Shown here in pieces: positions 1-64,000 of a stretch of DNA of 64,000 nt. Every line of letters starts with the position of its first letter. Position 1 is the stretch's first letter. The position numbers and the translations under genes were made by a program. The stretch comes from Babesia bigemina (lineage: Eukaryota). The stretch is from positions 2,294,001-2,358,000 of the forward strand of contig NC_027218.1 of assembly GCF_000981445.1 (NCBI RefSeq), written 5' to 3'. Under the pieces are notes generated by a model. It had not been told where the DNA came from, searched no databases, and worked only from the letters and a program-made list of their open reading frames with translations.

Positions 1-321
1 AAGGTGTTGCCAAATATATGAGCTTATCGTTTACCTCCTCCTCAGGTAGGTGGAAGGGGTGTCAGTTTAGTCCTTCGTCCGTTGAGGGGGAATGCGGGCG
101 TGTTGTTGGTATCATGACTCACGCCGATGTCACTGGCAGTTCGCTGTGTAGCTTTTTCACGTAGCGCACTTGACGTTTCCGCATCGATGTCTGAGTATGG
201 CAATACTCCCGTGTCCGCATCGGCGCGTTGATCACGTAGGGGTTTAGTAGTTCACCTTGTCATCGACACATCTCTCGGTGTTTTATTACAGTATGTATGC
301 GAGTGATTGTGACTGAGCAGG

Positions 322-3300
322 ATGACAGCTAAAAGCGCTGCTGTAGGCACGGCACATGGAGTGCCGCTGAGCACGTTGAAGGAGTGTCTTATGTTCCTGG
401 AGTGGTTGAAAAGTCATAGTAATATGCAACGCCAGACGGCCAGTAACTTGTATGAGCGTATTAAAAAGTATTATAAGATTAGTAACATGAAAAACGACAT
501 TGAGAAATCGTTGTCACAATTCCTCACAAACGTGTCGAACTTTTACAATCGATTATGTTATGTACGTGTTGCTGGAAACTATAATGATAAAACTGCCGCA
601 CAAATTGTTGACACGCTTTTAGACTGTCTACCCAGATTTATCTCTGCGTTGCATTATCTTTGGTATGATGTGAACGCGACTTTTGAGCAACTTGGTGGCG
701 GTGGATGGAAGAATGATTATCCAGGGGCGATATCCAGTTATTGGTACAGTAGCTATGGCGGTGACCTTGATGCGTATCTTCATGCACAGCCTAGCAATAA
801 ATACGGTGGCCTGATGCCAGGTGGTTTCACCTCTGGCGATGTGAGGTATAATCAGTATTACGATGGCTATCGCCAGGGTTTCAATATGGCTCCGGAACTT
901 GGGGTCATTTTGAATACATCACGACATAATTATTTGCTCGACGTCTTAGTTATATCCATTCTTTCTGATTGCGGTACTCGTATGGTGAACAGTGCAAACG
1001 TTCTTGCATTGGTGGGAACGTTTTGTGCCATTGTTGAGACGGACCCAAGTGGTTCAAAATTAAAAGAGGCTGTGCAAAAAAAAGACACGTGCATTAAGTG
1101 GACTGAATTAAAACAACATTGCACAACAGTGAAATCTCAAATGCATAAAGTGTTCAGGAAAGAAGCCTTCGACCATACCGGCCAGTCACTAGAATCTAAA
1201 GATATCAATATGGACGAATTTGCAAAAGTCGCGGCGAATTGGCTTAGAGCGAATTTGAGAACAGTGAGAGATAACTTGCAGAAAATTAAAACGGATGATC
1301 CTGCCGTCGCCGCTCCCAATAAGGACAACCTTGGGGCATATTTCACAGAAAATCTCTACCCCTACGGGTTCATACTTGAAGACAATCACTTTAAAAGGAT
1401 GATTAGCCGTCGCAATGCATTGCTTCAACATCATTGGCGTGATGTACTTAATACACTTCTCCAACCGCGAAACGGTCTGGATCGACTTAGGGAACTTTTA
1501 GAAGGTGGGGCATGTCCACCCAAAAAACCTGAAATACCGCCTTCAACAGATATAAAGAGTGACACAGCGAGGACGGTTGCCACCAAAACGGAAGCAACTA
1601 AAACCGAGGCGGCGAAGCCCGTGGTCACCAAAGCCGAGGCGGCGAAGCCGACTGCCACCAAAACTGAAGCGACGAAACCTGTGGCTGCGAAGCCGACTGC
1701 CACTAAAACGGAGGCCACCAAGACTGAGGCTGCGAAGCCTGTGGTCACCAAAGCCGAGGCGGCGAAGCCGACTGCCACCAAAACTGAGGTTACGAAGCCC
1801 CAAGCTAAGAATGCTGGAGGAAGTACAAATCAAAATACTAGTCAAAGTGGAGGAAAGCCTGCAACTTCATCAGTCGGCAAATCTTCTCCATCTCCGCCTC
1901 CCGGTAGTGCAGGAGCGCCAGGGCAGGCAGGGCCTAAAGGTGATCAAGGCAATAAAGGGTCTTCTAGTACCAAGTCTACAACATCTTCTTCGCCTCAAAA
2001 TACTGTTCAAAAGCAACAGCTTCCATCTCAACCGCCGCCAGTCGCTCCCCCTCAAGCCCCTGCCCCCGGTACTCCTGCAGCCCCTGCTTCTACTAGTCAG
2101 TCCGGTGGCGGGAGTGGGAGTACAAATGGCGGTGGTGCTCGAAGTCAAAAGGCTGGTGGATCTACATCAACTGTCCAATCTCAGCCTTCAAGTGTCCAAA
2201 ATTCATCCCCTCCGTCACTTGGTGCCCCTAGTACCGGTGGTGGTAAGGGGCCTGCTTCCGGCGCTGGTCAGCAAGGTGGTACAAGTAAGGGTTCACCGGG
2301 CAGTGGTTCTAAAGCTACGCAGCCTGCTGCAACTCAAGTTCCTGCGCAAGCTCAGCCTCCAAGTGGTGCAAGTTCAGGCATTCCGTCACCTGGTGCCCCT
2401 GGCTCCAGTGGTCGTCAGGGTGTGTCTAGCGCTGGTCCACAAGGTGGCAATGGGCAGGGTGCACCGGGCGGTGTTACTAATAGTTCACAGCCTGTTGTCA
2501 CTTCACAGAATGTTATTACTCAGCGTTCAAGTGATTCCAGTCTTGTCCCTCCGTCATCTGGTGTCCCTAGTCCCGGTGGTGGTCAGGTGTCTACTTCTGT
2601 GCCTACTCAGCAAGGTATTACAAGTAGAGGTGCACAGGGCGGTGATCCTAATAGTTCACAGACTGTTGTCCCCCAAGCCCCTGTCTCTTCTCAGCCTCCA
2701 GGTGTTGCAACCCAAGGCTCTCCGTCATCCAGTGTCCCTGCTCCAGTCGGTGGTCAGGGCACGGGTGGCCAGGGGTCCACTTTTAGCACCACTCAACAAA
2801 ATGGTCAAGGTACATCGCAAGGTTCCACCAACGCTTCTAATACGACATCCACTGATTCGGGTGCTGGTACAGGTGGCGGAGCTGGAGGGGTTGGCGGTAG
2901 TAATGGGAAGGGGAAGGCGCAGTTGGATCCAGCGGCCGAACAGTTGAAAAAGCACCTAGATGTATATGGAGGCAAAATAAAACGCAAAAATGATGATGCC
3001 AGAAAAAACATGGAGAACATATGGAAAAAGGCTCAAGAAACGTTGGAAAAAATTAATGAAAATAAGTTCCGAGCCGAATTAGATGAAAAGCGTAATACAC
3101 AAACCGCAGTAAATAGACCTCAGGCACCAACACTTTCTCCAAATCAGCTCACCCCTCAAATTCATCCTACCTCTCAAACTCCACCCACCCCCTCAATGCA
3201 GCCAACCCCTCGAATTCCACCCACCCGTGCAACTCAACCCATCCCTCATGCTCCTGCGCCTTCCAGTCCAAGTCTCACCACCCGTGTTAGTAATCGTCGC

Positions 3301-6300
3301 CCGTACTTTGTTCCAGGAGGTGGGAGGACACGTCCGCAAGACGAGAGTGTTTGGAGCATTAAGCCTTCCGATATAACCGGGACAGTCTTAGAGGACACAG
3401 ACTCCATAAAACAGCAGAAAATGCAGACATTAAATGCAGCCAAGGCGAAAATGAAATTTTGGGATTTAGACGCTGAGAAGGAAGCATTTAAAGTTAAAGT
3501 TGCAAAGTCGAATGATGAGGAACAAAAAAAAGCAGCAGAGATATGGAAGCAAAAAAAAGAAAAGGGACAAAATGACTGGCAATTCGACAAATTTAGTAAA
3601 ACTATCGAAATGCGGAATGAAAGAAAAAAGCAAGCCGCCAAGAAACTTGACGAAACATTGAAGGACAACCGAGAAGAAATCTGGGACATCCAACAGAAAC
3701 AACACGTGGATGATATATCCAGCAGTGCAAGCAATGATACGAAAAAACGACTACAGCAGAAACGGTTGCTGCAGAAGAAACAATCAGATCAGCAACAAGT
3801 CAGTCGACATCCCGCAACAACTACTCCCTCCACTCCTCCAAGCCAACCCAGCCGTCCTGTCGATGGGCCTTCCCGTCGGGCCCCATTCTTTACCCAGCAT
3901 CCCACCGATCGCACTGTTAGTCAGCGTCCGCAGTATGTTCCACAAATCGAGCAATACGGGAACCTGGACGCTGATGTTGCACCTAAAATATTCATGGATG
4001 GAGATGTGATGGAAGAGACGTCCCCGCAGGGAGCACTACACTTGGATGGTAATGAAGCCTTCACCTTTGCTGAAATGAGGAATGAGGGTTTACGTGAACA
4101 AAAGAAACTAGAAGACGAAAAACGCTTTGAAGAGATGCGTGAACAAGAAAAGAAAAAGATATATGACCGTCACAAGTTGCTGAGGGAGGCTGAAGACAGA
4201 TTAAATCAGCAACAAGAGGAAATTAAAAAGGCAGTACAGATAGATGCAGAACGCATGAAGGTGTCTAACGCCTCAGATTTTCATGTCGTGGTTGCAACAC
4301 ATCCCAGCGACCCTTATGGTTTCGACTTCGACATTCCACAGCGAAATATTAAACCAACAACTATCGTTGATCCCCCTTTTAAAGGGGGAATGCCACTTGC
4401 AGTCACAGTCCCCGCAACTGATCTGGAGATACATAGTCGCGATTATGAACATAATTCATATGCCGAACGTTCCGCTGACTCAGAGATTCGGCCTAGGGAT
4501 GTGTACTTCGATTTCCAGCACGACGACCCATTCTCTTCTCTTGGTTCCATGCCGATTCACCCCCAAGTGCTCATTGAAAAAGCGGATTTCAAACCTTCTA
4601 AATGTGAGGAGGATGATACCGAATTATGCGCCGTTGGTCACGGGAGTTCTAACGTCGACCTCCAAATCCAAGTTCCCGACCGCACAATCCAAGACGATTC
4701 TTATGACGTGAACATAGACGAGCCTCCTCTCCCAAACCTCCAACCCCTGGACCCAATAGACCCAGTCACCACCGCCATCAATCTCGACATAGAACCAATC
4801 GATCCTCCGGAGTCTCTCCCAAACAGGTACGTGGATCCTTATACGCACGACGCTCAAACAGTCGGTATGTGCATTGCCCCGTGGATGAAACAGACTGAAA
4901 TCGGAGACTCCACTGACATCCCCGAGACGGAGCTGTTCCCCGCCCAGGCCCCTCGCACTGTCCGGGATATGCTTCAGTGGCTGGCAGGGCTTAAGAGCGA
5001 AAAGCATCATAGCACTCTCAGACAATGTATTGATAAGGCATTTGGTGGCTCCCATAGTGACTTTTCACAGCTTGCACTCTCCGTCAACGGCTCTTACATC
5101 AGACCAAAAGATGTCTTCGACATACTCCAGCTTACCTCCATGTTTGCAGGTTCCGTGCTCACCTCCATTGCACCTAACTGGAGAGCACATGTGTCATCAA
5201 AACCTGTGCAGCCTAAGCCATCTGACCAATCCGACGAGCCTGATTGCTGCGCCCTCATCTGCCAGCTGCGGGACTACGTCTACGCCTGCCACCACCAGTT
5301 GGAGTTCCTCAAGTCGCAGTGTAATAGGGATAAACTAAGTGGTGGATGGAAACATGATGAGTACGGTAGAGACATCACTCCTACCAATTCTCACCTCCAG
5401 GCGTTCCTGACTGACGACTGGGACTCCACCTTCGACACTCACCCCTTCGACCCGTGCAACCTGTGCCACAAGAGCAGGATAAGGATGGGATTTCAGGCGA
5501 AGGACTTGCCTGAGAAATCACAATTGGGGAGTGTCATTTCTGCCATCCTCTCTCCCAGCTGCGGCGGTAGTGACCCCTTGCTGACGCTGTCCTCCTACCT
5601 CAACTGCCTCACCAGGCGGACGCCGCGCACCACCGGGGAGCTCGTATCGTACTTCCACAATTTTGGAAATTCACTTCATGATATGTATTTAGATACATTG
5701 TCTCCACTGGGCACTGCACTCGCCAAGTCACATGCCGACTGCCCCGACTGGGACCATCTTGGTCGCCACGACCTCCAAGCTGTCAGTGGCATCCGTGGTC
5801 AAGAGTCTCTCATATCGAAACACAACTCCAACTACAGCAATGACCATCTACGTACCCTGTCCACACTGGTCGGCTGCGGTAGTGACCCTGACAGCTGCCA
5901 TCCACACTGCTCGCCCATCACCTACCGGGCCTACGCCCTGTACTCCCAGAGCTTCGCCCACACCTACCTCAGCTGGGCGGTGTACCTGCCGGACCTACTG
6001 TGGGAGTCACTTCAAAAGCTGTTTTATGAACTCAAGAAGCATGTTAGCACCAAGTGTTCATCCCTCCACCTGTGTTCCACTGCCCTGCCCCTCCTCTACA
6101 CTCACGGGTTCACGCCACCGGAGGGCAAATCGCAGTCACCACTCACATGTCAACAGGTTATCGCCAAGCTGCAGGAAATTGTCAACGGTGGCCCTATCGC
6201 AACCCTCATGACTACCATGGACAATTTCCTCTACAACATCCGGGAGCCGTTCATCTACACCATCGTCGCACTGTGGTCCACCGCATTGCTGGTCCTCGCC

Positions 6301-6477
6301 AACACGATGCTATACCGCCTGGACATACTCCACATCCGTTCGCACCTTATCCGCACCAAGGCCTCCCACCTCATCGACGTCAAGGCCCTACTCACTAAAG
6401 GCCGGAAGATGCTCTCACTTTACAAAGACGTCGACTACTTCGACGAGGACCCTATTGGTTTACTTGGTTTCAAATAG
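322..6477 (+). CDS. Variant erythrocyte surface antigen-like (ves1-like) protein, 2051 aa, with a large low-complexity central region
   Basis: Uninterrupted ORF. N-terminus PLSTLKECLMFLEWL is shared with the 61551 paralog. The centre has T/K/E/A repeats, G/S/Q/P-rich sequence and coiled-coil segments. The Cys/His-rich C-terminal domain (PRTVRDMLQWLAGL, LQAFLTD, SYLNCL, YLSWAVYL) and the TM plus tail (DNFLYNIREPF...VALW...RLDILHIRSHL) match the C-terminus of the 54548 gene and the Babesia VESA-like architecture. Confidence 0.85.
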   Translation: MTAKSAAVGTAHGVPLSTLKECLMFLEWLKSHSNMQRQTASNLYERIKKYYKISNMKNDIEKSLSQFLTNVSNFYNRLCYVRVAGNYNDKTAAQIVDTLLDCLPRFISALHYLWYDVNATFEQLGGGGWKNDYPGAISSYWYSSYGGDLDAYLHAQPSNKYGGLMPGGFTSGDVRYNQYYDGYRQGFNMAPELGVILNTSRHNYLLDVLVISILSDCGTRMVNSANVLALVGTFCAIVETDPSGSKLKEAVQKKDTCIKWTELKQHCTTVKSQMHKVFRKEAFDHTGQSLESKDINMDEFAKVAANWLRANLRTVRDNLQKIKTDDPAVAAPNKDNLGAYFTENLYPYGFILEDNHFKRMISRRNALLQHHWRDVLNTLLQPRNGLDRLRELLEGGACPPKKPEIPPSTDIKSDTARTVATKTEATKTEAAKPVVTKAEAAKPTATKTEATKPVAAKPTATKTEATKTEAAKPVVTKAEAAKPTATKTEVTKPQAKNAGGSTNQNTSQSGGKPATSSVGKSSPSPPPGSAGAPGQAGPKGDQGNKGSSSTKSTTSSSPQNTVQKQQLPSQPPPVAPPQAPAPGTPAAPASTSQSGGGSGSTNGGGARSQKAGGSTSTVQSQPSSVQNSSPPSLGAPSTGGGKGPASGAGQQGGTSKGSPGSGSKATQPAATQVPAQAQPPSGASSGIPSPGAPGSSGRQGVSSAGPQGGNGQGAPGGVTNSSQPVVTSQNVITQRSSDSSLVPPSSGVPSPGGGQVSTSVPTQQGITSRGAQGGDPNSSQTVVPQAPVSSQPPGVATQGSPSSSVPAPVGGQGTGGQGSTFSTTQQNGQGTSQGSTNASNTTSTDSGAGTGGGAGGVGGSNGKGKAQLDPAAEQLKKHLDVYGGKIKRKNDDARKNMENIWKKAQETLEKINENKFRAELDEKRNTQTAVNRPQAPTLSPNQLTPQIHPTSQTPPTPSMQPTPRIPPTRATQPIPHAPAPSSPSLTTRVSNRRPYFVPGGGRTRPQDESVWSIKPSDITGTVLEDTDSIKQQKMQTLNAAKAKMKFWDLDAEKEAFKVKVAKSNDEEQKKAAEIWKQKKEKGQNDWQFDKFSKTIEMRNERKKQAAKKLDETLKDNREEIWDIQQKQHVDDISSSASNDTKKRLQQKRLLQKKQSDQQQVSRHPATTTPSTPPSQPSRPVDGPSRRAPFFTQHPTDRTVSQRPQYVPQIEQYGNLDADVAPKIFMDGDVMEETSPQGALHLDGNEAFTFAEMRNEGLREQKKLEDEKRFEEMREQEKKKIYDRHKLLREAEDRLNQQQEEIKKAVQIDAERMKVSNASDFHVVVATHPSDPYGFDFDIPQRNIKPTTIVDPPFKGGMPLAVTVPATDLEIHSRDYEHNSYAERSADSEIRPRDVYFDFQHDDPFSSLGSMPIHPQVLIEKADFKPSKCEEDDTELCAVGHGSSNVDLQIQVPDRTIQDDSYDVNIDEPPLPNLQPLDPIDPVTTAINLDIEPIDPPESLPNRYVDPYTHDAQTVGMCIAPWMKQTEIGDSTDIPETELFPAQAPRTVRDMLQWLAGLKSEKHHSTLRQCIDKAFGGSHSDFSQLALSVNGSYIRPKDVFDILQLTSMFAGSVLTSIAPNWRAHVSSKPVQPKPSDQSDEPDCCALICQLRDYVYACHHQLEFLKSQCNRDKLSGGWKHDEYGRDITPTNSHLQAFLTDDWDSTFDTHPFDPCNLCHKSRIRMGFQAKDLPEKSQLGSVISAILSPSCGGSDPLLTLSSYLNCLTRRTPRTTGELVSYFHNFGNSLHDMYLDTLSPLGTALAKSHADCPDWDHLGRHDLQAVSGIRGQESLISKHNSNYSNDHLRTLSTLVGCGSDPDSCHPHCSPITYRAYALYSQSFAHTYLSWAVYLPDLLWESLQKLFYELKKHVSTKCSSLHLCSTALPLLYTHGFTPPEGKSQSPLTCQQVIAKLQEIVNGGPIATLMTTMDNFLYNIREPFIYTIVALWSTALLVLANTMLYRLDILHIRSHLIRTKASHLIDVKALLTKGRKMLSLYKDVDYFDEDPIGLLGFK
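1575..1800 (+). repeat. Coding tandem repeat (KPTATKTEA / KPVVTKAEAA) in the ves-like gene
   Basis: Repeated 15/30-nt modules such as accaaagccgaggcggcgaagccgactgccac are directly visible. Confidence 0.9.
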
Positions 6478-7343
6478 TAGTTATCGCATTAATGTAGTCA
6501 TTACTTGCCTAGTGATGGATCGCACTACAGCACTAGTGGTTATTTGTGTTACTGCAGCATCTATGGCACTGTGGTGAGAGGAAAGCGTGACTGCTGCCAG
6601 GCATAACCAGACTCATGGAGACCACTTAATAAATAATATACCTCAGTACGTTGAGTTATGCGTTGCTTGTGAGACATATCTGCCATCCGACCTTGCCAGT
6701 GTAATTGGGCGCTGGGTGGAGAGCGACCAACGTAGGCAGCTGACAAGTGCCGTGCTACGTGAGTAACTATGTATCTGCGTTGTTACAACTTGCAATGCCA
6801 GCAATGTACGTCACTGGGAAATGTCACCGGGACTGCAACGTGATGGACAGTGGACGGCGTAGTTAGGTGGCATTGGTGGTAGCAGTGTATATTACTATTA
6901 TATTAACCAACCGATGTGGCTTAGGTAGGTACTTATTACATGACATGTAACAGCTGTCGTAGGCGGTGCCAACGTTGTGCGGTCTGTATTGTATGGAGCT
7001 GACTGCGCACCTGGCACCGGTTGACCTGCATGCCACCGCAAGGATGGTATCAACATGCTTTACCTCGGTAATACTGCAGCTGTGATAGCTGCATAGTTGT
7101 GATGTGAGTGGCGGTGCACTGGATGGTCATCATCTTGCTGCTACCGTGGCGCCGATGGGATACGGTCAGTGTCCTTCGCTGAGGTACGTGGTTCATGTCT
7201 GTGCTGGTTGATGGGACGGGCCACGCCTTGCTGAGTTGCGTGTTCATGAGTGGTTGGTGCGTGCTTGGTAGGTGCGTGTTGATGAGTGCGTTGCTAGGTG
7301 ATTGATGTTCGCAGGTTGAGGGGACTGGGAGGGGAGCGGGAAG

Positions 7344-7772
7344 ATGGGGGAGTGTAGAGATTGTGGTAAGAATTGTTATCTGCCTCACGTGTGTAATTGC
7401 TGCCCATGGTGTTGTGACAAATGTAATGGTAGTAGCTGTGATCAATGTTCGCAGGCAAACAGACCCCTCAGACTACGGAAGGTATGCAACGCTTTTCTAT
7501 GTGAGCTTAAAAAGGGTACTTGTACCAAGATTATCAGTTGTCCATGTAAGTGTTGTGAGCAGAAACGCTCTACTTCCGGCCACTCCTCTACATTCAGCGC
7601 TCATTCTCAGACCGACACTCAACCGCATACCTCCCCCGCCCCTTACATCATCGTCCCCGTCGCCCTCATCTTCATCGCCATATGCGTCATGACCACCTTC
7701 CGCATCCGGCCGTTCCACAAGGTCCGCGATTTCTGCGCCCGCAAAATGAACGGTTTACATCGCACTCATTAA
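7344..7772 (+). CDS. Small cysteine-rich protein with a C-terminal TM helix (ves-adjacent family)
   Basis: 142 aa with CNCCPWCCDKC, an S/T linker, hydrophobic PYIIVPVALIFIAICVM and a basic tail FRIRPFHKVR. Clear paralog of 52053-52487. Confidence 0.8.
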   Translation: MGECRDCGKNCYLPHVCNCCPWCCDKCNGSSCDQCSQANRPLRLRKVCNAFLCELKKGTCTKIISCPCKCCEQKRSTSGHSSTFSAHSQTDTQPHTSPAPYIIVPVALIFIAICVMTTFRIRPFHKVRDFCARKMNGLHRTH

Positions 7773-9053
7773 TAAACTCCGACACTTCGTATTATCGCAC
7801 TTAGATCACAGTAGTACGGATTAACGGCACAATGCTTGTCTAATGACGTATTATGAAATGCCACATAATGTTGTTTTGGCAAGTACCCGGCGACACTTTC
7901 ATGCATCATATTCAGAATATATAGGATGCACATTGGCAAATTGAACAAGATGGCCCATTTTACGTTTGTTATCGGACGTTTCTGCAGCCTCTATATCTGT
8001 TCGTACCTTGTTTTTTCATACGGCGATCCCTCTATTGTGCCTCGCAAACTCACTCAACCAAGGACTGCCGGTGTCAGTCAACTTCTCACTTTCCTTTTGC
8101 AGATTATCAAGTAACTGAGTAATGCTTTCGTCATCTTACTAACCGTACCGTTGTCACAAGCCTACTTTCCATACAATCTATAGATGGGTCGCACGACACC
8201 CTATAGCCCATCGATTGCGTATTTAACTCCCTAGAGCGAGTGGCTCAGGGGACAGTCCAGGGCAGTTTTGTGAATAGCTTGAACATCTGTTAAACACGTC
8301 TCTGCTGTCTGAACTGCGCATAGAGAGGCACGTAAGCGACGTTTACATGGCCGTTTGTGAGATTCGAAAATCTGACTAACAGAGGGGTGGATGACACCCA
8401 TGGGAATCATTCTGTGACCTAACATCAACTAAGACAGTATGCGTGGAAGTGTGCTAGTGTATTAATTGACGTAATACGTTGATGCTGTTTACTGTGTTTT
8501 TAATCTTATTGTTAGATGTTTACAGGAACATTGTGATATGGGTGTGGACGGGTTATACTTAGATGGTATAAAGGGTACGGGAAAATTTCAAATTACGTTG
8601 GGCATTTATTGCGAACGCCTTGGGTTATCATGTGCAATGGTAGAGTATGGCAGGATTTCATTCGATTTCACGTGACTAGTGGAGGGTATGTGGGCTGGGT
8701 GGGGGCGATAATGCTAAGGTATGCAACAGGGCCAACCGATCGACATTACAGATGCCTGGCGTTGGAATGACACACATTGACGTTGTCAACATGTAGTTTT
8801 CTATGAACATGGTGCGCCACAGAGAGGCTACGAAGGCGCCACTTAGTACAACGGCAACAGCCGTTGGTCAACTTATGTTAATGTTGTGACTCATGCAAGC
8901 AGAATTGGTGAGGATAAAGTGGCGACGAGATAGCATTAGCGTGTGTTGCTACTTCAGTGCCATGACATAGTTGCTGCAATAATAAACTCTACGCCAAGCC
9001 AGCGTATGCCCTTGGAAGGACGGCGTGGTAGCGGTCAATGTTCGCCTCCTCGG

Positions 9054-9530
9054 CTATTGTGTTACCGACGAAATTAATCGGGATCTGCCGGGATGCCTGG
9101 GCGAGATGGCGAATGTGGCGCAGATCTTAGTCATCAACGCGTGGAACTTCTCGGTAAACATAGATCGCATCACAAACAAGAATGCTAAAATAAGAGAAAC
9201 GACGACTATGACACCCAACCATATTCTGCATATATCCTGGGAACACAGCTTTCCAAGGTCGGCGGGGCATTTCTGTAACTGTGATAGCCTGAAAAGGTTT
9301 GGAGGTCGAAATATGAATCGATTAAAGTTAAATTGGTTATGGTTTGCCAATCTAACAATACTTTCCATTAAGCGCCTCAGCCATACTCTGAACTTTTGCA
9401 TCCTTACTTGTAGTTTTTGTATACTGATGATGAAGTACATTCTATTATACAACATAGTAGAAATGCCACATTGGTTAATCGTAAAATCCTTAATAAGTGT
9501 TGCGGAACGCTGATTAAGGTAAAAATACAT
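9054..9530 (-). CDS. Hypothetical small protein with one C-proximal TM helix (5' end uncertain)
   Basis: ORF contains IWLGVIVVVSLILAFLFVM preceded by three Cys, a topology similar to its neighbours. No recognisable homology. Confidence 0.35.
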   Translation of the reverse strand: MYFYLNQRSATLIKDFTINQCGISTMLYNRMYFIISIQKLQVRMQKFRVWLRRLMESIVRLANHNQFNFNRFIFRPPNLFRLSQLQKCPADLGKLCSQDICRIWLGVIVVVSLILAFLFVMRSMFTEKFHALMTKICATFAISPRHPGRSRLISSVTQ

Positions 9531-9817
9531 CTTTGACAAGGTGGATCAACTTGTCGGGACTCATGATGCACAATGGGGAGGATGCGAGGAACTAGGTTGT
9601 TAAGTTAAACAGTAAATCCGATAATGTGCATCGAGTGGGGGTTGGTGGGACTTCAAACCAGATGAGGCTCTGGCAGCATATTGGGCTGGACAATCGAAAA
9701 ATATTTCGTAGGAATAAATCTTCGAATTCAAATGGTGAGGCATGAAACGGTTATATACGGTAAATAATCGACATTGTGATGTACTATGCCTGTAAGTATG
9801 TTATACCGGATTTAATT

Positions 9818-10006
9818 TTACGAGAGATGTTTGCTTCCAGGGCCGGTGCATGCCGAAGTGTACCCGGTCCACTCGTAGACTTCTTTGGGGATTAGGTAAG
9901 CCGTTGACTTGGTCTTATAAAGGTAAATAGCATAGCCGATTAACGATGTGAAGAGTATGAAGGCGAGTACAGCGAAAACAACACCTGACGCCGACGCAAA
10001 ATCCAT
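9818..10006 (-). CDS. Hypothetical 62-aa single-TM micro-protein
   Basis: ATG is in the same gggaagATG context as the Cys-rich genes. Strong TM segment VVFAVLAFILFTSLIGYAIYLY is followed by KTK. Confidence 0.5.
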   Translation of the reverse strand: MDFASASGVVFAVLAFILFTSLIGYAIYLYKTKSTAYLIPKEVYEWTGYTSACTGPGSKHLS

Positions 10007-12362
10007 CTTCCCTTACGGATTCCTTAACAATAAGCCCTGCGAAGCAATGAACAAATTACCCAAAACGTCCGACACCTGTAGTAAACATACCACACGAAAT
10101 ACCCAGATCGATACATGCAGTCTGCCGTCTACCTATTGGCCAGGTGTGGGTGGTTCCAGATTCCGCAATACTGACACCGTGTAACTGCGTGAACAATGCA
10201 TGCATTGATGAGGCAGGTTCTCGAGGTCAAGATTATTGTCAAGATGTTTTACTATGTATGATACACGATATCGGTCATACCCTCACTAGTCTCAGGTTAC
10301 GCTATCCTTCCACCACCTCTGGTGGGACGACCTTGGTAGCATCTTCCATGATCCTATTCGTAAGAGAACCTGAATCATATTATTGTCCCTGCCATCTCCG
10401 TATATGTCGCCAACTTTAGGACGTATTCTCGGATATTTTAGCCAAACGTTTCGTACTGTTCAAAGCCTCTACTAAAATGGCGCGCAACATTCATACATGC
10501 CAATTCAACATCTCCTCTGAATGATGGCACGTCAAACACTCGCTGCTTTCATAGTGATTACTCGTAACAGATGGTCGCAACTATGTACAATTGGTGATAT
10601 AAATTCATAGATTGGTCCACCTGCACTCACCTGCTTCATAGTAATCCTTCGTCTCTCGCCAGCGCATCACCAGTTAACACTCGGTATAGGAAATCTTAGA
10701 TCCGTTAACATAGTTCCAACGTTATGCTTATGACACCGATAGCCATTTAGTCCGATATGCTTTCCCAACCCGAAGTAAGATGTACCCAATGAGCAAAGCA
10801 GAACAAAGGGCAACGTTCTTGCATAATTCCTCACAACGTGTGGCACCTCCTTTACTTCCATTCATACAGCTATGCATACGGTGAAATTTTCCAGTCATCC
10901 AATGGTAACTTAAGTTTAAAGCCACTTAGTCCATAACCAATCTGCTTCACCTCAAGGAGGAGCTGACCTCGGAATTTACTGATGGCATCGTTATAAACTC
11001 GCTCATGTTGCTTTTAAGCATTTATCATGACCGCAATATCGACCACAGCTATAATCAATGGTATCATGTTATCCATGACGGCGGTGGTAGTTGGTAGACT
11101 GTATACGTGAACTGTTGCTGTGGTTAGATTAATACCAAGGGATATGGCATGGACAATATAAAAACTACAGTCATTATAGTTCATATAGAAGCATTTCGGC
11201 ATACCAGTTGTCACCAACTGACGCCACCCATCAACTGGATCGAACACACCCGGACATCGGCGCCTACTTAGCGATGGGGATGCCCAGAACATGACGTAAT
11301 ATGAAATGATGTAACAAACGGCTGGGATGTGTTAACACAGTGACGTAATGATTCCTGTATACCATTCGGTGTCAGTCTGTATGGGACATTCATTATTTGT
11401 CGCCATAACAATTGCGGGTAACAAATTTAGACTGGAGATTATAGCAGGTTGATAGGTAGAATAGAGTGAAGACCAGTGGGTGACTGACGTGGTAAAATGG
11501 CTAACGGCGATGGCCTTGTAAACAAGTGGCAACAACGTTCTGCTCGCTGATATCGCATACTGATTAAGCGAATTGATCATGTGTCGATGAGAATGTCCGC
11601 CAATAATATGTAATAACATTAAAATGCTATCGTTATCGATACGTGTTGCAGTCGTCAACCCACATTGTTGATGTGGCCTGTGGTGTTAGCAAGACATACA
11701 ATTTGGTGATGTGAGAGAACCTTCGGATCACGAGTAAGCAATTGATTTAAAACGTATTGTATGTGCGCACAAATGGGAGCAATGTTGTAACCCGCAGTAC
11801 GAGGTGCTCAAGATGTAGCTGTTGGACAGTAACTGGTTGGGGCAACTTCGTGATGCAAAGAGTCAACGAGCTGATTAATATTTAAGCTCTAAGAATATAG
11901 GGGCGGTAGTAACGAATTAATGACCGAGGTTCATTATTAGTCCAAAACTGCATGCTCTCATGATTTTTTTTCCAACTAACGATTTGGGGTTGGCTAAATT
12001 ACCCACATAATTGATAACTAGAGCGCACAGTAGGACATCGCTCAGTATGACGAAGCAGCATACAGCGCGCAATTTAAATTAGAAATATAATCAAATGACG
12101 TACAGCTGGAAATAATCAACAGTTGCATGTGTTAGGAACCGTATATTATGTGGCGGATCTATGCCAACTACTGTCCCATGCATCTTAAACGCAAGAAGCG
12201 TAGAAATATTTTTACCTCTCCCCAATGCTAGATAGCAGAACAAGCAGAAGGTATAACGCTGTACACCTATGCTGCGGTGGTTATGTTATTTCCTCCCCCA
12301 ACCGCTACTATAGCCTGGGTAGCTAAAGATTTCTCCAAGGTTATTTGTCAAGTGAGGCTAAA

Positions 12363-12800
12363 ATGACTAATGGGGAGTGTGGATGTAAAGAAGCAAAGTG
12401 CGAGAATGGAGGTGCTACGTGCTGCAAGAGTATCGGTTGCACAAAAGGCTTAGTATGTAAATGTTGTCCCTGTACGTGTAATATTATATGCCCGAAACCG
12501 GGAGATTGTTACTGCTGTCCGTGGTGTTGTGAAAAATGTCCAAATTGCACATCGTGCAAGGCAAAATACGAAGAACGCAAAAACAAGGCATGTGATCACA
12601 AGGGCGCTGGGAGGTGTAAATATTTGTTCACGTGTCGATGTCATTGCTGCATACTTCGCATTGGCATTCTAATTGGCACATTGGCACTCTTAGTCTTCCT
12701 AACGACATTAGTCCACATCTATCCAGGTAACGCTCGGAAATTGAGGATTGGAGTGACGAATTTATTTAGTGAGGTGTCGAAGCCATCCATCTCATATTGA
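12363..12800 (+). CDS. Small cysteine-rich protein with a C-terminal TM helix (same family as 7344)
   Basis: First ATG at 12363 (MTNGECGC). Contains CYCCPWCCEKC and the TM segment IGILIGTLALLVFLTTLVHIY. Confidence 0.75.
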   Translation: MTNGECGCKEAKCENGGATCCKSIGCTKGLVCKCCPCTCNIICPKPGDCYCCPWCCEKCPNCTSCKAKYEERKNKACDHKGAGRCKYLFTCRCHCCILRIGILIGTLALLVFLTTLVHIYPGNARKLRIGVTNLFSEVSKPSISY

Positions 12801-13436
12801 TCTATATCAAGCAATGACTCACAGCCTCCGATAACAACCTATCGCATTTTCTTGCAAACATGGAGATTGTTTAATTAGCGTTATTAGTGATGCGTGCCCG
12901 CTGAGCGGTGTAAGTCGATGACGTCATTCGATGTTGAGAATAGACGGATTAGTCAGGCAACTGGCCTTTCACACCAACAGCCGAAAATCGCGATTCTGCC
13001 CGAGGTCTCGACTTATCTAAATGTCACGAGGGTATAATGTCATTGAGTAGGTACGTGTCTAGAAGACGTGCAAAGCCCTGTCCATGGGCTACACACTGCG
13101 TGATGCGGTGGCATTTCCGAAGTCATAGACAGTGAAAGGAGTGGTTCAGTGACATTTATGAGTGAGATTGCGGCATTTGCTGACACTGTTGCGTCGCACC
13201 GCAGCAATCCTAGACAGCCGGAAGCGCACCTATGGCGCTGCGCGGATTAAATGATGCATGGAGCGTATTCTGCGTTCCTCTATCCCAAGTAGTTGACCTC
13301 CATGTTAGTTTTACGGTGATTGCAATTAAAGCTCTCAACGCAGGTGTTGGTCGTAAAGGTGTAATGTGTGCGAGCGCCGTCTGATGTCGGAGCGCAGAGT
13401 GAATGCTGTCGCACATCTCCCTATTTGAAGGCAAAT

Positions 13437-13886
13437 ATGGAGGAAAAACGTCCTTTCTGTCAGTTCAAAATGGGAAACAATAAATACCATGAGGAGCCGA
13501 TTGGCTGTGAACCGTCTAAAAATTGCATGTGTATTGTAGACCCCGGTGAGTCCTGTGCCGACTTGTGTGAAGGGTGTGGAGAGACTACGGCTCGTAGAAG
13601 TCGATTGGGTTGTGCATGCCCATGTTGTGGACGTCGCATAGCCAAAATATGCGGCGTCATTGCTGCAGGTGCAGTCGTGTTGGCGGTTATATTCTTCATT
13701 TATTACCTCGTTACGCATCCGCTTCCGGACCTCCAGAAAGCCCGTGACTACTTCTCGGATATATTGGGTACCAGAAAGTTTCGATTCATTCCCAGGTCGG
13801 AGTTGGACGTACCCAAAATTACGCATATAACTGAGGAGATGGACATTAATCCCTACTCCTTCTTCCCGTCCAAGGACCTCATGTAG
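13437..13886 (+). CDS. Small cysteine-rich single-TM protein (more divergent family member)
   Basis: First ATG at 13437. Cys-rich N-half (CMC...CADLCEGC...CACPCC) followed by TM ICGVIAAGAVVLAVIFFIYYLV. Confidence 0.65.
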   Translation: MEEKRPFCQFKMGNNKYHEEPIGCEPSKNCMCIVDPGESCADLCEGCGETTARRSRLGCACPCCGRRIAKICGVIAAGAVVLAVIFFIYYLVTHPLPDLQKARDYFSDILGTRKFRFIPRSELDVPKITHITEEMDINPYSFFPSKDLM

Positions 13887-14216
13887 CATAATGGGCTGCG
13901 TGGAGTTGTAATATCTCAATGTCTGCCATTTCACGGGGGCAGCGCTCAGCAGCATGTCATGTTGTGTCCGCGGGATTATGGAAGCGCAATTCACAACGCT
14001 ATCCAATATATTGAGGAAATCGCATGCCTCTACGTGTATGTTTAATAACATCACGCAGTTCACAGATTAGTGCAACCTTGTCATTTCCATTGTCGATGTG
14101 GTGGCATCCAAGCATGTCATCGGCTACGTAAGACGTAGCGGTGAGCCACACAATATGTAACTGAAAGCATTGTATAATTAGCACAAACACAGGCTAACTG
14201 AAATTATAACATTAGT

Positions 14217-16856
14217 TTACAAATACATAAGTGTAACTGCAGCGATTATTGCCCATAAGCCGAATGAACAAGTGTAGAATCCTGATTCATGGTGAACTGG
14301 CGTTTGTCGTGCGTGATCCAGTGATGCAGCGATGAAATACTCCATTGGGTATGCGTGAACAAGGTGAACCTTTCCGGAGTTATGCAGGTTGGAATTGACG
14401 TTCTGTAGTTCCCTGTACTTGTTGATAGGGGCGGAGTGCGCGGTTTGGTCGCGCGTCTGGTTTAACATGCGATGTATCTGCAGCATCAACTCAGTTGACA
14501 CTGGAAGCGACTCCTTCGCCACATACCAACGCACAGTCTCCTCACATCCCGGACGGGTGAACGAACCGTCGTACGCGAAGTAGTTCAAATTTTTCGTTTC
14601 CAACATCATCAGAAGAGAGGAAAGGTTGATTGGCACGTCGAGTTCGACTACCGGAAGCTCCGACCCATTATCGGCACCAAGGTCACCTACACCTGAAGAA
14701 TTTGGATCAGCAGACACATCAACCTCGGACCCTACGCTCAGCACCTGTTCCATGAACCTTTCGGAGGGAAAAGATTTCAAGGTTTCGATACGGGTCCTCT
14801 CCATCTCCTCACTCATGAAAGTCATGGAAAGCACTGCCCAGCGACCCCAGTGAACCCCGGTCTCTCGCGCACGGCGTTTCTCCGACACGTGGCGGCGGTC
14901 ACCTTCCTTGTCGTACGCGGCCTTGTGCAGGTGATCGAGCAGGTACTTGTGCAACAGCTCGAACTGCTCGCTTTCCACCATGTCTGAGTATACCTTCGAG
15001 TGTTCCGATTTCAAGGGATGTGACTCGTGTCCGGTTCCATCGTTTTTCTTTTTTCCATCAGCTGAATCAGCAGGTTTTGCGGCATCGGCATGTTTATCAG
15101 TAAGCTTTTCACCCGTAGATTGAGCATGCATATCCGAAATGTTTTCAGCTTTGTCACTAATTGCCAGGGGAGTATTGTTTTGCTCTTGGTGAAGGTTGCC
15201 CCTGTAACTGCCGTTGCGCACTGAATGTACCACCGCATCGTGTGGCTTGGTATTTGCGAAGTTCGGGTTTATGACGTGATGTCCATCTGCCATCTCGACA
15301 TCGCTCAGAACCTCGATAAAGCTGGCACCGGCTTCGTCGTTTACGAAGTTGGCATCCTTTATGTCCTCTCCATCATCCACTTCATCGTCTTCCTCGTCAT
15401 CTATATCCTCATAGTCGTCGGGATCGCTGTCCTTGTGTTCCTCATGCTTTTCAGCTACGGCAACGGATTTTGTCGCCGATTTGACATCTTCTGAATGACC
15501 GCGGGTATTATTGGTTGCGGAAGCACTGCCTGACGGTTTGTTTTGCCCGATCTTGTTCCCGTCGATGTCAACAATCACATAAGGCGATTTTTCTTCTTTT
15601 TTCGTATCAGCACCCTCAGACTGCGATTCGTTTACGACGGGCGGCGTCGATTTGTCGCTCGCAGATGAAACCTCTGCGGTTCCATGCTCTCCCGGTTTGT
15701 CTGACGTCGAAGGCTGTACATAAGTCTCACTATGAACATCCTTGGTAACATCATCCGCAACTGGCTTGTCATTTTGGTGGCTATCGGCGAAATGATCGAC
15801 GTGTGGGGTCTTGTCGGCCTGATCATGGGAGGATGTTTTATCACCCTCATCACTCTTAGATTTACTATCATCCACCTCATTAGATTTATCATTCTTAGCG
15901 GCGGGCTCCTCCGATTTATGAGATTCTTCAGCCTTTTTAGACGACAACTTACTTTCGGCATCCATCCTTTGAGCGCCAACTTTGTTAACACGGTTAATCA
16001 TATCGGCGTCATGCGTGCTCACCAGCACGTTCATGTCGGTATGCTCGTTTAACTCCAGGCTTCTGATTCCTGAATCAGCGCCCGAGTCGTCACCGTAGTA
16101 ATGCCAGATCTGCACCTCCACCTGGCGCCTGTTGGCAGAACCTTCGAAGGTGTGCTCACTGGGCGAGTGAAACTCGATGTGGGTTGCCATGTACAAGTTA
16201 GGTCTGTCGGTAGTGAATAGTGCGCCGAACGTAGATCCTTCGTTAGCCGGAATCGACAGTCGGAATACTTTGTCGGTGCGCATCACCTGTACGGACGATA
16301 TGAGATGACGATACGAATAGACGATATCTCCGCGCTTCCAACCATCACTCAGAGTATTCACTGTAGTGTCTCCTTTAAGCACAGACTCGAACACTTGCTT
16401 GAGATTTTCTGGTCTACGGCTCACCAGACCATCCACGTGTAGATCCACTGGAGACTGCATGGAGCCGATTTTGCACATACCCGAGGTCCAGTCAGCACCA
16501 TGGCGCGCGTAATCCCATGCAGGCACAGTCTTGCTTTCGGTTTTTTGCGAGTGGGTATCTACGCGGTGTGCGTTGATGGTAGCAATATGTGGCTCTGCCA
16601 CATTCCAGGACTGGTTCTCTTCTTGCACTATGATAGGCGACTCAAAGTTGTTTGGGGAGGCTACATTCACGTTATTGACGATTCCGATAGGCGAAGAAAA
16701 CCTCTGTCGCGTTTCCAAAGCCACAGAGGACGGGACGTTAAGGGACACAGTCACCATTAACACCAAGACAGACAGCATGCGGAGAGGAAGGGGGCCCGAC
16801 GATACGCCGGAGAATCCCGATCCCGTTTTCTTGACCGCAAGCACAGAAGACGTCAT
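14217..16856 (-). CDS. Carbonic anhydrase-related protein (alpha/eta fold), probably secreted and GPI-anchored
   Basis: N-terminal hydrophobic signal. CA motifs WDY..HG..W, QSPVDL, EFHSPSEHT, EVQIWH and YFAYDGSFTRPGCEETVRWYV. Long acidic insertion and a hydrophobic C-terminus. Confidence 0.85.
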   Translation of the reverse strand: MTSSVLAVKKTGSGFSGVSSGPLPLRMLSVLVLMVTVSLNVPSSVALETRQRFSSPIGIVNNVNVASPNNFESPIIVQEENQSWNVAEPHIATINAHRVDTHSQKTESKTVPAWDYARHGADWTSGMCKIGSMQSPVDLHVDGLVSRRPENLKQVFESVLKGDTTVNTLSDGWKRGDIVYSYRHLISSVQVMRTDKVFRLSIPANEGSTFGALFTTDRPNLYMATHIEFHSPSEHTFEGSANRRQVEVQIWHYYGDDSGADSGIRSLELNEHTDMNVLVSTHDADMINRVNKVGAQRMDAESKLSSKKAEESHKSEEPAAKNDKSNEVDDSKSKSDEGDKTSSHDQADKTPHVDHFADSHQNDKPVADDVTKDVHSETYVQPSTSDKPGEHGTAEVSSASDKSTPPVVNESQSEGADTKKEEKSPYVIVDIDGNKIGQNKPSGSASATNNTRGHSEDVKSATKSVAVAEKHEEHKDSDPDDYEDIDDEEDDEVDDGEDIKDANFVNDEAGASFIEVLSDVEMADGHHVINPNFANTKPHDAVVHSVRNGSYRGNLHQEQNNTPLAISDKAENISDMHAQSTGEKLTDKHADAAKPADSADGKKKNDGTGHESHPLKSEHSKVYSDMVESEQFELLHKYLLDHLHKAAYDKEGDRRHVSEKRRARETGVHWGRWAVLSMTFMSEEMERTRIETLKSFPSERFMEQVLSVGSEVDVSADPNSSGVGDLGADNGSELPVVELDVPINLSSLLMMLETKNLNYFAYDGSFTRPGCEETVRWYVAKESLPVSTELMLQIHRMLNQTRDQTAHSAPINKYRELQNVNSNLHNSGKVHLVHAYPMEYFIAASLDHARQTPVHHESGFYTCSFGLWAIIAAVTLMYL

Positions 16857-17499
16857 ATTGTAATATGGTTAGTTATCCGTTATCTGCAAAGCAGTACTTG
16901 AACGGTAGACGGCTGCGCCTGTGACACACAGACAGCCAGTAAATCCACTGCACGATTTCCAAAATCGTAAAATCCCACCTCCTTCGGCGTTAATATTTTG
17001 TAAACCTGGCATGGACGGGCTGTGCGCATCCACAGTCTCGGCTAGACGGTTTGAACGCAGCAAGCTACGTCAGACAGAAGCCATCAGCAGGAAGTGGAAC
17101 ACATCCATACTGCATCGCCGGCGTACAACAGCGGCTAATCGGCCATACTTGGCCAGTTATAATATGAGCGTTTTGGAGTCTTAACGGGCCTATACGCCAA
17201 TCCATGCTCCGTCAGATGCCATGCGTCCAGGTGCAGCCTTCTTCCGGCCTCAAACGGTTTTATCTCGACGTCAGATGGATACATATATGGTGTTCGCGCT
17301 ATTAAAATCCGGTGTGTAAGCTGTTGCGGATTTTACGCCCTCATCTGAAGCATCCAGCACATCGACACACTGCCGTGTCTATATTTGTTTTAAAGGCATT
17401 AGACAACTACACAGACTCTTATACAACACGCATTAGAGCATGAAAGCCACAAAAATTAACGATGGTTGTTAGTGTCTCCAGAAGTTCACTATGCGTGAA

Positions 17500-19291
17500 T
17501 CACTCGAAGAGTCCACTATCACTGGCACCGGTTAAGAAGGTCTTCAGCAGCCGGTCCACTTTCTCTCTAGTGTCATTAGCACTTTCGTCCAGGTGCTCCA
17601 GATAGTCTGTAGACATTTTAGGCGCCGATATGGGTGCTTACCGGAGATATTGTTGTATATGTCCTGTATATCGACACCCTTGTTGTGTAGTAGAACCAGG
17701 AGGCACGAGCTGAGGTTCGAATTGCCCATGTTGTACAGACGCAATATGATGCAGTCCACCAACTGGCATATTGAGAGCCCGGCTTCGTAACGCTCCAGGT
17801 ACTTTTGCTTGTCCTCATTCAGCTGCAGCGCCGAGTACATAGAACGTACGCTTCCACTGCGCCCCTGAATGCTCTTGGCTGCGGCACGGCTCATCGCATT
17901 GTACTTCTCGTGGAGCTCAATTAGGCGCTCCAACTTTTCGTATTTGTGCTCGACGAACTTGTTCATCACGCGAGCGAGCTCCGTGCCGGAGCTGTGGGCG
18001 CACAGCGAGTGGACCACTCCCAACACGTGCTCGTCCTCGAGTTTCTCATCCTCCGATCCGGGTTTAGTGCGAACTCCCTTGCGCATCAACACGCTAAATA
18101 TGCACTTGAGCCCGAGCCTAAGACGGTAATGGCACAGCCGATTAGACAAGACTAACCCAGAAACGAAGAGCGCGCAGTTTTCCGGCGAATCCATCAGGGC
18201 ATAATCTAGCAGCGTTATGGCCAAACGATAGGTTGAGCGGCGCTCCTTTATAAGCCGAATCAGCAGCTTAACACCTTGCAGTTTCCCGAAGAGCAAGCGA
18301 TTGGACGGTCTGAATACAGTAAGGACGTAACATAGTGCACGCAACCCACATCAGCATCAGCCTGCAGAGGCACTGGACAGCATTTTCGACAAGTTCCTCT
18401 TCCTCTACTCCCTCGGGGTCCTTTTTGCGGAACACGGTGATGATGCGCAGCAGCTTGTCAACCCCTTCCAACTCCTGTCCGCCCACCAGCGTTAGGCACT
18501 CCTCCGAATGCTGCAGGAGGATACACAGTATCTCCCCCGCGTGTACGCGGTTCGAGTCGTACTCCAGCGTTTTGCTCGCCTTCATGCGGCGCAACAAGAA
18601 CAGAAGCAGTTCGCGGTTTTCGCTCATGCCCCCCGCTATCGACGGGAAGAGCTCCATGAGGTTCTCCAAGAGCTCCAGCGCATTCTTTACGCCTTCATAG
18701 TCCACCTCCGAGTTGTCCTCCTCGATCTTCAGCAGCGCCGCGACGCAAGGTACGTGCAGGCTCAACTCTTGCAGGGAGCGCACGAATTTCTCAGCGCGAG
18801 CGAGTCGAACTAGCACCTCTGGGTCGACTATTTCGTTCAAAACGGCAAGCGTTGCCATTGCGATATCTGCGGCATCATGGAAGGCGGGTATTGGAGGCTG
18901 ACATACCAATGTTTGGATGCGATAGTGCGTCGCGCAGGATGCGCAGGCCGCCGAGCTCCTCGAACTGCCCGAAGAGCTCAGGCTGAGCGCATATGTCATG
19001 GAATAGACGAATCTGCTCATCCAGATCGACCTCCGATTTCACCCAGCTGCGAAGTTGTGGACACAAAGACACTTCATTCCTACCGCTCTGGGTCCTCCGG
19101 GTGTTCCAGACGCACCTGCTGATTGCGCAGCAGACGTTTTTCGAGCACGGACACATGCCTTTTGAGGTTGGATGCCGTGATGGCCTCCCTCTCCTGCGAA
19201 GCGGTTAACTGGGTGCCGGGCTTAGAGTCACGGAAGGCGGTTCATGGCGCACTAAAGGAGGGTCACGTACCTCATCAGCCGTGGAATCCAT
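17500..19291 (-). CDS. CTNNBL1: Beta-catenin-like protein 1 (Prp19 complex), multi-exon
   Basis: Spliced model by eye begins MDSTADE|EREAITASNLKRHVSVLEKRLLRNQQVRLEHPEDPE|RWVKSEVDLDEQI. Also has LSHPNI, YDSNRVHAGEILCILLQ, KDP..EEEELVEN and KFVEHKYEKLERLIELH. Several short GT-AG introns; stop at 17500. Confidence 0.85.
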
Positions 19292-20026
19292 ACTCAAACG
19301 TCAGCTTAGACTACGCGATACGGGAGGTCGAAACGCGATGCGCTTTGCGACCCATCCGGCGGTGACGCTTGCGCGCGCCATGCGTGGGCGGAGACCCGTA
19401 CACATGGACCTCAAAATACGACTACTCTTATAATTGCCATGCGAATCACCCATACATATGTGAGATATCAATTTACCATAGGTATAAGTACAGGATCGCA
19501 TATATTGGCGTGGAAGATTGAGGGCTGTGTAACGCATCAGACGTGACGCTGTACATTAAAAACGTGTTGTCTAACATCGCCAAGGTTTTATTTGGTATCA
19601 AAAGCGACCTTTATGATCGCTATTAATGTGTATAGTGTTTTGAGCGTTGAGCGCCGTCGTTATGTGATGTGTAAACACCCCTCAGGACACATTTGATCCA
19701 GGTCTTCCAGTCTCATTTGTGCGCCGGCACGGGTGGAAGCACACGGTACTAACGCGAGTCTGCGATCGTCTGTTATTTAGGCGACACGAGTGCAAGTGTC
19801 GCAGCACTGGCGTCTAATCATTATCTGCATCGGAACTCCACAGGTGTGCCCTCAGCATTGCACAAAATGAAAGTGTGATTGATCTCCAAGCGTAGAAAGT
19901 GCAGAGGAACCGTTATGAGACCATATTAAGGGGGTGTAAGCGAAATACGGTAAAAACGCTCACCTGTGATAACGCACTACGACATCAAGTTGGTGAAGCA
20001 GACTAGACCTCTTGTCGTATGGAGAG

Positions 20027-22846
20027 ATGAGGCATCAAGATAAAGACACAATGTTCAATTCAACGCATCCGGAGGCTTCTAGGCACCGCGAATCGGGCAG
20101 CGGTGGGCGGGACCACGTAACCAATAGGGGTATGGATAAGAGGTTCCACGAATACCTTAAGGATTTACGCTGGGGGGTGCCGCACACGAACTACGGCGGC
20201 GAAGCCGGTACCAGAGGCTCCACATCCGACAAAAAAGCGTCTCACAACAGAAAAGAGGACAAATCAAGGGACTCCAGGCACTACGACAGCAGCATCAATG
20301 AGGAACAACGCAAACGCATGATGCGTCTGCATGCGACGGTACCAGACTCTACGTTCGCTGAAAGGAGCGCTGCACGTATAAGCAAAAACCGGTTGCGTCG
20401 CCACGCTGACGACACCTACGGGAAAATGCTTTACACCACCTCTGTGGAGATGTTCCGCAATGACAACTTTTTCCAAGAGGCTGAGAGTTCATCGGATAAC
20501 GCCTTTAGCATCCGCCATGATTCTCAGACGTCCACGGATGAAGGCAGCCCCGTGGTTGTAGAGAATGAAATACACTACTCTACGGAACCGGAGGCGGCAA
20601 GGTCCAAATCGCATCGGGAGCGCAGTCCGTACAGATGGCACCCGGAGTCAGATGCAGACCCCAACAGCGCGGAAGTCAAGCCGCCAGTTAGGAGTGCCAG
20701 GGAGATGCCAAACCACAACGACAACGATTATATCTTTGATGTCGAGTTTGGCTACGAGGAACCTGGTCACGCATCAGCTGGATATGCTGGTGCGCATTCG
20801 ATGCTCGAAAGGGATTACAGTGGGCTGGTGATGTCACTCCGAGCGATGGCCGACCAAATAGAGTCGATGGCTAGTGCCAGAGAAGCAGCCCAACGTGAAA
20901 ACGAGCGAATACGCAGGGCCCTATACAGCCAGCTGCACCTGAAGAACCAAGAGCTGGCCCGCCTGCGCAACCAGGCCAGGGAGCACGAATCGGAGAGGAG
21001 CGACCTGGAGGCGAGACTAGATGCACTTGAGGCTAAGTTGCTGCGTCTAAAGAGCACCCGCAGAGCCGACCGACCTAAGGATCAGGAGGGTGCGGACGGC
21101 GAAGAAACTGACGACTCAAACTACACCGCAACCATGCCCGCCGTCATTATCGATGCTGATGAGCTCGACCAGAGGAGACGTTCATACATAACGACCCTGA
21201 AAACGTATCTGTACACCAGTATGGACCAGTCGTCTAACGCTGCTTTTCAATCGGAGCTGTACCGCGACCTGAGCTCGATGCCGGAGGTGGTGCGTTGTGG
21301 CGACCTGGTGGACTTCATTAACGACGGCATACGGAGCGATGCAGACGTTTTGCACAGCCGCCTGAGGCACTCGGCGCTGCGGCACGGCATCAATCGCATA
21401 TTCACTGAGGGGCACCTGCCGGCCGCCACCAATAGGTACCCCTACCCGCAAGAGTTCGAGCGGCGTGTGGTGGATGAGATGGAGTCGAGCCACCCTCCGC
21501 GCAGGTTCAGCATGCACGGTACAGCGAAAAGCGATGCCCAACGCGAGAAAATGGGGGTTGTCATGAACCGCTTAGTGTTGCTGAGCATCCTTAAGCACAC
21601 TGATATGGGCACGCTCTACAACTACCTCTTCACCGCGTTGTACTACGACAACTTCAGGGCTGTGGAAATTCTGAAAGAATCCGTCGCGCGAAGGTTCCTC
21701 GATTTCCAGCTGGCGCCGACGTACAGCGCGCGTGTGAGCCATCCGATGATGTGGTCGTTCGGCGATTCGTGCAATGCCACGCAGGCATACCGGTACATGA
21801 AGGCATTGGACTTCAACTTCGCCACATTCCCAACCGATCCCCATAATGGAGACAACCTGTGGCACAGGGTGGCGAAGGGTGACGCCGTGGCTGTAGTGCA
21901 GACCTTGAAGCCATACGCCATCGACGCGGAGCACATCAGCGCGCCCAACCACCACAAGGAGACCCCGCTGGATGTCGCCAAGGGCAAGGTCCGCGTCGAA
22001 CTCATGGGGTTGGCAGTGGTCCAAAAGGCGGCAAAGGGCTCCGAGAACTACCGGGACAACGATTTCGAGGCTGCGCTGAAGATGTACTCGGAGGCCATAG
22101 AGATGCAGATAGAGGTGCTCAGCATCGACGGCGGCGACAAAGTGGCCACCCAAGACGTGAACCTGGGCAAGCTCTACTACAACAAGGCCCGCAGTCTGAT
22201 GCACCTGGACAGGTGGACTGGCGCGGTGGAAGCGTGCGAGCTCTGCGTGCAGCACATTCCGTCGTACACCAACGCCTACGCCACCTGCATCCAGGCGTAC
22301 GAGAAACTGCTTGACTGGGGTAATGCGGCTAAAACGTGTTATCTGATGCGCGAGAACTGCGGCGTGTTCGACGACGAGAAGATGGCGGCTCTGCAGTCAC
22401 AGCTGGGGGCAACCATGTTCCAGATCCTCGGTGTCAGCAGCACGGCGAACCCCCGCGAAATAAAGCAGGCTTTCAACCAGCTGTGCAAGCAATGGCACCC
22501 TGATAAGATAAACCTGGACCCGGCCAATGTTGACCTCAAGCGTCGTGCGATGAACCAGTTCAACCGTCTGTACGAGGCCCGGGAAAAGCTGCTCGACGAC
22601 AGCGCTAGAAAGGTGGAGCAGTCGAAGCCGGAAACTCCCTATAAACACCCGGAACCGATTGTCGACGCTTCGGGCAAGGCATCGAAGGGAGCTGAGGCCA
22701 CGGCTGCCAAAATAGAGCCTCTACAACACCACCTTTCGAAACTAAAATGCGAGTCTCAGGATGACGTAGCCGTCGATGAGCAGCTCCTGCAAACGGCCGT
22801 GGACCGCATACAGCAGCAGATGAACGAAATGCACGCCAAAGCTTGA
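20027..22846 (+). CDS. Coiled-coil / ankyrin / TPR protein with a C-terminal DnaJ domain (Hsp70 co-chaperone)
   Basis: J-domain with intact HPD (FQILGVSSTANPREIKQAFNQLCKQWHPDK). TPR-like helices (GSENYRDNDFEAALKMYSEAI, LYYNKARSLMHL). Ankyrin-like GDNLWH...KETPLDVA. Confidence 0.85.
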   Translation: MRHQDKDTMFNSTHPEASRHRESGSGGRDHVTNRGMDKRFHEYLKDLRWGVPHTNYGGEAGTRGSTSDKKASHNRKEDKSRDSRHYDSSINEEQRKRMMRLHATVPDSTFAERSAARISKNRLRRHADDTYGKMLYTTSVEMFRNDNFFQEAESSSDNAFSIRHDSQTSTDEGSPVVVENEIHYSTEPEAARSKSHRERSPYRWHPESDADPNSAEVKPPVRSAREMPNHNDNDYIFDVEFGYEEPGHASAGYAGAHSMLERDYSGLVMSLRAMADQIESMASAREAAQRENERIRRALYSQLHLKNQELARLRNQAREHESERSDLEARLDALEAKLLRLKSTRRADRPKDQEGADGEETDDSNYTATMPAVIIDADELDQRRRSYITTLKTYLYTSMDQSSNAAFQSELYRDLSSMPEVVRCGDLVDFINDGIRSDADVLHSRLRHSALRHGINRIFTEGHLPAATNRYPYPQEFERRVVDEMESSHPPRRFSMHGTAKSDAQREKMGVVMNRLVLLSILKHTDMGTLYNYLFTALYYDNFRAVEILKESVARRFLDFQLAPTYSARVSHPMMWSFGDSCNATQAYRYMKALDFNFATFPTDPHNGDNLWHRVAKGDAVAVVQTLKPYAIDAEHISAPNHHKETPLDVAKGKVRVELMGLAVVQKAAKGSENYRDNDFEAALKMYSEAIEMQIEVLSIDGGDKVATQDVNLGKLYYNKARSLMHLDRWTGAVEACELCVQHIPSYTNAYATCIQAYEKLLDWGNAAKTCYLMRENCGVFDDEKMAALQSQLGATMFQILGVSSTANPREIKQAFNQLCKQWHPDKINLDPANVDLKRRAMNQFNRLYEAREKLLDDSARKVEQSKPETPYKHPEPIVDASGKASKGAEATAAKIEPLQHHLSKLKCESQDDVAVDEQLLQTAVDRIQQQMNEMHAKA

Positions 22847-23608
22847 CAACGACTCACGGATTCCAAGACACTATTGATGGGTGTGTCATACGGACATGAG
22901 CCGTGGAACGTGCAAGCATCAACTAACAAGCCCGACGAGCCGACTACCGTATATTCCAAATCTCATGGAAGGCCCACGCTAACGATGTTATGTGAAGGAC
23001 GTCGATAGAGGCGCGGAAATGCAACGTTTGTGTAGTCTGGTGATGTGTGGAGGAAAATCGTTCAGCAATCGGCGGCGGAACGCAACTACTGATTTCCACG
23101 AAACCTAAACCTTGAATTTCATCAAATCTATTTCTTAGAATGCTGAGTTGTGCGATCGTTCCCTACTTGTGGCATGTCTGGTGTTCGTTGCTGTTACTTC
23201 AGCACATTAGTGTACTACAGCAGCTACAAACGCTGCAATTTTGACAACATGGCAGTTTGCGACGCCATTTTAATACTTTCATGGGTGGTAACAGAACAGC
23301 GTCGGTAATCCATGGGCAAATTTAGCGGACGTACAAACGTCGGACACTGCCACCAATTCTTCCTATTGGCGGCAAACTACGGGCTAATTGCCAACTACGC
23401 TAGCAACTAAGATTCTACTAAGAGTGCACGAACGACACAGCGGTAGTGTAGTTGTCACTAGGAGGCATATTCCTCATAGGCTGAACGCAGCAATCGCGCA
23501 TCAAACAATGGAGGGTGTAAACGTATGAACTACCAACATTACGAATGTATAAGACTTATTTGAGTTGCGGCTGCTATTGAGTGGCTTTCATGCCGATGAG
23601 AATCCTGA

Positions 23609-24211
23609 CTAAAGAATTTCAATCGGACATGAACCCCTCCTGCAGTTCGGTCCCATTCTCGTTTCCATCTCAATTTCCAGTGCCGATTTCATTTCCCGGC
23701 CGTTTCCACCTGCTGCACGTATGCGTTCGAGGACGAGGTGGTACCATAAAACCGTTAAACTGAGGTACAATTTAAAAAACAAGGTCATGACCGCTGCCAG
23801 AAGACCGCGGGTAACCAATAAGAAGAACAAATTCTTAAAGATTTTCGCATCATTCAGACCGGAGCGAACATACATCCAGAAGATTAGGTTTCCCACAATC
23901 ATCCCTATAACGTATGAGGGATGTAGACATACAATGACGTGGAAGGGCAGGCTCAAGTAAAGCCAGAAAGTTCCCGGAATGAATCCTATCAGCGTAATCA
24001 CGTTGAATACTACATTCAAGATGCAGTGAATTAGAAACCCGGAGCCGTGCATTTGGGACTCATACAGGTAGTTGCTAACAAACATCTGAATAGTCACTGC
24101 TGCCTCTAAGGCGTGCAGGACCATGAGGGTATGCACAACATTCAGACGACCCCCGAAACTCCCCTTCACATTTTCCCGGTGCATATTAATCAAAGTCTCT
24201 TTGAACGCCAT
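23609..24211 (-). CDS. Hypothetical multi-pass membrane protein, paralog of 24442-25106
   Basis: 200-aa ORF with about 4 or more hydrophobic segments and the C-terminal motif LERIRAAGGNGRE. Confidence 0.65.
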   Translation of the reverse strand: MAFKETLINMHRENVKGSFGGRLNVVHTLMVLHALEAAVTIQMFVSNYLYESQMHGSGFLIHCILNVVFNVITLIGFIPGTFWLYLSLPFHVIVCLHPSYVIGMIVGNLIFWMYVRSGLNDAKIFKNLFFLLVTRGLLAAVMTLFFKLYLSLTVLWYHLVLERIRAAGGNGREMKSALEIEMETRMGPNCRRGSCPIEIL

Positions 24212-24441
24212 CTTGACTTCAATAAATATTATATGCCGCGCGGCCGTGCCTCTCTGCGCCGTACCCTGCGACGAAAATTCCTCGCATCACCGAATCTGTG
24301 AATTTTAGACGCGAGTAGGCGTCGCGGCGAGCCACATACAACGTCACGTTTTTAAAAATACGCTAATTATAGTTTGTTAATTTTTAGCATGAGGCGTTGC
24401 AGGAACTCCTGAGGTACCGTCTTGCTGGATCGTTTTCGGCT

Positions 24442-25106
24442 CTATTCCTGGTTCACTAGGTTCAACCATTCACTGCGTATCTCCAGTTGCTTCCTTTGCC
24501 CTTCCAGTTGTTTCTCCTCCAGCTTCAAGGACGACAGGCACTCCCACCCCGTGCCGCCGAAGGTACGGATCGAGGCCAGCACCATCACGTAGTACAACAG
24601 CGGCAGTGTCAATATAAGCCTTAATATAGAAAGAACCATGAATATGGCGAAGTGAAAGATCTGCGGTGAATGGTACATCATTCTAAAGAGCGTATAGTTG
24701 GCCGCGTGCTGTCTCATGTACAACTGGACCAGCCCTGCTAACAGCATCATCTGCACACGTTGATGCGATCTGGAAATAAACTTACGTGGTTCATGAAGTA
24801 TAATAAACACGATACAATAAGCAAGTAAATCGGGGTAACACTCCTGCACAGTATGCTAAATAGAATGACAGTAGTCCCTGCACTCCAGATTTTGAACACC
24901 AGCGGCATACCCATCCCGAAAAGATGGTAAAGAACCGCATTCTCTAATGGCCAGATGCAAATGAAGAGCAGCGTCGCGGCCGTTATAATAGCCAGGCACG
25001 TTGCCATCACGGAGTACCCAAAGGGCCCGGTGGCAATCGTGTTGCGGTTCCGCAGCAGCCTGCAGTCAGTACGAGTCTTGAACAGTCCCATATTTGAGTT
25101 CTCCAT
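24442..25106 (-). CDS. Hypothetical multi-pass membrane protein (2 exons)
   Basis: Two track ORFs join in frame through a 35-nt intron at 24751-24785 (gtaagt...gtgcag). Several hydrophobic segments and the C-terminal motif LASIRTFGGTGWE. Confidence 0.7.
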
Positions 25107-25880
25107 CTTTGCAAAATTTATTATTGTGTTTTAGAGGCGATGCTCCGCTCGCTATTGCGGCAGTGCGAAAATTCCTCGGGATGAAAATTCCAAGTTGCCT
25201 TGGCAGAAGTTGCAGTTCGTAGTTTAATTAAACTTCCGTAGTTAAGTTGACACAGTTTGTTTTTTGAATACGTACTGGACAACGCGCTGGGTTCCGCGTT
25301 GTACCACGAAGAAAATGACACATTACCTTTCCCTGATTTACGCGGGGCAAAAATTTTAGGAAACACACCTAACGCTAATATATGTTAATCTGCAACCTTT
25401 TGTAATGCCACGGTTAAGCTAAGATCGTGATAACCGGATAAAATTGTATGTGATCAGCCGGAGGCTCAGCGGCACTTACTGGCGTCTACCGATTGGAAAC
25501 AAGAACCAAGCAGCCTGTTGTCACATCGTCCTTCGGATACTCCTCGGGTCAGTGGTCGCCACGTCTGATCCGAGTGCCATGTGTTGCACCGCGGAGTTTA
25601 CCAGCCGATGAAGGCGGCATGGATCCTGGTCATGCGGCCGCCAACGTCTGATCCCCAAATAGCCTGCCTCCATCAGCACAAATGGCCATTTCAAACAACC
25701 ACCATATGATACCATATCTGGGTACGGATTGAGGCGGCGTCCTTTTGTACGCTGCCTAGCGCCATACCTCACGCTACCTACATTAGGCAAGTCTCCGGCA
25801 ACAGTGGATCCACATCGTTATTTTGCTGCAAACAAAGCACAACAACAGGTCAGAATAATAACATTAGAGCCCTGCAGGAG

Positions 25881-26343
25881 TCAGTTCAACTTATACGTGG
25901 CCTTCATCCGGTCAAGCACAGTCTGCTTCGAGGTTTCGAGCAGTTCGCCTGCAAGTATGAGCTCGTTGAGCAGGCTGTGCAGCGTGTTGAAGTTGCACAC
26001 GACGTCCAGCTCGTGCACGTTGTCGTAGAAGTCGTCGAGGATCTCGACGATGAGGTGGATGAGCTCGTGGTACGCCAGCGTGTTGTCCTCGCGGTCGGTG
26101 TAGATGCTGATGACGATCCCGGCGTACTTGCGGTAGACAACCTTGCGGCCTTCCAGGTCGTAGAAGTTCACCCAGCGCACGTCGCGCCGCGATATCTCCG
26201 TGTAGATGAGGTCCGCGATGCGTTTCTTTTCCTGCTGGCTGAAGTTGCAGTACCTGCGCGCGATGCCGTGCGATCAAAGCCGCCTACCACCTGGACAGGC
26301 GCGTGTTGTTCTTCACATTCTGCAGGAAGACGCCGTAAATCAT
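25881..26343 (-). CDS. AP2S1: Clathrin adaptor complex small (sigma) subunit, most like AP-2 sigma
   Basis: Exon 1 MIYGVFLQNVKNNTRLSRW, a 34-nt intron at 26254-26287, then VVYRKYAG...DNTLAYHELIH...NVHELDVVCNF...LAGELLETS. Confidence 0.85.
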
Positions 26344-26608
26344 CGTTAAAAGGCGTGCTGTGATCGGCGGCGCCGTCGGACGGCGGGACAGAGGTGGCGG
26401 TCACGGTCTGGCCGTGGCCGCGCCGGCGTGGCGCTTGTTTGTTACGACGGCGCTACGAGCGACACACATGGATGGTTTACGTAGTGTGTAGGCAAAATTG
26501 ACGTTTGTAGAGTCCGGCAATGGCGATTAGCGAGTCTCGGCTACCGGTGGCTACCGACCACCAGGTGTGTAGGTCCCCGTTTGCGCTACTGCATCGCAGA
26601 CACGGGGC

Positions 26609-29600
26609 TCAGCGAACGTCCACGCCCACCGATATCAGCAGCTCCTTGATGAGCACGTGCCTCGAGAGCGCGTTCAGGAACGTCGCACGCGCCGAGTAGT
26701 CCTTGAGCAGCCCCGGGTTGATCAGAATCGAGCGCAGGTTCAGCCCGTTGGTCACCAGGTCGTTGTCGAAATCCAGCCACGTCTGCGACGTTATCACGCC
26801 GTTGAGACGCGCGACAGCCTTTTCGATGTTCTCCTGCGTGATTGCGCCGTCGTCATCTGTGGCAACGCCCGCCTTCTCCGACTCGTAGGCGTCCACGTGC
26901 TTCGACGGGGCGCGTGTGCTGACGCTGCGGATGTAGCGCATGCCGTCGCTCGGCAGCGGCCGTTCCATTCGCTTGGTTTTTACGGGGGCGTACTGCATCA
27001 GCTCGTCGGCAAACAGCAGCTTGGCGGTGGCGAAATAACGCACCGCCTTCCACATCTCGACTGACTCCGGGCTCCCGTTGAACATGAAGCAGCGTGAGAG
27101 CCACCTCATCTGCCTGCGGTCGTCTGTGAGTAGCGGGCTGGGCACGCTTTGGTTGACGAAGCACGTGTTGGCGGCCCAGTTCTCGCACTTCGTCATGCGT
27201 ATCACTCGGGTCAGGATGGAGCGCGTTGAGCTGGGGCCACGCCCGTCTGTTGACCACGCGTCACCCAGCGAGTGGCGGAACAGCCCCGTGTACGATGGCA
27301 CCTTGAGGAATATGTATCCGGGCAGCGACTTGGGCGGCGTGCGTTCCATGGCGTCCTTCGCTATCACCGATGACAGCGACTTGAACGCGTTCAGCATCAG
27401 CAGTACATTTGCGATTTGCGATGAGAGCGCTATTCCTTGCAGCTTCTGGGCTTTGCCGAGCGCAAGCTCCGCCGCCACTGCGTCTCTGAACGCCTCCAGG
27501 GCGTCGGTGACGTTCTTGAACGCGGGGCCGTTGGCTGCATTCTGCGATGCGGCGCTCGACAGCACCCTGCGCGGCAATCTATTCTTGCTAGAGCCCACTA
27601 TATCCGAGTATATGTCCTCCTGCGGTTGGGCGCCCTCCGTTTGCCCGTCGCCAAGGCTGTCCTCGGCCATCAGCATGTCATGGTCCGCGGAGTGGGTCGT
27701 GCCGTACACCAAGGAGCATATGAACACGTCCTGAGCGGGCCCAGTCTGGTGTATGGAGGCGCAAATGTCGTGCAATAGCTGCAGTATGAGCAGCTGCAAC
27801 GGCGCGTCGGAGTTACCGCTGCCGTCGGCCTCCTCACTGCTGCCGTGCAGTAACAGCGCATCGCACAGCTGCCGTATGATGTTGTTGAGCCACAGCGTGG
27901 TGGACGGTGTCACTTTGATGATCTCAGAGTCGATCTGCTTGTTGATGATCTGCACCATCAGCTCCATGGGCCCCGACAGCACGGTGTACAAAATGTTCAG
28001 CGCCGTGAACGGGATTTTGAAAGCGTGCTTGAGCGCAGCGAATCCAGCCAGAATAACTTCCCACGAGAGGCTTATTGAGGAATCTAAGTGGATGTCACTG
28101 TCGAAGTCTACGGTTGCGAACTTGTTTTGAGAGCCTTCGTCGGACGACCCGGTCTCGGTGTCCCTGGCCTTGCACCCGTTGAGGATATGGCAAATCCACC
28201 ACACGGAGCCGTTTATGTTCTTCATGTAGTTGTGGAATTCCGGATCACGCGTCAACGTTGCGTGGTGGCCCTCCCACAGCTTATTGTGGCACCTGAACAG
28301 GTGTACATAGCCGTCAAACAGGACTCGGCAGCACCCTTCGGTGATAACCCTGCAGCCCTTGGTGTACCGGCTGAACAGATCCAGGATCCAGTTGTTCACC
28401 TTGAACACAGCCGTGGGTCCCGCTGAGTCGTTGGACACCAACGCTTTAGCGACCAGCGACCAAAACGTCAACAGCCTGTAGGCTTTGCCCGATGCGTTGC
28501 CGGACCTGGAGGCGTCAGAGCCGGCCTTGAGGCACTCCTCCAAACACCGGTCCGAAACAGCGGACAGGAACACCATCATCGGCGCGCCGTTCGCAATTAG
28601 GAAGTGCGCAATCTCGCTTGCCAGGACCACTGTGCATGGGTTGGCGGAGTAGCACCGCGTCGCGACGGCGCACATGAATTCGGCAAGCACCGATACCTTC
28701 AGGGATTCTATCCGGCGAATGAGCCCCCAGACGGCGGAGTTAGGCACATCGCGTCCCAACTTAACCTCCTTTTCGCTTAGGGCCACCGTGTATTCGCGCC
28801 CCTCGAACAGAACCCTCGCTCTCCGACGTCCTAACAGAGCCTCGTTCTCCTCGTCCTCCGGCAGGCTTACATACGCCACTACATTGCACTTGGGGTTTAT
28901 AACGGGGCCGCATGACGTGATGAGCAACGCAGCGCCGTCGGCCATGCACGGCAAGGTCGTGTACCAGCCCATCAGCTTGTTCATCAGGTACCCTTGCGAC
29001 TTCTCGTAGCGCAGATACCAGTACGACATCAGCTTGCACAGCCACCTCAGGCACTTGCGTGACGTGCGGCCCAACCGGCCCTCGAACGCCCATCTCCGGT
29101 TCATCATGACGCCGTTCACGGACAGGACGACGAGCGTTAGAATATCGTCGTTGATATAGCGCACGGGTGCGCCCGTTACCTTGCGGTGCTCGTCCGTGTC
29201 CTCGTGGCAGTGTCCGTCGCACGACAGGTGGTGGAGCGATGAGTAGACGATTTGGGCGATGTTCGTGACCAGGGGTATCGCATCCTCGCTCGAGAAGAAC
29301 CACTCGTAGCCCACCAGCGACTTGAACGCTCCCATCTCGACGTTCAACACCGTGTCGATATCGGGCGATATTGAAGCCACCGCATGGACCCACAGCCTCA
29401 GCAGGGTCTCCGTGTTCTCGCGTTCCCTCAGCAGGTCTGAGAATACGGAAACATACTGGTCCATTGTGCTGGCGAAGCTAAGCAGGCGGACACCGTAGTG
29501 CACAAATTCTGGCAGGCGTTCGGGTGGCGCGACGTATAACCTGCAGCTTTTGAAATGACCAGCCTTATCCGCTGTAACGCCCAGGTCGGTGACCCTTGCC

Positions 29601-32101
29601 GAATAACGCTCGTTTGGCGTCCAGTGGACGGCGCCCAATTCCACGGTATCCGCGCTGACGCTGTACACGGTGCCGAACTGTTCCGACACCATCGACTTCG
29701 GAATTGACTTGGCCTGAGACGGGTCCATCAGGAAAACGCTGTTTCTAAGCGGTTGGTTCACAAGAGACATTGCGTCCATGTGCGAAAGCTTCGACATGCT
29801 TTGCTTCAACGTGTCTGGGTGCAACGTCACCTTAGCGCTGGCCAGTAAATCCCGCAGGTACACCTCTACGTCATCGAAAAGCCGTCCACACTTTGCAGGC
29901 CTCATCAGCGCCGCCGACTTGAATAGGCGGAGCAGGTTGTTGCGCAGATCGCATAGCGGCTGCAGCTCCAGGTCGGCCGCCGGAGTGCCCTCGGGCACGA
30001 ACATGTCGACGAACGAGCCCAGAGGAGATATCAACTGCTTTCCCATAAAATACAGCAGTATCCCACTTTCATCTTTCAACACGGCGTTGCTTACAATTTC
30101 GAAGAGCTGCCACAGCTCCATGTTATCCCTGTGGCCACCTGCGCCGACCCCCGATGACGTCATGTCGGTGATGGCCGACGTGGCCATCTGAAGCACGGTC
30201 TGTATCATGCTCTGCTCGGCCAGGATGGTGGGAATAACCCGGTATCCGCAAGGGTACTCCGTGCATATTCGATGCAACGCGCTGACCATTTGCGGGCACG
30301 ACCGTTTGCCGAGTAAGGCCGACGCCATCTTCAGCACTATCGTGTGTATCGCCATGCTCTGGCACCTCGCCTTGCAGCAGGTCGCCCGCGAATCGGCGTA
30401 CATGCCATTTTGAAGCGCGTTGTTCAGGGTCATCCCGTTCACGAAATCGCAAATGTCCGTCATGTAAAGCAAGCAGACCCCGAAGTCTATCAGGTTGGTG
30501 TACTGCGCCACGAACCACAGCGGGAGCTCCAGCATGCTGTCGATATACATGGGGGCCACCGGGAAGCGTTTTAGGTGGGTGAGAAGCGATCCCATCAACT
30601 GAGTCAGCACCTTGTGCATTGTGGTCTCCAAAAGGTACGACACGGTGTACTGCCGAACTTCGTGGATGTCGCGCAGCACGCTATGCTTGACCTTACCATT
30701 GTGGTGTGTTTGGATCATTTCAACGGCTTCGTTGAAGCTTTGCAGCAGCGTCGTCAGGTGCTCGTATGTAGGGCCTTCGTCCTCCTTAAGCTTCGGCTCC
30801 AGGCTTTGGAAGAGCTGCTCCACGCGCGACAGGGCCAGGAACAGCTCCACTCGCTGACCCAGCGCCTCCATACGCGTCGTCATGTTGAACAAGGAGAATC
30901 GGCGCAGCTTGGCAGCCCCAAGCAGCAACGTGTCGCAGAGCGAGTCTACCTTCCCCCCGGGATCGCCCTGCAGAAAGTTGCGCATACACTTGCCATGCGA
31001 CACCATCTCTACCAGCAGGTCAAGCATAAAGCCGCGCTCAACCCAGCGGTGGTTTTCCGGAGCCACCAACCTCTCAACCAAATTTTTGCCGAACCCCTTA
31101 TCGAACATCAGCGTGTGGGCGACGTCGCAGTCGCGTACCAGCATTTGCAATATGCCGAAGTACAGGTCCTCAGAATCGAAAGTGACGTTCTTAATGCACT
31201 TCTCGACCACGGGGACGATAACTTCGTTCAGTGGTATTTTGTCGGAAAAGATGAACTTGGTGTGCTTGTAGCATTCCGAGAACAATTCCTTGAGGTTGAC
31301 AAATTCCGACGAATCCATATCATCTTTCAAAAAATCCTCCAGACGGCCAATGATATACTCGACGAGGTGGTCCTCTCTGTCTGGGTCCATTGCGGCCTCC
31401 CGCAGCTCAAAAAGGGTCTTGCACGTTGCCACATCAGTATATCGCGTGTGGTGAGACAACGGCATGCTAGTGACCTCGAATTCCGGACGTTGGGGCCCTA
31501 TATGCGGCACCGCTGCAGTGGCGTCGATCGCGGCCTTGCACTTCAGCGCGTCTAGCGTGTTGCCACCGAAGTACATGCACTCCTCTTCGGGAGCCACCGT
31601 CCATGTGCCAGCGGCATCACGGTGCCGCAACAACACGTACGACACGCGTTCAAGACGCCCAGCTACCAACAGGCCGTCCACACGCGAAGTGGTGTCGTCG
31701 GCATCTTCGTCCACCTCGTACACGAACGTCAGCCAGTTTCGTTCGGGGATATCCATGAGGCGGAGAGGCATATACCGTCTGCCGCCATCTTCCAGAACCA
31801 CGCGTGCGAACACGTTGACATCCGATTCGCTTAGTGCAGTTTCGGTTTGCGATCTGAACCTGTGAATGGAGACATTTTGCATTTTAAGCACAGCAGTCTC
31901 CCCTGGGGGCAGGAATGCGATAGAGTTGAAAGGCAAGGGGCCATTGTCAAAGCTGATCACCTCGAAAAAGATAGGCGTCTCGCGGTCGTGCTGTATCTTT
32001 GCCTGTACCTTAATCTCCGCGGGCGAGCGCCTGATGGTGCCGTAACTGAACGCCACCTTGTTGCGGAAATACGACGGCGACTCGGGCTCATCCCTCGTCA
32101 T
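26609..32101 (-). CDS. Virilizer/VIRMA-like protein (putative m6A writer complex subunit)
   Basis: 1830-aa, predicted largely helical protein. The C-proximal motif RSVSTRAPSKHVDAY resembles the virilizer signature SRPPSMHVDDF, and the size fits. Confidence 0.6.
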   Translation of the reverse strand: MTRDEPESPSYFRNKVAFSYGTIRRSPAEIKVQAKIQHDRETPIFFEVISFDNGPLPFNSIAFLPPGETAVLKMQNVSIHRFRSQTETALSESDVNVFARVVLEDGGRRYMPLRLMDIPERNWLTFVYEVDEDADDTTSRVDGLLVAGRLERVSYVLLRHRDAAGTWTVAPEEECMYFGGNTLDALKCKAAIDATAAVPHIGPQRPEFEVTSMPLSHHTRYTDVATCKTLFELREAAMDPDREDHLVEYIIGRLEDFLKDDMDSSEFVNLKELFSECYKHTKFIFSDKIPLNEVIVPVVEKCIKNVTFDSEDLYFGILQMLVRDCDVAHTLMFDKGFGKNLVERLVAPENHRWVERGFMLDLLVEMVSHGKCMRNFLQGDPGGKVDSLCDTLLLGAAKLRRFSLFNMTTRMEALGQRVELFLALSRVEQLFQSLEPKLKEDEGPTYEHLTTLLQSFNEAVEMIQTHHNGKVKHSVLRDIHEVRQYTVSYLLETTMHKVLTQLMGSLLTHLKRFPVAPMYIDSMLELPLWFVAQYTNLIDFGVCLLYMTDICDFVNGMTLNNALQNGMYADSRATCCKARCQSMAIHTIVLKMASALLGKRSCPQMVSALHRICTEYPCGYRVIPTILAEQSMIQTVLQMATSAITDMTSSGVGAGGHRDNMELWQLFEIVSNAVLKDESGILLYFMGKQLISPLGSFVDMFVPEGTPAADLELQPLCDLRNNLLRLFKSAALMRPAKCGRLFDDVEVYLRDLLASAKVTLHPDTLKQSMSKLSHMDAMSLVNQPLRNSVFLMDPSQAKSIPKSMVSEQFGTVYSVSADTVELGAVHWTPNERYSARVTDLGVTADKAGHFKSCRLYVAPPERLPEFVHYGVRLLSFASTMDQYVSVFSDLLRERENTETLLRLWVHAVASISPDIDTVLNVEMGAFKSLVGYEWFFSSEDAIPLVTNIAQIVYSSLHHLSCDGHCHEDTDEHRKVTGAPVRYINDDILTLVVLSVNGVMMNRRWAFEGRLGRTSRKCLRWLCKLMSYWYLRYEKSQGYLMNKLMGWYTTLPCMADGAALLITSCGPVINPKCNVVAYVSLPEDEENEALLGRRRARVLFEGREYTVALSEKEVKLGRDVPNSAVWGLIRRIESLKVSVLAEFMCAVATRCYSANPCTVVLASEIAHFLIANGAPMMVFLSAVSDRCLEECLKAGSDASRSGNASGKAYRLLTFWSLVAKALVSNDSAGPTAVFKVNNWILDLFSRYTKGCRVITEGCCRVLFDGYVHLFRCHNKLWEGHHATLTRDPEFHNYMKNINGSVWWICHILNGCKARDTETGSSDEGSQNKFATVDFDSDIHLDSSISLSWEVILAGFAALKHAFKIPFTALNILYTVLSGPMELMVQIINKQIDSEIIKVTPSTTLWLNNIIRQLCDALLLHGSSEEADGSGNSDAPLQLLILQLLHDICASIHQTGPAQDVFICSLVYGTTHSADHDMLMAEDSLGDGQTEGAQPQEDIYSDIVGSSKNRLPRRVLSSAASQNAANGPAFKNVTDALEAFRDAVAAELALGKAQKLQGIALSSQIANVLLMLNAFKSLSSVIAKDAMERTPPKSLPGYIFLKVPSYTGLFRHSLGDAWSTDGRGPSSTRSILTRVIRMTKCENWAANTCFVNQSVPSPLLTDDRRQMRWLSRCFMFNGSPESVEMWKAVRYFATAKLLFADELMQYAPVKTKRMERPLPSDGMRYIRSVSTRAPSKHVDAYESEKAGVATDDDGAITQENIEKAVARLNGVITSQTWLDFDNDLVTNGLNLRSILINPGLLKDYSARATFLNALSRHVLIKELLISVGVDVR

Positions 32102-32751
32102 TGTGAATTCAAAACGCGTATGGTGCCAAAAGCGCTGCTAAATCCCGACCCAATTGAACCTCACAAGGCCGATTATTAACCGTTCCTCATAGCAGAATTT
32201 AGATTGATAGTACTCTCTTCGTCATGTCGTTGTGCCGATCCAAATGCGCTCATGGTACTCAAATGCGCCCAACCGGCGACCCGATATAGCTATATATTCA
32301 CATACAAGCCATTATTTGCCAAATACGCGGCTCCAGACGCACGGGCTGCTGTCATTGGGACCTTTGGAAGACCGATGCCGTCAAAAACAGCTATGGTACC
32401 CAAGTATACCTTCCTAGCGCGACAGATGTTTATGTTTTATATCCACCAAGAGCCTACAACGCTGTAGAAACGCTCAACGCGCCGTAAGAGCATCAACGGC
32501 GTACGTCGCTGTTGCTCGAGCCAGTATGTGTCTGGATGTTGAAAATGGAGACAAAATACAATCACTTACGAAGCACGCTCTACTTTTATGCCATACTTCA
32601 CTTCATTTGCCCTCCTTCCACTGTGATAGTTGGCGGTCTGCCAAACAACATACCCCGCCGTCAGCGTCGCCGCGCGGGCTGGAGCGTAGGGCCAAGGGGC
32701 GCCTGCAACCGGTATGCTAGTGACAAAATTCAGCGAATACGTGTTCATGTG

Positions 32752-34824
32752 TTATATATACTGCGATGTGCGATCCGCCAGGGCTTCAAACACCAGGCTG
32801 CCAAGGGCACATCCCTCTGCCAGTTCGAAGGCCAGGTTGGTGTGTAGACACTTGATGTGCACGAAGCTCCGACTGCCGCCAATGCCGTAAACCCTCGGTG
32901 TGTTCACAATGGCGAGCGCCTTTTCCAACGATGAGCGATTCTTGGGCCGCGATTCGGCCGGTTGGCCATTTGGAGTGGACGATAGCGATATGTACGAACT
33001 GCGCACTGCATCCTCGCTACCATAGTCGCTGTCGTAAAATCTGCTGAAAAGGACCGAGTTCACTAGCATTGTATACAGCGCTGTCAATATGACGGGGTGC
33101 AGCAATGCGAAACGTTGGCAGATGTACGCCAAATTATCCAATATTAGCCTTCTCACAAAAATGCCGGATTCGGGTACCCCCTCACGTTCATACGCGTGTG
33201 CATGCATATCTATTTCCCTCTGAAGGTGCATTATGGCTCCCCCTCCTTCCAGTGCCGACACTTGCGCTACGAGCTCGGGGTCGGTAAGCCAATATGTCGT
33301 CGGAAATGGCACCAAACTGCCCACCTTCCCGACAAGGTCCCCCTGTTCTTTCAACAGTTTTGACTCTACATCGCTGGTAAATGCGCCTTGTTCTGATAGA
33401 TCCATTAGTTCTCGGGATGCTCTGCCTAACATCGCTCCTGATTCCCCTGCTCCGTTGGGTTCCGCGTCATCGGGGTGGCTGGGGCTCGACTCACCCGCAT
33501 AAGTTTCCGCCAACTTCTGATGTAGCATATGAGCCACTATGTTGGCGTTTTTTGAAAATGTCGGAGCGGCATCCGTATCGGGGCAAAGGATGGCTTCCAC
33601 GACGTCAAATATGGCATCTGCGACGGTGTTTGGTGCCTCCCCACTATCTGTAACAACCGGTTGATGAACGCTGTATTTTCCAGAAACATCCGCTTCGAAA
33701 AATGAATTGAGGGGAAAGTTGTGTGACGTGTACATTTCCACGTTGCCGTGGTAGTCCAACTCCACGCCCACGCCGCAGCCGGCCGAACGGCTGGAGCGTT
33801 TGATGGATCTTCTGGAGTTCTTTCCTGGTTTCTTAACTCCCTTTACGACGAAGGGGCTAATGACGGCCACAACCTTGGCCGACGTGCCTCCGCTGGAGCA
33901 TGTCACACAGCCACTGTGGTCGTAGTTGGATGTAGCGGGCCCCCCTAGCTTTGCATTTGCCACAAGCCTTCGAGCCGCACTAACCAACGACGCAGATCCT
34001 TTGTCAATGCCGGTTGGTTTTGCTGATGCCTCCCCATCACGGCCCGCATCGTCAACTGTGGCGGTGGCTGCATCGGTGCCGTTGCCATCGGCCATCGCTT
34101 CAGTATGATTTTCACCGGGTTGCCGTATATCAGCGCCAACGTTCACTCCCGTGATAATGTCTCCTTTGGCAGTATCCGGTGTAATACTGTTACCATTCTT
34201 CACTATACTGGACTCATGATCCGCCGTGCTTGGGACTCCGCCAGTGTCAGCGCGTTTACGGTGGTACTTGTGTTCGGAGCCCTGCCTGACTTTGCATACA
34301 CACCTTGGCGGCATTGACAACATCCCCACGGCCTCTCTGCCGATGCAACTGCTGCAATATTCGTAGTCCGACTCGGAGAGGGTCATAGCCGAGCACTCCG
34401 ACGTGCCGCGCCTGCGGGGACAGTGGAACCTCTGACGCACCCTGTGGAGAATCCGATTTATGTTCGGAGACCACGATAAGTCAAAAGACCCACTATCGCC
34501 ATTGTCACGATTGTCTGTGTTGTCAGCAGCGCCATCGCCAGTGGTAACGTGAGTGGCAGCAGTGCCCTCACAAGCGGGGGTACCACCGCAAGCCTTCTGC
34601 TCGCCTAACCCTCGCCATCGTGCCAGAAGCGATGACAAAGTCTTAACAGACTTGGGTTCGTAGAGGAACAGCTCGCCCCGGAGCAGTAACAGAAACACGA
34701 CGCTCAGGTCAATGTGGCTCAGCAGCTCAGCATGTAGAGACTCTTTTAGTGATTCCACGCTGTAGCGGCGATCCTGATGCACGGCCGAATGCACATCAAC
34801 CTGCTCAAGTGATGTGTTGTCCAT
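32752..34824 (-). CDS. DUF501-domain protein with long insertions
   Basis: PFPTTYWLTDPELVAQVSALEGGG and GIGGSRSFVHIKCLHTNLA match the DUF501 signature motifs. First ATG is at 34824. Confidence 0.75.
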   Translation of the reverse strand: MDNTSLEQVDVHSAVHQDRRYSVESLKESLHAELLSHIDLSVVFLLLLRGELFLYEPKSVKTLSSLLARWRGLGEQKACGGTPACEGTAATHVTTGDGAADNTDNRDNGDSGSFDLSWSPNINRILHRVRQRFHCPRRRGTSECSAMTLSESDYEYCSSCIGREAVGMLSMPPRCVCKVRQGSEHKYHRKRADTGGVPSTADHESSIVKNGNSITPDTAKGDIITGVNVGADIRQPGENHTEAMADGNGTDAATATVDDAGRDGEASAKPTGIDKGSASLVSAARRLVANAKLGGPATSNYDHSGCVTCSSGGTSAKVVAVISPFVVKGVKKPGKNSRRSIKRSSRSAGCGVGVELDYHGNVEMYTSHNFPLNSFFEADVSGKYSVHQPVVTDSGEAPNTVADAIFDVVEAILCPDTDAAPTFSKNANIVAHMLHQKLAETYAGESSPSHPDDAEPNGAGESGAMLGRASRELMDLSEQGAFTSDVESKLLKEQGDLVGKVGSLVPFPTTYWLTDPELVAQVSALEGGGAIMHLQREIDMHAHAYEREGVPESGIFVRRLILDNLAYICQRFALLHPVILTALYTMLVNSVLFSRFYDSDYGSEDAVRSSYISLSSTPNGQPAESRPKNRSSLEKALAIVNTPRVYGIGGSRSFVHIKCLHTNLAFELAEGCALGSLVFEALADRTSQYI

Positions 34825-35288
34825 TCTCGCATATTTGGCCCACAAAGGCGTAGAAGGTCATGGAATCTGCAGCCTCCAAACAGGGCGTGCGCGCAAACCG
34901 AGCTGAGGGATCTGTATTATCGGCCGTAAATTACTCATAAGCCGTATAATGCTGTGCGATGCGGAATAGAATCCTGAAGTAGCTCACATTTGGAGTTATT
35001 ATACCAACGTCGTCAAGCGTGTCCAAAGAGTCTAGAAGTCATTTCAAAATACGGCGGTTACCGCTCCCAGTAACCGAAAGAGCCGCCTAAAACCGGCGCC
35101 TACGGCGATCTTCCACCAGCGGAGCTGCTGTGTACCGGGTCGTACCGCGTGCCGCGTCTCGCCAGTTTTACGTACCAACCACACATCACCGATTGAACGG
35201 CGCCCCAGCCTCAGCTACTTTGTACTTCTTACCGAAACAGGTTCTTATTGCTAAATTACGGTAATGTGTATTGGCTGAATTTGACAAC

Positions 35289-35777
35289 ATGGACGCGGAA
35301 AGGACATTCATCATGGTAAAGCCCGACGGCGTTCAGCGCGGCATCATGGGCGAGGTGCTCAAGCGCTATGAGCAAAAGGGGCTGAAGCTGGTGGCCGCCA
35401 AGTTCCACCAACCGATCGCTGAGGTCGTTGCCAACCACTACAGCGAGCACAGAGAAAAGCCCTTCTACGGCTCGCTTTGCGACTTCATCGCGCAGGGGCC
35501 AGTTTTCTGCATGATCTGGGAGGGGCCCGAGGCAGTTAAGATCGGTCGCAAGCTGGTGGGCGTCACTTCTCCCATGGAGAGCGCGCCAGGTACGTTACGT
35601 GGGCACCGCGGCCAATGCCATGCAGGGACCATCCGCGGGGACTTCGGCGTTGTCACGCACAAAAACCTGGTTCACGCCAGCAGCTCAGTGGAGGACGCCA
35701 AGCGCGAGTGCAGCTTGTGGTTCAAACCCGAAGAGATCGTCTCGTGGGACAGAGCTGTGGCAGGCTGGATCGTGTAA
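35289..35777 (+). CDS. ndk: Nucleoside diphosphate kinase (2 exons)
   Basis: ERTFIMVKPDGVQRG, PGTIRGDF and catalytic His in NLVHAS. A 36-nt intron lies at 35590-35625 (gtacgt...atgcag). Confidence 0.95.
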   Translation: MDAERTFIMVKPDGVQRGIMGEVLKRYEQKGLKLVAAKFHQPIAEVVANHYSEHREKPFYGSLCDFIAQGPVFCMIWEGPEAVKIGRKLVGVTSPMESAPGTLRGHRGQCHAGTIRGDFGVVTHKNLVHASSSVEDAKRECSLWFKPEEIVSWDRAVAGWIV

Positions 35778-35951
35778 GGCCCATCGGCCGGCGCTGTACA
35801 GGAGTGCGTGTGCAACGGCAGGAATCGCTTCGAGAGTTCGGCATCGACGGACGCAAGAGCCGACTGATAGCAACACGCAGCAAACATTTCTCCTTTATCG
35901 AGTTAAGGCCCAAAGTGGCGATGTTTTTGGCAATAGGCACGCGTTGCACGG

Positions 35952-38258
35952 TCAGCTGGTCAGCGACTTCACAACGTCGTTGATTTCCAGCTTGTTCAGA
36001 TTCGTGTACGTCTGCCCAGTGCCCACGAATACGATGGGCTGCCCCGTGATGTAGCACATCGAAAGGGCAGCGCCGACCTTGTCGTCCACAGTGTCGAACT
36101 TGGTGAGAATAATGCCGTCGATCCTCCGGCCGCGCAACTCGTCGCTTGACTCGCCCATTCGATGGATCGCCTGGTTGAACTTGCGCAGCTGGTCCACGGC
36201 GTCGTTGCCCACCAGAGCCTCACCGACAAAGAGCAGCAGGTCGGGGTTGTTCACGTGGATCAGCTTAGACAGGGCCGCCATCAGCGGCTCGTTGTCCTGC
36301 ATACGACCCGCGGTGTCGATCAGCACCACGTTGAACCCATTCGCACGTGCGTGCTTCATACCCTCGCGACAGATGGCCGAAGGGTCCTTGCCGTAGCCGC
36401 GCTCGAAGAGCTCCACGCCCAGCTTGTCCGCATGGATCTTGAGCTGCTCCACAGCACCAGAACGGAACGTGTCGCACGCGATGAGCAGTACCTTGAACCC
36501 GTTGCACTTGAGCAGGTAGGTCACCTTGGCCAGGCTCGTGGACTTGCCCACCCCGTTCACTCCAAGGAACAGCACGGAGTACACCTCGCCGCGTGCGTTG
36601 GCTTCGGAGACGTTGCGCAGCAGATTGATCGGTTCCTTCGGCGTGAGGATGCGCCGAACGGACGCCTCCAGCGCCTCGCGCACGGTGGCGGCCACCGACT
36701 TCAGCGACGCCGTCTTCTTGCCAACCAGGCCTGCCGAAATGGAGTCGCAAATCATGGTGGAGATGTCGTTGGCAACGTTTTTCGCGTTCAACTTCAGCCT
36801 CAGCTCCTTCAGCGGTTCTTCTATGGCCTCGGGGGTCAGAACCATGTTACCCGCGTATTTCAGTACCATTTTGGCGAAGTTGTCCAGCACGCTGGGGCCA
36901 TTGGAGCCCTCGTCGGTGCTGGGCCTCGAAGCCAGGTCGCTCTTGTTGCGCCCGAAAATCCTGCCCAGCGACCTGCGTGCGCTGCGGAAAATACCACCAA
37001 TGCCGCCCTTTGCCGAAGGGTCAATGGCGCCTTCAGGTTGCGGCGTGGCAGCACTTTCGGCGGTCGTCGGCTTTTGGCCCGACCGCGAATCTTTGTCAGT
37101 TGAGTAGTCGAGCGCGTCCATTTCCCGCTGCGAAACCGTTTGCCGTATCCCCCAATCGCGCCCAGTTTTGCCCGGCTTCTTCGACTGCTCCTTCTTGCCA
37201 TTTGCGGCGCGCTGCGGGGCGTTGTCCGTTGCCTCCGGCGCCGCAGCCTTGCTAGCGCTCAAACCTATCTTGTACAGTAGCTGGCTGAATTCTTCATCGA
37301 ACTCGAAACCAAGAGTGTCGGTGACCCAGTTGATTGACGACGGGTTCGTGTGGCGCTTCCGCACATGCGACACGAAGAGGTCGGCGGCGGTGTCCAGTAA
37401 GTTCCCAATGTTCTGGGAGCTCTGAATGCCCTGTTCCAACGTTACAGAGAGTACGTTGCGGTCGGACTCACTTGATACATAATGTACATGACTGCATCGA
37501 TGGAGTGCAGCGCCTTCCAGCGGAAGCTGATGCCGTCTATGCTGGCCTGCTGCGTAGCGCCGCGTTCCTGCAAACACGTTATTCATCGTAACAAAGCAGT
37601 ACACATATGCACATCAACCATGCCACATAGACGTACAAGTGGGCGCTCTTTGAATTAGAACGCAGCTACTGACATACGCAGTCATCCAATACATGCCCGC
37701 ACAACGGAGGCGCCAGTTGCATGCGACTCGGTTATGCAAACACAGATAGAAACGGGAAAGCGCTTCGATTCACAATATATCGCATGCAAACGTAAGTATA
37801 GTAACGGAGATATGCGCATGTCGTCTTATTGGAGCAAAGGGTATGACAACAATCACCGTCATCGTAGGTTCGATGCGATCCACTGTCACAAAGGTTGGAT
37901 ACGCCACAACATTAGGCCCATACGAACTAACACGACATCGTGAACCACTATGAGCACGAGAGACATGCAGATGGCAGCATCTCGGGCAATATTACGTAAC
38001 GCACATGGGCCAATCACGAAAGCAGCAACCTGAGTAAATAGGGCGCACATACAGTTATAGTTGTAACCACGTAACAAATACAGGAAAATACGTGAGAATC
38101 ATGCCGCGATGAATACACACCTCCAGTAGAACGCTGCTGATCAGCTTGTTGAGGGCTTCACCGGTCCGCTGCCCATCGTGGCCGTCGAAGCCGTGGTCGA
38201 AGTGCTGATTCCAGAGCACAACGCCACCACGGCTCACAACACAAGCGTAATCTATCAT
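35952..38258 (-). CDS. SRPRA: Signal recognition particle receptor alpha subunit (3 exons)
   Basis: Exons 38121-38258 (MIDYACVVSRGGVVLW), 37472-37567 (ERGATQQ...) and 35952-37430. GTPase motifs GVNGVGKSTS, DTFRSGAVEQL, DTAGR, TKFDT and GTGQTY. Confidence 0.93.
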
Positions 38259-40161
38259 TGTGGCGCGTCAAAAGGCACTGGGAGCGTCAAGCGCGCGCTG
38301 ACAGAAAGACGTAACCCGCCAATCGAGGCAGTTGGCACTCCCCAACTACAACGTCACAGATTTTAGGCGTCAAAATCCCGGACATAAGAACGCAGTTTGC
38401 TATTATTTGCGGCGAATGTCGCAGGTGTGTGGAAATGGAAGCATTGCCTGGGTGTATAAGACAGCACAGTACCAACGCGGACGCATACAAATAGTGAATA
38501 TGATTCTAACGCATAAATACATCGTATACACGACGCCCGTGTACTTTGAATTATGTACAGAATACGAGCCACGCATCAGATGCCGCAGTAATGACCTGGT
38601 AGACATTCAGCGACCGCGATAGTTCTACGTTAACACATGTATACACGTAAGGGTTAAATAATGCCTAATCAACCTGAATGTAACAACCACGTGTGCGCGA
38701 ATGGACGGAATAGTTGTACGACGTCACGTATGCTACGCCGTCGTTTCCTCTCCGACACATAGAACGGATGAGAGCCGATGCTAGTGTTATATTAACCATC
38801 ACTTGCACGCATGCTTTTCATAGGAGGCCTGGGTGGGCTAACACCGAGCAAATTCAGGATATATCACCGGATTGAAAAGACACAGATATGCGCTGCCGAC
38901 CGACTGGAGTGCCACTGCGACAAATCAAACGGCCTATTTGTATATAAAAGTATGTCGCACCAAATTCAAACTCAAATAACACGTACAGGCAACGATGTGA
39001 CAAACAACATCGTACACATGTGTTGTCCGTGCTGCACATAGCAACTACACATCACCTCGAAAACGCAAGCTATGAGCTAAGAAACACTTATAGCTAATAA
39101 TGCGGGGCGTGAGTGAAATCAAATTTATGTTGCATAATACAAACAGTTTGCATTACACAGTATACGTCTTGTAATTATTGAATTGGTTACGTATGACAAA
39201 CAAGAATACATCGTCTACTGCATCCATCTGTGTATTATAATGTGCTTCAATTAGAAAGCCTACGCATGGTAACAACGACGCGCAATGTTACGCGGCGCCC
39301 GCCACCGCCGCATCCACACGACTCTTTGACCATCAAGCGTATCAGCGTTTGATTGCATTATAATAAGCACCTGTTTTTATATTTTGTATTGAAAAAGTGA
39401 GAATGCAGTTGATTGTTGTTTCGCGTTAACAACGCCGCGGATGTGTGGAGTGGCACCGGGCTGGAAAGCAACGATACACCTCGGCAAAATAATTTTATAA
39501 TTTATACGTTGTAGATCGATTCGAAATATCGCCGTTGGAGCGGCCCTTGCTTTGCTATCGATCGCGGTGCACGGCTGGGTGCACCTCCAATGTCTTGCCC
39601 TGGTAAGCAGACACGCCCGGTCCTATGGCTGGAGCACAGACCGTGCACACCCGAGGCAAGCACCGTTATATGTTTGCAGGGGAAATACGGCTTATCTGCC
39701 GGCATCCCGCAGTGCGCCCCCTGAGACGACCTCTACACATCTACGGATTGGCAACGCTACGCCTCTGTCTGTCGCCCCCTACCCATTTAGGTACAAGGTG
39801 TTCGACAGTGCTCGGCTTTTGACGGAGCCGATAATTTCCATTTCGCTTGACATTTTGCGGTCGTCTACTTTCTCAGGTAGACAGACCCGGCTAGTGGAAC
39901 GGAAAGTCTATGCGTGGCGCGTCCACTCGCGACGTTTTGTTGGTTGGATCGGTAATAGTCGCTGGAGCTTACACCCGCGATTGATGCCGAGTATTCAGCG
40001 AAAAGGAGTGGGTAGCGGCTATCTCGTATGTTTATTCTTGTTAATGTAGTACCGTCAATGTAGTCCATTTTCGATTTAATGTTTATAACGGTAGCGTATA
40101 TATAGTTATTGTCGAGAATCTTGCTGATTGGTTGCTTGTTAATGCAGTTTCTGGGTACAAC

Positions 40162-42291
40162 ATGAAGGGCAACAGTACTCTTGGACTTACCCAATGCCGC
40201 CGTGTAGGCAGCGGCGCTGTACTGGAGCCGCTTTCCTCGTCTAAGAACGATGAGATACATGGCGCACGTTGCGTAACAATGAAGCAGGAAGAAAAAAACT
40301 CAATAGGGTTCGCGATTTTTAAGACTCCGTTCTCGTCTGAGGAGGATAAGGCTGTATGTAACCAAATGACGCCAAAGTTCGGCTATGCGGATAATGTTGA
40401 TATGTTTGATGCGCGCAATGAAGACCAGTGCAATGTTGTGGAACTAAAACAGGTTACGAGGTATTCATCTAAGGCCTCCGAGTATGCTAACAGCACAAAG
40501 CTGCATGTACCATCGATGCTTAATTTACAGGCTTTGCCGAGGCGCGATTTGGACGACGCATTCTCGATGGATGATGCCAAAACTTCTGCCTCTATCTCGG
40601 ACACAGCCAGCCCATTCGGCACCGAGTGCGACAAAATGAACTGGAACAAGAAGAAAAACGGAGAGTCGCTAGTGGTGCCTACTGCCTTCTCCACGTTTAA
40701 ACGTAGTAGATGTGATCATTTCCCTGGATATGCTCCCAGCAGCACGCTGCAGTTTGCCGATGAGCCCTTCTTCACGGGGTACAATGGCTCCTTTGCCTCT
40801 GATGAGGTTTACGACATTTCGGAAACGAATTTCGATTTCACCACGGTAACTGGCTATGGCATGGATGATGACTACACGGACAACTACGTGTCCATCATAG
40901 ACATGGTCTGTGGCGTAGCTGATGAGTCGGAGGAACGCGCGATTGGCATGCGCCGCGACGTGCTTGTTGAGGCGCCCAAGGAGCTAGAGCCAGCGGCTGG
41001 AGATCCTCCACTGTACAAGCAGATGCAAGTGAAGTTGTCCGTGGCCAAGAAGGGGAAGTCGAACAAAAAGAGCAGAGGTTCAAAGGCTAGCAAGGAGCCG
41101 ATTGCGGTGGACCCCGTCAATGTGACTAAGGAATCATCAGAGGCTTCTGGTGAGGTGGCTAAAGGCCCTGCCGCCGAGGAACGTATTGAGTGGTACCCGG
41201 GCTTCAACAGACAGTTGGGAGCAAAGGGTAGAAGTGCCCTGCTCGAGCTTGTGAGGAGGGTTTACAGGCAGAACCCCCCGTACTACAAATCCATTCTGCA
41301 AGCCAGGAATCCGCCATCCTCGATCAGCAACCTTCCCTTCTTCAACATCCCCATGCTCTGGGAGCTTACGCACCAGTTTGGCGTCTTCCAGCAGGCTGTT
41401 GCCATTCACAAGAGCCAGATGAGCGCCGCCTTAAGGAACGACAAGAGTAGGGGCAGGTCGAGGGTGGACCGCAGTCATGCTGCACTGGCCGCTCAAGAAG
41501 CCAAAGCACAGCAACTAACACAGGAAGTTGCCAAGGATGATCAGGCGAAACTGTCGAGCCAGTCGAGTGAAACTAGCTGGGATTCCGATACGACCGGCGC
41601 GTCCCAGGAATTTCAGAGTTCGATGCAAGTGGATGTCCCAAACGGCTCACAAAACAAGTTGGCAAAGCTCAATGAAGAACCGCAGGAGCAAAACATTACC
41701 GTGCCTCAGAACCTTATGGTGAAACGCGACGCCACGATGTACGAACAGATGTCCTCAGTGGAGGCGACCGGAGGAAGAGCCACTCCGCCGGCTCAGGTGG
41801 AGCACGTCAAGCACAGCAGGTACCAGGGAGTGAGGGGCGACAATGCGGGCCAAGTTGAACCTGTCAAGCAGCATTTCACCACTCTGTCTGGAAGGTCAAT
41901 CAAGCCCACCAAGAGATACGCCGACTACCAGGGCGAGTACGGCAACCAAGCTAAGCGCTACTCGGCCTACAATGAGAACCACAACCAGACCACCAATGAC
42001 ACCGTGTCTAGCTGCGACTCGAACTGCACTTCACGGGATCCCTCCAACGTAATTGCCGAGTGCGATAGCCCGGCGCTCTCCAGCTCCACTGTAGTCAGCC
42101 TTTCCAAGAGTGAAGATGGATCGGGCGAACTTGACGTCGAATCAGCGGAATTGCCACCCTTGTCGCTGGTGTGGTGCGTCAAGCAGCAGATCTCACAAAA
42201 GAACATGGACGCCAGGTGCGATGCCATGGCTGAGCGTCTCAGCCCAGTGGCATCCGCCCGCGGCACGCCTTCTCGCTGCATTTCTGTGTAA
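40162..42291 (+). CDS. Hypothetical protein, largely disordered with one compact central domain (start uncertain)
   Basis: Long ORF of about 710 aa. Basic NLS-like stretch KKGKSNKKSRG and an ordered block IEWYPGFNRQLG...LWELTHQFGVF. Confidence 0.75.
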   Translation: MKGNSTLGLTQCRRVGSGAVLEPLSSSKNDEIHGARCVTMKQEEKNSIGFAIFKTPFSSEEDKAVCNQMTPKFGYADNVDMFDARNEDQCNVVELKQVTRYSSKASEYANSTKLHVPSMLNLQALPRRDLDDAFSMDDAKTSASISDTASPFGTECDKMNWNKKKNGESLVVPTAFSTFKRSRCDHFPGYAPSSTLQFADEPFFTGYNGSFASDEVYDISETNFDFTTVTGYGMDDDYTDNYVSIIDMVCGVADESEERAIGMRRDVLVEAPKELEPAAGDPPLYKQMQVKLSVAKKGKSNKKSRGSKASKEPIAVDPVNVTKESSEASGEVAKGPAAEERIEWYPGFNRQLGAKGRSALLELVRRVYRQNPPYYKSILQARNPPSSISNLPFFNIPMLWELTHQFGVFQQAVAIHKSQMSAALRNDKSRGRSRVDRSHAALAAQEAKAQQLTQEVAKDDQAKLSSQSSETSWDSDTTGASQEFQSSMQVDVPNGSQNKLAKLNEEPQEQNITVPQNLMVKRDATMYEQMSSVEATGGRATPPAQVEHVKHSRYQGVRGDNAGQVEPVKQHFTTLSGRSIKPTKRYADYQGEYGNQAKRYSAYNENHNQTTNDTVSSCDSNCTSRDPSNVIAECDSPALSSSTVVSLSKSEDGSGELDVESAELPPLSLVWCVKQQISQKNMDARCDAMAERLSPVASARGTPSRCISV

Positions 42292-42315
42292 TAAACATCC
42301 AATATTAATGATTTG

Positions 42316-42705
42316 TCAATGGTGCCCACCAGGCTCCCCGGGGAAGTAGTGGTAGTAGGTCTCGATGCCGCCCCAAATTATGATCGGCGACATGAGGATG
42401 CCGGTCCACACCAGCGGCGACATCTCGTCGTAGCGGGGGTCGATGTACTTCGCGTGCACGGTCCCGGAATCGGGGAGGCCGATGCGCATCTTCTGGTAGT
42501 TCGGCGGGTACGCGCGGTCGAATTCCTCCTTCGTGTACGGGAGCTTGCGCGGGGCACGCCAGATGCCCTCGACGTGGTGCACCTTGGCGAGGCAGCTTGA
42601 CTCCTCGTATTTGGAACCGGTGGCGACGTCGGAGGTTGCTCCAGTGGTGCTGGTGGGCACCGAGGAGAACGAGCGCCTCGCCACTCTCCTTACAAGCATC
42701 CGCAT
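42316..42705 (-). CDS. Small putative mitochondrial inner-membrane protein
   Basis: Arg-rich, acid-free presequence-like N-terminus MRMLVRRVARRSFSS and a single C-terminal TM (LVWTGILMSPIIIWGGI). Confidence 0.7.
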   Translation of the reverse strand: MRMLVRRVARRSFSSVPTSTTGATSDVATGSKYEESSCLAKVHHVEGIWRAPRKLPYTKEEFDRAYPPNYQKMRIGLPDSGTVHAKYIDPRYDEMSPLVWTGILMSPIIIWGGIETYYHYFPGEPGGHH

Positions 42706-43306
42706 TCTGAGGCGTCTATATAAATCCGAGTCGTGCAAACATAACACAGAATCACTCGTTACAGCAACCACTTGCCACAGCTCGCAAATAGAGTATATGC
42801 AACGGAACTCAAAGGTAATGTAACGGCATAACGCCAATCACAGCATACAGTGGTTAAACGTGCCAAATTGGAACGTTGCCTAAAACGCAGCACAAACGTG
42901 TGCGAAATCAACCTGACAATCGAAATAGCACCCGATTTTGACGGAAACAGAGCAACAAACACCTACCTGCTGCGCAGGGACCGACACGGTCGACAGATGG
43001 CAGTGAAGCGCCGATAATAACACCCAATGGAGTTGGATGATTTGTTGTGGCAGACACTGCAAATGTACGTAAATCGATTATTATAACCGCGTCGTCGCAA
43101 AAGACCGCTGTAGGAGGGTGGCGAGCAATTTGCCGCAGCGGGGCGCGCGCCTTCACATACGTCCGGAGTCAACGTACGCACATCAGTATCGGACTTCTGC
43201 GGTTACACCGTAAATGATATAGGTGAGATGTAGGCAACAGGTTGGATAGGTGGCCCGCTGCATTATTACACACCCGCAAAGTACGGGCCCAGGCTCCGTC
43301 GCTGCC

Positions 43307-44227
43307 ATGGCGCCGAAAGCTGGCGTGAAAGGTAACGAGTGTCTACCTCAAGCGTATTCTAACGTGCTCGCAGGGACAGCTAAGAAGGCGGTGAACAATG
43401 TGCCGCTTAGGGAGCGGCTTATGGCCCAGGGTGTATACACAGCCTCAACCAGCACTGAAGCACGATCGGCCGCGGCACCGCTCTTCTCGCCACAGAAGCC
43501 GGCACGCAGGTCCGTGAAAGGGAAGGGCACTTCAACTAGCCTGCCGAAGGTCGGCATGTCGAGGTATTTCCAGCGCAAAGCAGACGTCAACGGCCGTACC
43601 TCGCTGTCTAACTCGATATCGCATGATACAGGTGCGTTGCATACGGGTGAATTGCGGCATTTCGCGTCAGTCGCTGACAATGAAGGGAGCTTCGCATTCA
43701 TGTTGGACCCCGTGGAGGTCGCCCGAGTAAAGGAGCATTCGGAGGCGCTGCTCGCCACCCTGACATGCGAAGAATCGGATTGCGCCGACGTGCAAATTGT
43801 CGATACTTCGTCCCTAGACCAGCTTGCGGCGGAAATGCCTGCTGCCGCGTTCGGGGGTTCGAGCTGCGTGCCGCTGCTGAATAACCCGCGCGGAGCGTGC
43901 TACGCCATGCTGCGCGTGCCGCCCACATCGCATTTTGGCCCATTCATCAACACCTCCGGGGTCATGGTGTTGATATTTATCGACCTTCCGCCGGGGAAAC
44001 TCTTCTACGAGAGCCTGAACCTCACCGGCAAGCGCAAGGTGCCCTGCCCAAGACAGGCACACGTGCTAGTGCTGCCAGACGACGTCTTCAAGCTGCACAA
44101 CGAAAGCAAAACCGGCGAAGCTTCGGTGCTCATGCTGTCGTGCCGCAGGGACGGGAAGGAGTTCAACATCGAGCAGCACGTGCAGGGCGCGTTCCTGACG
44201 CCGATCCGTCAATTACAGGAGGGGTGA
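43307..44227 (+). CDS. Protein with a C-terminal cupin-like domain reminiscent of CENP-C/Mif2
   Basis: Basic disordered N-half. The C-terminal pattern YAMLRVPP...VMVLIFI...HVLVLPDDVFKLHNESKTGEASVLML fits cupin strand spacing. Confidence 0.55.
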   Translation: MAPKAGVKGNECLPQAYSNVLAGTAKKAVNNVPLRERLMAQGVYTASTSTEARSAAAPLFSPQKPARRSVKGKGTSTSLPKVGMSRYFQRKADVNGRTSLSNSISHDTGALHTGELRHFASVADNEGSFAFMLDPVEVARVKEHSEALLATLTCEESDCADVQIVDTSSLDQLAAEMPAAAFGGSSCVPLLNNPRGACYAMLRVPPTSHFGPFINTSGVMVLIFIDLPPGKLFYESLNLTGKRKVPCPRQAHVLVLPDDVFKLHNESKTGEASVLMLSCRRDGKEFNIEQHVQGAFLTPIRQLQEG

Positions 44228-44433
44228 CGGCGCACCCTCCATATCGCAAGATACAACGAAGGCTCCCAGCATCCCGTTGCTGAACACACTGACACACGCT
44301 AGCTTCTAACTATTAGACGCGTTTTTGAGGTGCGCCGTCGCAGTCCACGTCGATGCGCTGTTGGCATTCGGCCGCTCGCCAGGGGCGCCTGACTTCGTTA
44401 CCGCCAGTGAGGCGCGCGTTGACACGGCAGAGC

Positions 44434-45053
44434 TCATTTTAGCTTCGCCGTGAGACGCACGATCTTGTCCTCAGTTATCTCGGGGTACTGCGATAATATC
44501 AGGTCGATCACCTGATCCTCCACGTCGCCCTGCAGCGGTCATGTGCGCAAAAGGCAGCGGGCTCACCTGGCAATCGATCTTGTCCATCTGACCAGGCACT
44601 CCCTTCACCACGCCGGCCCCCGAAGCAAACTGCTTCGCGAACAGCTTGGCGGCGGCCTCAAGCTTCACACCTGCAGACGCTGATGGGAGCCGTGGCACGC
44701 GCAGACGTACCGAAGAGGTGCAGACCAGTGACGCTGGTGACGACCTTGCGCTTGGAGCGCGTGCTGCGCTGCACCGTCACCTCCTGGCGCACCTCCGGCT
44801 TCTTCTTGCGCGGGGCGGCCGGAGGCGCGACTGCGATCTTCGACAGCTGCTCCGCCACGTCCTCGGCGCTGCCGAAAATCTCAGGGTAGCGACGCGCGCA
44901 CTCCTCACGGCACTCGCCGGACTCCCACTTGTCCCCGAAGTCGCAGAAGTCAAACGGCATACCGCAGCGCGGGCAGTATTCCACCTCGACGGCGGCCAAA
45001 GCGGGCACCTCGTCCTCGGAGACGCACTCTTCCGGCGCCTTGTCCTTAACCAT
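44434..45053 (-). CDS. DENR: Density-regulated protein / Tma22 (SUI1 domain), 3 exons
   Basis: VEYCPRCGMPFDFCDF zinc site, RSKRKVVTSVTGL, LFAKQFASGA and IDCQGDV. Introns at 44671-44710 and 44530-44566. Confidence 0.92.
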
Positions 45054-45256
45054 GGTGAAATAGCGGGTGTGTCAGCATATGGAGCCGACTGAAGGTGTTC
45101 CCGCGGCCACACCGCCGCTCAGCTCCGACGCGCGACGGACGGCCCGAGGGTCAGGGGGCGGACAGCAGCACCTAAAAACAGAAAAAGCACAGCAATGTGT
45201 ATCGTAACCAATCATTAGGCTGGCATTTTAGCCCGCGTGTTTTGCGATACCGGGGT

Positions 45257-47687
45257 TCAGAGACACGCCACCGAAAAAAGGTCGCGGCCGACTTCGCCCT
45301 GCGGCTTTTCTGGCTCCGCGCCAGACAGACTAGGGAGAACCGGTGCGCCAGATATGCCGCCGAGGACGTACGGACGCAGCCTTTCATGCATAGGGAACGC
45401 ACGCTCGCCCACGCACGACGCAATGTCTTTGTGGCTCAAAGTCTCGCGGTCGTAGAGCAGCTTGGCCAGCTTGTGCACCAGCTCAGCCTTCTCCTTCAGA
45501 AGCTCTTTGACGCGGGCGTACTGACCCTCGATGATGCTGCGCACCTCGTTGTCGATCAGGAGCGCAGTGCTGTCCGAGTACTCGCGGTAGAACCCGGCAC
45601 TGTCGTCACCGTCTCGCTGGTACGACACGAGGCCCAAAGCCGGGTTCATGCCCCACTTAGAGACGAAGGCGTAGCACATGCGGGTCACCTTGTGCAGGTC
45701 GTCCGCCGCTCCTGTGGTGATGCGACCAATGAAGATTTCCTCCGACGCACGGCCGCCCAAAATCACGGCGATCTTGTCCAGCAACGCCTCGCGGCTGAAC
45801 AGCGGCGTCTCATCAGCGATCTGCTGCGAGTAGCCCAAAGCACCGCTGCTGCGAGGGACTATGGACACCTTGAGCACGGGGTCGGCGTGCTCCAGCCACC
45901 ACCCAACCAGCGCGTGCCCGACCTCGTGGTACGCCACCACCAACTTCTGTTCGGGAGACATAAGCTGGTTGCTGCGGCGCAGACCCGCGACGATGCGCTC
46001 AATGGACGCTTCGAAGTCCATCAGGTCAACGCCGTCCGGAGACTTGCGCCGCGCAGCCTGGATGGCAGCCTCGTTTGCAACATTGGCGATCTGCGCACCC
46101 ACGAAGCCTGGTGTTAGCGCAGCCAAGCGACGGCCCAGGTCGTCCACATCCAGCAGCTTGTTCAACTTCAGCGGGGCCAAGTGCACCTTGAAAATCTCGT
46201 AACGCTCCTCCAGGTCGGGGCTGTTTATCGTGATTATGCGATCGAAGCGCCCGGGGCGCACGAGCGCAGGGTCCAGGATGTCGTGACGGTTGGTCCCGGC
46301 CAGCACGAGCACGCCGCTGCTCGCGTTGAAACCGTCCATCTCCACCAGAATCTGGTTCAGCGTGCTGTCGCGTTCGTCGTGGCTGACGAAGCCGCCCTTT
46401 CCCGCTCGCTTTTTACCCACGGCGTCAATCTCGTCGATGAACACGATGCTGGGCGCGTTCTCCCGGGCCTTCTTGAACAAACTACGCACCCTAGAAGGGC
46501 CAACACCCACATATATTTCGACGAAATCACTGCCGGAAATGAAATAGAACGGCACGTTCGCCTCGCCGGCGACCGCCTTCGCCAGCAGGGTCTTACCGGT
46601 ACCGGGAGCACCGCACAGCAACGCCCCCTTGGGGATCTTAGCGCCGTATTGCTCGTAGGCCTTCGGGTTCTTCAGATAATCCACGAACTCGCTAATCTCG
46701 AGCTTGGCCGAGTGCATTCCAGCCACATCTTTGAAGCGCACGCCAACCTTGAGCTCCTTGGCGTCGGTCAGGTTAAGGTTACGCATGCGGTGTACACGGT
46801 CAAGGTACTGACTGTTGTGCAAGAACCTCCACATAATTGCCGCCATATAGGCGACGGGAATGCCGACGATAACCGCATACTTCAGCACCTGTAACCACTC
46901 AACCTCCTCAACGTGCTTGACGGGAACGAAGTTCTCGGGGTGAATGCCTAGCAAACCCTGAAACGCGTTTGAGCGGGGAAATTATAATTTGGCATACCTG
47001 AATGTCGTCCAACTTCCTCTCCACCGCTTCAACCGATCGGATCCGAAAACTCACGACCTTCGGCACCGTCTTGGAGTCGCTGCGCAGTATACAACGACAC
47101 GACTTGCCGTTGACAATCAGTATTGTCTCAACGCAACCGCGCATCAAGTACTTTGACAAGAATTCCTGCATTGTTACTTCGTTAGGGAGCTCGTTGTAGG
47201 ATAGGACTTTGTATGACGCTAACGCTCCCAGCACGTAAAACAGAAGCCTGAACGGCTTTGCACACAGGAAGACGAAAGGGTTCTCGCCATCGTTTTTAGA
47301 GTCACCAGGGCCCTTGGGTTTGCCGGAAGAGTTGCCCATCTTGCCTTCCGATTTGGGGGGATCACTCGACGTACTGCTGTCGGCTTCGCCTCCCGAAGCC
47401 TTGGAGTCGGAACTCCCGCCGCGTCCTGCAAAACGACCGAAGCCGGAAGGTACCTTCTTGGAAAAGTGCCGTGAGCCGCGTATACCTGAAACACAAATAC
47501 GCAAAGTAGTATTTAAAATAGGCGGAGCACCGCAAATAACAGAGTGGAAGGCCCTGCCCTGTGAAGCCAGCCGAGTAAGCGCCCCCCCAGCCAACTCCGG
47601 CTCGCCTGAACGCAGTAGCCGGTATCCATTGGCGCCAAATAGCCGGCGCAATGCCCGGCAGCCAGGCGTTAACGCCGGCAGCGCCAT
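45257..47687 (-). CDS. Mitochondrial m-AAA protease, AFG3/paraplegin-like (FtsH family), 2 exons
   Basis: Presequence-like N-terminus and two TMs. Walker A GAPGTGKT, Walker B FIDEID, SRH RPGRFDR and the HEVGH zinc motif. Intron at 46958-46997. Confidence 0.93.
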
Positions 47688-48232
47688 GACTGAGACTTAC
47701 GCCGGTACAGCAACTGCGGGCCGCCGCGGTCCCTGGCAAGGCAGATGTGCCACGTATCTACGGCGCGATATATTCTAAAATCCTATATAACAAGCATCCG
47801 GTAAATAGGCCGCGGGTTGCCGGCGCCGTAGAGGTGGTCCACGGCAGCGGCGGGTGGCGGAACGACGTGACGTAAAAAGGAATGCCAGACACGGCACATA
47901 CACATATAACGGTAATAAAGTGTGCTTTTTAAACTGTATTGTTCTTACATCTCAAGAATCCACGGATGGGCGCGCCGCCGGCCCCGATTAACCGTACGAG
48001 AAGGGCTCTACACATTCGTTCCACTTTGCCCGCCTAATACGCGACAGACGGTCTTCGCGGCACCACAGACTGCGGCGAGTACTAGAAGAGCATAATAAAC
48101 AGCTATAGTGGCTTAGAAGCATTGGTGTTATTCTCACTTGGAGTTACCTTCCACGTCGTTGCCAAGCCGAGCTGCAAAATTTTGTCGCGAAAAAATGACC
48201 GTGTAATATCAAGCGTCATACAGGATGTTCAT

Positions 48233-51060
48233 ATGAGCCAGTTGGGTACTATGAAGTTGTCTAAGAAGTACAAGCGGCTGCAGCGGATTGCCGCAAGGTA
48301 CAAGGCAATCACGGAGGCCGTGACGAGATTGGAGCACGTTCAAGATGATGACAGCACAGCAACAATCCAGGATTATGCTAACGCGGGCAGACGTGCATCT
48401 GATGCAACTACGCATCCATCGAAACGTACAAACAATGAGAAATCGCAGCCATTAAAAGATGCCGCTACTACAAGCAGTGCACGGAAAGGAGCCAAACGAC
48501 AGCGCAAAGCAGATATAGCTTCGAATTCCACTGATGGGCACCAGCAGGATAGATTCGAAGCGTTAGACATCGACCGGAGTATTGTAGAATGGCTGAAAAC
48601 AAAGAACATTCTAGTTATGACGCGGGTGCAGAAATTGGCCATACCGAAGTTCATGAAGAGTGGAACCGACGTTTTGGTGCAGTCACATACAGGATCGGGC
48701 AAGACTCTGTGCTTCGTCGTGCCAATTTTGGACATGTTCATGAAGCGCGCAAGGCATTTTCCCGATAGTGGATTGATCGCCGTTTTCGCCGTCATAATGC
48801 TGCCCACACGAGAACTGGCGACTCAAGTGCATTCCGTCGTATCCGACGCAATCGCACACATGGAGAGTGGCGTCGAAGAAGGATCGGAGATGTGTGGCGT
48901 GCCGCTGTCGTGTCTGGTGCTCATTGGTGGTTCTCCGGTGGAGCATGACGTCAAAGCCATCACGAAGCTAAAGACCGTTCGCGGTGCCAGACCGCTTGTC
49001 ATAGCGACACCCGGGAGGCTGCACCACCTGATAGATATGCTGCAGCAAGAAATGCTGTGGACGTTCAAGGATGTCACCACGCTGGTGCTCGACGAGGCGG
49101 ACCGGTTGCTGGAGATGGGATACCAGGCCGACATGACGGCAATTATGGGAAACATGCCCAAACAACGCAAGACCGGTTTCTTCTCTGCAACCTTACCGAA
49201 AGAGGTGTTGGAATTTGCAAAAATGATTCTGAACAACTACCATTTCATCAACGCCGATGATGGAGCATCGCACAAAGGGGTTGCTTCCCACGGAGGTGAG
49301 GAACTTCAACCAGAATCAGAGATGGGTCACGCCGAAGGTGCGGCAACATATGCAACTCCGGTTACGCTTAAGAACTACTACCTCATACTTGACCCGCGGG
49401 AAAAGCTGCACTTCGTAGTACTATTGCTGGAGCATCTCAGGATGACCGGCGTAAGAAAGTGTGCCATTTTCTTTCTAACGTGCGATCTGGTGGACTACTT
49501 TTCACTCATGATTGCAAAGTGCCTGGCCGATGGTAATGATCAGGCGAAAGAAGGCGTGCGGACCATCCTCTACAAAATTCATCGCAAAATGCCCACCGCC
49601 AGACGTCAGCTAAATTTGGACGCATTCCGGAAAATGCCGGACGCTGGTGTCTCGAAAACGAAATCCGACGGAGGGCCCAAACGTCTGAATGCCGCTGCAG
49701 ATCCTGCTAGCAATACGCTGCAGGTGTTGCTTTGTACCGACATATTCTCTAGGGGGATAGACATCCCGCAGATAGAGTGGGTTATACAGTACGATGCACC
49801 ACAAGACCCTAACTTCTACGTACACCGTATAGGGAGGGTATCACGTGCAGGGGCGTCTGGCAACGCTATCTTGCTGCTGAACAACAGCGAGGAAGCGTAC
49901 GTGCAGTTCCAAATAAATCGCAAAATACCACTCATGCCACTACCCAGCAAAGTACTAGAGGGCGCCACAAGCTACTACGACAGGATCTCAGAAACCGAAT
50001 CGGCATTGCCTCACCATTTACACAGCGAATGTACTACGGTGGCCAATGGCACATCATACATCGACTATCTGCAAGAAACAGCTCCCGAACAACCGGTTCT
50101 TCCCTGGATCCACACCTGCAAGATGCTGTCGTACATACGGGCACAACTTACCACAGACAGAGCGTTGCTGTTAACGGCGACAAAGGCATTTGTGTCCTAC
50201 ACTCGGGCCTATTCCGAACACAGGCTTAAGAGTATATTCGAACAAAAGGTACGTTCGCGCCATCATCGAGTGGTGATATAGCGCCATACGGTGTTTGTCT
50301 TATTTTTAACTTACCGGTGTTAGTATGTATCATATTCCATCTATTATGATCATGTGAAATGCTACTGCGCGCGTAAACATATAGATTCAGTCGATGCGTT
50401 ATGTGACGCTGTAAACGATAATTTTAATAACACGTTTGTTGGTCACATACTCATAACTCTGCAGAATGTCGACTATGGAGCACTTGCCACTTCTTTTGGC
50501 GTACTCAAGGTGCCCAGAGTTAAGGAAATACTCGGCAAAAAGTTGCAAAATTTCGCCAATAGCGATACCGATGTAAATTCGGTGGCTTTCAAAAACGAGG
50601 GGCAAGAGAGGGATAGGCTGAAAAAGCTCCAGCAAAAAAATAACGAAACTAAACCCCACGTGCGGGAAAAGAAGCCAGAGCCCCAACCGAAGGTGCAGAG
50701 GACTAGGAGCGAAAAACGTGTAGTTAAACGGTAAGTATCATCCACACCCTTATATATCTATCATCAGCGAAAATGCGTTACGGGAGTGGGAAGAACTCGC
50801 ACGCGAAGAGGCGCTTGCAAAAAAACTTAAAAAACGAAAAATAACTCGGGAACAGTACGAAAAACTCCTAAGCAAGCAGGAACAAAGCGATTCCGATGAA
50901 TCAGATACGTCCGACGAAAGCGACCATGATGCACAGGTTTCAGAAAACGACTCGGACTGGGAAACAGTAAGTCACTTGTTCACTTTGGTCATATCATTCT
51001 CAGGAACTGGACAACTTTGTCAAGGAGTGGAAAGATAAACCAAAGACAGCAAGCATATGA
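48233..51060 (+). CDS. DDX55: DEAD-box RNA helicase, SPB4/DDX55-like (4 exons)
   Basis: TGSGKT, PTRELA, TPGRL, DEAD, SAT, RGID and HRIGR motifs, plus KAFVSY.RAY.EH and C-terminal EWEELAREE.LAKKLKK. Introns at about 50249-50464, 50731-50767 and 50967-51003. Confidence 0.9.
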
Positions 51061-51814
51061 ATCTTAGTCATAATACATAGCTCTGTTGCTGTTTGGGTGT
51101 AGCATGGTGATTTGTTGTCTGTTTTTCGCACTTATATCAGTATTGGAGTGAATCTGTTGCATTAACTTTAGATGCTGAAATTATATACCCATTATCGATT
51201 AACTGGTAAAATATGTGGGGTGGATGGGGATAGGAGGATTTGTTAGATTCAAATCATTGAGCCGCTAAAAAAATAGTATTGAGCATATTTGTATTTAATG
51301 CGTCCGTTTACAAGGTAGTAACATATGATGGGTGTTACAAAACTAATTAAGCATTGAACACGTCAAACTATATGACACGGTGATAGGCGCAAGAGCGGCA
51401 GCTACCGGGGAAATAAGATGGATAAGGGCATTGTATTTCATTACTGTTGTCGTCTTAAATGAGTGAGTGAGTAAGTCAGCAGTGGCGACGAAAAGCGTAC
51501 GTGAAGGTACGATTCAGGTGGTAAGTCACAGCATCAATGTTGTAAGTACGTAATATTACTGAGACTGCGAACGCTTTTGGCAGCAAAGAGTGCCAGTACG
51601 TCTGAAGAAAAGGTACACCAGGTTACTATGATTAATTCTACTCAAGGTTCCAGTGGTAATACGATGGTATACTCTAGATACCTCGTGAAAACCTCGCTAG
51701 GTACCTAGAGGTGCACGCTCGCGAAACATTTAACGGTAAGTTATTACACAATCAAAGTCCTGTTGATGTAGTATACCATGAGATAATTGCTATAATCGAA
51801 ATTGGGGAAGTTGA

Positions 51815-51960
51815 TTAATGATCGCTATGCAAACCGTTCATCTTGGGGGCGCAGAAATTGCGGACCTTGTGGAACGGCCGAATGCGGAAGATGGTCATGA
51901 AGCGGATGACGAGGATGATGAGGGAGGCGGGGACGATGATGATGGGAAGGACGGCGGGGG
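51815..51960 (-). pseudogene. Orphan duplicate of the Cys-rich family C-terminal TM/tail segment
   Basis: Reads IIIVPASLIILVIRFMTIFRIRPFHKVRNFCAPKMNGLHSDH*, nearly colinear with the end of 7344-7772, but has no Cys-rich N-terminus. Confidence 0.65.
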
Positions 51961-52052
51961 TAATGGTCACCTCACTGCTCATGTGACTGATCATCAGTGC
52001 AATCACTACTGTCTAGCACATTAGATGTCAGTTGCCAGTTAGGTAATTGTCA

Positions 52053-52487
52053 TCAGCTGCGCAGTAGATACCGCACCCTGTGGAACGGCCGGATGCGGAA
52101 GTAGACCATGACGCAGATGACGAGGATGATGAGGGCGACGGGGGCGATGATGTAAGGGGCGGGGTTGGTGGTAGACTGTTGAGTGTCGGTTTGTAGCTGA
52201 GCTGTGCGGGAAGAAGAGGAACCGGAGGCAGAGACGGTATGAGAAGAAGTAGACAGCTGTTGACGAGAGGTATAGCGTTTCTGCACACAACAAGTACAAT
52301 CGCATGTGTCTTCGTTACACTGAGCACATCGCGAAGGATTGCAAGGGTCTCCTCCACTTTTGCGCAAATGAGCAAACTTGAGACATGGTAAACAGCGTAT
52401 ATTACATACATTACAACAGTACGGACAACAAAAGCACTCCACATTCTCTCGGCATTTCTTGCCGCACGTACACTTCAATACTCCCAT
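52053..52487 (-). CDS. Small cysteine-rich protein with a C-terminal TM helix (paralog of 7344)
   Basis: 144 aa with CFCCPYCCNVC and PAPYIIAPVALIILVICVMVYFRIRPFHRVR. Confidence 0.8.
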   Translation of the reverse strand: MGVLKCTCGKKCRENVECFCCPYCCNVCNIRCLPCLKFAHLRKSGGDPCNPSRCAQCNEDTCDCTCCVQKRYTSRQQLSTSSHTVSASGSSSSRTAQLQTDTQQSTTNPAPYIIAPVALIILVICVMVYFRIRPFHRVRYLLRS

Positions 52488-52500
52488 CTTCCCCTCTCCC

Positions 52501-53343
52501 TCCCAGTCCCCTCAGCCTGCGAGCATATCAATCACCTAGCAACGCACTCACCAACTGCAACACGTACCACTGACGCTCCCACTCCCCTCAACCTGCAAAC
52601 ATGTCAACCACTTACGCAAGCACTCACCAACTACAACACGTACCACTGACGCTCCCACTCCCCTCAACCTGCAAACATATCAATCACCTAGCAACGCACT
52701 CACCAACTGCAACACGTACCACTGCCGCTCCCACTCCCCTCAATCTGCAAACATGTCAACCACTTACGCAAGCACTCACCAACTACAACACGTACCACTG
52801 ACGCTCCCACTCCCCTCAACCTGCAAACATATCAATCACCTAGCAACGCACTCACCAACTGCAACACGTACCACTGCCGCTCCCAGTCCTGTCAACCTGC
52901 AAACATGTCAACCACTTACGCAAGCACTCACCAACTACAACACGTACCACTGACGCTCCCACTCCCCTCAACCTGCAAACATATCAATCACCTAGCAAAG
53001 CACTCACCAACTGCAACACGTACCACTGCCACTCCCAGTCCCCTCAACCTGCAACCATATCAATCACCTAGCAACGCACTCACCAACTGCAACACGTACC
53101 ACTGCCACTCCCAGTCCCCTCAACCTGCGAACATATCAATCACCTAGCAACGCACTCACCAACTGCAACACGTACCACTGCCGCTACCAGTCCCCTCAGC
53201 CTGCAAACATGTCAATCACTCAAGCAGCACTCACCAACTGCAACACTACCACTCCCAGTCCCCTCAACCTGCGAACATGTCAATCACCTATGCAAGCACT
53301 CACCAACTGCGACAGCTACCACTGCCGCGCCCAGTCCCCTCAT
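52501..53343 (-). repeat. 76-bp tandem array (11 units), each an intron-like 35 nt plus an exon-like 41 nt
   Basis: The acceptor-side ctgc on + recurs at 52517, 52593, 52669, 52745, 52821, 52897, 52973, 53049, 53125, 53201 and 53269. The period is 76, with one shortened unit. Confidence 0.95.
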
Positions 53344-53860
53344 CAACACTCACCCTCACCCCTGTATCCCCCCAGCCCAGGCCACCGACACCCACGCTGC
53401 CCGGGATACCACAGCTGCCCTGACGCGGCGCATGTGATTAGCACCAACTGTCACTCTAAATTATTCACTATTCGCAACGCCATTAAAATTGCAGCGAACC
53501 CCGTGCGCTCAACTCCCACAGTGCAGCAGCACCGTGCTACGAGCCGCGGTATCGGCGCCATACTGGCGGAGCGTGTCGGCTACGTGCCTAAATGTGATAT
53601 TAACAATCGCTACATCGCTGCCTATAAACGCTACTTAACGAGGCCAACGCGTATTACGCCACCCTGCCAGCGACTCGCAACACACGACTTAGGTCACCCG
53701 CCGCGGCCATCACGACCGCCTACGTTAGCGACCAATCACCCAGCCTCACGTGACACTCACTCAATAGGCAACGTGGACACCTCTCACAGTCAACGCCTAA
53801 CTCAACGCACCAGGCAATCAACGTGCTACAACACCCACCAAATTACGGTTCATCCACCAG

Positions 53861-54408
53861 CTCAACACTTTGCCTGGGTGCTAGGTTAGCACCTTGCCTG
53901 GGTGCTAGGTCAACACGTTGCCTGGTTGCTTGCTTAGCACTTAGCTTGTGTGCCAGCTTAGCACTTTGCCTGTGTGCTAGGTCAACACATTGCCTGGTTG
54001 CCAGCTTAGCACGTTGCCTGAGTGCTAGCTTTTCACTTTGCCTGAGTGCCAGCTCAGCACTTTGCCTGGGGGCTAGATTAGCACTTATCCTGGGTGCTAG
54101 CCTAGCACTTAGCTTGTGTGCTAGCTTAGCACTTTGCCTGGTTGCTAGCTTACCACGTTGCCTGGTTGCTTGCTTAGCACGTTGCCTGGGTGCTAGCTTA
54201 CCACGTTGCCTGGCTGCTAGCTTAGCACGTTGCCTGTGTGCTAGGTTACCACTTAGCCTGGGTGCTAGGTTACCACTTTGCCTGGGTGCTAGCTTAGCAC
54301 GTTGCCTGGGTGCTAGCTTAGCACGTTGCCTGTGTGCTAGGTTACCACTTAGCCTGGGTGCTAGCTTAGCAGTTTGCCTGGGTGCTAGGTCAACACGTTG
54401 CTTGGTCG
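53861..54408. repeat. 24-bp minisatellite (about 23 degenerate units), consensus TTGCCTGGGTGCTAGCTTAGCACG
   Basis: Periodicity is directly visible and appears as ARCLGASL repeats in the shadow ORF. Confidence 0.9.
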
Positions 54409-54547
54409 TTTACTCATCACCTAATCTAGGTGCTATTTAGTTCACACGTTGCCGCTAGAGTACTTAGAGACATTAGACTACGTTTGTCGGTTAGGTGAGT
54501 AGGTGAATTGTTACGTGAGTTGATCTGAATTACAAGTATGAATACAA

Positions 54548-57500
54548 TTACGGCTGTAGATACGATATCTTGGCAAGCCTTCCGACTTGCGCTGCAGCCA
54601 ACAATGACTGCGCCGTTATCTTGTGCGACGACGGTATCCTCAGGTGTGACCTGATGTGCAGCACATCCAGTCTGCCAACCATTACGCAGATGAGGTAGAA
54701 GAGAGATAGTGACCAGAGCGCGACGGTCATCCACAGGAACGGTCCGCGGATGGCGAACATGAAATTATCAATGGCTTTGAAAAACTTCACAAGATGTGAG
54801 TCCTTCTCAAATGCCTCCGCAAATACATAGCAGAAATCTCTGCACGTGCGTTTTGTATGCGATTGTCTATCCCCGTTCAGCCTCTCCGGATTGCCGAGAA
54901 CGAAGCCGTATTTTGCCAATGTTGGCAGCGTAGCATTACAGCTGACAATGGATTTGCAGTTGCGATCGTGATATCGTGGCGGATCTTGCGCTATGGTTGT
55001 AGTTGGACACCCCTTGACGCACGCTTTCACGTGACAATTCGATCCCCTGGCACCGCATTTGGAATTGCACTCATCATACAATTTCTTAAGCAGATCGTAG
55101 AACGTCGCCGTCAGGTAAACGATCCACGACAAATATTTATCGGCGTGTTTTGACGAGAACGTCTCGTAGATGGATTGACTGATGGGACGGAGATAAGGAC
55201 CGCATACGACGGCTTCCCTTGATAAGCATACGAGACTGCCCAGACTACCATCGGAGTGGCCCTTCTTCAATGCTGAGTGACTAGGGGTAAATAAGTAGTA
55301 GACTTTCAACTCACCATAACTACGTCCGAAATTGGCAGCTTTAACACTCTCTTCAAATGCCTCTCTCTTGTGTCCGTTACCACTCATACCCCAGCGATCG
55401 GTGAGATGATAGTAGAAGCTGAACATGTCCGCCAGCGTTTTCGGCGCACTAGGCAGAAGGCAGTTCAAGTAACTGCACAGTCTAGTGAGAGGGGAGTTAG
55501 GACGGCCACAGAAATCGTAAAGCACATCGCATATATCCTGGCCAATCATCGTATGCGACGCGATGGCACTGATGTCAGCGAAGCCCATTGGCGTCCTGCA
55601 CGGCATACCAGGTGTACTACCACACGTGCCACATGACAGACTCGATCCCCTAGCTGCTACCGAATGCGGCAGGTGGCCTTTCAATCCGTCCTCCAAGAAC
55701 GATTGCAGTGGCGACTTGACGCCGCAGTTGGGATATTGCCCACCCATTTGGTTGCCACTTTGGTCGTGCCTTTGGTCGCAGTCTTGCTTAGGGCACTGCT
55801 TCGTGTTGCACTGCCAGCCCGACCCACCGATGTACTTGCCGTAGTGGCAGTCCCTCCAGCCGCTTAGCTGAGCATTGTGCTTACACTGCTGCAGCAGGAA
55901 GTACAGCTGGTGGTAGAGGCGCTTAAGCAGGTCGAACAACGTACACAGCAGTTGAATCATGTTGGCAGGGTACTCTAATTTCAGCGAGTTGCTGGAGAAA
56001 TCACACGCGTAGATTCCGTCCTTGTGACCGTGCCCTAGGATAGCGGTGAGGACGGCGTGGGAGTCAGATGAGACCTTGTAGAGCGCTTCGTCGATATGCG
56101 TGTGTTGGAAGGGAGACGGATGCGCTTCGAAGGGTTGCAGCGTTTTAGTACCCGGCCGTTCTTTGTCCTCCTTCATGAACTCAGATTTAATTTGCGCCTT
56201 GAGCCTCTCGTACACGGGGTTGAACTGCAGGCCGCAGCACCAGACAAGAATTTCGTAAACGGAGCATGGAGCCCTTGGTTTGTCAACACGGATAAGGTGG
56301 CAGACTTTGAGGTACGTATTTAAGCAATCATAGAGTTTTCGGATGAGACCACTTTCCTCCGCGATGGTTACACCTAGCTCGTCCGACCCGGATGTCGATT
56401 GACGAATGCCGATGACGGGAGATGACAGTTGGCTGAACAGATTATGCGTTTCGTTGGTAAGGTGTTTGAGAATGCTGCTACCATTGAAGTCATTTCGGTG
56501 ATTCAGTTCGCCGTGCTCAGCGTTCTCAGGACGACGGACGTCATACCCGTTGTCGCGGAAGAAGAGAGCGTGGAGGCTGGAGGTAGGTGCTTGAGCATCA
56601 TAGATTTTATGGGTGGTCCAATCGTATATATCAAGGCCATGCTTAAAGGTAGTCAATTCTTGATATAAGATGGGCGTGATGGTCAAGCCGATTTTCGCGT
56701 AGTGTCCCCGTTCCTCGTCTTGCCATTGTCTCCCGGAGTAACTGCTTACGTAGGTTTTGTCAAGTTCGTCGACCAAAGCAGCAATTCCCCCTTTCAGGGC
56801 TTGTAACATGACCGTCGAAGAGGTGCCGAATTGCTGAGGAGCGAGTTGGCCGAGAGTAATCTTAATTGTGTCTAAGTTATCTCTAAATTGGTGATTGAAA
56901 TGTTCGGAAGATTTGAGTCCATCGAGCAAAGTTAGATGAGCATTATGCAAGGGCTCGTATTTTTGAAAGTCTGATATGAAGTCTGTCTGTGACTTCAAAT
57001 AATGACAAAAACGTCTGGAGGCGTTGTATGCTCTCTGAGCTGCCTGGCTGAGTGGAGACTTCTCTGGAGGAGAGTGGGTGGTCTTGATGTCCTTAATGAC
57101 TTTAATTCCTTTATCCGTTCCAATGAAATACTTTTCTATTTTATTCATGAAACCTTTAACGCCCAAGTCCAACTCCTTAGTGATCAAGCCAGGCAGCGGT
57201 TGTAATTCCGCCTCAGCTTTCGTTGAAAAAGACACGAGCAGACCCTGTAGAGATGTAACGTACTGTTCTCTGGCCTTAGCAATTAGAGCTTTCTTAGCGC
57301 TCTCCACTTGTGAATCGACGTCTCTTCCTAGTGCCTGGATGGTGGCGGTACCGGAGTGGTCAACACTTCCGAGGAATCTTTTGGCCGTCTTGAGTGCATC
57401 TGCTACCGGGCCTATTAGGTTGTGAAGATCATCATGAATTTTTTGAAGGCCGTTGCCACCGTTATTCAGGGATATGTACTTTTTGAGTTGAGTCAATTGC

Positions 57501-60118
57501 TCACTGATACCCCTACTGACAACTGAAATTTCGCCAGTGAGCGCGGCAAAATTGGCCTTAATTTGGTGGGTCCAATTTGACAGAGCGTCTTTGATTGCAT
57601 CGACGTTCATGGCTTCAATTCCAGATTTAACAGTTTTTATGGCCACGTCTACGGCTTTGGCGTAATTCGGATCGTCGTCGACGCTGGTTTGGAACACCTG
57701 TTCAAAATTATCGTGGAGATTCTTAATTTCTTCTTTTAACAGCTCCAATGCTGCGTCGAGCTTAACGCCTGGTTTATCAGATTTAAGTTGGCTCCCTAGA
57801 TCTCTAACTTGCGCTATGGCCTGCTCCAATTTGTTGTGAATATTCGACGTTGTCTTCAATTTATCTAGTTGATCACCAATATGTTTGGCAACTGATGCGA
57901 GAGACGCAAGTGTGGCCCTCACAGCGAGCTCGAGATAATATTTCTTATGACCTGTCTGCCTATCCGACTGTACCAATTCAGAGTGAAGTTTGACCTCACC
58001 TTCCATCAATCTAATTATACTACTTTCTTTATTCCACAAATCAGTTGATAATTTGTTCATATAATTCAAAATGTACAAAAATTTCTGATCCATTGTGTTT
58101 GTGGCGTCGAAGTTATTTGGGGGATGTATCTCTTGGAGTTTTTCTGTGATATGGCGCGTCACAATTGGTGCAACAAAGGCGTGTAATGCTGGAGTTCCCC
58201 GTCCACTGAGTTTTCCGTTGAAATAACCATATCCCTTGTTTTCCTCAACGTACTTGTCAATCCAGCCCTTAACCGGTTCCCTACGAATGATGTCCGTCAC
58301 CCAGTCTTTGAATATTACGCCGAAATAATCTTCTCCTTTTTTAAACTTACCAGCGAAAGCATTGATGCCTTTAACTACATCAGTAAGACTTGAATTGCCA
58401 GTATCGGTCAATAAATCAACGCACTCTAAAATTTCCTTTTTTATTGCATCCCAATTCTGATATATACTTTCATCCGTGTCATCGCCGTGTTCATTTTTCA
58501 CTCCAACGTATCCTTTAATACTCATCACCTTGCTTTTAATATGTCGCATAATCTCGTCAATCGTCTTATCATTTCTCACCGGCCCAGGTTCGCCAGTGAC
58601 CTTATTATAGAGCCTCCCAATCGCCTCGTTAACGTTATTAACAAACCCTGTCAGTCCACTTTTCTCACCACTAATATACGTCTCAAGCGCAATCTTGGTC
58701 TTTTCCAACTCCTTAATGGCATCATCAATTGGTATCTTGTTACTCGTCAGACCGTCGTTAACTTGCTCCAGTATTTTTTTCACGTTGTCTTCCGTCTTGG
58801 TGACATCTCCATCTGCCTTTTGAATCCATTCTTGCAACCGTTCAACAAACTGCGGCAGCTCTTTGTTGATCTTCTCGAGCTGCACGAACATCTTCTGCAC
58901 CATCTGCCTCAAATCGCGGATCAACTCCTTCACTTTATTACCGATTTCGCGATTGACACACGTACCAACACCTACTAACGTTGTGTTAATACACGCCTCC
59001 ATGCTCTTAAAGCGCTGCTTTTCCTTCGTCGCCAACTCACTCAACCTGGTTTTCTCATGCACCATGGTCTTATGTACGTTATCTATTCTATCACGTAATT
59101 TATCACTAAGATCATTAATTGCGTTTCTAGTTGTTTCATCATTATTCTGCATATCTAAAGTTTTATTAAAGTCGGCGGCTCTCTTTTCATATTCTGCCAA
59201 ACGCCTCTCCATCTCTTCCGCAACTTGTTCATATTTCAAGGTCTCATCTGCAACACGATTATTTTGTACAATCTCACTTACCGATTTTTTGAGTCTCTTC
59301 ATCTCTCTGTCGAAATCTGTTATTTTGTTTATGACATGGTTGTTGGAATTTCTGACACTCTCATTATACCCCCGCACCCCTGCAACCACACTTTCAATCG
59401 CAACATTAAAACCGTTTTTACCGCGGTGTTTATTTTGCTTAAGACTCTCAATTGCATCATCTAAAGTATTTTTATGCTGCCCTAAATGCTCTTTGATGTT
59501 ACTGAGAACACCATAGAAAAACGCCATCACCCCGTCACACAGCCTATCCAGGTCGGAGTACACAATGCCATGGCCAGTGTAGCCTTTGGTCTCAGAGTTG
59601 AAGCCGAGGAAGGTTTCGAGGCCGGTGCAGAGGTTTGTAAGTAAGTCAGTACATTTTTGATGATTTTTGTCAGTAAATATGCTAAGCTTATTAGTAAGAT
59701 CTTCAAGTTGTTTCTCACGCTCTTTAATGCCATCCAAGGCTTTCTTAGTAGCATCATCATAACGACGGGAGTGGGAATCGGAGCATGATTTTTTCATATC
59801 AGTTATTTGCTGCTTAGTAAAACCATTTTTAGGCTGATCGGCATTGTCAGAATCTTTAGCATGTTTCATCAGCTTATCAATATAGGCACAGTTAGAGAGC
59901 TTATCATTATACTTAACAGGGCATTCAAGTTTAGATTTTTCGGATTGGAGGGAGTTAGTAGCCTTATCTATATCCTCCGCAATCAACTTTTTCAAAGCTT
60001 TTGCCAACTCATCAAGACCATCACTGTCACCATTCCCATACCTAACCTGGATCAACCAGTCGATGGACTCACGGAGATTCTCTGGGCAGTCCACCAGTTT
60101 CTTAAATTGCGGCGTCAC
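54548..60118 (-). CDS. Variant erythrocyte surface antigen-like (ves1-like, long coiled-coil type) protein; start codon anomalous
   Basis: N-terminal KKLVDCPENLRESIDWLIQV and GIVYSDLDRLCDGVM, a long helical middle, and a Cys-rich C-domain plus TM/tail (IRGPFLWMTVALWSLSLFYL...RLDVLHIRSHL) homologous to the 322-6477 C-terminus. Confidence 0.85.
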   Translation of the reverse strand: MTPQFKKLVDCPENLRESIDWLIQVRYGNGDSDGLDELAKALKKLIAEDIDKATNSLQSEKSKLECPVKYNDKLSNCAYIDKLMKHAKDSDNADQPKNGFTKQQITDMKKSCSDSHSRRYDDATKKALDGIKEREKQLEDLTNKLSIFTDKNHQKCTDLLTNLCTGLETFLGFNSETKGYTGHGIVYSDLDRLCDGVMAFFYGVLSNIKEHLGQHKNTLDDAIESLKQNKHRGKNGFNVAIESVVAGVRGYNESVRNSNNHVINKITDFDREMKRLKKSVSEIVQNNRVADETLKYEQVAEEMERRLAEYEKRAADFNKTLDMQNNDETTRNAINDLSDKLRDRIDNVHKTMVHEKTRLSELATKEKQRFKSMEACINTTLVGVGTCVNREIGNKVKELIRDLRQMVQKMFVQLEKINKELPQFVERLQEWIQKADGDVTKTEDNVKKILEQVNDGLTSNKIPIDDAIKELEKTKIALETYISGEKSGLTGFVNNVNEAIGRLYNKVTGEPGPVRNDKTIDEIMRHIKSKVMSIKGYVGVKNEHGDDTDESIYQNWDAIKKEILECVDLLTDTGNSSLTDVVKGINAFAGKFKKGEDYFGVIFKDWVTDIIRREPVKGWIDKYVEENKGYGYFNGKLSGRGTPALHAFVAPIVTRHITEKLQEIHPPNNFDATNTMDQKFLYILNYMNKLSTDLWNKESSIIRLMEGEVKLHSELVQSDRQTGHKKYYLELAVRATLASLASVAKHIGDQLDKLKTTSNIHNKLEQAIAQVRDLGSQLKSDKPGVKLDAALELLKEEIKNLHDNFEQVFQTSVDDDPNYAKAVDVAIKTVKSGIEAMNVDAIKDALSNWTHQIKANFAALTGEISVVSRGISEQLTQLKKYISLNNGGNGLQKIHDDLHNLIGPVADALKTAKRFLGSVDHSGTATIQALGRDVDSQVESAKKALIAKAREQYVTSLQGLLVSFSTKAEAELQPLPGLITKELDLGVKGFMNKIEKYFIGTDKGIKVIKDIKTTHSPPEKSPLSQAAQRAYNASRRFCHYLKSQTDFISDFQKYEPLHNAHLTLLDGLKSSEHFNHQFRDNLDTIKITLGQLAPQQFGTSSTVMLQALKGGIAALVDELDKTYVSSYSGRQWQDEERGHYAKIGLTITPILYQELTTFKHGLDIYDWTTHKIYDAQAPTSSLHALFFRDNGYDVRRPENAEHGELNHRNDFNGSSILKHLTNETHNLFSQLSSPVIGIRQSTSGSDELGVTIAEESGLIRKLYDCLNTYLKVCHLIRVDKPRAPCSVYEILVWCCGLQFNPVYERLKAQIKSEFMKEDKERPGTKTLQPFEAHPSPFQHTHIDEALYKVSSDSHAVLTAILGHGHKDGIYACDFSSNSLKLEYPANMIQLLCTLFDLLKRLYHQLYFLLQQCKHNAQLSGWRDCHYGKYIGGSGWQCNTKQCPKQDCDQRHDQSGNQMGGQYPNCGVKSPLQSFLEDGLKGHLPHSVAARGSSLSCGTCGSTPGMPCRTPMGFADISAIASHTMIGQDICDVLYDFCGRPNSPLTRLCSYLNCLLPSAPKTLADMFSFYYHLTDRWGMSGNGHKREAFEESVKAANFGRSYGELKVYYLFTPSHSALKKGHSDGSLGSLVCLSREAVVCGPYLRPISQSIYETFSSKHADKYLSWIVYLTATFYDLLKKLYDECNSKCGARGSNCHVKACVKGCPTTTIAQDPPRYHDRNCKSIVSCNATLPTLAKYGFVLGNPERLNGDRQSHTKRTCRDFCYVFAEAFEKDSHLVKFFKAIDNFMFAIRGPFLWMTVALWSLSLFYLICVMVGRLDVLHIRSHLRIPSSHKITAQSLLAAAQVGRLAKISYLQP

Positions 60119-61550
60119 ATGTCTTCATAACTAACGTAGGGAGCAGCAACTTTGTTGAACAGGACTATTTGGGCTTCGGTTGATTATATTGTTCTTTCAT
60201 ATTCTTTACTGCCAAAATCGAGAAGGTGTTGTATGCCATCTGGGTTTTTTATTCATCAACCAAAATATAGTGTACATCATTCATACAGCACAATATTACG
60301 TATGCGAAATTCTTAACGGAATCCACAGATGCCTTTAATGTTGAGGAGTTGCTTCTGTCACTGCCTCGCCACGTTGGACAAGATGTCTGGGCCCATAGAG
60401 TGATGGCGTCATACGCTTTATTGCAGTTTCAGAACATCCGAAACAATGTTACACGCTACATTGAGTCAGTGAAATTTCCGAATTGTCATGTTTTAGGCCT
60501 CCTTAAATTCAGACACCCAACATACATCGTTATGGGATAGGCGAGGGAAAAGAAGCAGGTGATTTACAATTGGATGTCGATTGTCAGGACGATGACCAAG
60601 ATTTGAAAAATGGGGTGAGTGGCGAAAGCCAGTTCTACGTGTTCAATGCCCCTCAGCTCAATAAGGGGTGAGAGCATTTGGGTAGGGATGTGAAGAGTTA
60701 GCAGCATGGCAAGTTACTTTCCGACATGACTACGGCATTGAAAATGGGATTAGTCCAAATGGATCGTCTACTTAGTGAGCGAGCTGGGTTGTCAGCTGAA
60801 GTGGACAGTGTCATGGGTATTATGGTGCAATGCTGCTGGAGGGTGACTGGGAGGGGAACGGCGGGCGAGGTTGTCGCTGTGGCAAGATCACACATAGATA
60901 TCGAATTGCAAAGCATGAACCACGTGCATCGATTGGTGCAGCAATATATAATCTGCACTTTGTTCGGCCAACGCAATGTGGGGGTAATATTAGCAATCTC
61001 GAGTGGTCATTGGGGTGACGCTGATGAGACAACCGTGTCTATCCAGGCGACAGCGGCACGCTGCATAGTGGTTGCCTTAATGTTCGCCGAACGCCGATGT
61101 GAGACAGCTTGGCGGCGTACCAATGCGGGGTGAGGATAGGCGTCCTATATTCCGCCCGGAACCCTCATGGAGTAAACAGTGCTCCAGCCGTTCATGTCAG
61201 TCACACTACCGTGCTGCCAAATACATAGACCTGCGGTCTTCCCTTCTCAGGTAGGTGGGATGGTGGTATCGTTTCAGTCTTTCATCTATTCTGCTAAGGC
61301 GGAGTGGACAAGTGATTGGCTGCGGGTCCACGCTTGTCGCGCTTGGCTTTCGTACGATGAGATACTTCCGTCACTCAGCTTTGTGCTATCTAGCCTACTC
61401 ACCTAGTGCAGTTAGCGTCTTGAATATGGTGTTTTGTGAGGGGAGTCAATTTAGAGATATCCCCCCTTTAGTGTGTCCTGGTGGACACCTTCTGCTCGCC
61501 AGACTTGGCGTTATGTAAACATAGCGTATTGGTCCTTTAAAGTACAAAAA
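60119..61550. promoter_or_regulatory. Probable bidirectional promoter/5' UTR region between head-to-head ves-like genes
   Basis: 1.43 kb between divergent 5' ends. Contains a block (61211-61286) similar to the leader of the 322 gene. Confidence 0.55.
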
Positions 61551-64000
61551 ATGACAAAAATTCGGATTAGCACTCTTAAGGAGTGCTTTGAGTTCCTGGA
61601 GTGGTTGAACGGCCGTCAAGGTCAAAAGAACAATGTTGGCGCCACGTTTGTGCAGCGGTTGACGCCTTATTTCCAGCAAATGTCGAAACATAAAGGCGCA
61701 TTGCAGTTTCAATATAATACGTTCCTAAGCAATGTCTCCACGCTACGTACTAAATTGTTATCTAGAGATGTTGCGAGACTAGGTAATTATAACGTTAACA
61801 CGGGAGATAAAAATCATATTCTCGATGCACTTTTAGAATGCATTCCTAAGTTCCTCGCTGCATTATATTACTTGCAGTACCACGTGGATGATACGTATAC
61901 AGATGTTGGCGGCGGGGATTGGGCTTCAGAGTCCACTAATTCTGGTGATTTTCGGAAGTTTTTGACATCCGGTAATAACATTCTTCCTTGCGGATTCAGC
62001 CCCGTGGAGCTTAGTAGTGTGAAAGGGAGCGCTTTAGTTTTTGATCTAAAAAAAATTTTGCATAAAGAAGTCAATAGAAGTGGCAAAGCAGTGCATGATC
62101 ATTTTCGAAATGTTGTATTGACGACTTTGGGAAAACCGTGGAATAACTTCAACACTGGGAACGCTGTCCTTCTGGTTTACGCATTTTGCCAGTTGGTGAT
62201 GCAGGAAAGCCGTTATGATGGAGGTGCATTCAAAACAGCATTGGAGACAGGCCTAATAGAACACAAAATATGTTGGAAAGATCTAAAGGACCATTGTCAA
62301 ATCCTACATGGGCACATTGATACACTGACAGCCGCGGGGTTTTCCGTTACCGGTAGAGGAATTAAGCCTACAAGAAAAGAAGATTTTGCAAAAGTGGCCG
62401 CCAAGTGGTTCAGAGACAACTTGCCGACAGCTGCAAGCGTATTGAGTGAAATGATCCCTCACAGTGTTGACATATCTACACTTCGATCATACGCCAAGGA
62501 TAAACTCTATCCCAATGGATTCATTTTTGACGGGAGCAATCATAGCGTGTGGCCCAGTCTTACTCAGCTAAATAAATGGGATCCTATATTTCAAAAGTTC
62601 GGCCAGCTAGATGAAATGCTGGGAAGGCTTAAAGATATATTGGAAGGTAAGAATATAGTTGCATGTAAACCCATTGCCACTAAAACCGAGGCGGCGAAGC
62701 CTACTGCCACTAAAACCGAAGCCACCAAAACTGAGGCTGCCAAGCCCGTTGTGACCAAAGCCGAGGCGGCGAAGCCGACTGCCACTAAAACGGAGGCAAC
62801 TAAACCGACTGCCGGTAAAACTGAAGCGACGAAAACTGAGTCTACAAAGCCTGTGGTCACCAAAGCCGAGGTGACGAAAACCGACAGCCCGCAGCCTGAA
62901 GCTCAAAATGTAGAAAATACACAGAGCCAGGCCAAGAAAGCGGAGGGAGCACAGAACCAGGGCAAGAAATCCGAGGGAGCGCAGAACCAGGGCAAGAAGG
63001 CGGAGGGGGGGCAAAGTCAAAAGGGCCAGAGTGGAGATAGGTCTTCAAGTTTACAAGCACCAAATCCTGTTGCAGCTCCGGCGTCTGACGCCAAAGGTTA
63101 TAAAGGAGACGCAGGCTCGGCAGGGGCTAAAGGTCAAATGCCAACGGAGCTGTCGCAGTCTCAAGATACGTCACATAAGCAAGTTGCTCAGCAGCAACAG
63201 ATTCAACAAACTCAATCTCCAGCCTCTCCCCCTAGTGCTCCCGCAGCCCCTAGCCCCGCTGGTCCGACAAGTGACGGGGGTACAATTCCAAAGGGCAGTG
63301 ATTCTCCGGGTAAACATCCTGTTTCTTCTACAGGTGTTGTATATTCTGCGGCACCAGGTGTTCCACCTCCCGACCCTCTCCCCAGTGCTGCTGGAGCCCC
63401 CGGTTCGCCGGGTGCCTCAGGTATGACTTCAAATAACGGTGATTCTCCAGCTTCACAATTTGTTACTACTACAACCGCTGTAATCACTCAGCCCCCAAGT
63501 ATTTCCAACCCAGGGACTCCGTCACATGGTGCCTCTGGTTCCAGTGGTGGTACGGGGCAAGTTGGGCAGGCGGGTGCTTCTGGCTCTGGTCAACCAAGGG
63601 GTCAAGAGGTACAGACCGGTAAAAGCGCCACACCTACGAAGTCCACTGGCCCGGGTGCTGGTACAGTTAGAGGTGGATCTGGAGGGGGTGCGGGGGCAGG
63701 TGATACAAGGATGGTGGATCCAGAACTCGAAGAGCGATTAAAGGTTTACGAAAAATTATTGAAAGAAAAAAAAGACCGAGATGACAAAAATATGCAAACC
63801 ATACTAAATAAATTTAATGAAAATTTAGAACAGATTGAACAACAGAAAATGCAACAACAGATGCAAAACGATCTACAAAGACAGTTGCTTGCAAATATAT
63901 CTTCTGCCAATATCCGTCTTAACGAAAACATCGCTGGTTCTACTGGAGGTCGTACTCTTAATTGGCACCACCCATACGATCCGAAAAACCTGACACGGCG
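61551..64000 (+). CDS. ves-like protein, paralog of 322-6477, running off the window end (absent from the ORF track)
   Basis: ATG at 61551 gives MTKIRISTLKECFEFLEWL, then ILDALLECIPKFLAALYYL, CWKDLKDHC and LYPNGF, the same KTEAAKP repeats and a G/S/P-rich region. I saw no in-frame stop before 64000. Confidence 0.85.
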   Translation, partial: MTKIRISTLKECFEFLEWLNGRQGQKNNVGATFVQRLTPYFQQMSKHKGALQFQYNTFLSNVSTLRTKLLSRDVARLGNYNVNTGDKNHILDALLECIPKFLAALYYLQYHVDDTYTDVGGGDWASESTNSGDFRKFLTSGNNILPCGFSPVELSSVKGSALVFDLKKILHKEVNRSGKAVHDHFRNVVLTTLGKPWNNFNTGNAVLLVYAFCQLVMQESRYDGGAFKTALETGLIEHKICWKDLKDHCQILHGHIDTLTAAGFSVTGRGIKPTRKEDFAKVAAKWFRDNLPTAASVLSEMIPHSVDISTLRSYAKDKLYPNGFIFDGSNHSVWPSLTQLNKWDPIFQKFGQLDEMLGRLKDILEGKNIVACKPIATKTEAAKPTATKTEATKTEAAKPVVTKAEAAKPTATKTEATKPTAGKTEATKTESTKPVVTKAEVTKTDSPQPEAQNVENTQSQAKKAEGAQNQGKKSEGAQNQGKKAEGGQSQKGQSGDRSSSLQAPNPVAAPASDAKGYKGDAGSAGAKGQMPTELSQSQDTSHKQVAQQQQIQQTQSPASPPSAPAAPSPAGPTSDGGTIPKGSDSPGKHPVSSTGVVYSAAPGVPPPDPLPSAAGAPGSPGASGMTSNNGDSPASQFVTTTTAVITQPPSISNPGTPSHGASGSSGGTGQVGQAGASGSGQPRGQEVQTGKSATPTKSTGPGAGTVRGGSGGGAGAGDTRMVDPELEERLKVYEKLLKEKKDRDDKNMQTILNKFNENLEQIEQQKMQQQMQNDLQRQLLANISSANIRLNENIAGSTGGRTLNWHHPYDPKNLTR
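62674..63010 (+). repeat. Coding repeats: KPTATKTEA block, then 30-bp AQNQGKKSEG-type units (about 3)
   Basis: Visible tandem modules, including cagaaccagggcaagaa repeated. Confidence 0.85.

What the first reader, a model, noticed from the sequence alone, without database searches (positions are those of the whole stretch)
7344..13886. Family of small Cys-rich single-TM proteins linked to ves-like loci
Seen in sequence: 7344, 12363 and 52053(-) share CxCCP[WY]CCxxC, further CxCxCC clusters, a C-proximal TM and a basic tail, and none has an evident signal peptide. 13437 is a more distant relative. All lie directly downstream of, and co-oriented with, a ves-like gene, and none lies in the core block. 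Established: B. bovis ves loci are interspersed with smORF genes, and VESA1 has a Cys/Lys-rich domain. Inference: this is a distinct ves-companion family, possibly palmitoylated, metal-binding or disulfide-knotted membrane partners of the variant antigen.
Basis: partly seen in the sequence, partly recalled or inferred. Interest (0 to 1): 0.72.

Follow-up and report, generated by a model that had tools for sequence, protein, structure and literature searches.

The report
Cysteine-rich mini-antigen family beside Babesia ves1
Next to its large variant-antigen (ves1) genes, this Babesia blood parasite carries a family of about 30 small genes for predicted membrane-anchored proteins with a fixed 18-cysteine frame and highly variable sequence in between, which likely form a second, overlooked set of variant surface antigens.

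Summary
ORFs 7344 and 52053(-) have 33 database relatives; all 19 named ones are Babesia bigemina 'hypothetical proteins'. The architecture is a roughly 70-aa domain with 18 Cys (11 of 13 intact copies; 18% non-Cys identity), then a Ser/Thr/Pro stalk, one predicted TM and a short basic tail. Cys codons swap synonymously while the Cys are kept (pS 0.85, pN 0.32), so the frame is under protein-level selection. 13 of 14 chromosomal relatives lie within three accession numbers of a ves1 gene (background 11%). 12363 is a weak, linker-less relative. 13437 belongs to a separate small family whose link is unproven. Both sit 6-7 kb from the ves gene, not directly downstream. New features: a 76-bp repeat leader of intron-like units, and three interchangeable TM/tail cassettes. 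No Pfam, PDB or literature match was found. Best reading: VESA-like, signal-less, disulfide-framed mini variant antigens. Expression, location and VESA binding are untested.

The parts
322..6477 (+). ves1-like gene (2051 aa), upstream neighbour of 7344
   Evidence: Degenerate VESA1 hallmark motif PRTVRDMLQWLAGL at aa 1544 (motif as given in PMC6630957 passages); C-terminal part matches the 54548 ves gene at E 1e-33
7278..7343 (+). single copy of the 76-bp leader unit, with an intron-like acceptor and a 4-codon micro-ORF (MFAG) just before the start codon
   Evidence: blastn 90% over 74 nt to 52483-52555; micro-ORF at 7305
7344..7772 (+). core family member, 142 aa: 18-Cys domain, S/T/P stalk, predicted TM about aa 101-119, type-B basic tail
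12363..12800 (+). divergent relative, 145 aa: extra N-terminal Cys cluster, both family motifs, no stalk, TM directly after CxCxCC, no leader repeat
   Evidence: beats 1000 of 1000 decoys on an HMM built without it; no database homologue of its own
13437..13886 (+). member of a separate small B. bigemina family (CxCxCC, TM, conserved 57-aa tail); link to the core family unproven
   Evidence: 3 named relatives, one (P0023) letter-identical apart from an omitted 43-aa Cys segment and 11 N-terminal residues; decoy test negative; profile comparison 90% probability on 68 columns
51818..52012 (-). second TM/tail cassette (type B) behind 52053; joins in frame to the first TM if a predicted 64-nt GT-AG intron (52076-52013) is removed
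   Evidence: the same two-TM layout appears in gene models P0008, P0022 and P0032
52053..52487 (-). core family member, 144 aa: 18-Cys domain, stalk, predicted TM about aa 112-130, type-A tail RIRPFHRVRYLLRS
52500..53342 (-). 76-bp tandem array (11.2 copies): about 41-nt G-rich exon-like part plus 34-35-nt GTGAGT...GCAG intron-like part holding an ATG
53859..54388 (.). 24-bp tandem array (22 copies) between the ves1 stop codon and the leader array
54548..59869 (-). ves1-like gene (1773-aa ORF with C-terminal TM), upstream neighbour of 52053, divergent from another ves1-like gene starting near 61550

Best explanation
7344 and 52053 belong to a B. bigemina multigene family of about 30 small, predicted single-pass membrane proteins that sits beside ves1 genes and likely acts as a second set of variant surface antigens, with a hypervariable domain on a fixed 18-cysteine, likely disulfide-bonded frame. 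Shown: family size, the Cys frame with hypervariable fill, protein-level conservation of the Cys, near-identical TM/tail cassettes, and linkage to ves1. Inferred: each gene is transcribed on its own through the repeat leader, whose short introns are spliced out so that the Cys ORF has the first AUG. The TM acts as an uncleaved signal-anchor with the N-terminus outside and the basic tail inside, as described for VESA1. The stalk lifts a nine-disulfide knob above the parasite or infected-cell membrane. Recombination at ves loci duplicates the cassette and homogenises the anchor while the exposed knob diversifies. 12363 is likely an old, stalk-less offshoot.
For: 33 relatives at the reporting thresholds (19 named, all B. 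bigemina; 14 more unnamed). 13 intact domains: 11 have exactly 18 Cys, mean identity 39%, non-Cys identity 18%. First Cys cluster of 7344 vs 52053 (22 codons): pS 0.85, pN 0.32, all 7 Cys kept while 4 switch TGT/TGC; TM part pS 0.12, i.e. recently homogenised. Positive-inside pattern in most relatives with a type A/B tail: 3-6 basic residues after the TM, 0-1 before it. 13 of 14 chromosomal relatives lie within 3 accession numbers of a ves1 gene vs 10.8% background; 11 of 14 vs 9.4% with labelled ves1 only. VESA1 has no N-terminal signal, a C-terminal TM and a short cytoplasmic tail (PMC6630957 passages). All 12 upstream ATGs within 52500-53343 fall inside intron-like units, whose 34-35 nt is close to two frame-restoring 40-nt introns in core genes of the window.
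Against: No transcript, peptide or localisation supports any member. Only 11 of 33 database models hold both Cys clusters (9 hold one, 13 none), so many copies may be frameshifted or mis-modelled. The TM part shows pN equal to pS (0.13 vs 0.12), so no codon-level selection is visible there, and it is a low-complexity (NTC)n tract. Translocating a 100-130-aa N-domain without a signal peptide is assumed by analogy. Orientation relative to ves1 is known for the two window copies only. Structure models were low-confidence (pLDDT 58 and 62), so disulfides are not shown.
Confidence: 0.55

Rival explanations
1. The proteins are made but are tail-anchored or internal, with the Cys domain in the cytosol binding zinc (metallothionein-like clusters) or carrying palmitates.
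For: CxC, CC and CxxC spacing and a CxCxCC end resemble metallothioneins (recalled); no signal peptide and a tail of only 14-25 aa; in 12363 and 13437 the CxCxCC and basic residues abut the TM on the N-side, as for a cytosolic acylation cluster.
Against: Tails of +3 to +6 charge favour a cytosolic C-end; there is a mucin-like stalk, a conserved aromatic in CCP[WY]CC and an even Cys count; no metallothionein or zinc-finger family among Pfam hits to 24 members at E up to 0.1; 18% non-Cys identity among paralogues is hard to explain for an internal protein.
Confidence: 0.2
2. The cassette is a mostly silent passenger of the ves1 3' flank: repeats and an old ORF copied along with ves1 duplications, now largely pseudogenes or a recombination element.
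For: 22 of 33 models lack one or both Cys clusters; pN equals pS in the TM part; G-rich tandem arrays (364 G vs 90 C on the sense strand) could serve DNA-level recombination; none of the four window ORFs is in the protein collection as read here.
Against: Synonymous saturation with all Cys kept; 13 intact copies keep the frame at 18% non-Cys identity; the gene models are ab initio (PMC4066756 passages), so missing clusters may be modelling errors.
Confidence: 0.15
3. The proteins are dedicated subunits of the VESA1 complex, supplying in trans the Cys/Lys-rich domain that B. bigemina VESA1 lacks, co-expressed with the adjacent ves1.
For: Linkage to both ves1a and ves1b types; B. bigemina VESA1 lacks the CKRD (PMC4066756 and PMC6630957 passages); similar Cys/Lys-rich make-up.
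Against: No VESA-like protein among the 31 hits of the exhaustive profile search, none longer than 280 aa; no similarity to the neighbouring ves1 (probability 1.9%); ves loci are general hotspots where other multi-copy genes gather.
Confidence: 0.1

Closest known systems
B. bovis smORF family
   Same: Small, hypervariable multigene family interspersed with ves1 genes (PMC4066756, PMC6630957 passages).
   Different: smORF has a signal peptide and no TM; this family has no evident signal, one TM and an 18-Cys frame. PMC4066756 found no smORF homologues in B. bigemina.
B. bigemina ves2
   Same: Short genes at ves loci in the same species.
   Different: [quoted passage not shown]
VESA1 and its cysteine/lysine-rich domain (CKRD) of B. 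bovis
   Same: No signal peptide, C-proximal TM, short tail; variable Cys/Lys-rich domain thought to be disulfide-stabilised.
   Different: One tenth the size; lacks the VESA1 hallmark motif and C-terminal domain; no VESA hit. A direct comparison with a CKRD sequence was not possible.
Plasmodium RIFIN/STEVOR/PIR small variant antigens (architecture recalled)
   Same: Variable Cys-framed ectodomain, conserved TM and basic tail, many copies beside the major variant antigen genes.
   Different: No real homology: RIFIN hit 2 of 24 members at best E 0.004, among other generic single-TM families; no signal peptide; much smaller.

Membership tests
smORF | N-terminal signal peptide | tested here: not met
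   Hydropathy only: best 8-residue mean in the N-terminal 32 aa is 0.07-1.55 for the four ORFs; no dedicated predictor was run
smORF | No transmembrane domain | tested here: not met
   One 19-residue segment of mean hydropathy 2.5-2.8 in each ORF
smORF | Location among ves1 genes | tested here: met
   13 of 14 chromosomal relatives within 3 accession numbers of ves1
ves2 | Homology to the 5' end of ves1, no TM | tested here: not met
   No blastp hit better than E 0.39 to either window ves1; TM present
VESA1 | Conserved C-terminal domain and P(K/R)TIREILYWL-type motif | tested here: not met
   Motif found in both window ves genes but not visible in the small ORFs; profile vs ves1 probability 1.9%; no VESA Pfam hit
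VESA1 | Homology to the CKRD | tested here: inconclusive
   No long protein among 31 hits, but no CKRD sequence was on hand for direct comparison
Variant surface antigen (functional class) | Multi-copy, hypervariable domain on a conserved anchor | tested here: met
Variant surface antigen (functional class) | Surface exposure and switching of expression | not testable with these tools
   No RNA or localisation data could be obtained
Metallothionein | Match to a metallothionein profile; soluble, aromatic-free Cys peptide | tested here: not met
   No such Pfam hit in 24 members; TM and conserved W/Y present
Core family (for 13437) | CxCCx[WY]CCxxC motif and HMM score above decoys | tested here: not met
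   Motif absent; 195 of 1000 decoys score as high; the profile match keeps a distant link open

The most novel reading that the evidence does not exclude
B. bigemina has an unrecognised second variant-antigen system of modular mini-antigens. A hypervariable nine-disulfide knob is paired with one of three interchangeable TM/tail cassettes by recombination or splicing. Translation is gated by a leader of up to eleven tandem micro-introns, each holding a start codon for a four-codon upstream ORF, so that only fully spliced transcripts make protein.
Probability: 0.2. Interest if true: 0.8.

Novelty: new variant of a known kind. Interest (0 to 1): 0.58.

Why it matters
B. bigemina causes cattle babesiosis, and its described variant repertoire is ves1a, ves1b and ves2. 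An extra family of about 30 or more small, hypervariable, membrane-anchored proteins at ves1 loci, mis-modelled or missing in annotation, would add a new layer to host-parasite interaction. Its near-invariant TM/tail and leader sequences give a direct handle for family-wide RT-PCR, antibodies and diagnostics. The repeat leader offers a testable splicing-linked control of expression.

Tried and rejected
No whole genome was held, so copy number, strand and distance could not be measured genome-wide. RNA runs: no RNA holder listed; this is no evidence either way. Proteome table of PMC4066756 (supplement file 3): 9 of the 19 named family tags and 2 of the 13437-family tags were searched and none found; uninformative, as it covers 366 proteins (8.2%) of another isolate, and supplement file 1 could not be searched. 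Supplements of PMC9531838: the same 11 tags were not found, but B. bigemina ids occur there only in a VESA list and in text, and no strand data were obtained. ESM Atlas: best score 0.79 for 52053, no usable hit for 12363; 13437 did not complete. AlphaFold2 with 9 and 24 sequences: pLDDT 58 and 62, only the TM confident; no fold search was run on such models. PDB sequence search: only TM-level hits at E 0.3-0.9. Rfam: 0 matches in the window. Metagenome contigs: 195 pattern matches, none confirmed. Earlier scan findings: nothing. Rejected: that the ORFs are terminal exons of the ves genes (both ves ORFs carry their own C-terminal end and stop); chance ORFs; membership in smORF, ves2 or metallothionein. 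No complex prediction was run, since adjacency is the only ground for binding.
Full report
Observation. The four ORFs exist as described: 7344-7772 (142 aa, 20 Cys), 12363-12800 (145 aa, 26 Cys), 13437-13886 (149 aa, 12 Cys) and 52053-52487 on the minus strand (144 aa, 19 Cys), each with one hydrophobic segment. CxCCP[WY]CCxxC occurs in 7344, 12363 and 52053 only. In about 12 kb of intergenic DNA there are 4 ORFs of 130 aa or more with at least 8% Cys and a TM; 300 simulated sequences gave none, and no motif hit. The window is an apicomplexan core block (carbonic anhydrase-like, CTNNBL1, DnaJ/TPR, SRP54-type GTPase, FtsH, DEAD helicase) flanked by ves1-like genes at 322-6477(+), 54548-59869(-) and from about 61550(+). 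Distances from the ves stop codon are 866 bp (7344), 2060 bp (52053), 5885 bp (12363) and 6959 bp (13437), so 'directly downstream' is true for two of four.

The family. A profile of 7344, 52053 and 12363 found 19 proteins among 399 candidates, all B. bigemina hypothetical proteins. An exhaustive HMMER search of 1.84 billion representatives gave 31 hits, 14 of them new and unnamed. Those 14 share the same tails, and several the same leader-derived N-termini, so I infer the same lineage but cannot show it. No hit exceeds 280 aa. Of the 33 database models, 11 hold both Cys clusters, 9 only the second and 13 neither; 20 begin with a translation of the leader repeat. The annotation was ab initio (PMC4066756 passages), so incomplete models may be modelling errors or frameshifted copies; without DNA I cannot tell. 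In the 13 intact domains (11 database, 2 window), 11 have exactly 18 Cys in 64-74 aa, with 39% mean identity and 18% outside the Cys. A Ser/Thr/Pro stalk follows, then one of three related TM/tail cassettes: A (...ICVMxYFRIRPFHRVRYLLRS), B (...PFHKVRDFCARKMN...) or C (...LDLCIFRFPVGRNIRDFLVRKIPFCIAFYS).

Is it coding? Over 22 codons of the first Cys cluster, 7344 and 52053 differ at 85% of synonymous and 32% of non-synonymous sites; all 7 Cys are kept while 4 switch between TGT and TGC. This is one pair and a short stretch, but with the 13-way conserved frame it argues for selection on the protein. The TM part is different: pS 0.12 and pN 0.13, i.e. recently homogenised DNA with no visible codon-level selection. 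Old variable heads on a recently shared anchor are what gene conversion in variant-antigen families produces (inference).

Linkage to ves1. Accessions of the 19 named relatives were compared with the ves1 labels in Table S2 of PMC5660447. Five relatives on small contigs were left out. Accession order was taken as gene order, which the locus-tag increments support. 13 of 14 lie within three numbers of a labelled ves1 or ves1a-cluster gene (background 10.8%); 11 of 14 with labelled genes only (9.4%); 8 of 9 against a chromosome-restricted background of 24%. P0019 is the miss, 31 numbers away. The copies are not independent events and no strand data were obtained, so the test shows proximity, not 'downstream'. 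PMC4066756 notes that other multi-copy genes gather at ves loci, so proximity alone does not imply partnership.

12363 and 13437. Against an HMM built without them, 12363 beat all 1000 decoys with a shuffled N-part and 13437 did not (195 of 1000 as high). 12363 has no database homologue (0 of 5 candidates), no stalk and no DNA similarity to the core copies. 13437 has three B. bigemina relatives (3 of 24 candidates) with a near-invariant 57-aa tail. Model P0023 treats the Cys segment as a 129-nt intron, while P0024 keeps an equivalent Cys segment. A shallow profile comparison gave 90% probability over 68 columns of CxCxCC plus TM, so a distant link remains open.

Between the ves stop and 52053 lie a 24-bp array (22 copies) and a 76-bp array (11.2 copies); one 76-bp unit sits just before the 7344 start. 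Each unit is a roughly 41-nt G-rich part plus a 34-35-nt GTGAGT...GCAG stretch, close to two 40-nt introns that restore the frame in the CTNNBL1 and FtsH genes of this window. Each intron-like stretch holds an ATG that opens a micro-ORF (MFAG in 8 of 11 units, one residue different in the other 3); removing these stretches leaves no ATG before the Cys ORF within the array. The units descend from one ancestor, so this is a single observation, not eleven, and splicing is not shown. Behind 52053 lies a second, type-B TM cassette (51818-52012) that joins in frame if a 64-nt GT-AG intron is removed; three database models have a two-TM layout. 'Single-TM' may therefore hold for only some transcripts.

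Mechanism. Best reading (0.55): small signal-less membrane proteins with the N-domain outside. The basic tail and uncharged stalk favour this, VESA1 offers a precedent for export without an N-terminal signal (PMC6630957 passages), and an even Cys count with hypervariable fill suggests a disulfide-framed, immune-exposed knob. Topology, disulfides, expression and exposure are all inferred. AlphaFold2 gave no confident fold (pLDDT 58 and 62). Rivals: cytosolic metal- or acyl-binding domain (0.2), silent passenger cassette (0.15), dedicated VESA1 subunit replacing the CKRD that B. bigemina lacks (0.1).

Comparison with what is known. No Pfam family reached its cut-off for the four ORFs; 24 aligned members gave only scattered generic single-TM hits; the PDB gave none of note. 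smORF and ves2 have signal peptides and no TM, and the experimentally confirmed Babesia export list in PMC9477259 (passages) holds nothing like this. Seven full-text searches turned up no description of the family. What I saw: PMC4066756 abstract, part 4 of 10, passages and searches of its supplements except file 1; PMC5660447 parts 2-3 of 5, searches and part 4 of 61 of Table S2; PMC9531838 supplements only; PMC10463595, PMC6630957 and PMC9477259 passages. Subscription papers and theses were not searchable, so absence from print is not proven. The RIFIN/STEVOR and metallothionein comparisons are recalled.

Verdict. A real, ves1-linked, apparently undescribed B. bigemina gene family with a distinctive architecture; a new variant of the known kind 'small multigene family at variant-antigen loci'. 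Function is inferred and expression is not shown. Interest 0.58.

Noticed in passing
window 52500-53342 (-) and 7278-7343 (+): 76-bp repeat whose units look like alternating micro-exons and 35-nt introns, each intron-like part holding the ATG of a 4-codon micro-ORF; strongly G-rich on the sense strand, so possibly also a recombination element. Its translation forms the N-terminus of 20 of 33 database models.
   Followed up: partly
window 53859-54388: 24-bp tandem array (22 copies) right after the ves1 stop codon; absent at the 7344 locus; role unknown.
   Followed up: no
window 54548-59869 (-) and about 61550-64000 (+): Divergent pair of ves1-like genes, the arrangement described for loci of active transcription; the 59869 ORF appears to have further upstream exons near 60100.
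   Followed up: no
named relatives P0013, P0018, P0021: 3 of the 4 chromosomal relatives in the accession range seen sit one number from a gene of cluster 3 (the expanded 6-Cys-domain cluster of PMC5660447), hinting at a ves1 / Cys-TM / 6-Cys cassette.
   Followed up: no
window 9054-9530 (-): 158-aa ORF with a strong TM near its C-end (hydropathy 2.99), on the opposite strand between 7344 and 12363; no similarity to the family; not in the protein collection.
   Followed up: partly
window 13437-13886: Separate small B. bigemina family with a near-invariant tail ending KITHITEEMDINPYSFFPSKDLM (a tyrosine-containing, possibly sorting-type end); gene models disagree on whether the Cys segment is an intron.
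   Followed up: partly
window 14217-16856 (-): 879-aa protein with an N-terminal hydrophobic stretch, a split carbonic anhydrase-like domain and a hydrophobic C-end, possibly a surface or GPI-anchored protein.
   Followed up: no
window 23609-25106 (-): Three short multi-TM ORFs in a row within the core block, no Pfam hit for the longest; possibly a small tandem family or exons of one gene.
   Followed up: no

What the first reader, a model, noticed from the sequence alone, without database searches (positions are those of the whole stretch)
52501..53343. Tandem array of 11 intron+exon cassettes in a 5' leader, each intron carrying a uORF start
Seen in sequence: on the minus strand every unit reads GTGAGTgc...(34-35 nt)...GCAG followed by an exon-like segment of about 41 nt (gttgaggggagtgggagcgtcagtggtacgtgttgcagttg). 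All 11 units keep GTGAG and GCAG despite substitutions elsewhere. Their length matches the 34-41 nt introns inferred for housekeeping genes in this window. Each intron has an ATG 10 nt before its 3' end that opens a 4-codon uORF across the acceptor (ATG TTT GCA GGT TGA = MFAG*, with variants such as MLAG* and MFAD*). The exon parts contain no ATG. The last acceptor lies 29 nt before the ATG of the Cys-rich TM gene. Inference: only a fully spliced leader is uORF-free, so the array could act as a splicing-dependent translational lock or rheostat tuned by copy number. The paralog at 7344 has a single recognisable unit. I know of no described Babesia system like this.
Basis: partly seen in the sequence, partly recalled or inferred. 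Interest (0 to 1): 0.9.

Follow-up and report, generated by a model that had tools for sequence, protein, structure and literature searches.

The report
Repeated intron cassettes in gene leader
A cattle-parasite (Babesia) gene is preceded by eleven head-to-tail copies of a 76-base unit that likely works as a short intron plus a non-coding exon, and predicted proteins of many related genes show traces of the same unit; no RNA evidence was obtained, and control of protein output by it is untested.

Summary
The array is real: 11 units of 76 bp (minus strand, 53303-52488) before a 144-aa Cys-rich membrane ORF. Each unit's 34-35 nt part scores as a strong intron on a matrix built from 12 other introns of this window (16.2-18.1; 0 of 3000 shuffles reach 18.1). 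It is not a one-locus oddity: all 36 named relatives found are B. bigemina hypothetical proteins, and 23 of their gene models carry translations of the cassette exon (up to 7 copies), in three frames, so the array is leader, not coding. The uORF-lock reading is weaker than claimed: the 11 ATGs are one inherited event, no better conserved than background (P 0.42); 8 of 12 ordinary introns here hold an ATG; three more ATGs lie upstream of any strong intron. No RNA test was possible (0 reads in 4 of 4 runs, also over neighbouring genes). Verdict: a likely spliced, copy-number-variable leader minisatellite of an undescribed, mis-annotated gene family; a regulated rheostat is possible (about 15%) but unsupported.

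The parts
52488..53303 (-). Array of 11 cassettes (34-35 nt intron-like part + 34/41/29 nt exon-like part); the 3' half is an A/B dimer repeated three times
   Evidence: lag-2 mismatches 0-4 against lag-1 8-12 in the 3' units
53269..53303 (-). Intron-like part 1 (35 nt), uATG 53278
   Evidence: matrix score 16.4
53201..53234 (-). Intron-like part 2 (34 nt), uATG 53210
   Evidence: score 16.9
53125..53159 (-). Intron-like part 3 (35 nt), uATG 53134
   Evidence: score 17.6
53049..53083 (-). Intron-like part 4 (35 nt), uATG 53058 (MVAG*)
   Evidence: score 17.6
52973..53007 (-). Intron-like part 5 (35 nt), uATG 52982
   Evidence: score 18.1
52897..52931 (-). Intron-like part 6 (35 nt), uATG 52906
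   Evidence: score 16.9
52821..52855 (-). Intron-like part 7 (35 nt), uATG 52830
   Evidence: score 18.1
52745..52779 (-). Intron-like part 8 (35 nt), uATG 52754 (MFAD*)
   Evidence: score 16.6
52669..52703 (-). Intron-like part 9 (35 nt), uATG 52678
   Evidence: score 18.1
52593..52627 (-). Intron-like part 10 (35 nt), uATG 52602
   Evidence: score 16.9
52517..52551 (-). Intron-like part 11 (35 nt), uATG 52526 (MLAG*, in frame with the main ORF, stop before it)
   Evidence: score 16.2
53304..53353 (-). Partial unit 0: donor-like GTGAGT at 53353 and ATG 53343 (19 codons); an 85-nt intron 53353-53269 would remove it
   Evidence: score 14.8
53354..53433 (-). Upstream stretch with ATG 53433 (25-codon ORF); 6 of 22 paralogue models begin with the matching peptide
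53591..53597 (-). Initiator-like TYAYWWW, aligned with a like motif (6898-6904) in the paralogue spacer; candidate start site only
52053..52487 (-). 144-aa ORF: 18 Cys in the first 70 residues, Ser/Thr linker, one C-terminal hydrophobic segment, no hydrophobic N-terminus
   Evidence: relatives
7237..7772 (+). Paralogue: partial unit 0 plus one cassette (acceptor 7314, uATG 7305) and 142-aa ORF 7344-7772, 867 bp after a ves1-like stop
54548..59869 (-). ves1-like ORF upstream on the same strand; stop 2061 bp before the Cys-rich ATG (context)

Best explanation
The array is a tandem amplification of one 76-bp unit that likely works as a short intron plus a non-coding exon in the inferred 5' leader of a B. 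bigemina family of small Cys-rich, predicted membrane proteins. Shown: the repeat, its strong splice signals on the gene's strand, the stop before the main ATG, the A/B dimer structure. Inferred: the array is transcribed; each 35-nt (or 51-nt, from a second donor) intron is removed, giving a G-rich, ATG-free stretch of about 430 nt; units are gained and lost by unequal exchange or slippage, so paralogues differ in number. The ATG sits in the branch-to-acceptor stretch of the ancestral intron and was copied along. A retained intron would add a 4-codon uORF, so copy number would passively lower the share of clean mRNA (arithmetic: 57% at 5% retention per intron, 31% at 10%), but nothing shows this is selected or regulated.
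For: Matrix from 12 other window introns: array introns 16.2-18.1, real introns leave-one-out 1.1-17.5, fraction of 5878 decoy GT..AG pairs at or above 16.2 = 0.0005, 0 of 3000 shuffled units reach 18.1, best plus-strand pair -5.8. Length fits 31-40 nt host introns. 23 of 36 named relatives carry cassette-exon peptides, 14 carry two or more, up to 7; control 0 hits in 10943 aa of unrelated window ORFs against 62 in 2745 aa. Gene finders trained on B. bovis cut at the same donor and acceptor in 20 junctions of 11 of 22 models. Models cross the start context in three frames, 3/13/8 of 24. Recent dimer duplication. ATG in 8 of 12 ordinary introns; ATG not conserved above background.
Against: No transcript evidence. 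The leader would be about 430 nt or more spliced (866-1108 nt unspliced) against a median of 152 nt in B. bovis. Splice-site invariance within the array is only borderline (P 0.063). The matrix rests on 12 introns from my own gene prediction, only some backed by Pfam. Paralogue evidence is ab initio protein models, not DNA or RNA; 13 of 36 show no cassette peptide (most start at their own ATG, so they say nothing). The paralogue at 7344 has lost the GTGAGT donor.
Confidence: 0.55

Rival explanations
1. Selected splicing-dependent lock or rheostat: retention of the introns is regulated by stage or clone, the uORFs repress translation, and unit number sets the output of each family member.
For: uATG and stop present in 11 of 11 units and in the paralogue; exon parts free of ATG; every strong donor uses the same acceptor and removes the ATG; family-wide variable number; uORF control of a variant antigen is known in Plasmodium var2csa (PMC4061111).
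Against: One ancestral event; P(ATG invariant) 0.42, P(ATG+TGA) 0.17, 33 of 76 3-mers invariant; 8 of 12 ordinary introns hold ATG; strong consensus sites predict efficient, not regulated, splicing (inference); 4-codon uORFs about 60 nt apart usually allow re-initiation (recalled); extra upstream ATGs not inside strong introns (best scores 7.6 or less).
Confidence: 0.15
2. Most of the array lies upstream of the start site: a promoter-side minisatellite copied from an old intron-exon junction, with at most the last unit spliced.
For: Median B. bovis 5' UTR 152 nt; a tandem repeat keeps any motif it starts with; single-unit paralogue.
Against: No TYAYWWW on the minus strand inside the array; the nearest upstream is 53597-53591 and aligns with one in the paralogue, though only 801 of 2023 B. 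bovis start regions have the motif; sequence upstream of unit 0 is shared by 6 of 22 paralogue models.
Confidence: 0.15
3. The array is transcribed but mostly skipped: the unit-0 donor (53353) or any donor joins a far acceptor, giving a ladder of leader lengths down to one large intron.
For: Identical sites in every unit; donor 53353 scores 14.8; a second donor in the exon part scores 16.8-17.5; gene finders use three donor types (20, 10, 7 junctions).
Against: Host introns are mostly 31-40 nt, which favours pairing of nearest sites (inference).
Confidence: 0.08
4. The repeats matter as G-rich DNA or RNA structure (G-quadruplex) that promotes recombination beside ves genes or slows scanning; the intron look is incidental.
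For: G4Hunter-type score 1.2 or more in 9 of 11 exon parts, up to 2.16; allowing quadruplexes lowers folding energy by only 13-14 kcal/mol with a single small motif.
Against: Many other window positions reach 1.2; does not explain splice-site scores.
Confidence: 0.04
5. The exon parts are coding micro-exons that extend the protein's N-terminus, as the public gene models of paralogues assume.
For: 23 of 36 annotated paralogues include them as coding.
Against: 41 nt is not a multiple of 3 and one frame has a stop at every acceptor; here a TGA lies in frame just after the last acceptor; models cross the start context in three frames, only 3 of 24 in frame; the models are ab initio.
Confidence: 0.03

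Closest known systems
5' UTR introns whose retention adds uORFs (general eukaryotic mechanism; recalled, and search listing only)
   Same: Intron in the leader holds an ATG that splicing removes.
   Different: Usually one intron; here 11 near-identical copies with variable number across a family.
Plasmodium var2csa uORF and uAUG-rich var 5' UTRs (PMC4061111, passages)
   Same: Upstream ATGs before a multi-copy, parasite-specific membrane protein gene in an apicomplexan.
   Different: var2csa has one 360-bp uORF in the mature mRNA; here uORFs are 4 codons and sit in predicted introns; no repression shown.
Tandem repeats that alter splicing (human spl-TRs, PMC10078293, passages; CBS exon-intron VNTR, recalled)
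   Same: Repeat length next to or across splice sites.
   Different: Here every unit carries a full donor, branch-like site and acceptor and lies in a leader.
Copy-number-variable exon-intron arrays in coding genes (LPA kringle IV-2, Schistosoma micro-exon genes; recalled)
   Same: Tandem duplication of an intron+exon unit.
   Different: Those exons keep a reading frame; these are 41 nt, with stops.
B. bovis ves1-beta (up to 11 introns) and smORF, B. bigemina ves2 (PMC4066756)
   Same: Multi-copy genes at ves loci; many short introns.
   Different: ves1-beta introns are described for the gene structure, not as a leader repeat; smORF and ves2 are predicted secreted, this family has a C-terminal hydrophobic segment and no hydrophobic N-terminus; the paper found no smORF in B. 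bigemina.

Membership tests
Short spliceosomal intron (Babesia type) | GT...AG ends with host-like donor and acceptor context | tested here: met
   11 of 11 score 16.2-18.1 on a matrix from 12 other window introns; decoy fraction 0.0005
Short spliceosomal intron (Babesia type) | Length in the host range | tested here: met
   34-35 nt against 31-40 nt in 10 of 12 window introns
Short spliceosomal intron (Babesia type) | Branch-like YTRAY before the acceptor | tested here: inconclusive
   Present in the unit tested; pattern written after seeing the unit, shuffle rate 0.00025; no housekeeping intron matched that strict pattern
Short spliceosomal intron (Babesia type) | Removed from the RNA | not testable with these tools
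   No RNA holder listed; 0 reads over 43000-53800 in 4 of 4 runs
5' UTR element | Outside the coding frame | tested here: met
   In-frame TGA after the last acceptor; three frames among 24 paralogue models
5' UTR element | Downstream of the transcription start | not testable with these tools
   Only an initiator-like motif at 53597-53591
Minisatellite / VNTR | Head-to-tail units of 10-100 bp | tested here: met
   76 bp x 11.2
Minisatellite / VNTR | Copy number varies between alleles or isolates | not testable with these tools
   No second allele obtained; variation seen only between paralogues (1 at 7344, 11 here, 1-7 peptides in models)
Regulatory uORF (var2csa type) | uATG conserved above neighbouring sequence | tested here: not met
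   P 0.42; 33 of 76 3-mers invariant; low power, one ancestral unit
Regulatory uORF (var2csa type) | Present in mature mRNA and represses the main ORF | not testable with these tools
   Needs transcripts and reporters
Coding micro-exon array | Exons keep an open frame (lengths multiple of 3) | tested here: not met
   41-nt exons, stop in one frame, mixed frames in models
smORF / ves2 (downstream gene) | Signal peptide, no membrane anchor, homology to ves1 5' end (ves2) | tested here: not met
   N-terminal 19-residue hydropathy max 1.22, C-terminal 2.82; relatives are all hypothetical proteins, none named ves or smORF

The most novel reading that the evidence does not exclude
A family of about 40 B. 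bigemina membrane-protein genes, two of the three in this window directly behind a ves1-like gene, sets each member's protein output with an expandable chain of intron-gated uORFs: every cassette is an independent splice-or-repress step, so repeat number is a recombination-tunable volume knob and a change in splicing efficiency between tick and cattle stages could switch the family on or off.
Probability: 0.15. Interest if true: 0.8.

Novelty: new variant of a known kind. Interest (0 to 1): 0.5.

Why it matters
Even in the plain reading it flags an apparently undescribed B. bigemina family (36 named relatives plus 3 in this window) whose public models often read leader repeats as protein and, in 21 of 24 such models, pass the likely start codon out of frame. 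It offers a natural series (1 to 11 units) for asking how a spliceosome handles chains of identical 35-nt introns. If retention is regulated, it would be a copy-number dial on translation next to variant-antigen genes, which my searches did not find described.

Tried and rejected
No whole genome is held. RNA: no RNA holder listed; 4 of the 24 listed runs were laid, 0 reads anywhere in 43000-53800, so no test; the other 20 runs were not read. Metagenome pattern scan: 0 loci. DNA of paralogous leaders outside the window was not obtained, so unit numbers there rest on protein models. Pfam for the Cys-rich proteins: no hit at cut-off. Atlas: best 0.79, a lead of no weight. Longer homologues or fusions: none among 95 candidates, weak evidence. 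Earlier scan notes: nothing in 3 look-ups. Loose pattern GTRAGT..YAG is met by 19% of shuffled units, so it proves little. My gene prediction gave many false introns on non-coding strands and in ves genes; only 12 in housekeeping genes were kept, chosen by eye. Plus-strand ORF 53209-53889 and a plus-strand splicing reading rejected (best score -5.8). A 64-nt 3' intron (52076-52013) adding a second membrane segment matches 3 of 22 models but scores -5.1: not accepted. Spacings printed are one base too long (61 and 24 nt are right). One G[DE]WE peptide hit (P0017) was spurious; one search drops that pattern.

Full report
Observation. The array is in the sequence as described. TRF finds period 76, 11.2 copies, 88% matches at 52500-53342. 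On the minus strand 11 units begin GTGAGTGC between 53303 and 52551; the GT..GCAG part is 35 nt in 10 and 34 nt in 1; exon parts are 34, 41 (nine) and 29 nt. Each has an ATG 10 nt before the acceptor giving MFAG* (8), MVAG*, MFAD* or MLAG*. The joined exon parts (432 nt) hold no ATG. A partial unit 0 at 53353-53304 carries a further ATG (53343), and three more lie at 53433, 53483 and 53561.

Context. The array lies between a ves1-like ORF (54548-59869, minus; Atlas 0.96-0.97 to clusters with VESA1_N) and a 144-aa ORF (52487-52053) with 18 Cys in its first 70 residues and one C-terminal hydrophobic segment. The paralogue at 7344 also follows a ves1-like gene on the same strand and the two spacers share blocks. 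A third, more distant relative at 12363 shares the Cys pattern but no cassette was found before it. All 36 named relatives found are B. bigemina hypothetical proteins; a 37th hit is a 59-aa ORF of this window (51994-51815). The 144-aa protein itself is not in the collection.

Is the unit an intron? I predicted genes in the window, kept 12 introns of housekeeping genes by eye, and found Pfam profile continuity across several (CTNNBL 96/99 and 264/268, SUI1 27/28, CTE_SPB4 31/35). Ten of 12 are 31-40 nt. A matrix from these 12 scores the array introns 16.2-18.1; the real introns score 1.1-17.5 leave-one-out; 0.0005 of 5878 decoy GT..AG pairs reach 16.2; 0 of 3000 shuffled units reach 18.1; the best plus-strand pair scores -5.8. 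So the ancestral unit is intron-like beyond chance, on the gene's strand. A second donor in the exon part (51-nt intron, 16.8-17.5) uses the same acceptor and also removes the ATG. Against: invariance of the splice sites among units is only borderline, because 57 of 76 columns are invariant (P 0.063; 2 of 76 shifts), and no RNA test was possible.

Family-wide feature. The public models of relatives are ab initio, from gene finders trained on B. bovis (PMC4066756 section 8). Many begin with translations of the cassette exon: 23 of 36 have at least one, 14 have two or more, up to 7; the same patterns give 0 hits in 10943 aa of unrelated window ORFs against 62 in 2745 aa of the first 22 relatives. 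These models are not evidence of splicing, only of the repeat and of its splice-like signals, and the counts are lower bounds; most of the 13 models without such peptides start at their own ATG and say nothing. The 24 models with such peptides (one by a variant pattern) cross the start context in three frames, 3, 13 and 8, and at this locus a TGA lies in frame after the last acceptor, so the array is not conserved coding sequence. In the 3' units, lag-2 neighbours differ by 0-4 bases and lag-1 by 8-12: an A/B dimer was recently triplicated, as expected from unequal exchange or slippage (inference).

The uORF claim. The 11 ATGs descend from one. The ATG is no more invariant than other 3-mers (P 0.42; 33 of 76) and 8 of 12 ordinary introns here contain one. 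ATG in the intron and none in the exon is what an ordinary 5' UTR intron gives. Whether the spliced leader is uORF-free depends on the start site: unit 0's ATG can be removed by an 85-nt intron (score 14.8), but those at 53433-53561 sit in no strong intron (7.6 or less). The one B. bovis-type initiator motif (TYAYWWW, PMC4148916) listed on this strand between 52000 and 53600 is at 53597-53591 and aligns with one in the paralogue; if used, extra uORFs stay. That motif marks only 801 of 2023 start regions, and the implied leader is long against a 152-nt median. The test of ATG conservation has low power, so a selected role is not excluded.

Mechanism. Most likely (0.55): a leader intron+exon unit amplified as a minisatellite, spliced efficiently, with variable number among paralogues; a retained intron would add a short uORF, so copy number may passively lower output. 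Shown: repeat, splice signals, non-coding position, dimer structure. Inferred: transcription, splicing, mode of expansion, any effect on translation. Rivals: regulated lock (0.15), array upstream of the start (0.15), skipping ladder (0.08), G-rich structure (0.04), coding micro-exons (0.03).

Known and new. It works like a uATG-bearing 5' UTR intron and is a minisatellite; it fails the tests for a coding micro-exon array and, as far as tested, for a conserved regulatory uORF. Papers seen: PMC4066756 (abstract, passages, sections 8, 20, first part of 22), PMC4148916 (parts 1-2 of 6), PMC4061111 and PMC10078293 (passages); others as search listings only; no supplements were read, and those of PMC4066756 may list this family. 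CBS VNTR, LPA kringle IV-2, Schistosoma micro-exon genes and re-initiation after short uORFs are recalled. Searches found no description of this array or family; the library lacks most subscription papers. Verdict: real, new variant of a known kind, interest 0.5; rheostat case 0.15 likely, 0.8 if true.

Noticed in passing
window 53859-54388: Second minisatellite, 24 bp x 22.1 copies (82% matches), starting about 160 bp after the ves1-like stop; absent from the paralogue spacer.
   Followed up: no
window 51815-51994 (-): 59-aa ORF with a second hydrophobic segment, 79% like the 3' end of the 7344 paralogue; it is in the protein collection on its own (P0037). A 64-nt intron could join it to the Cys-rich ORF but scores poorly.
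   Followed up: partly
window 12363-12800 (+): Third, distant family member: same Cys spacing with CCPWCC, no cassette found upstream, not directly behind a ves1-like ORF.
   Followed up: partly
window about 61550-64000 (+) and 54548-59869 (-): A gene resembling 322-6477 (read by eye; same 30-bp repeats) runs off the window end, head-to-head with the ves1-like ORF: a divergent ves pair as in the locus type described in PMC4066756.
   Followed up: no
window 53420-53820 (-) and 6640-7000 (+): Conserved blocks in the spacers between ves1-like stop and cassette in both loci, candidates for shared promoter or terminator elements.
   Followed up: partly
window 6925-6953 (+): Possible further 29-nt leader intron in the paralogue (score 13.5) that would remove two ATGs.
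   Followed up: no
P0002-P0038: Family members end in one of two conserved membrane tails, and some models carry both; 11 of 36 keep a CC-x-W-CC motif in frame, which may bind metal (inference).
   Followed up: partly
window 50249-50464 (+): 216-nt intron inside the SPB4-like helicase C-terminal domain (Pfam 1-31 then 35-52), long for this window.
   Followed up: no
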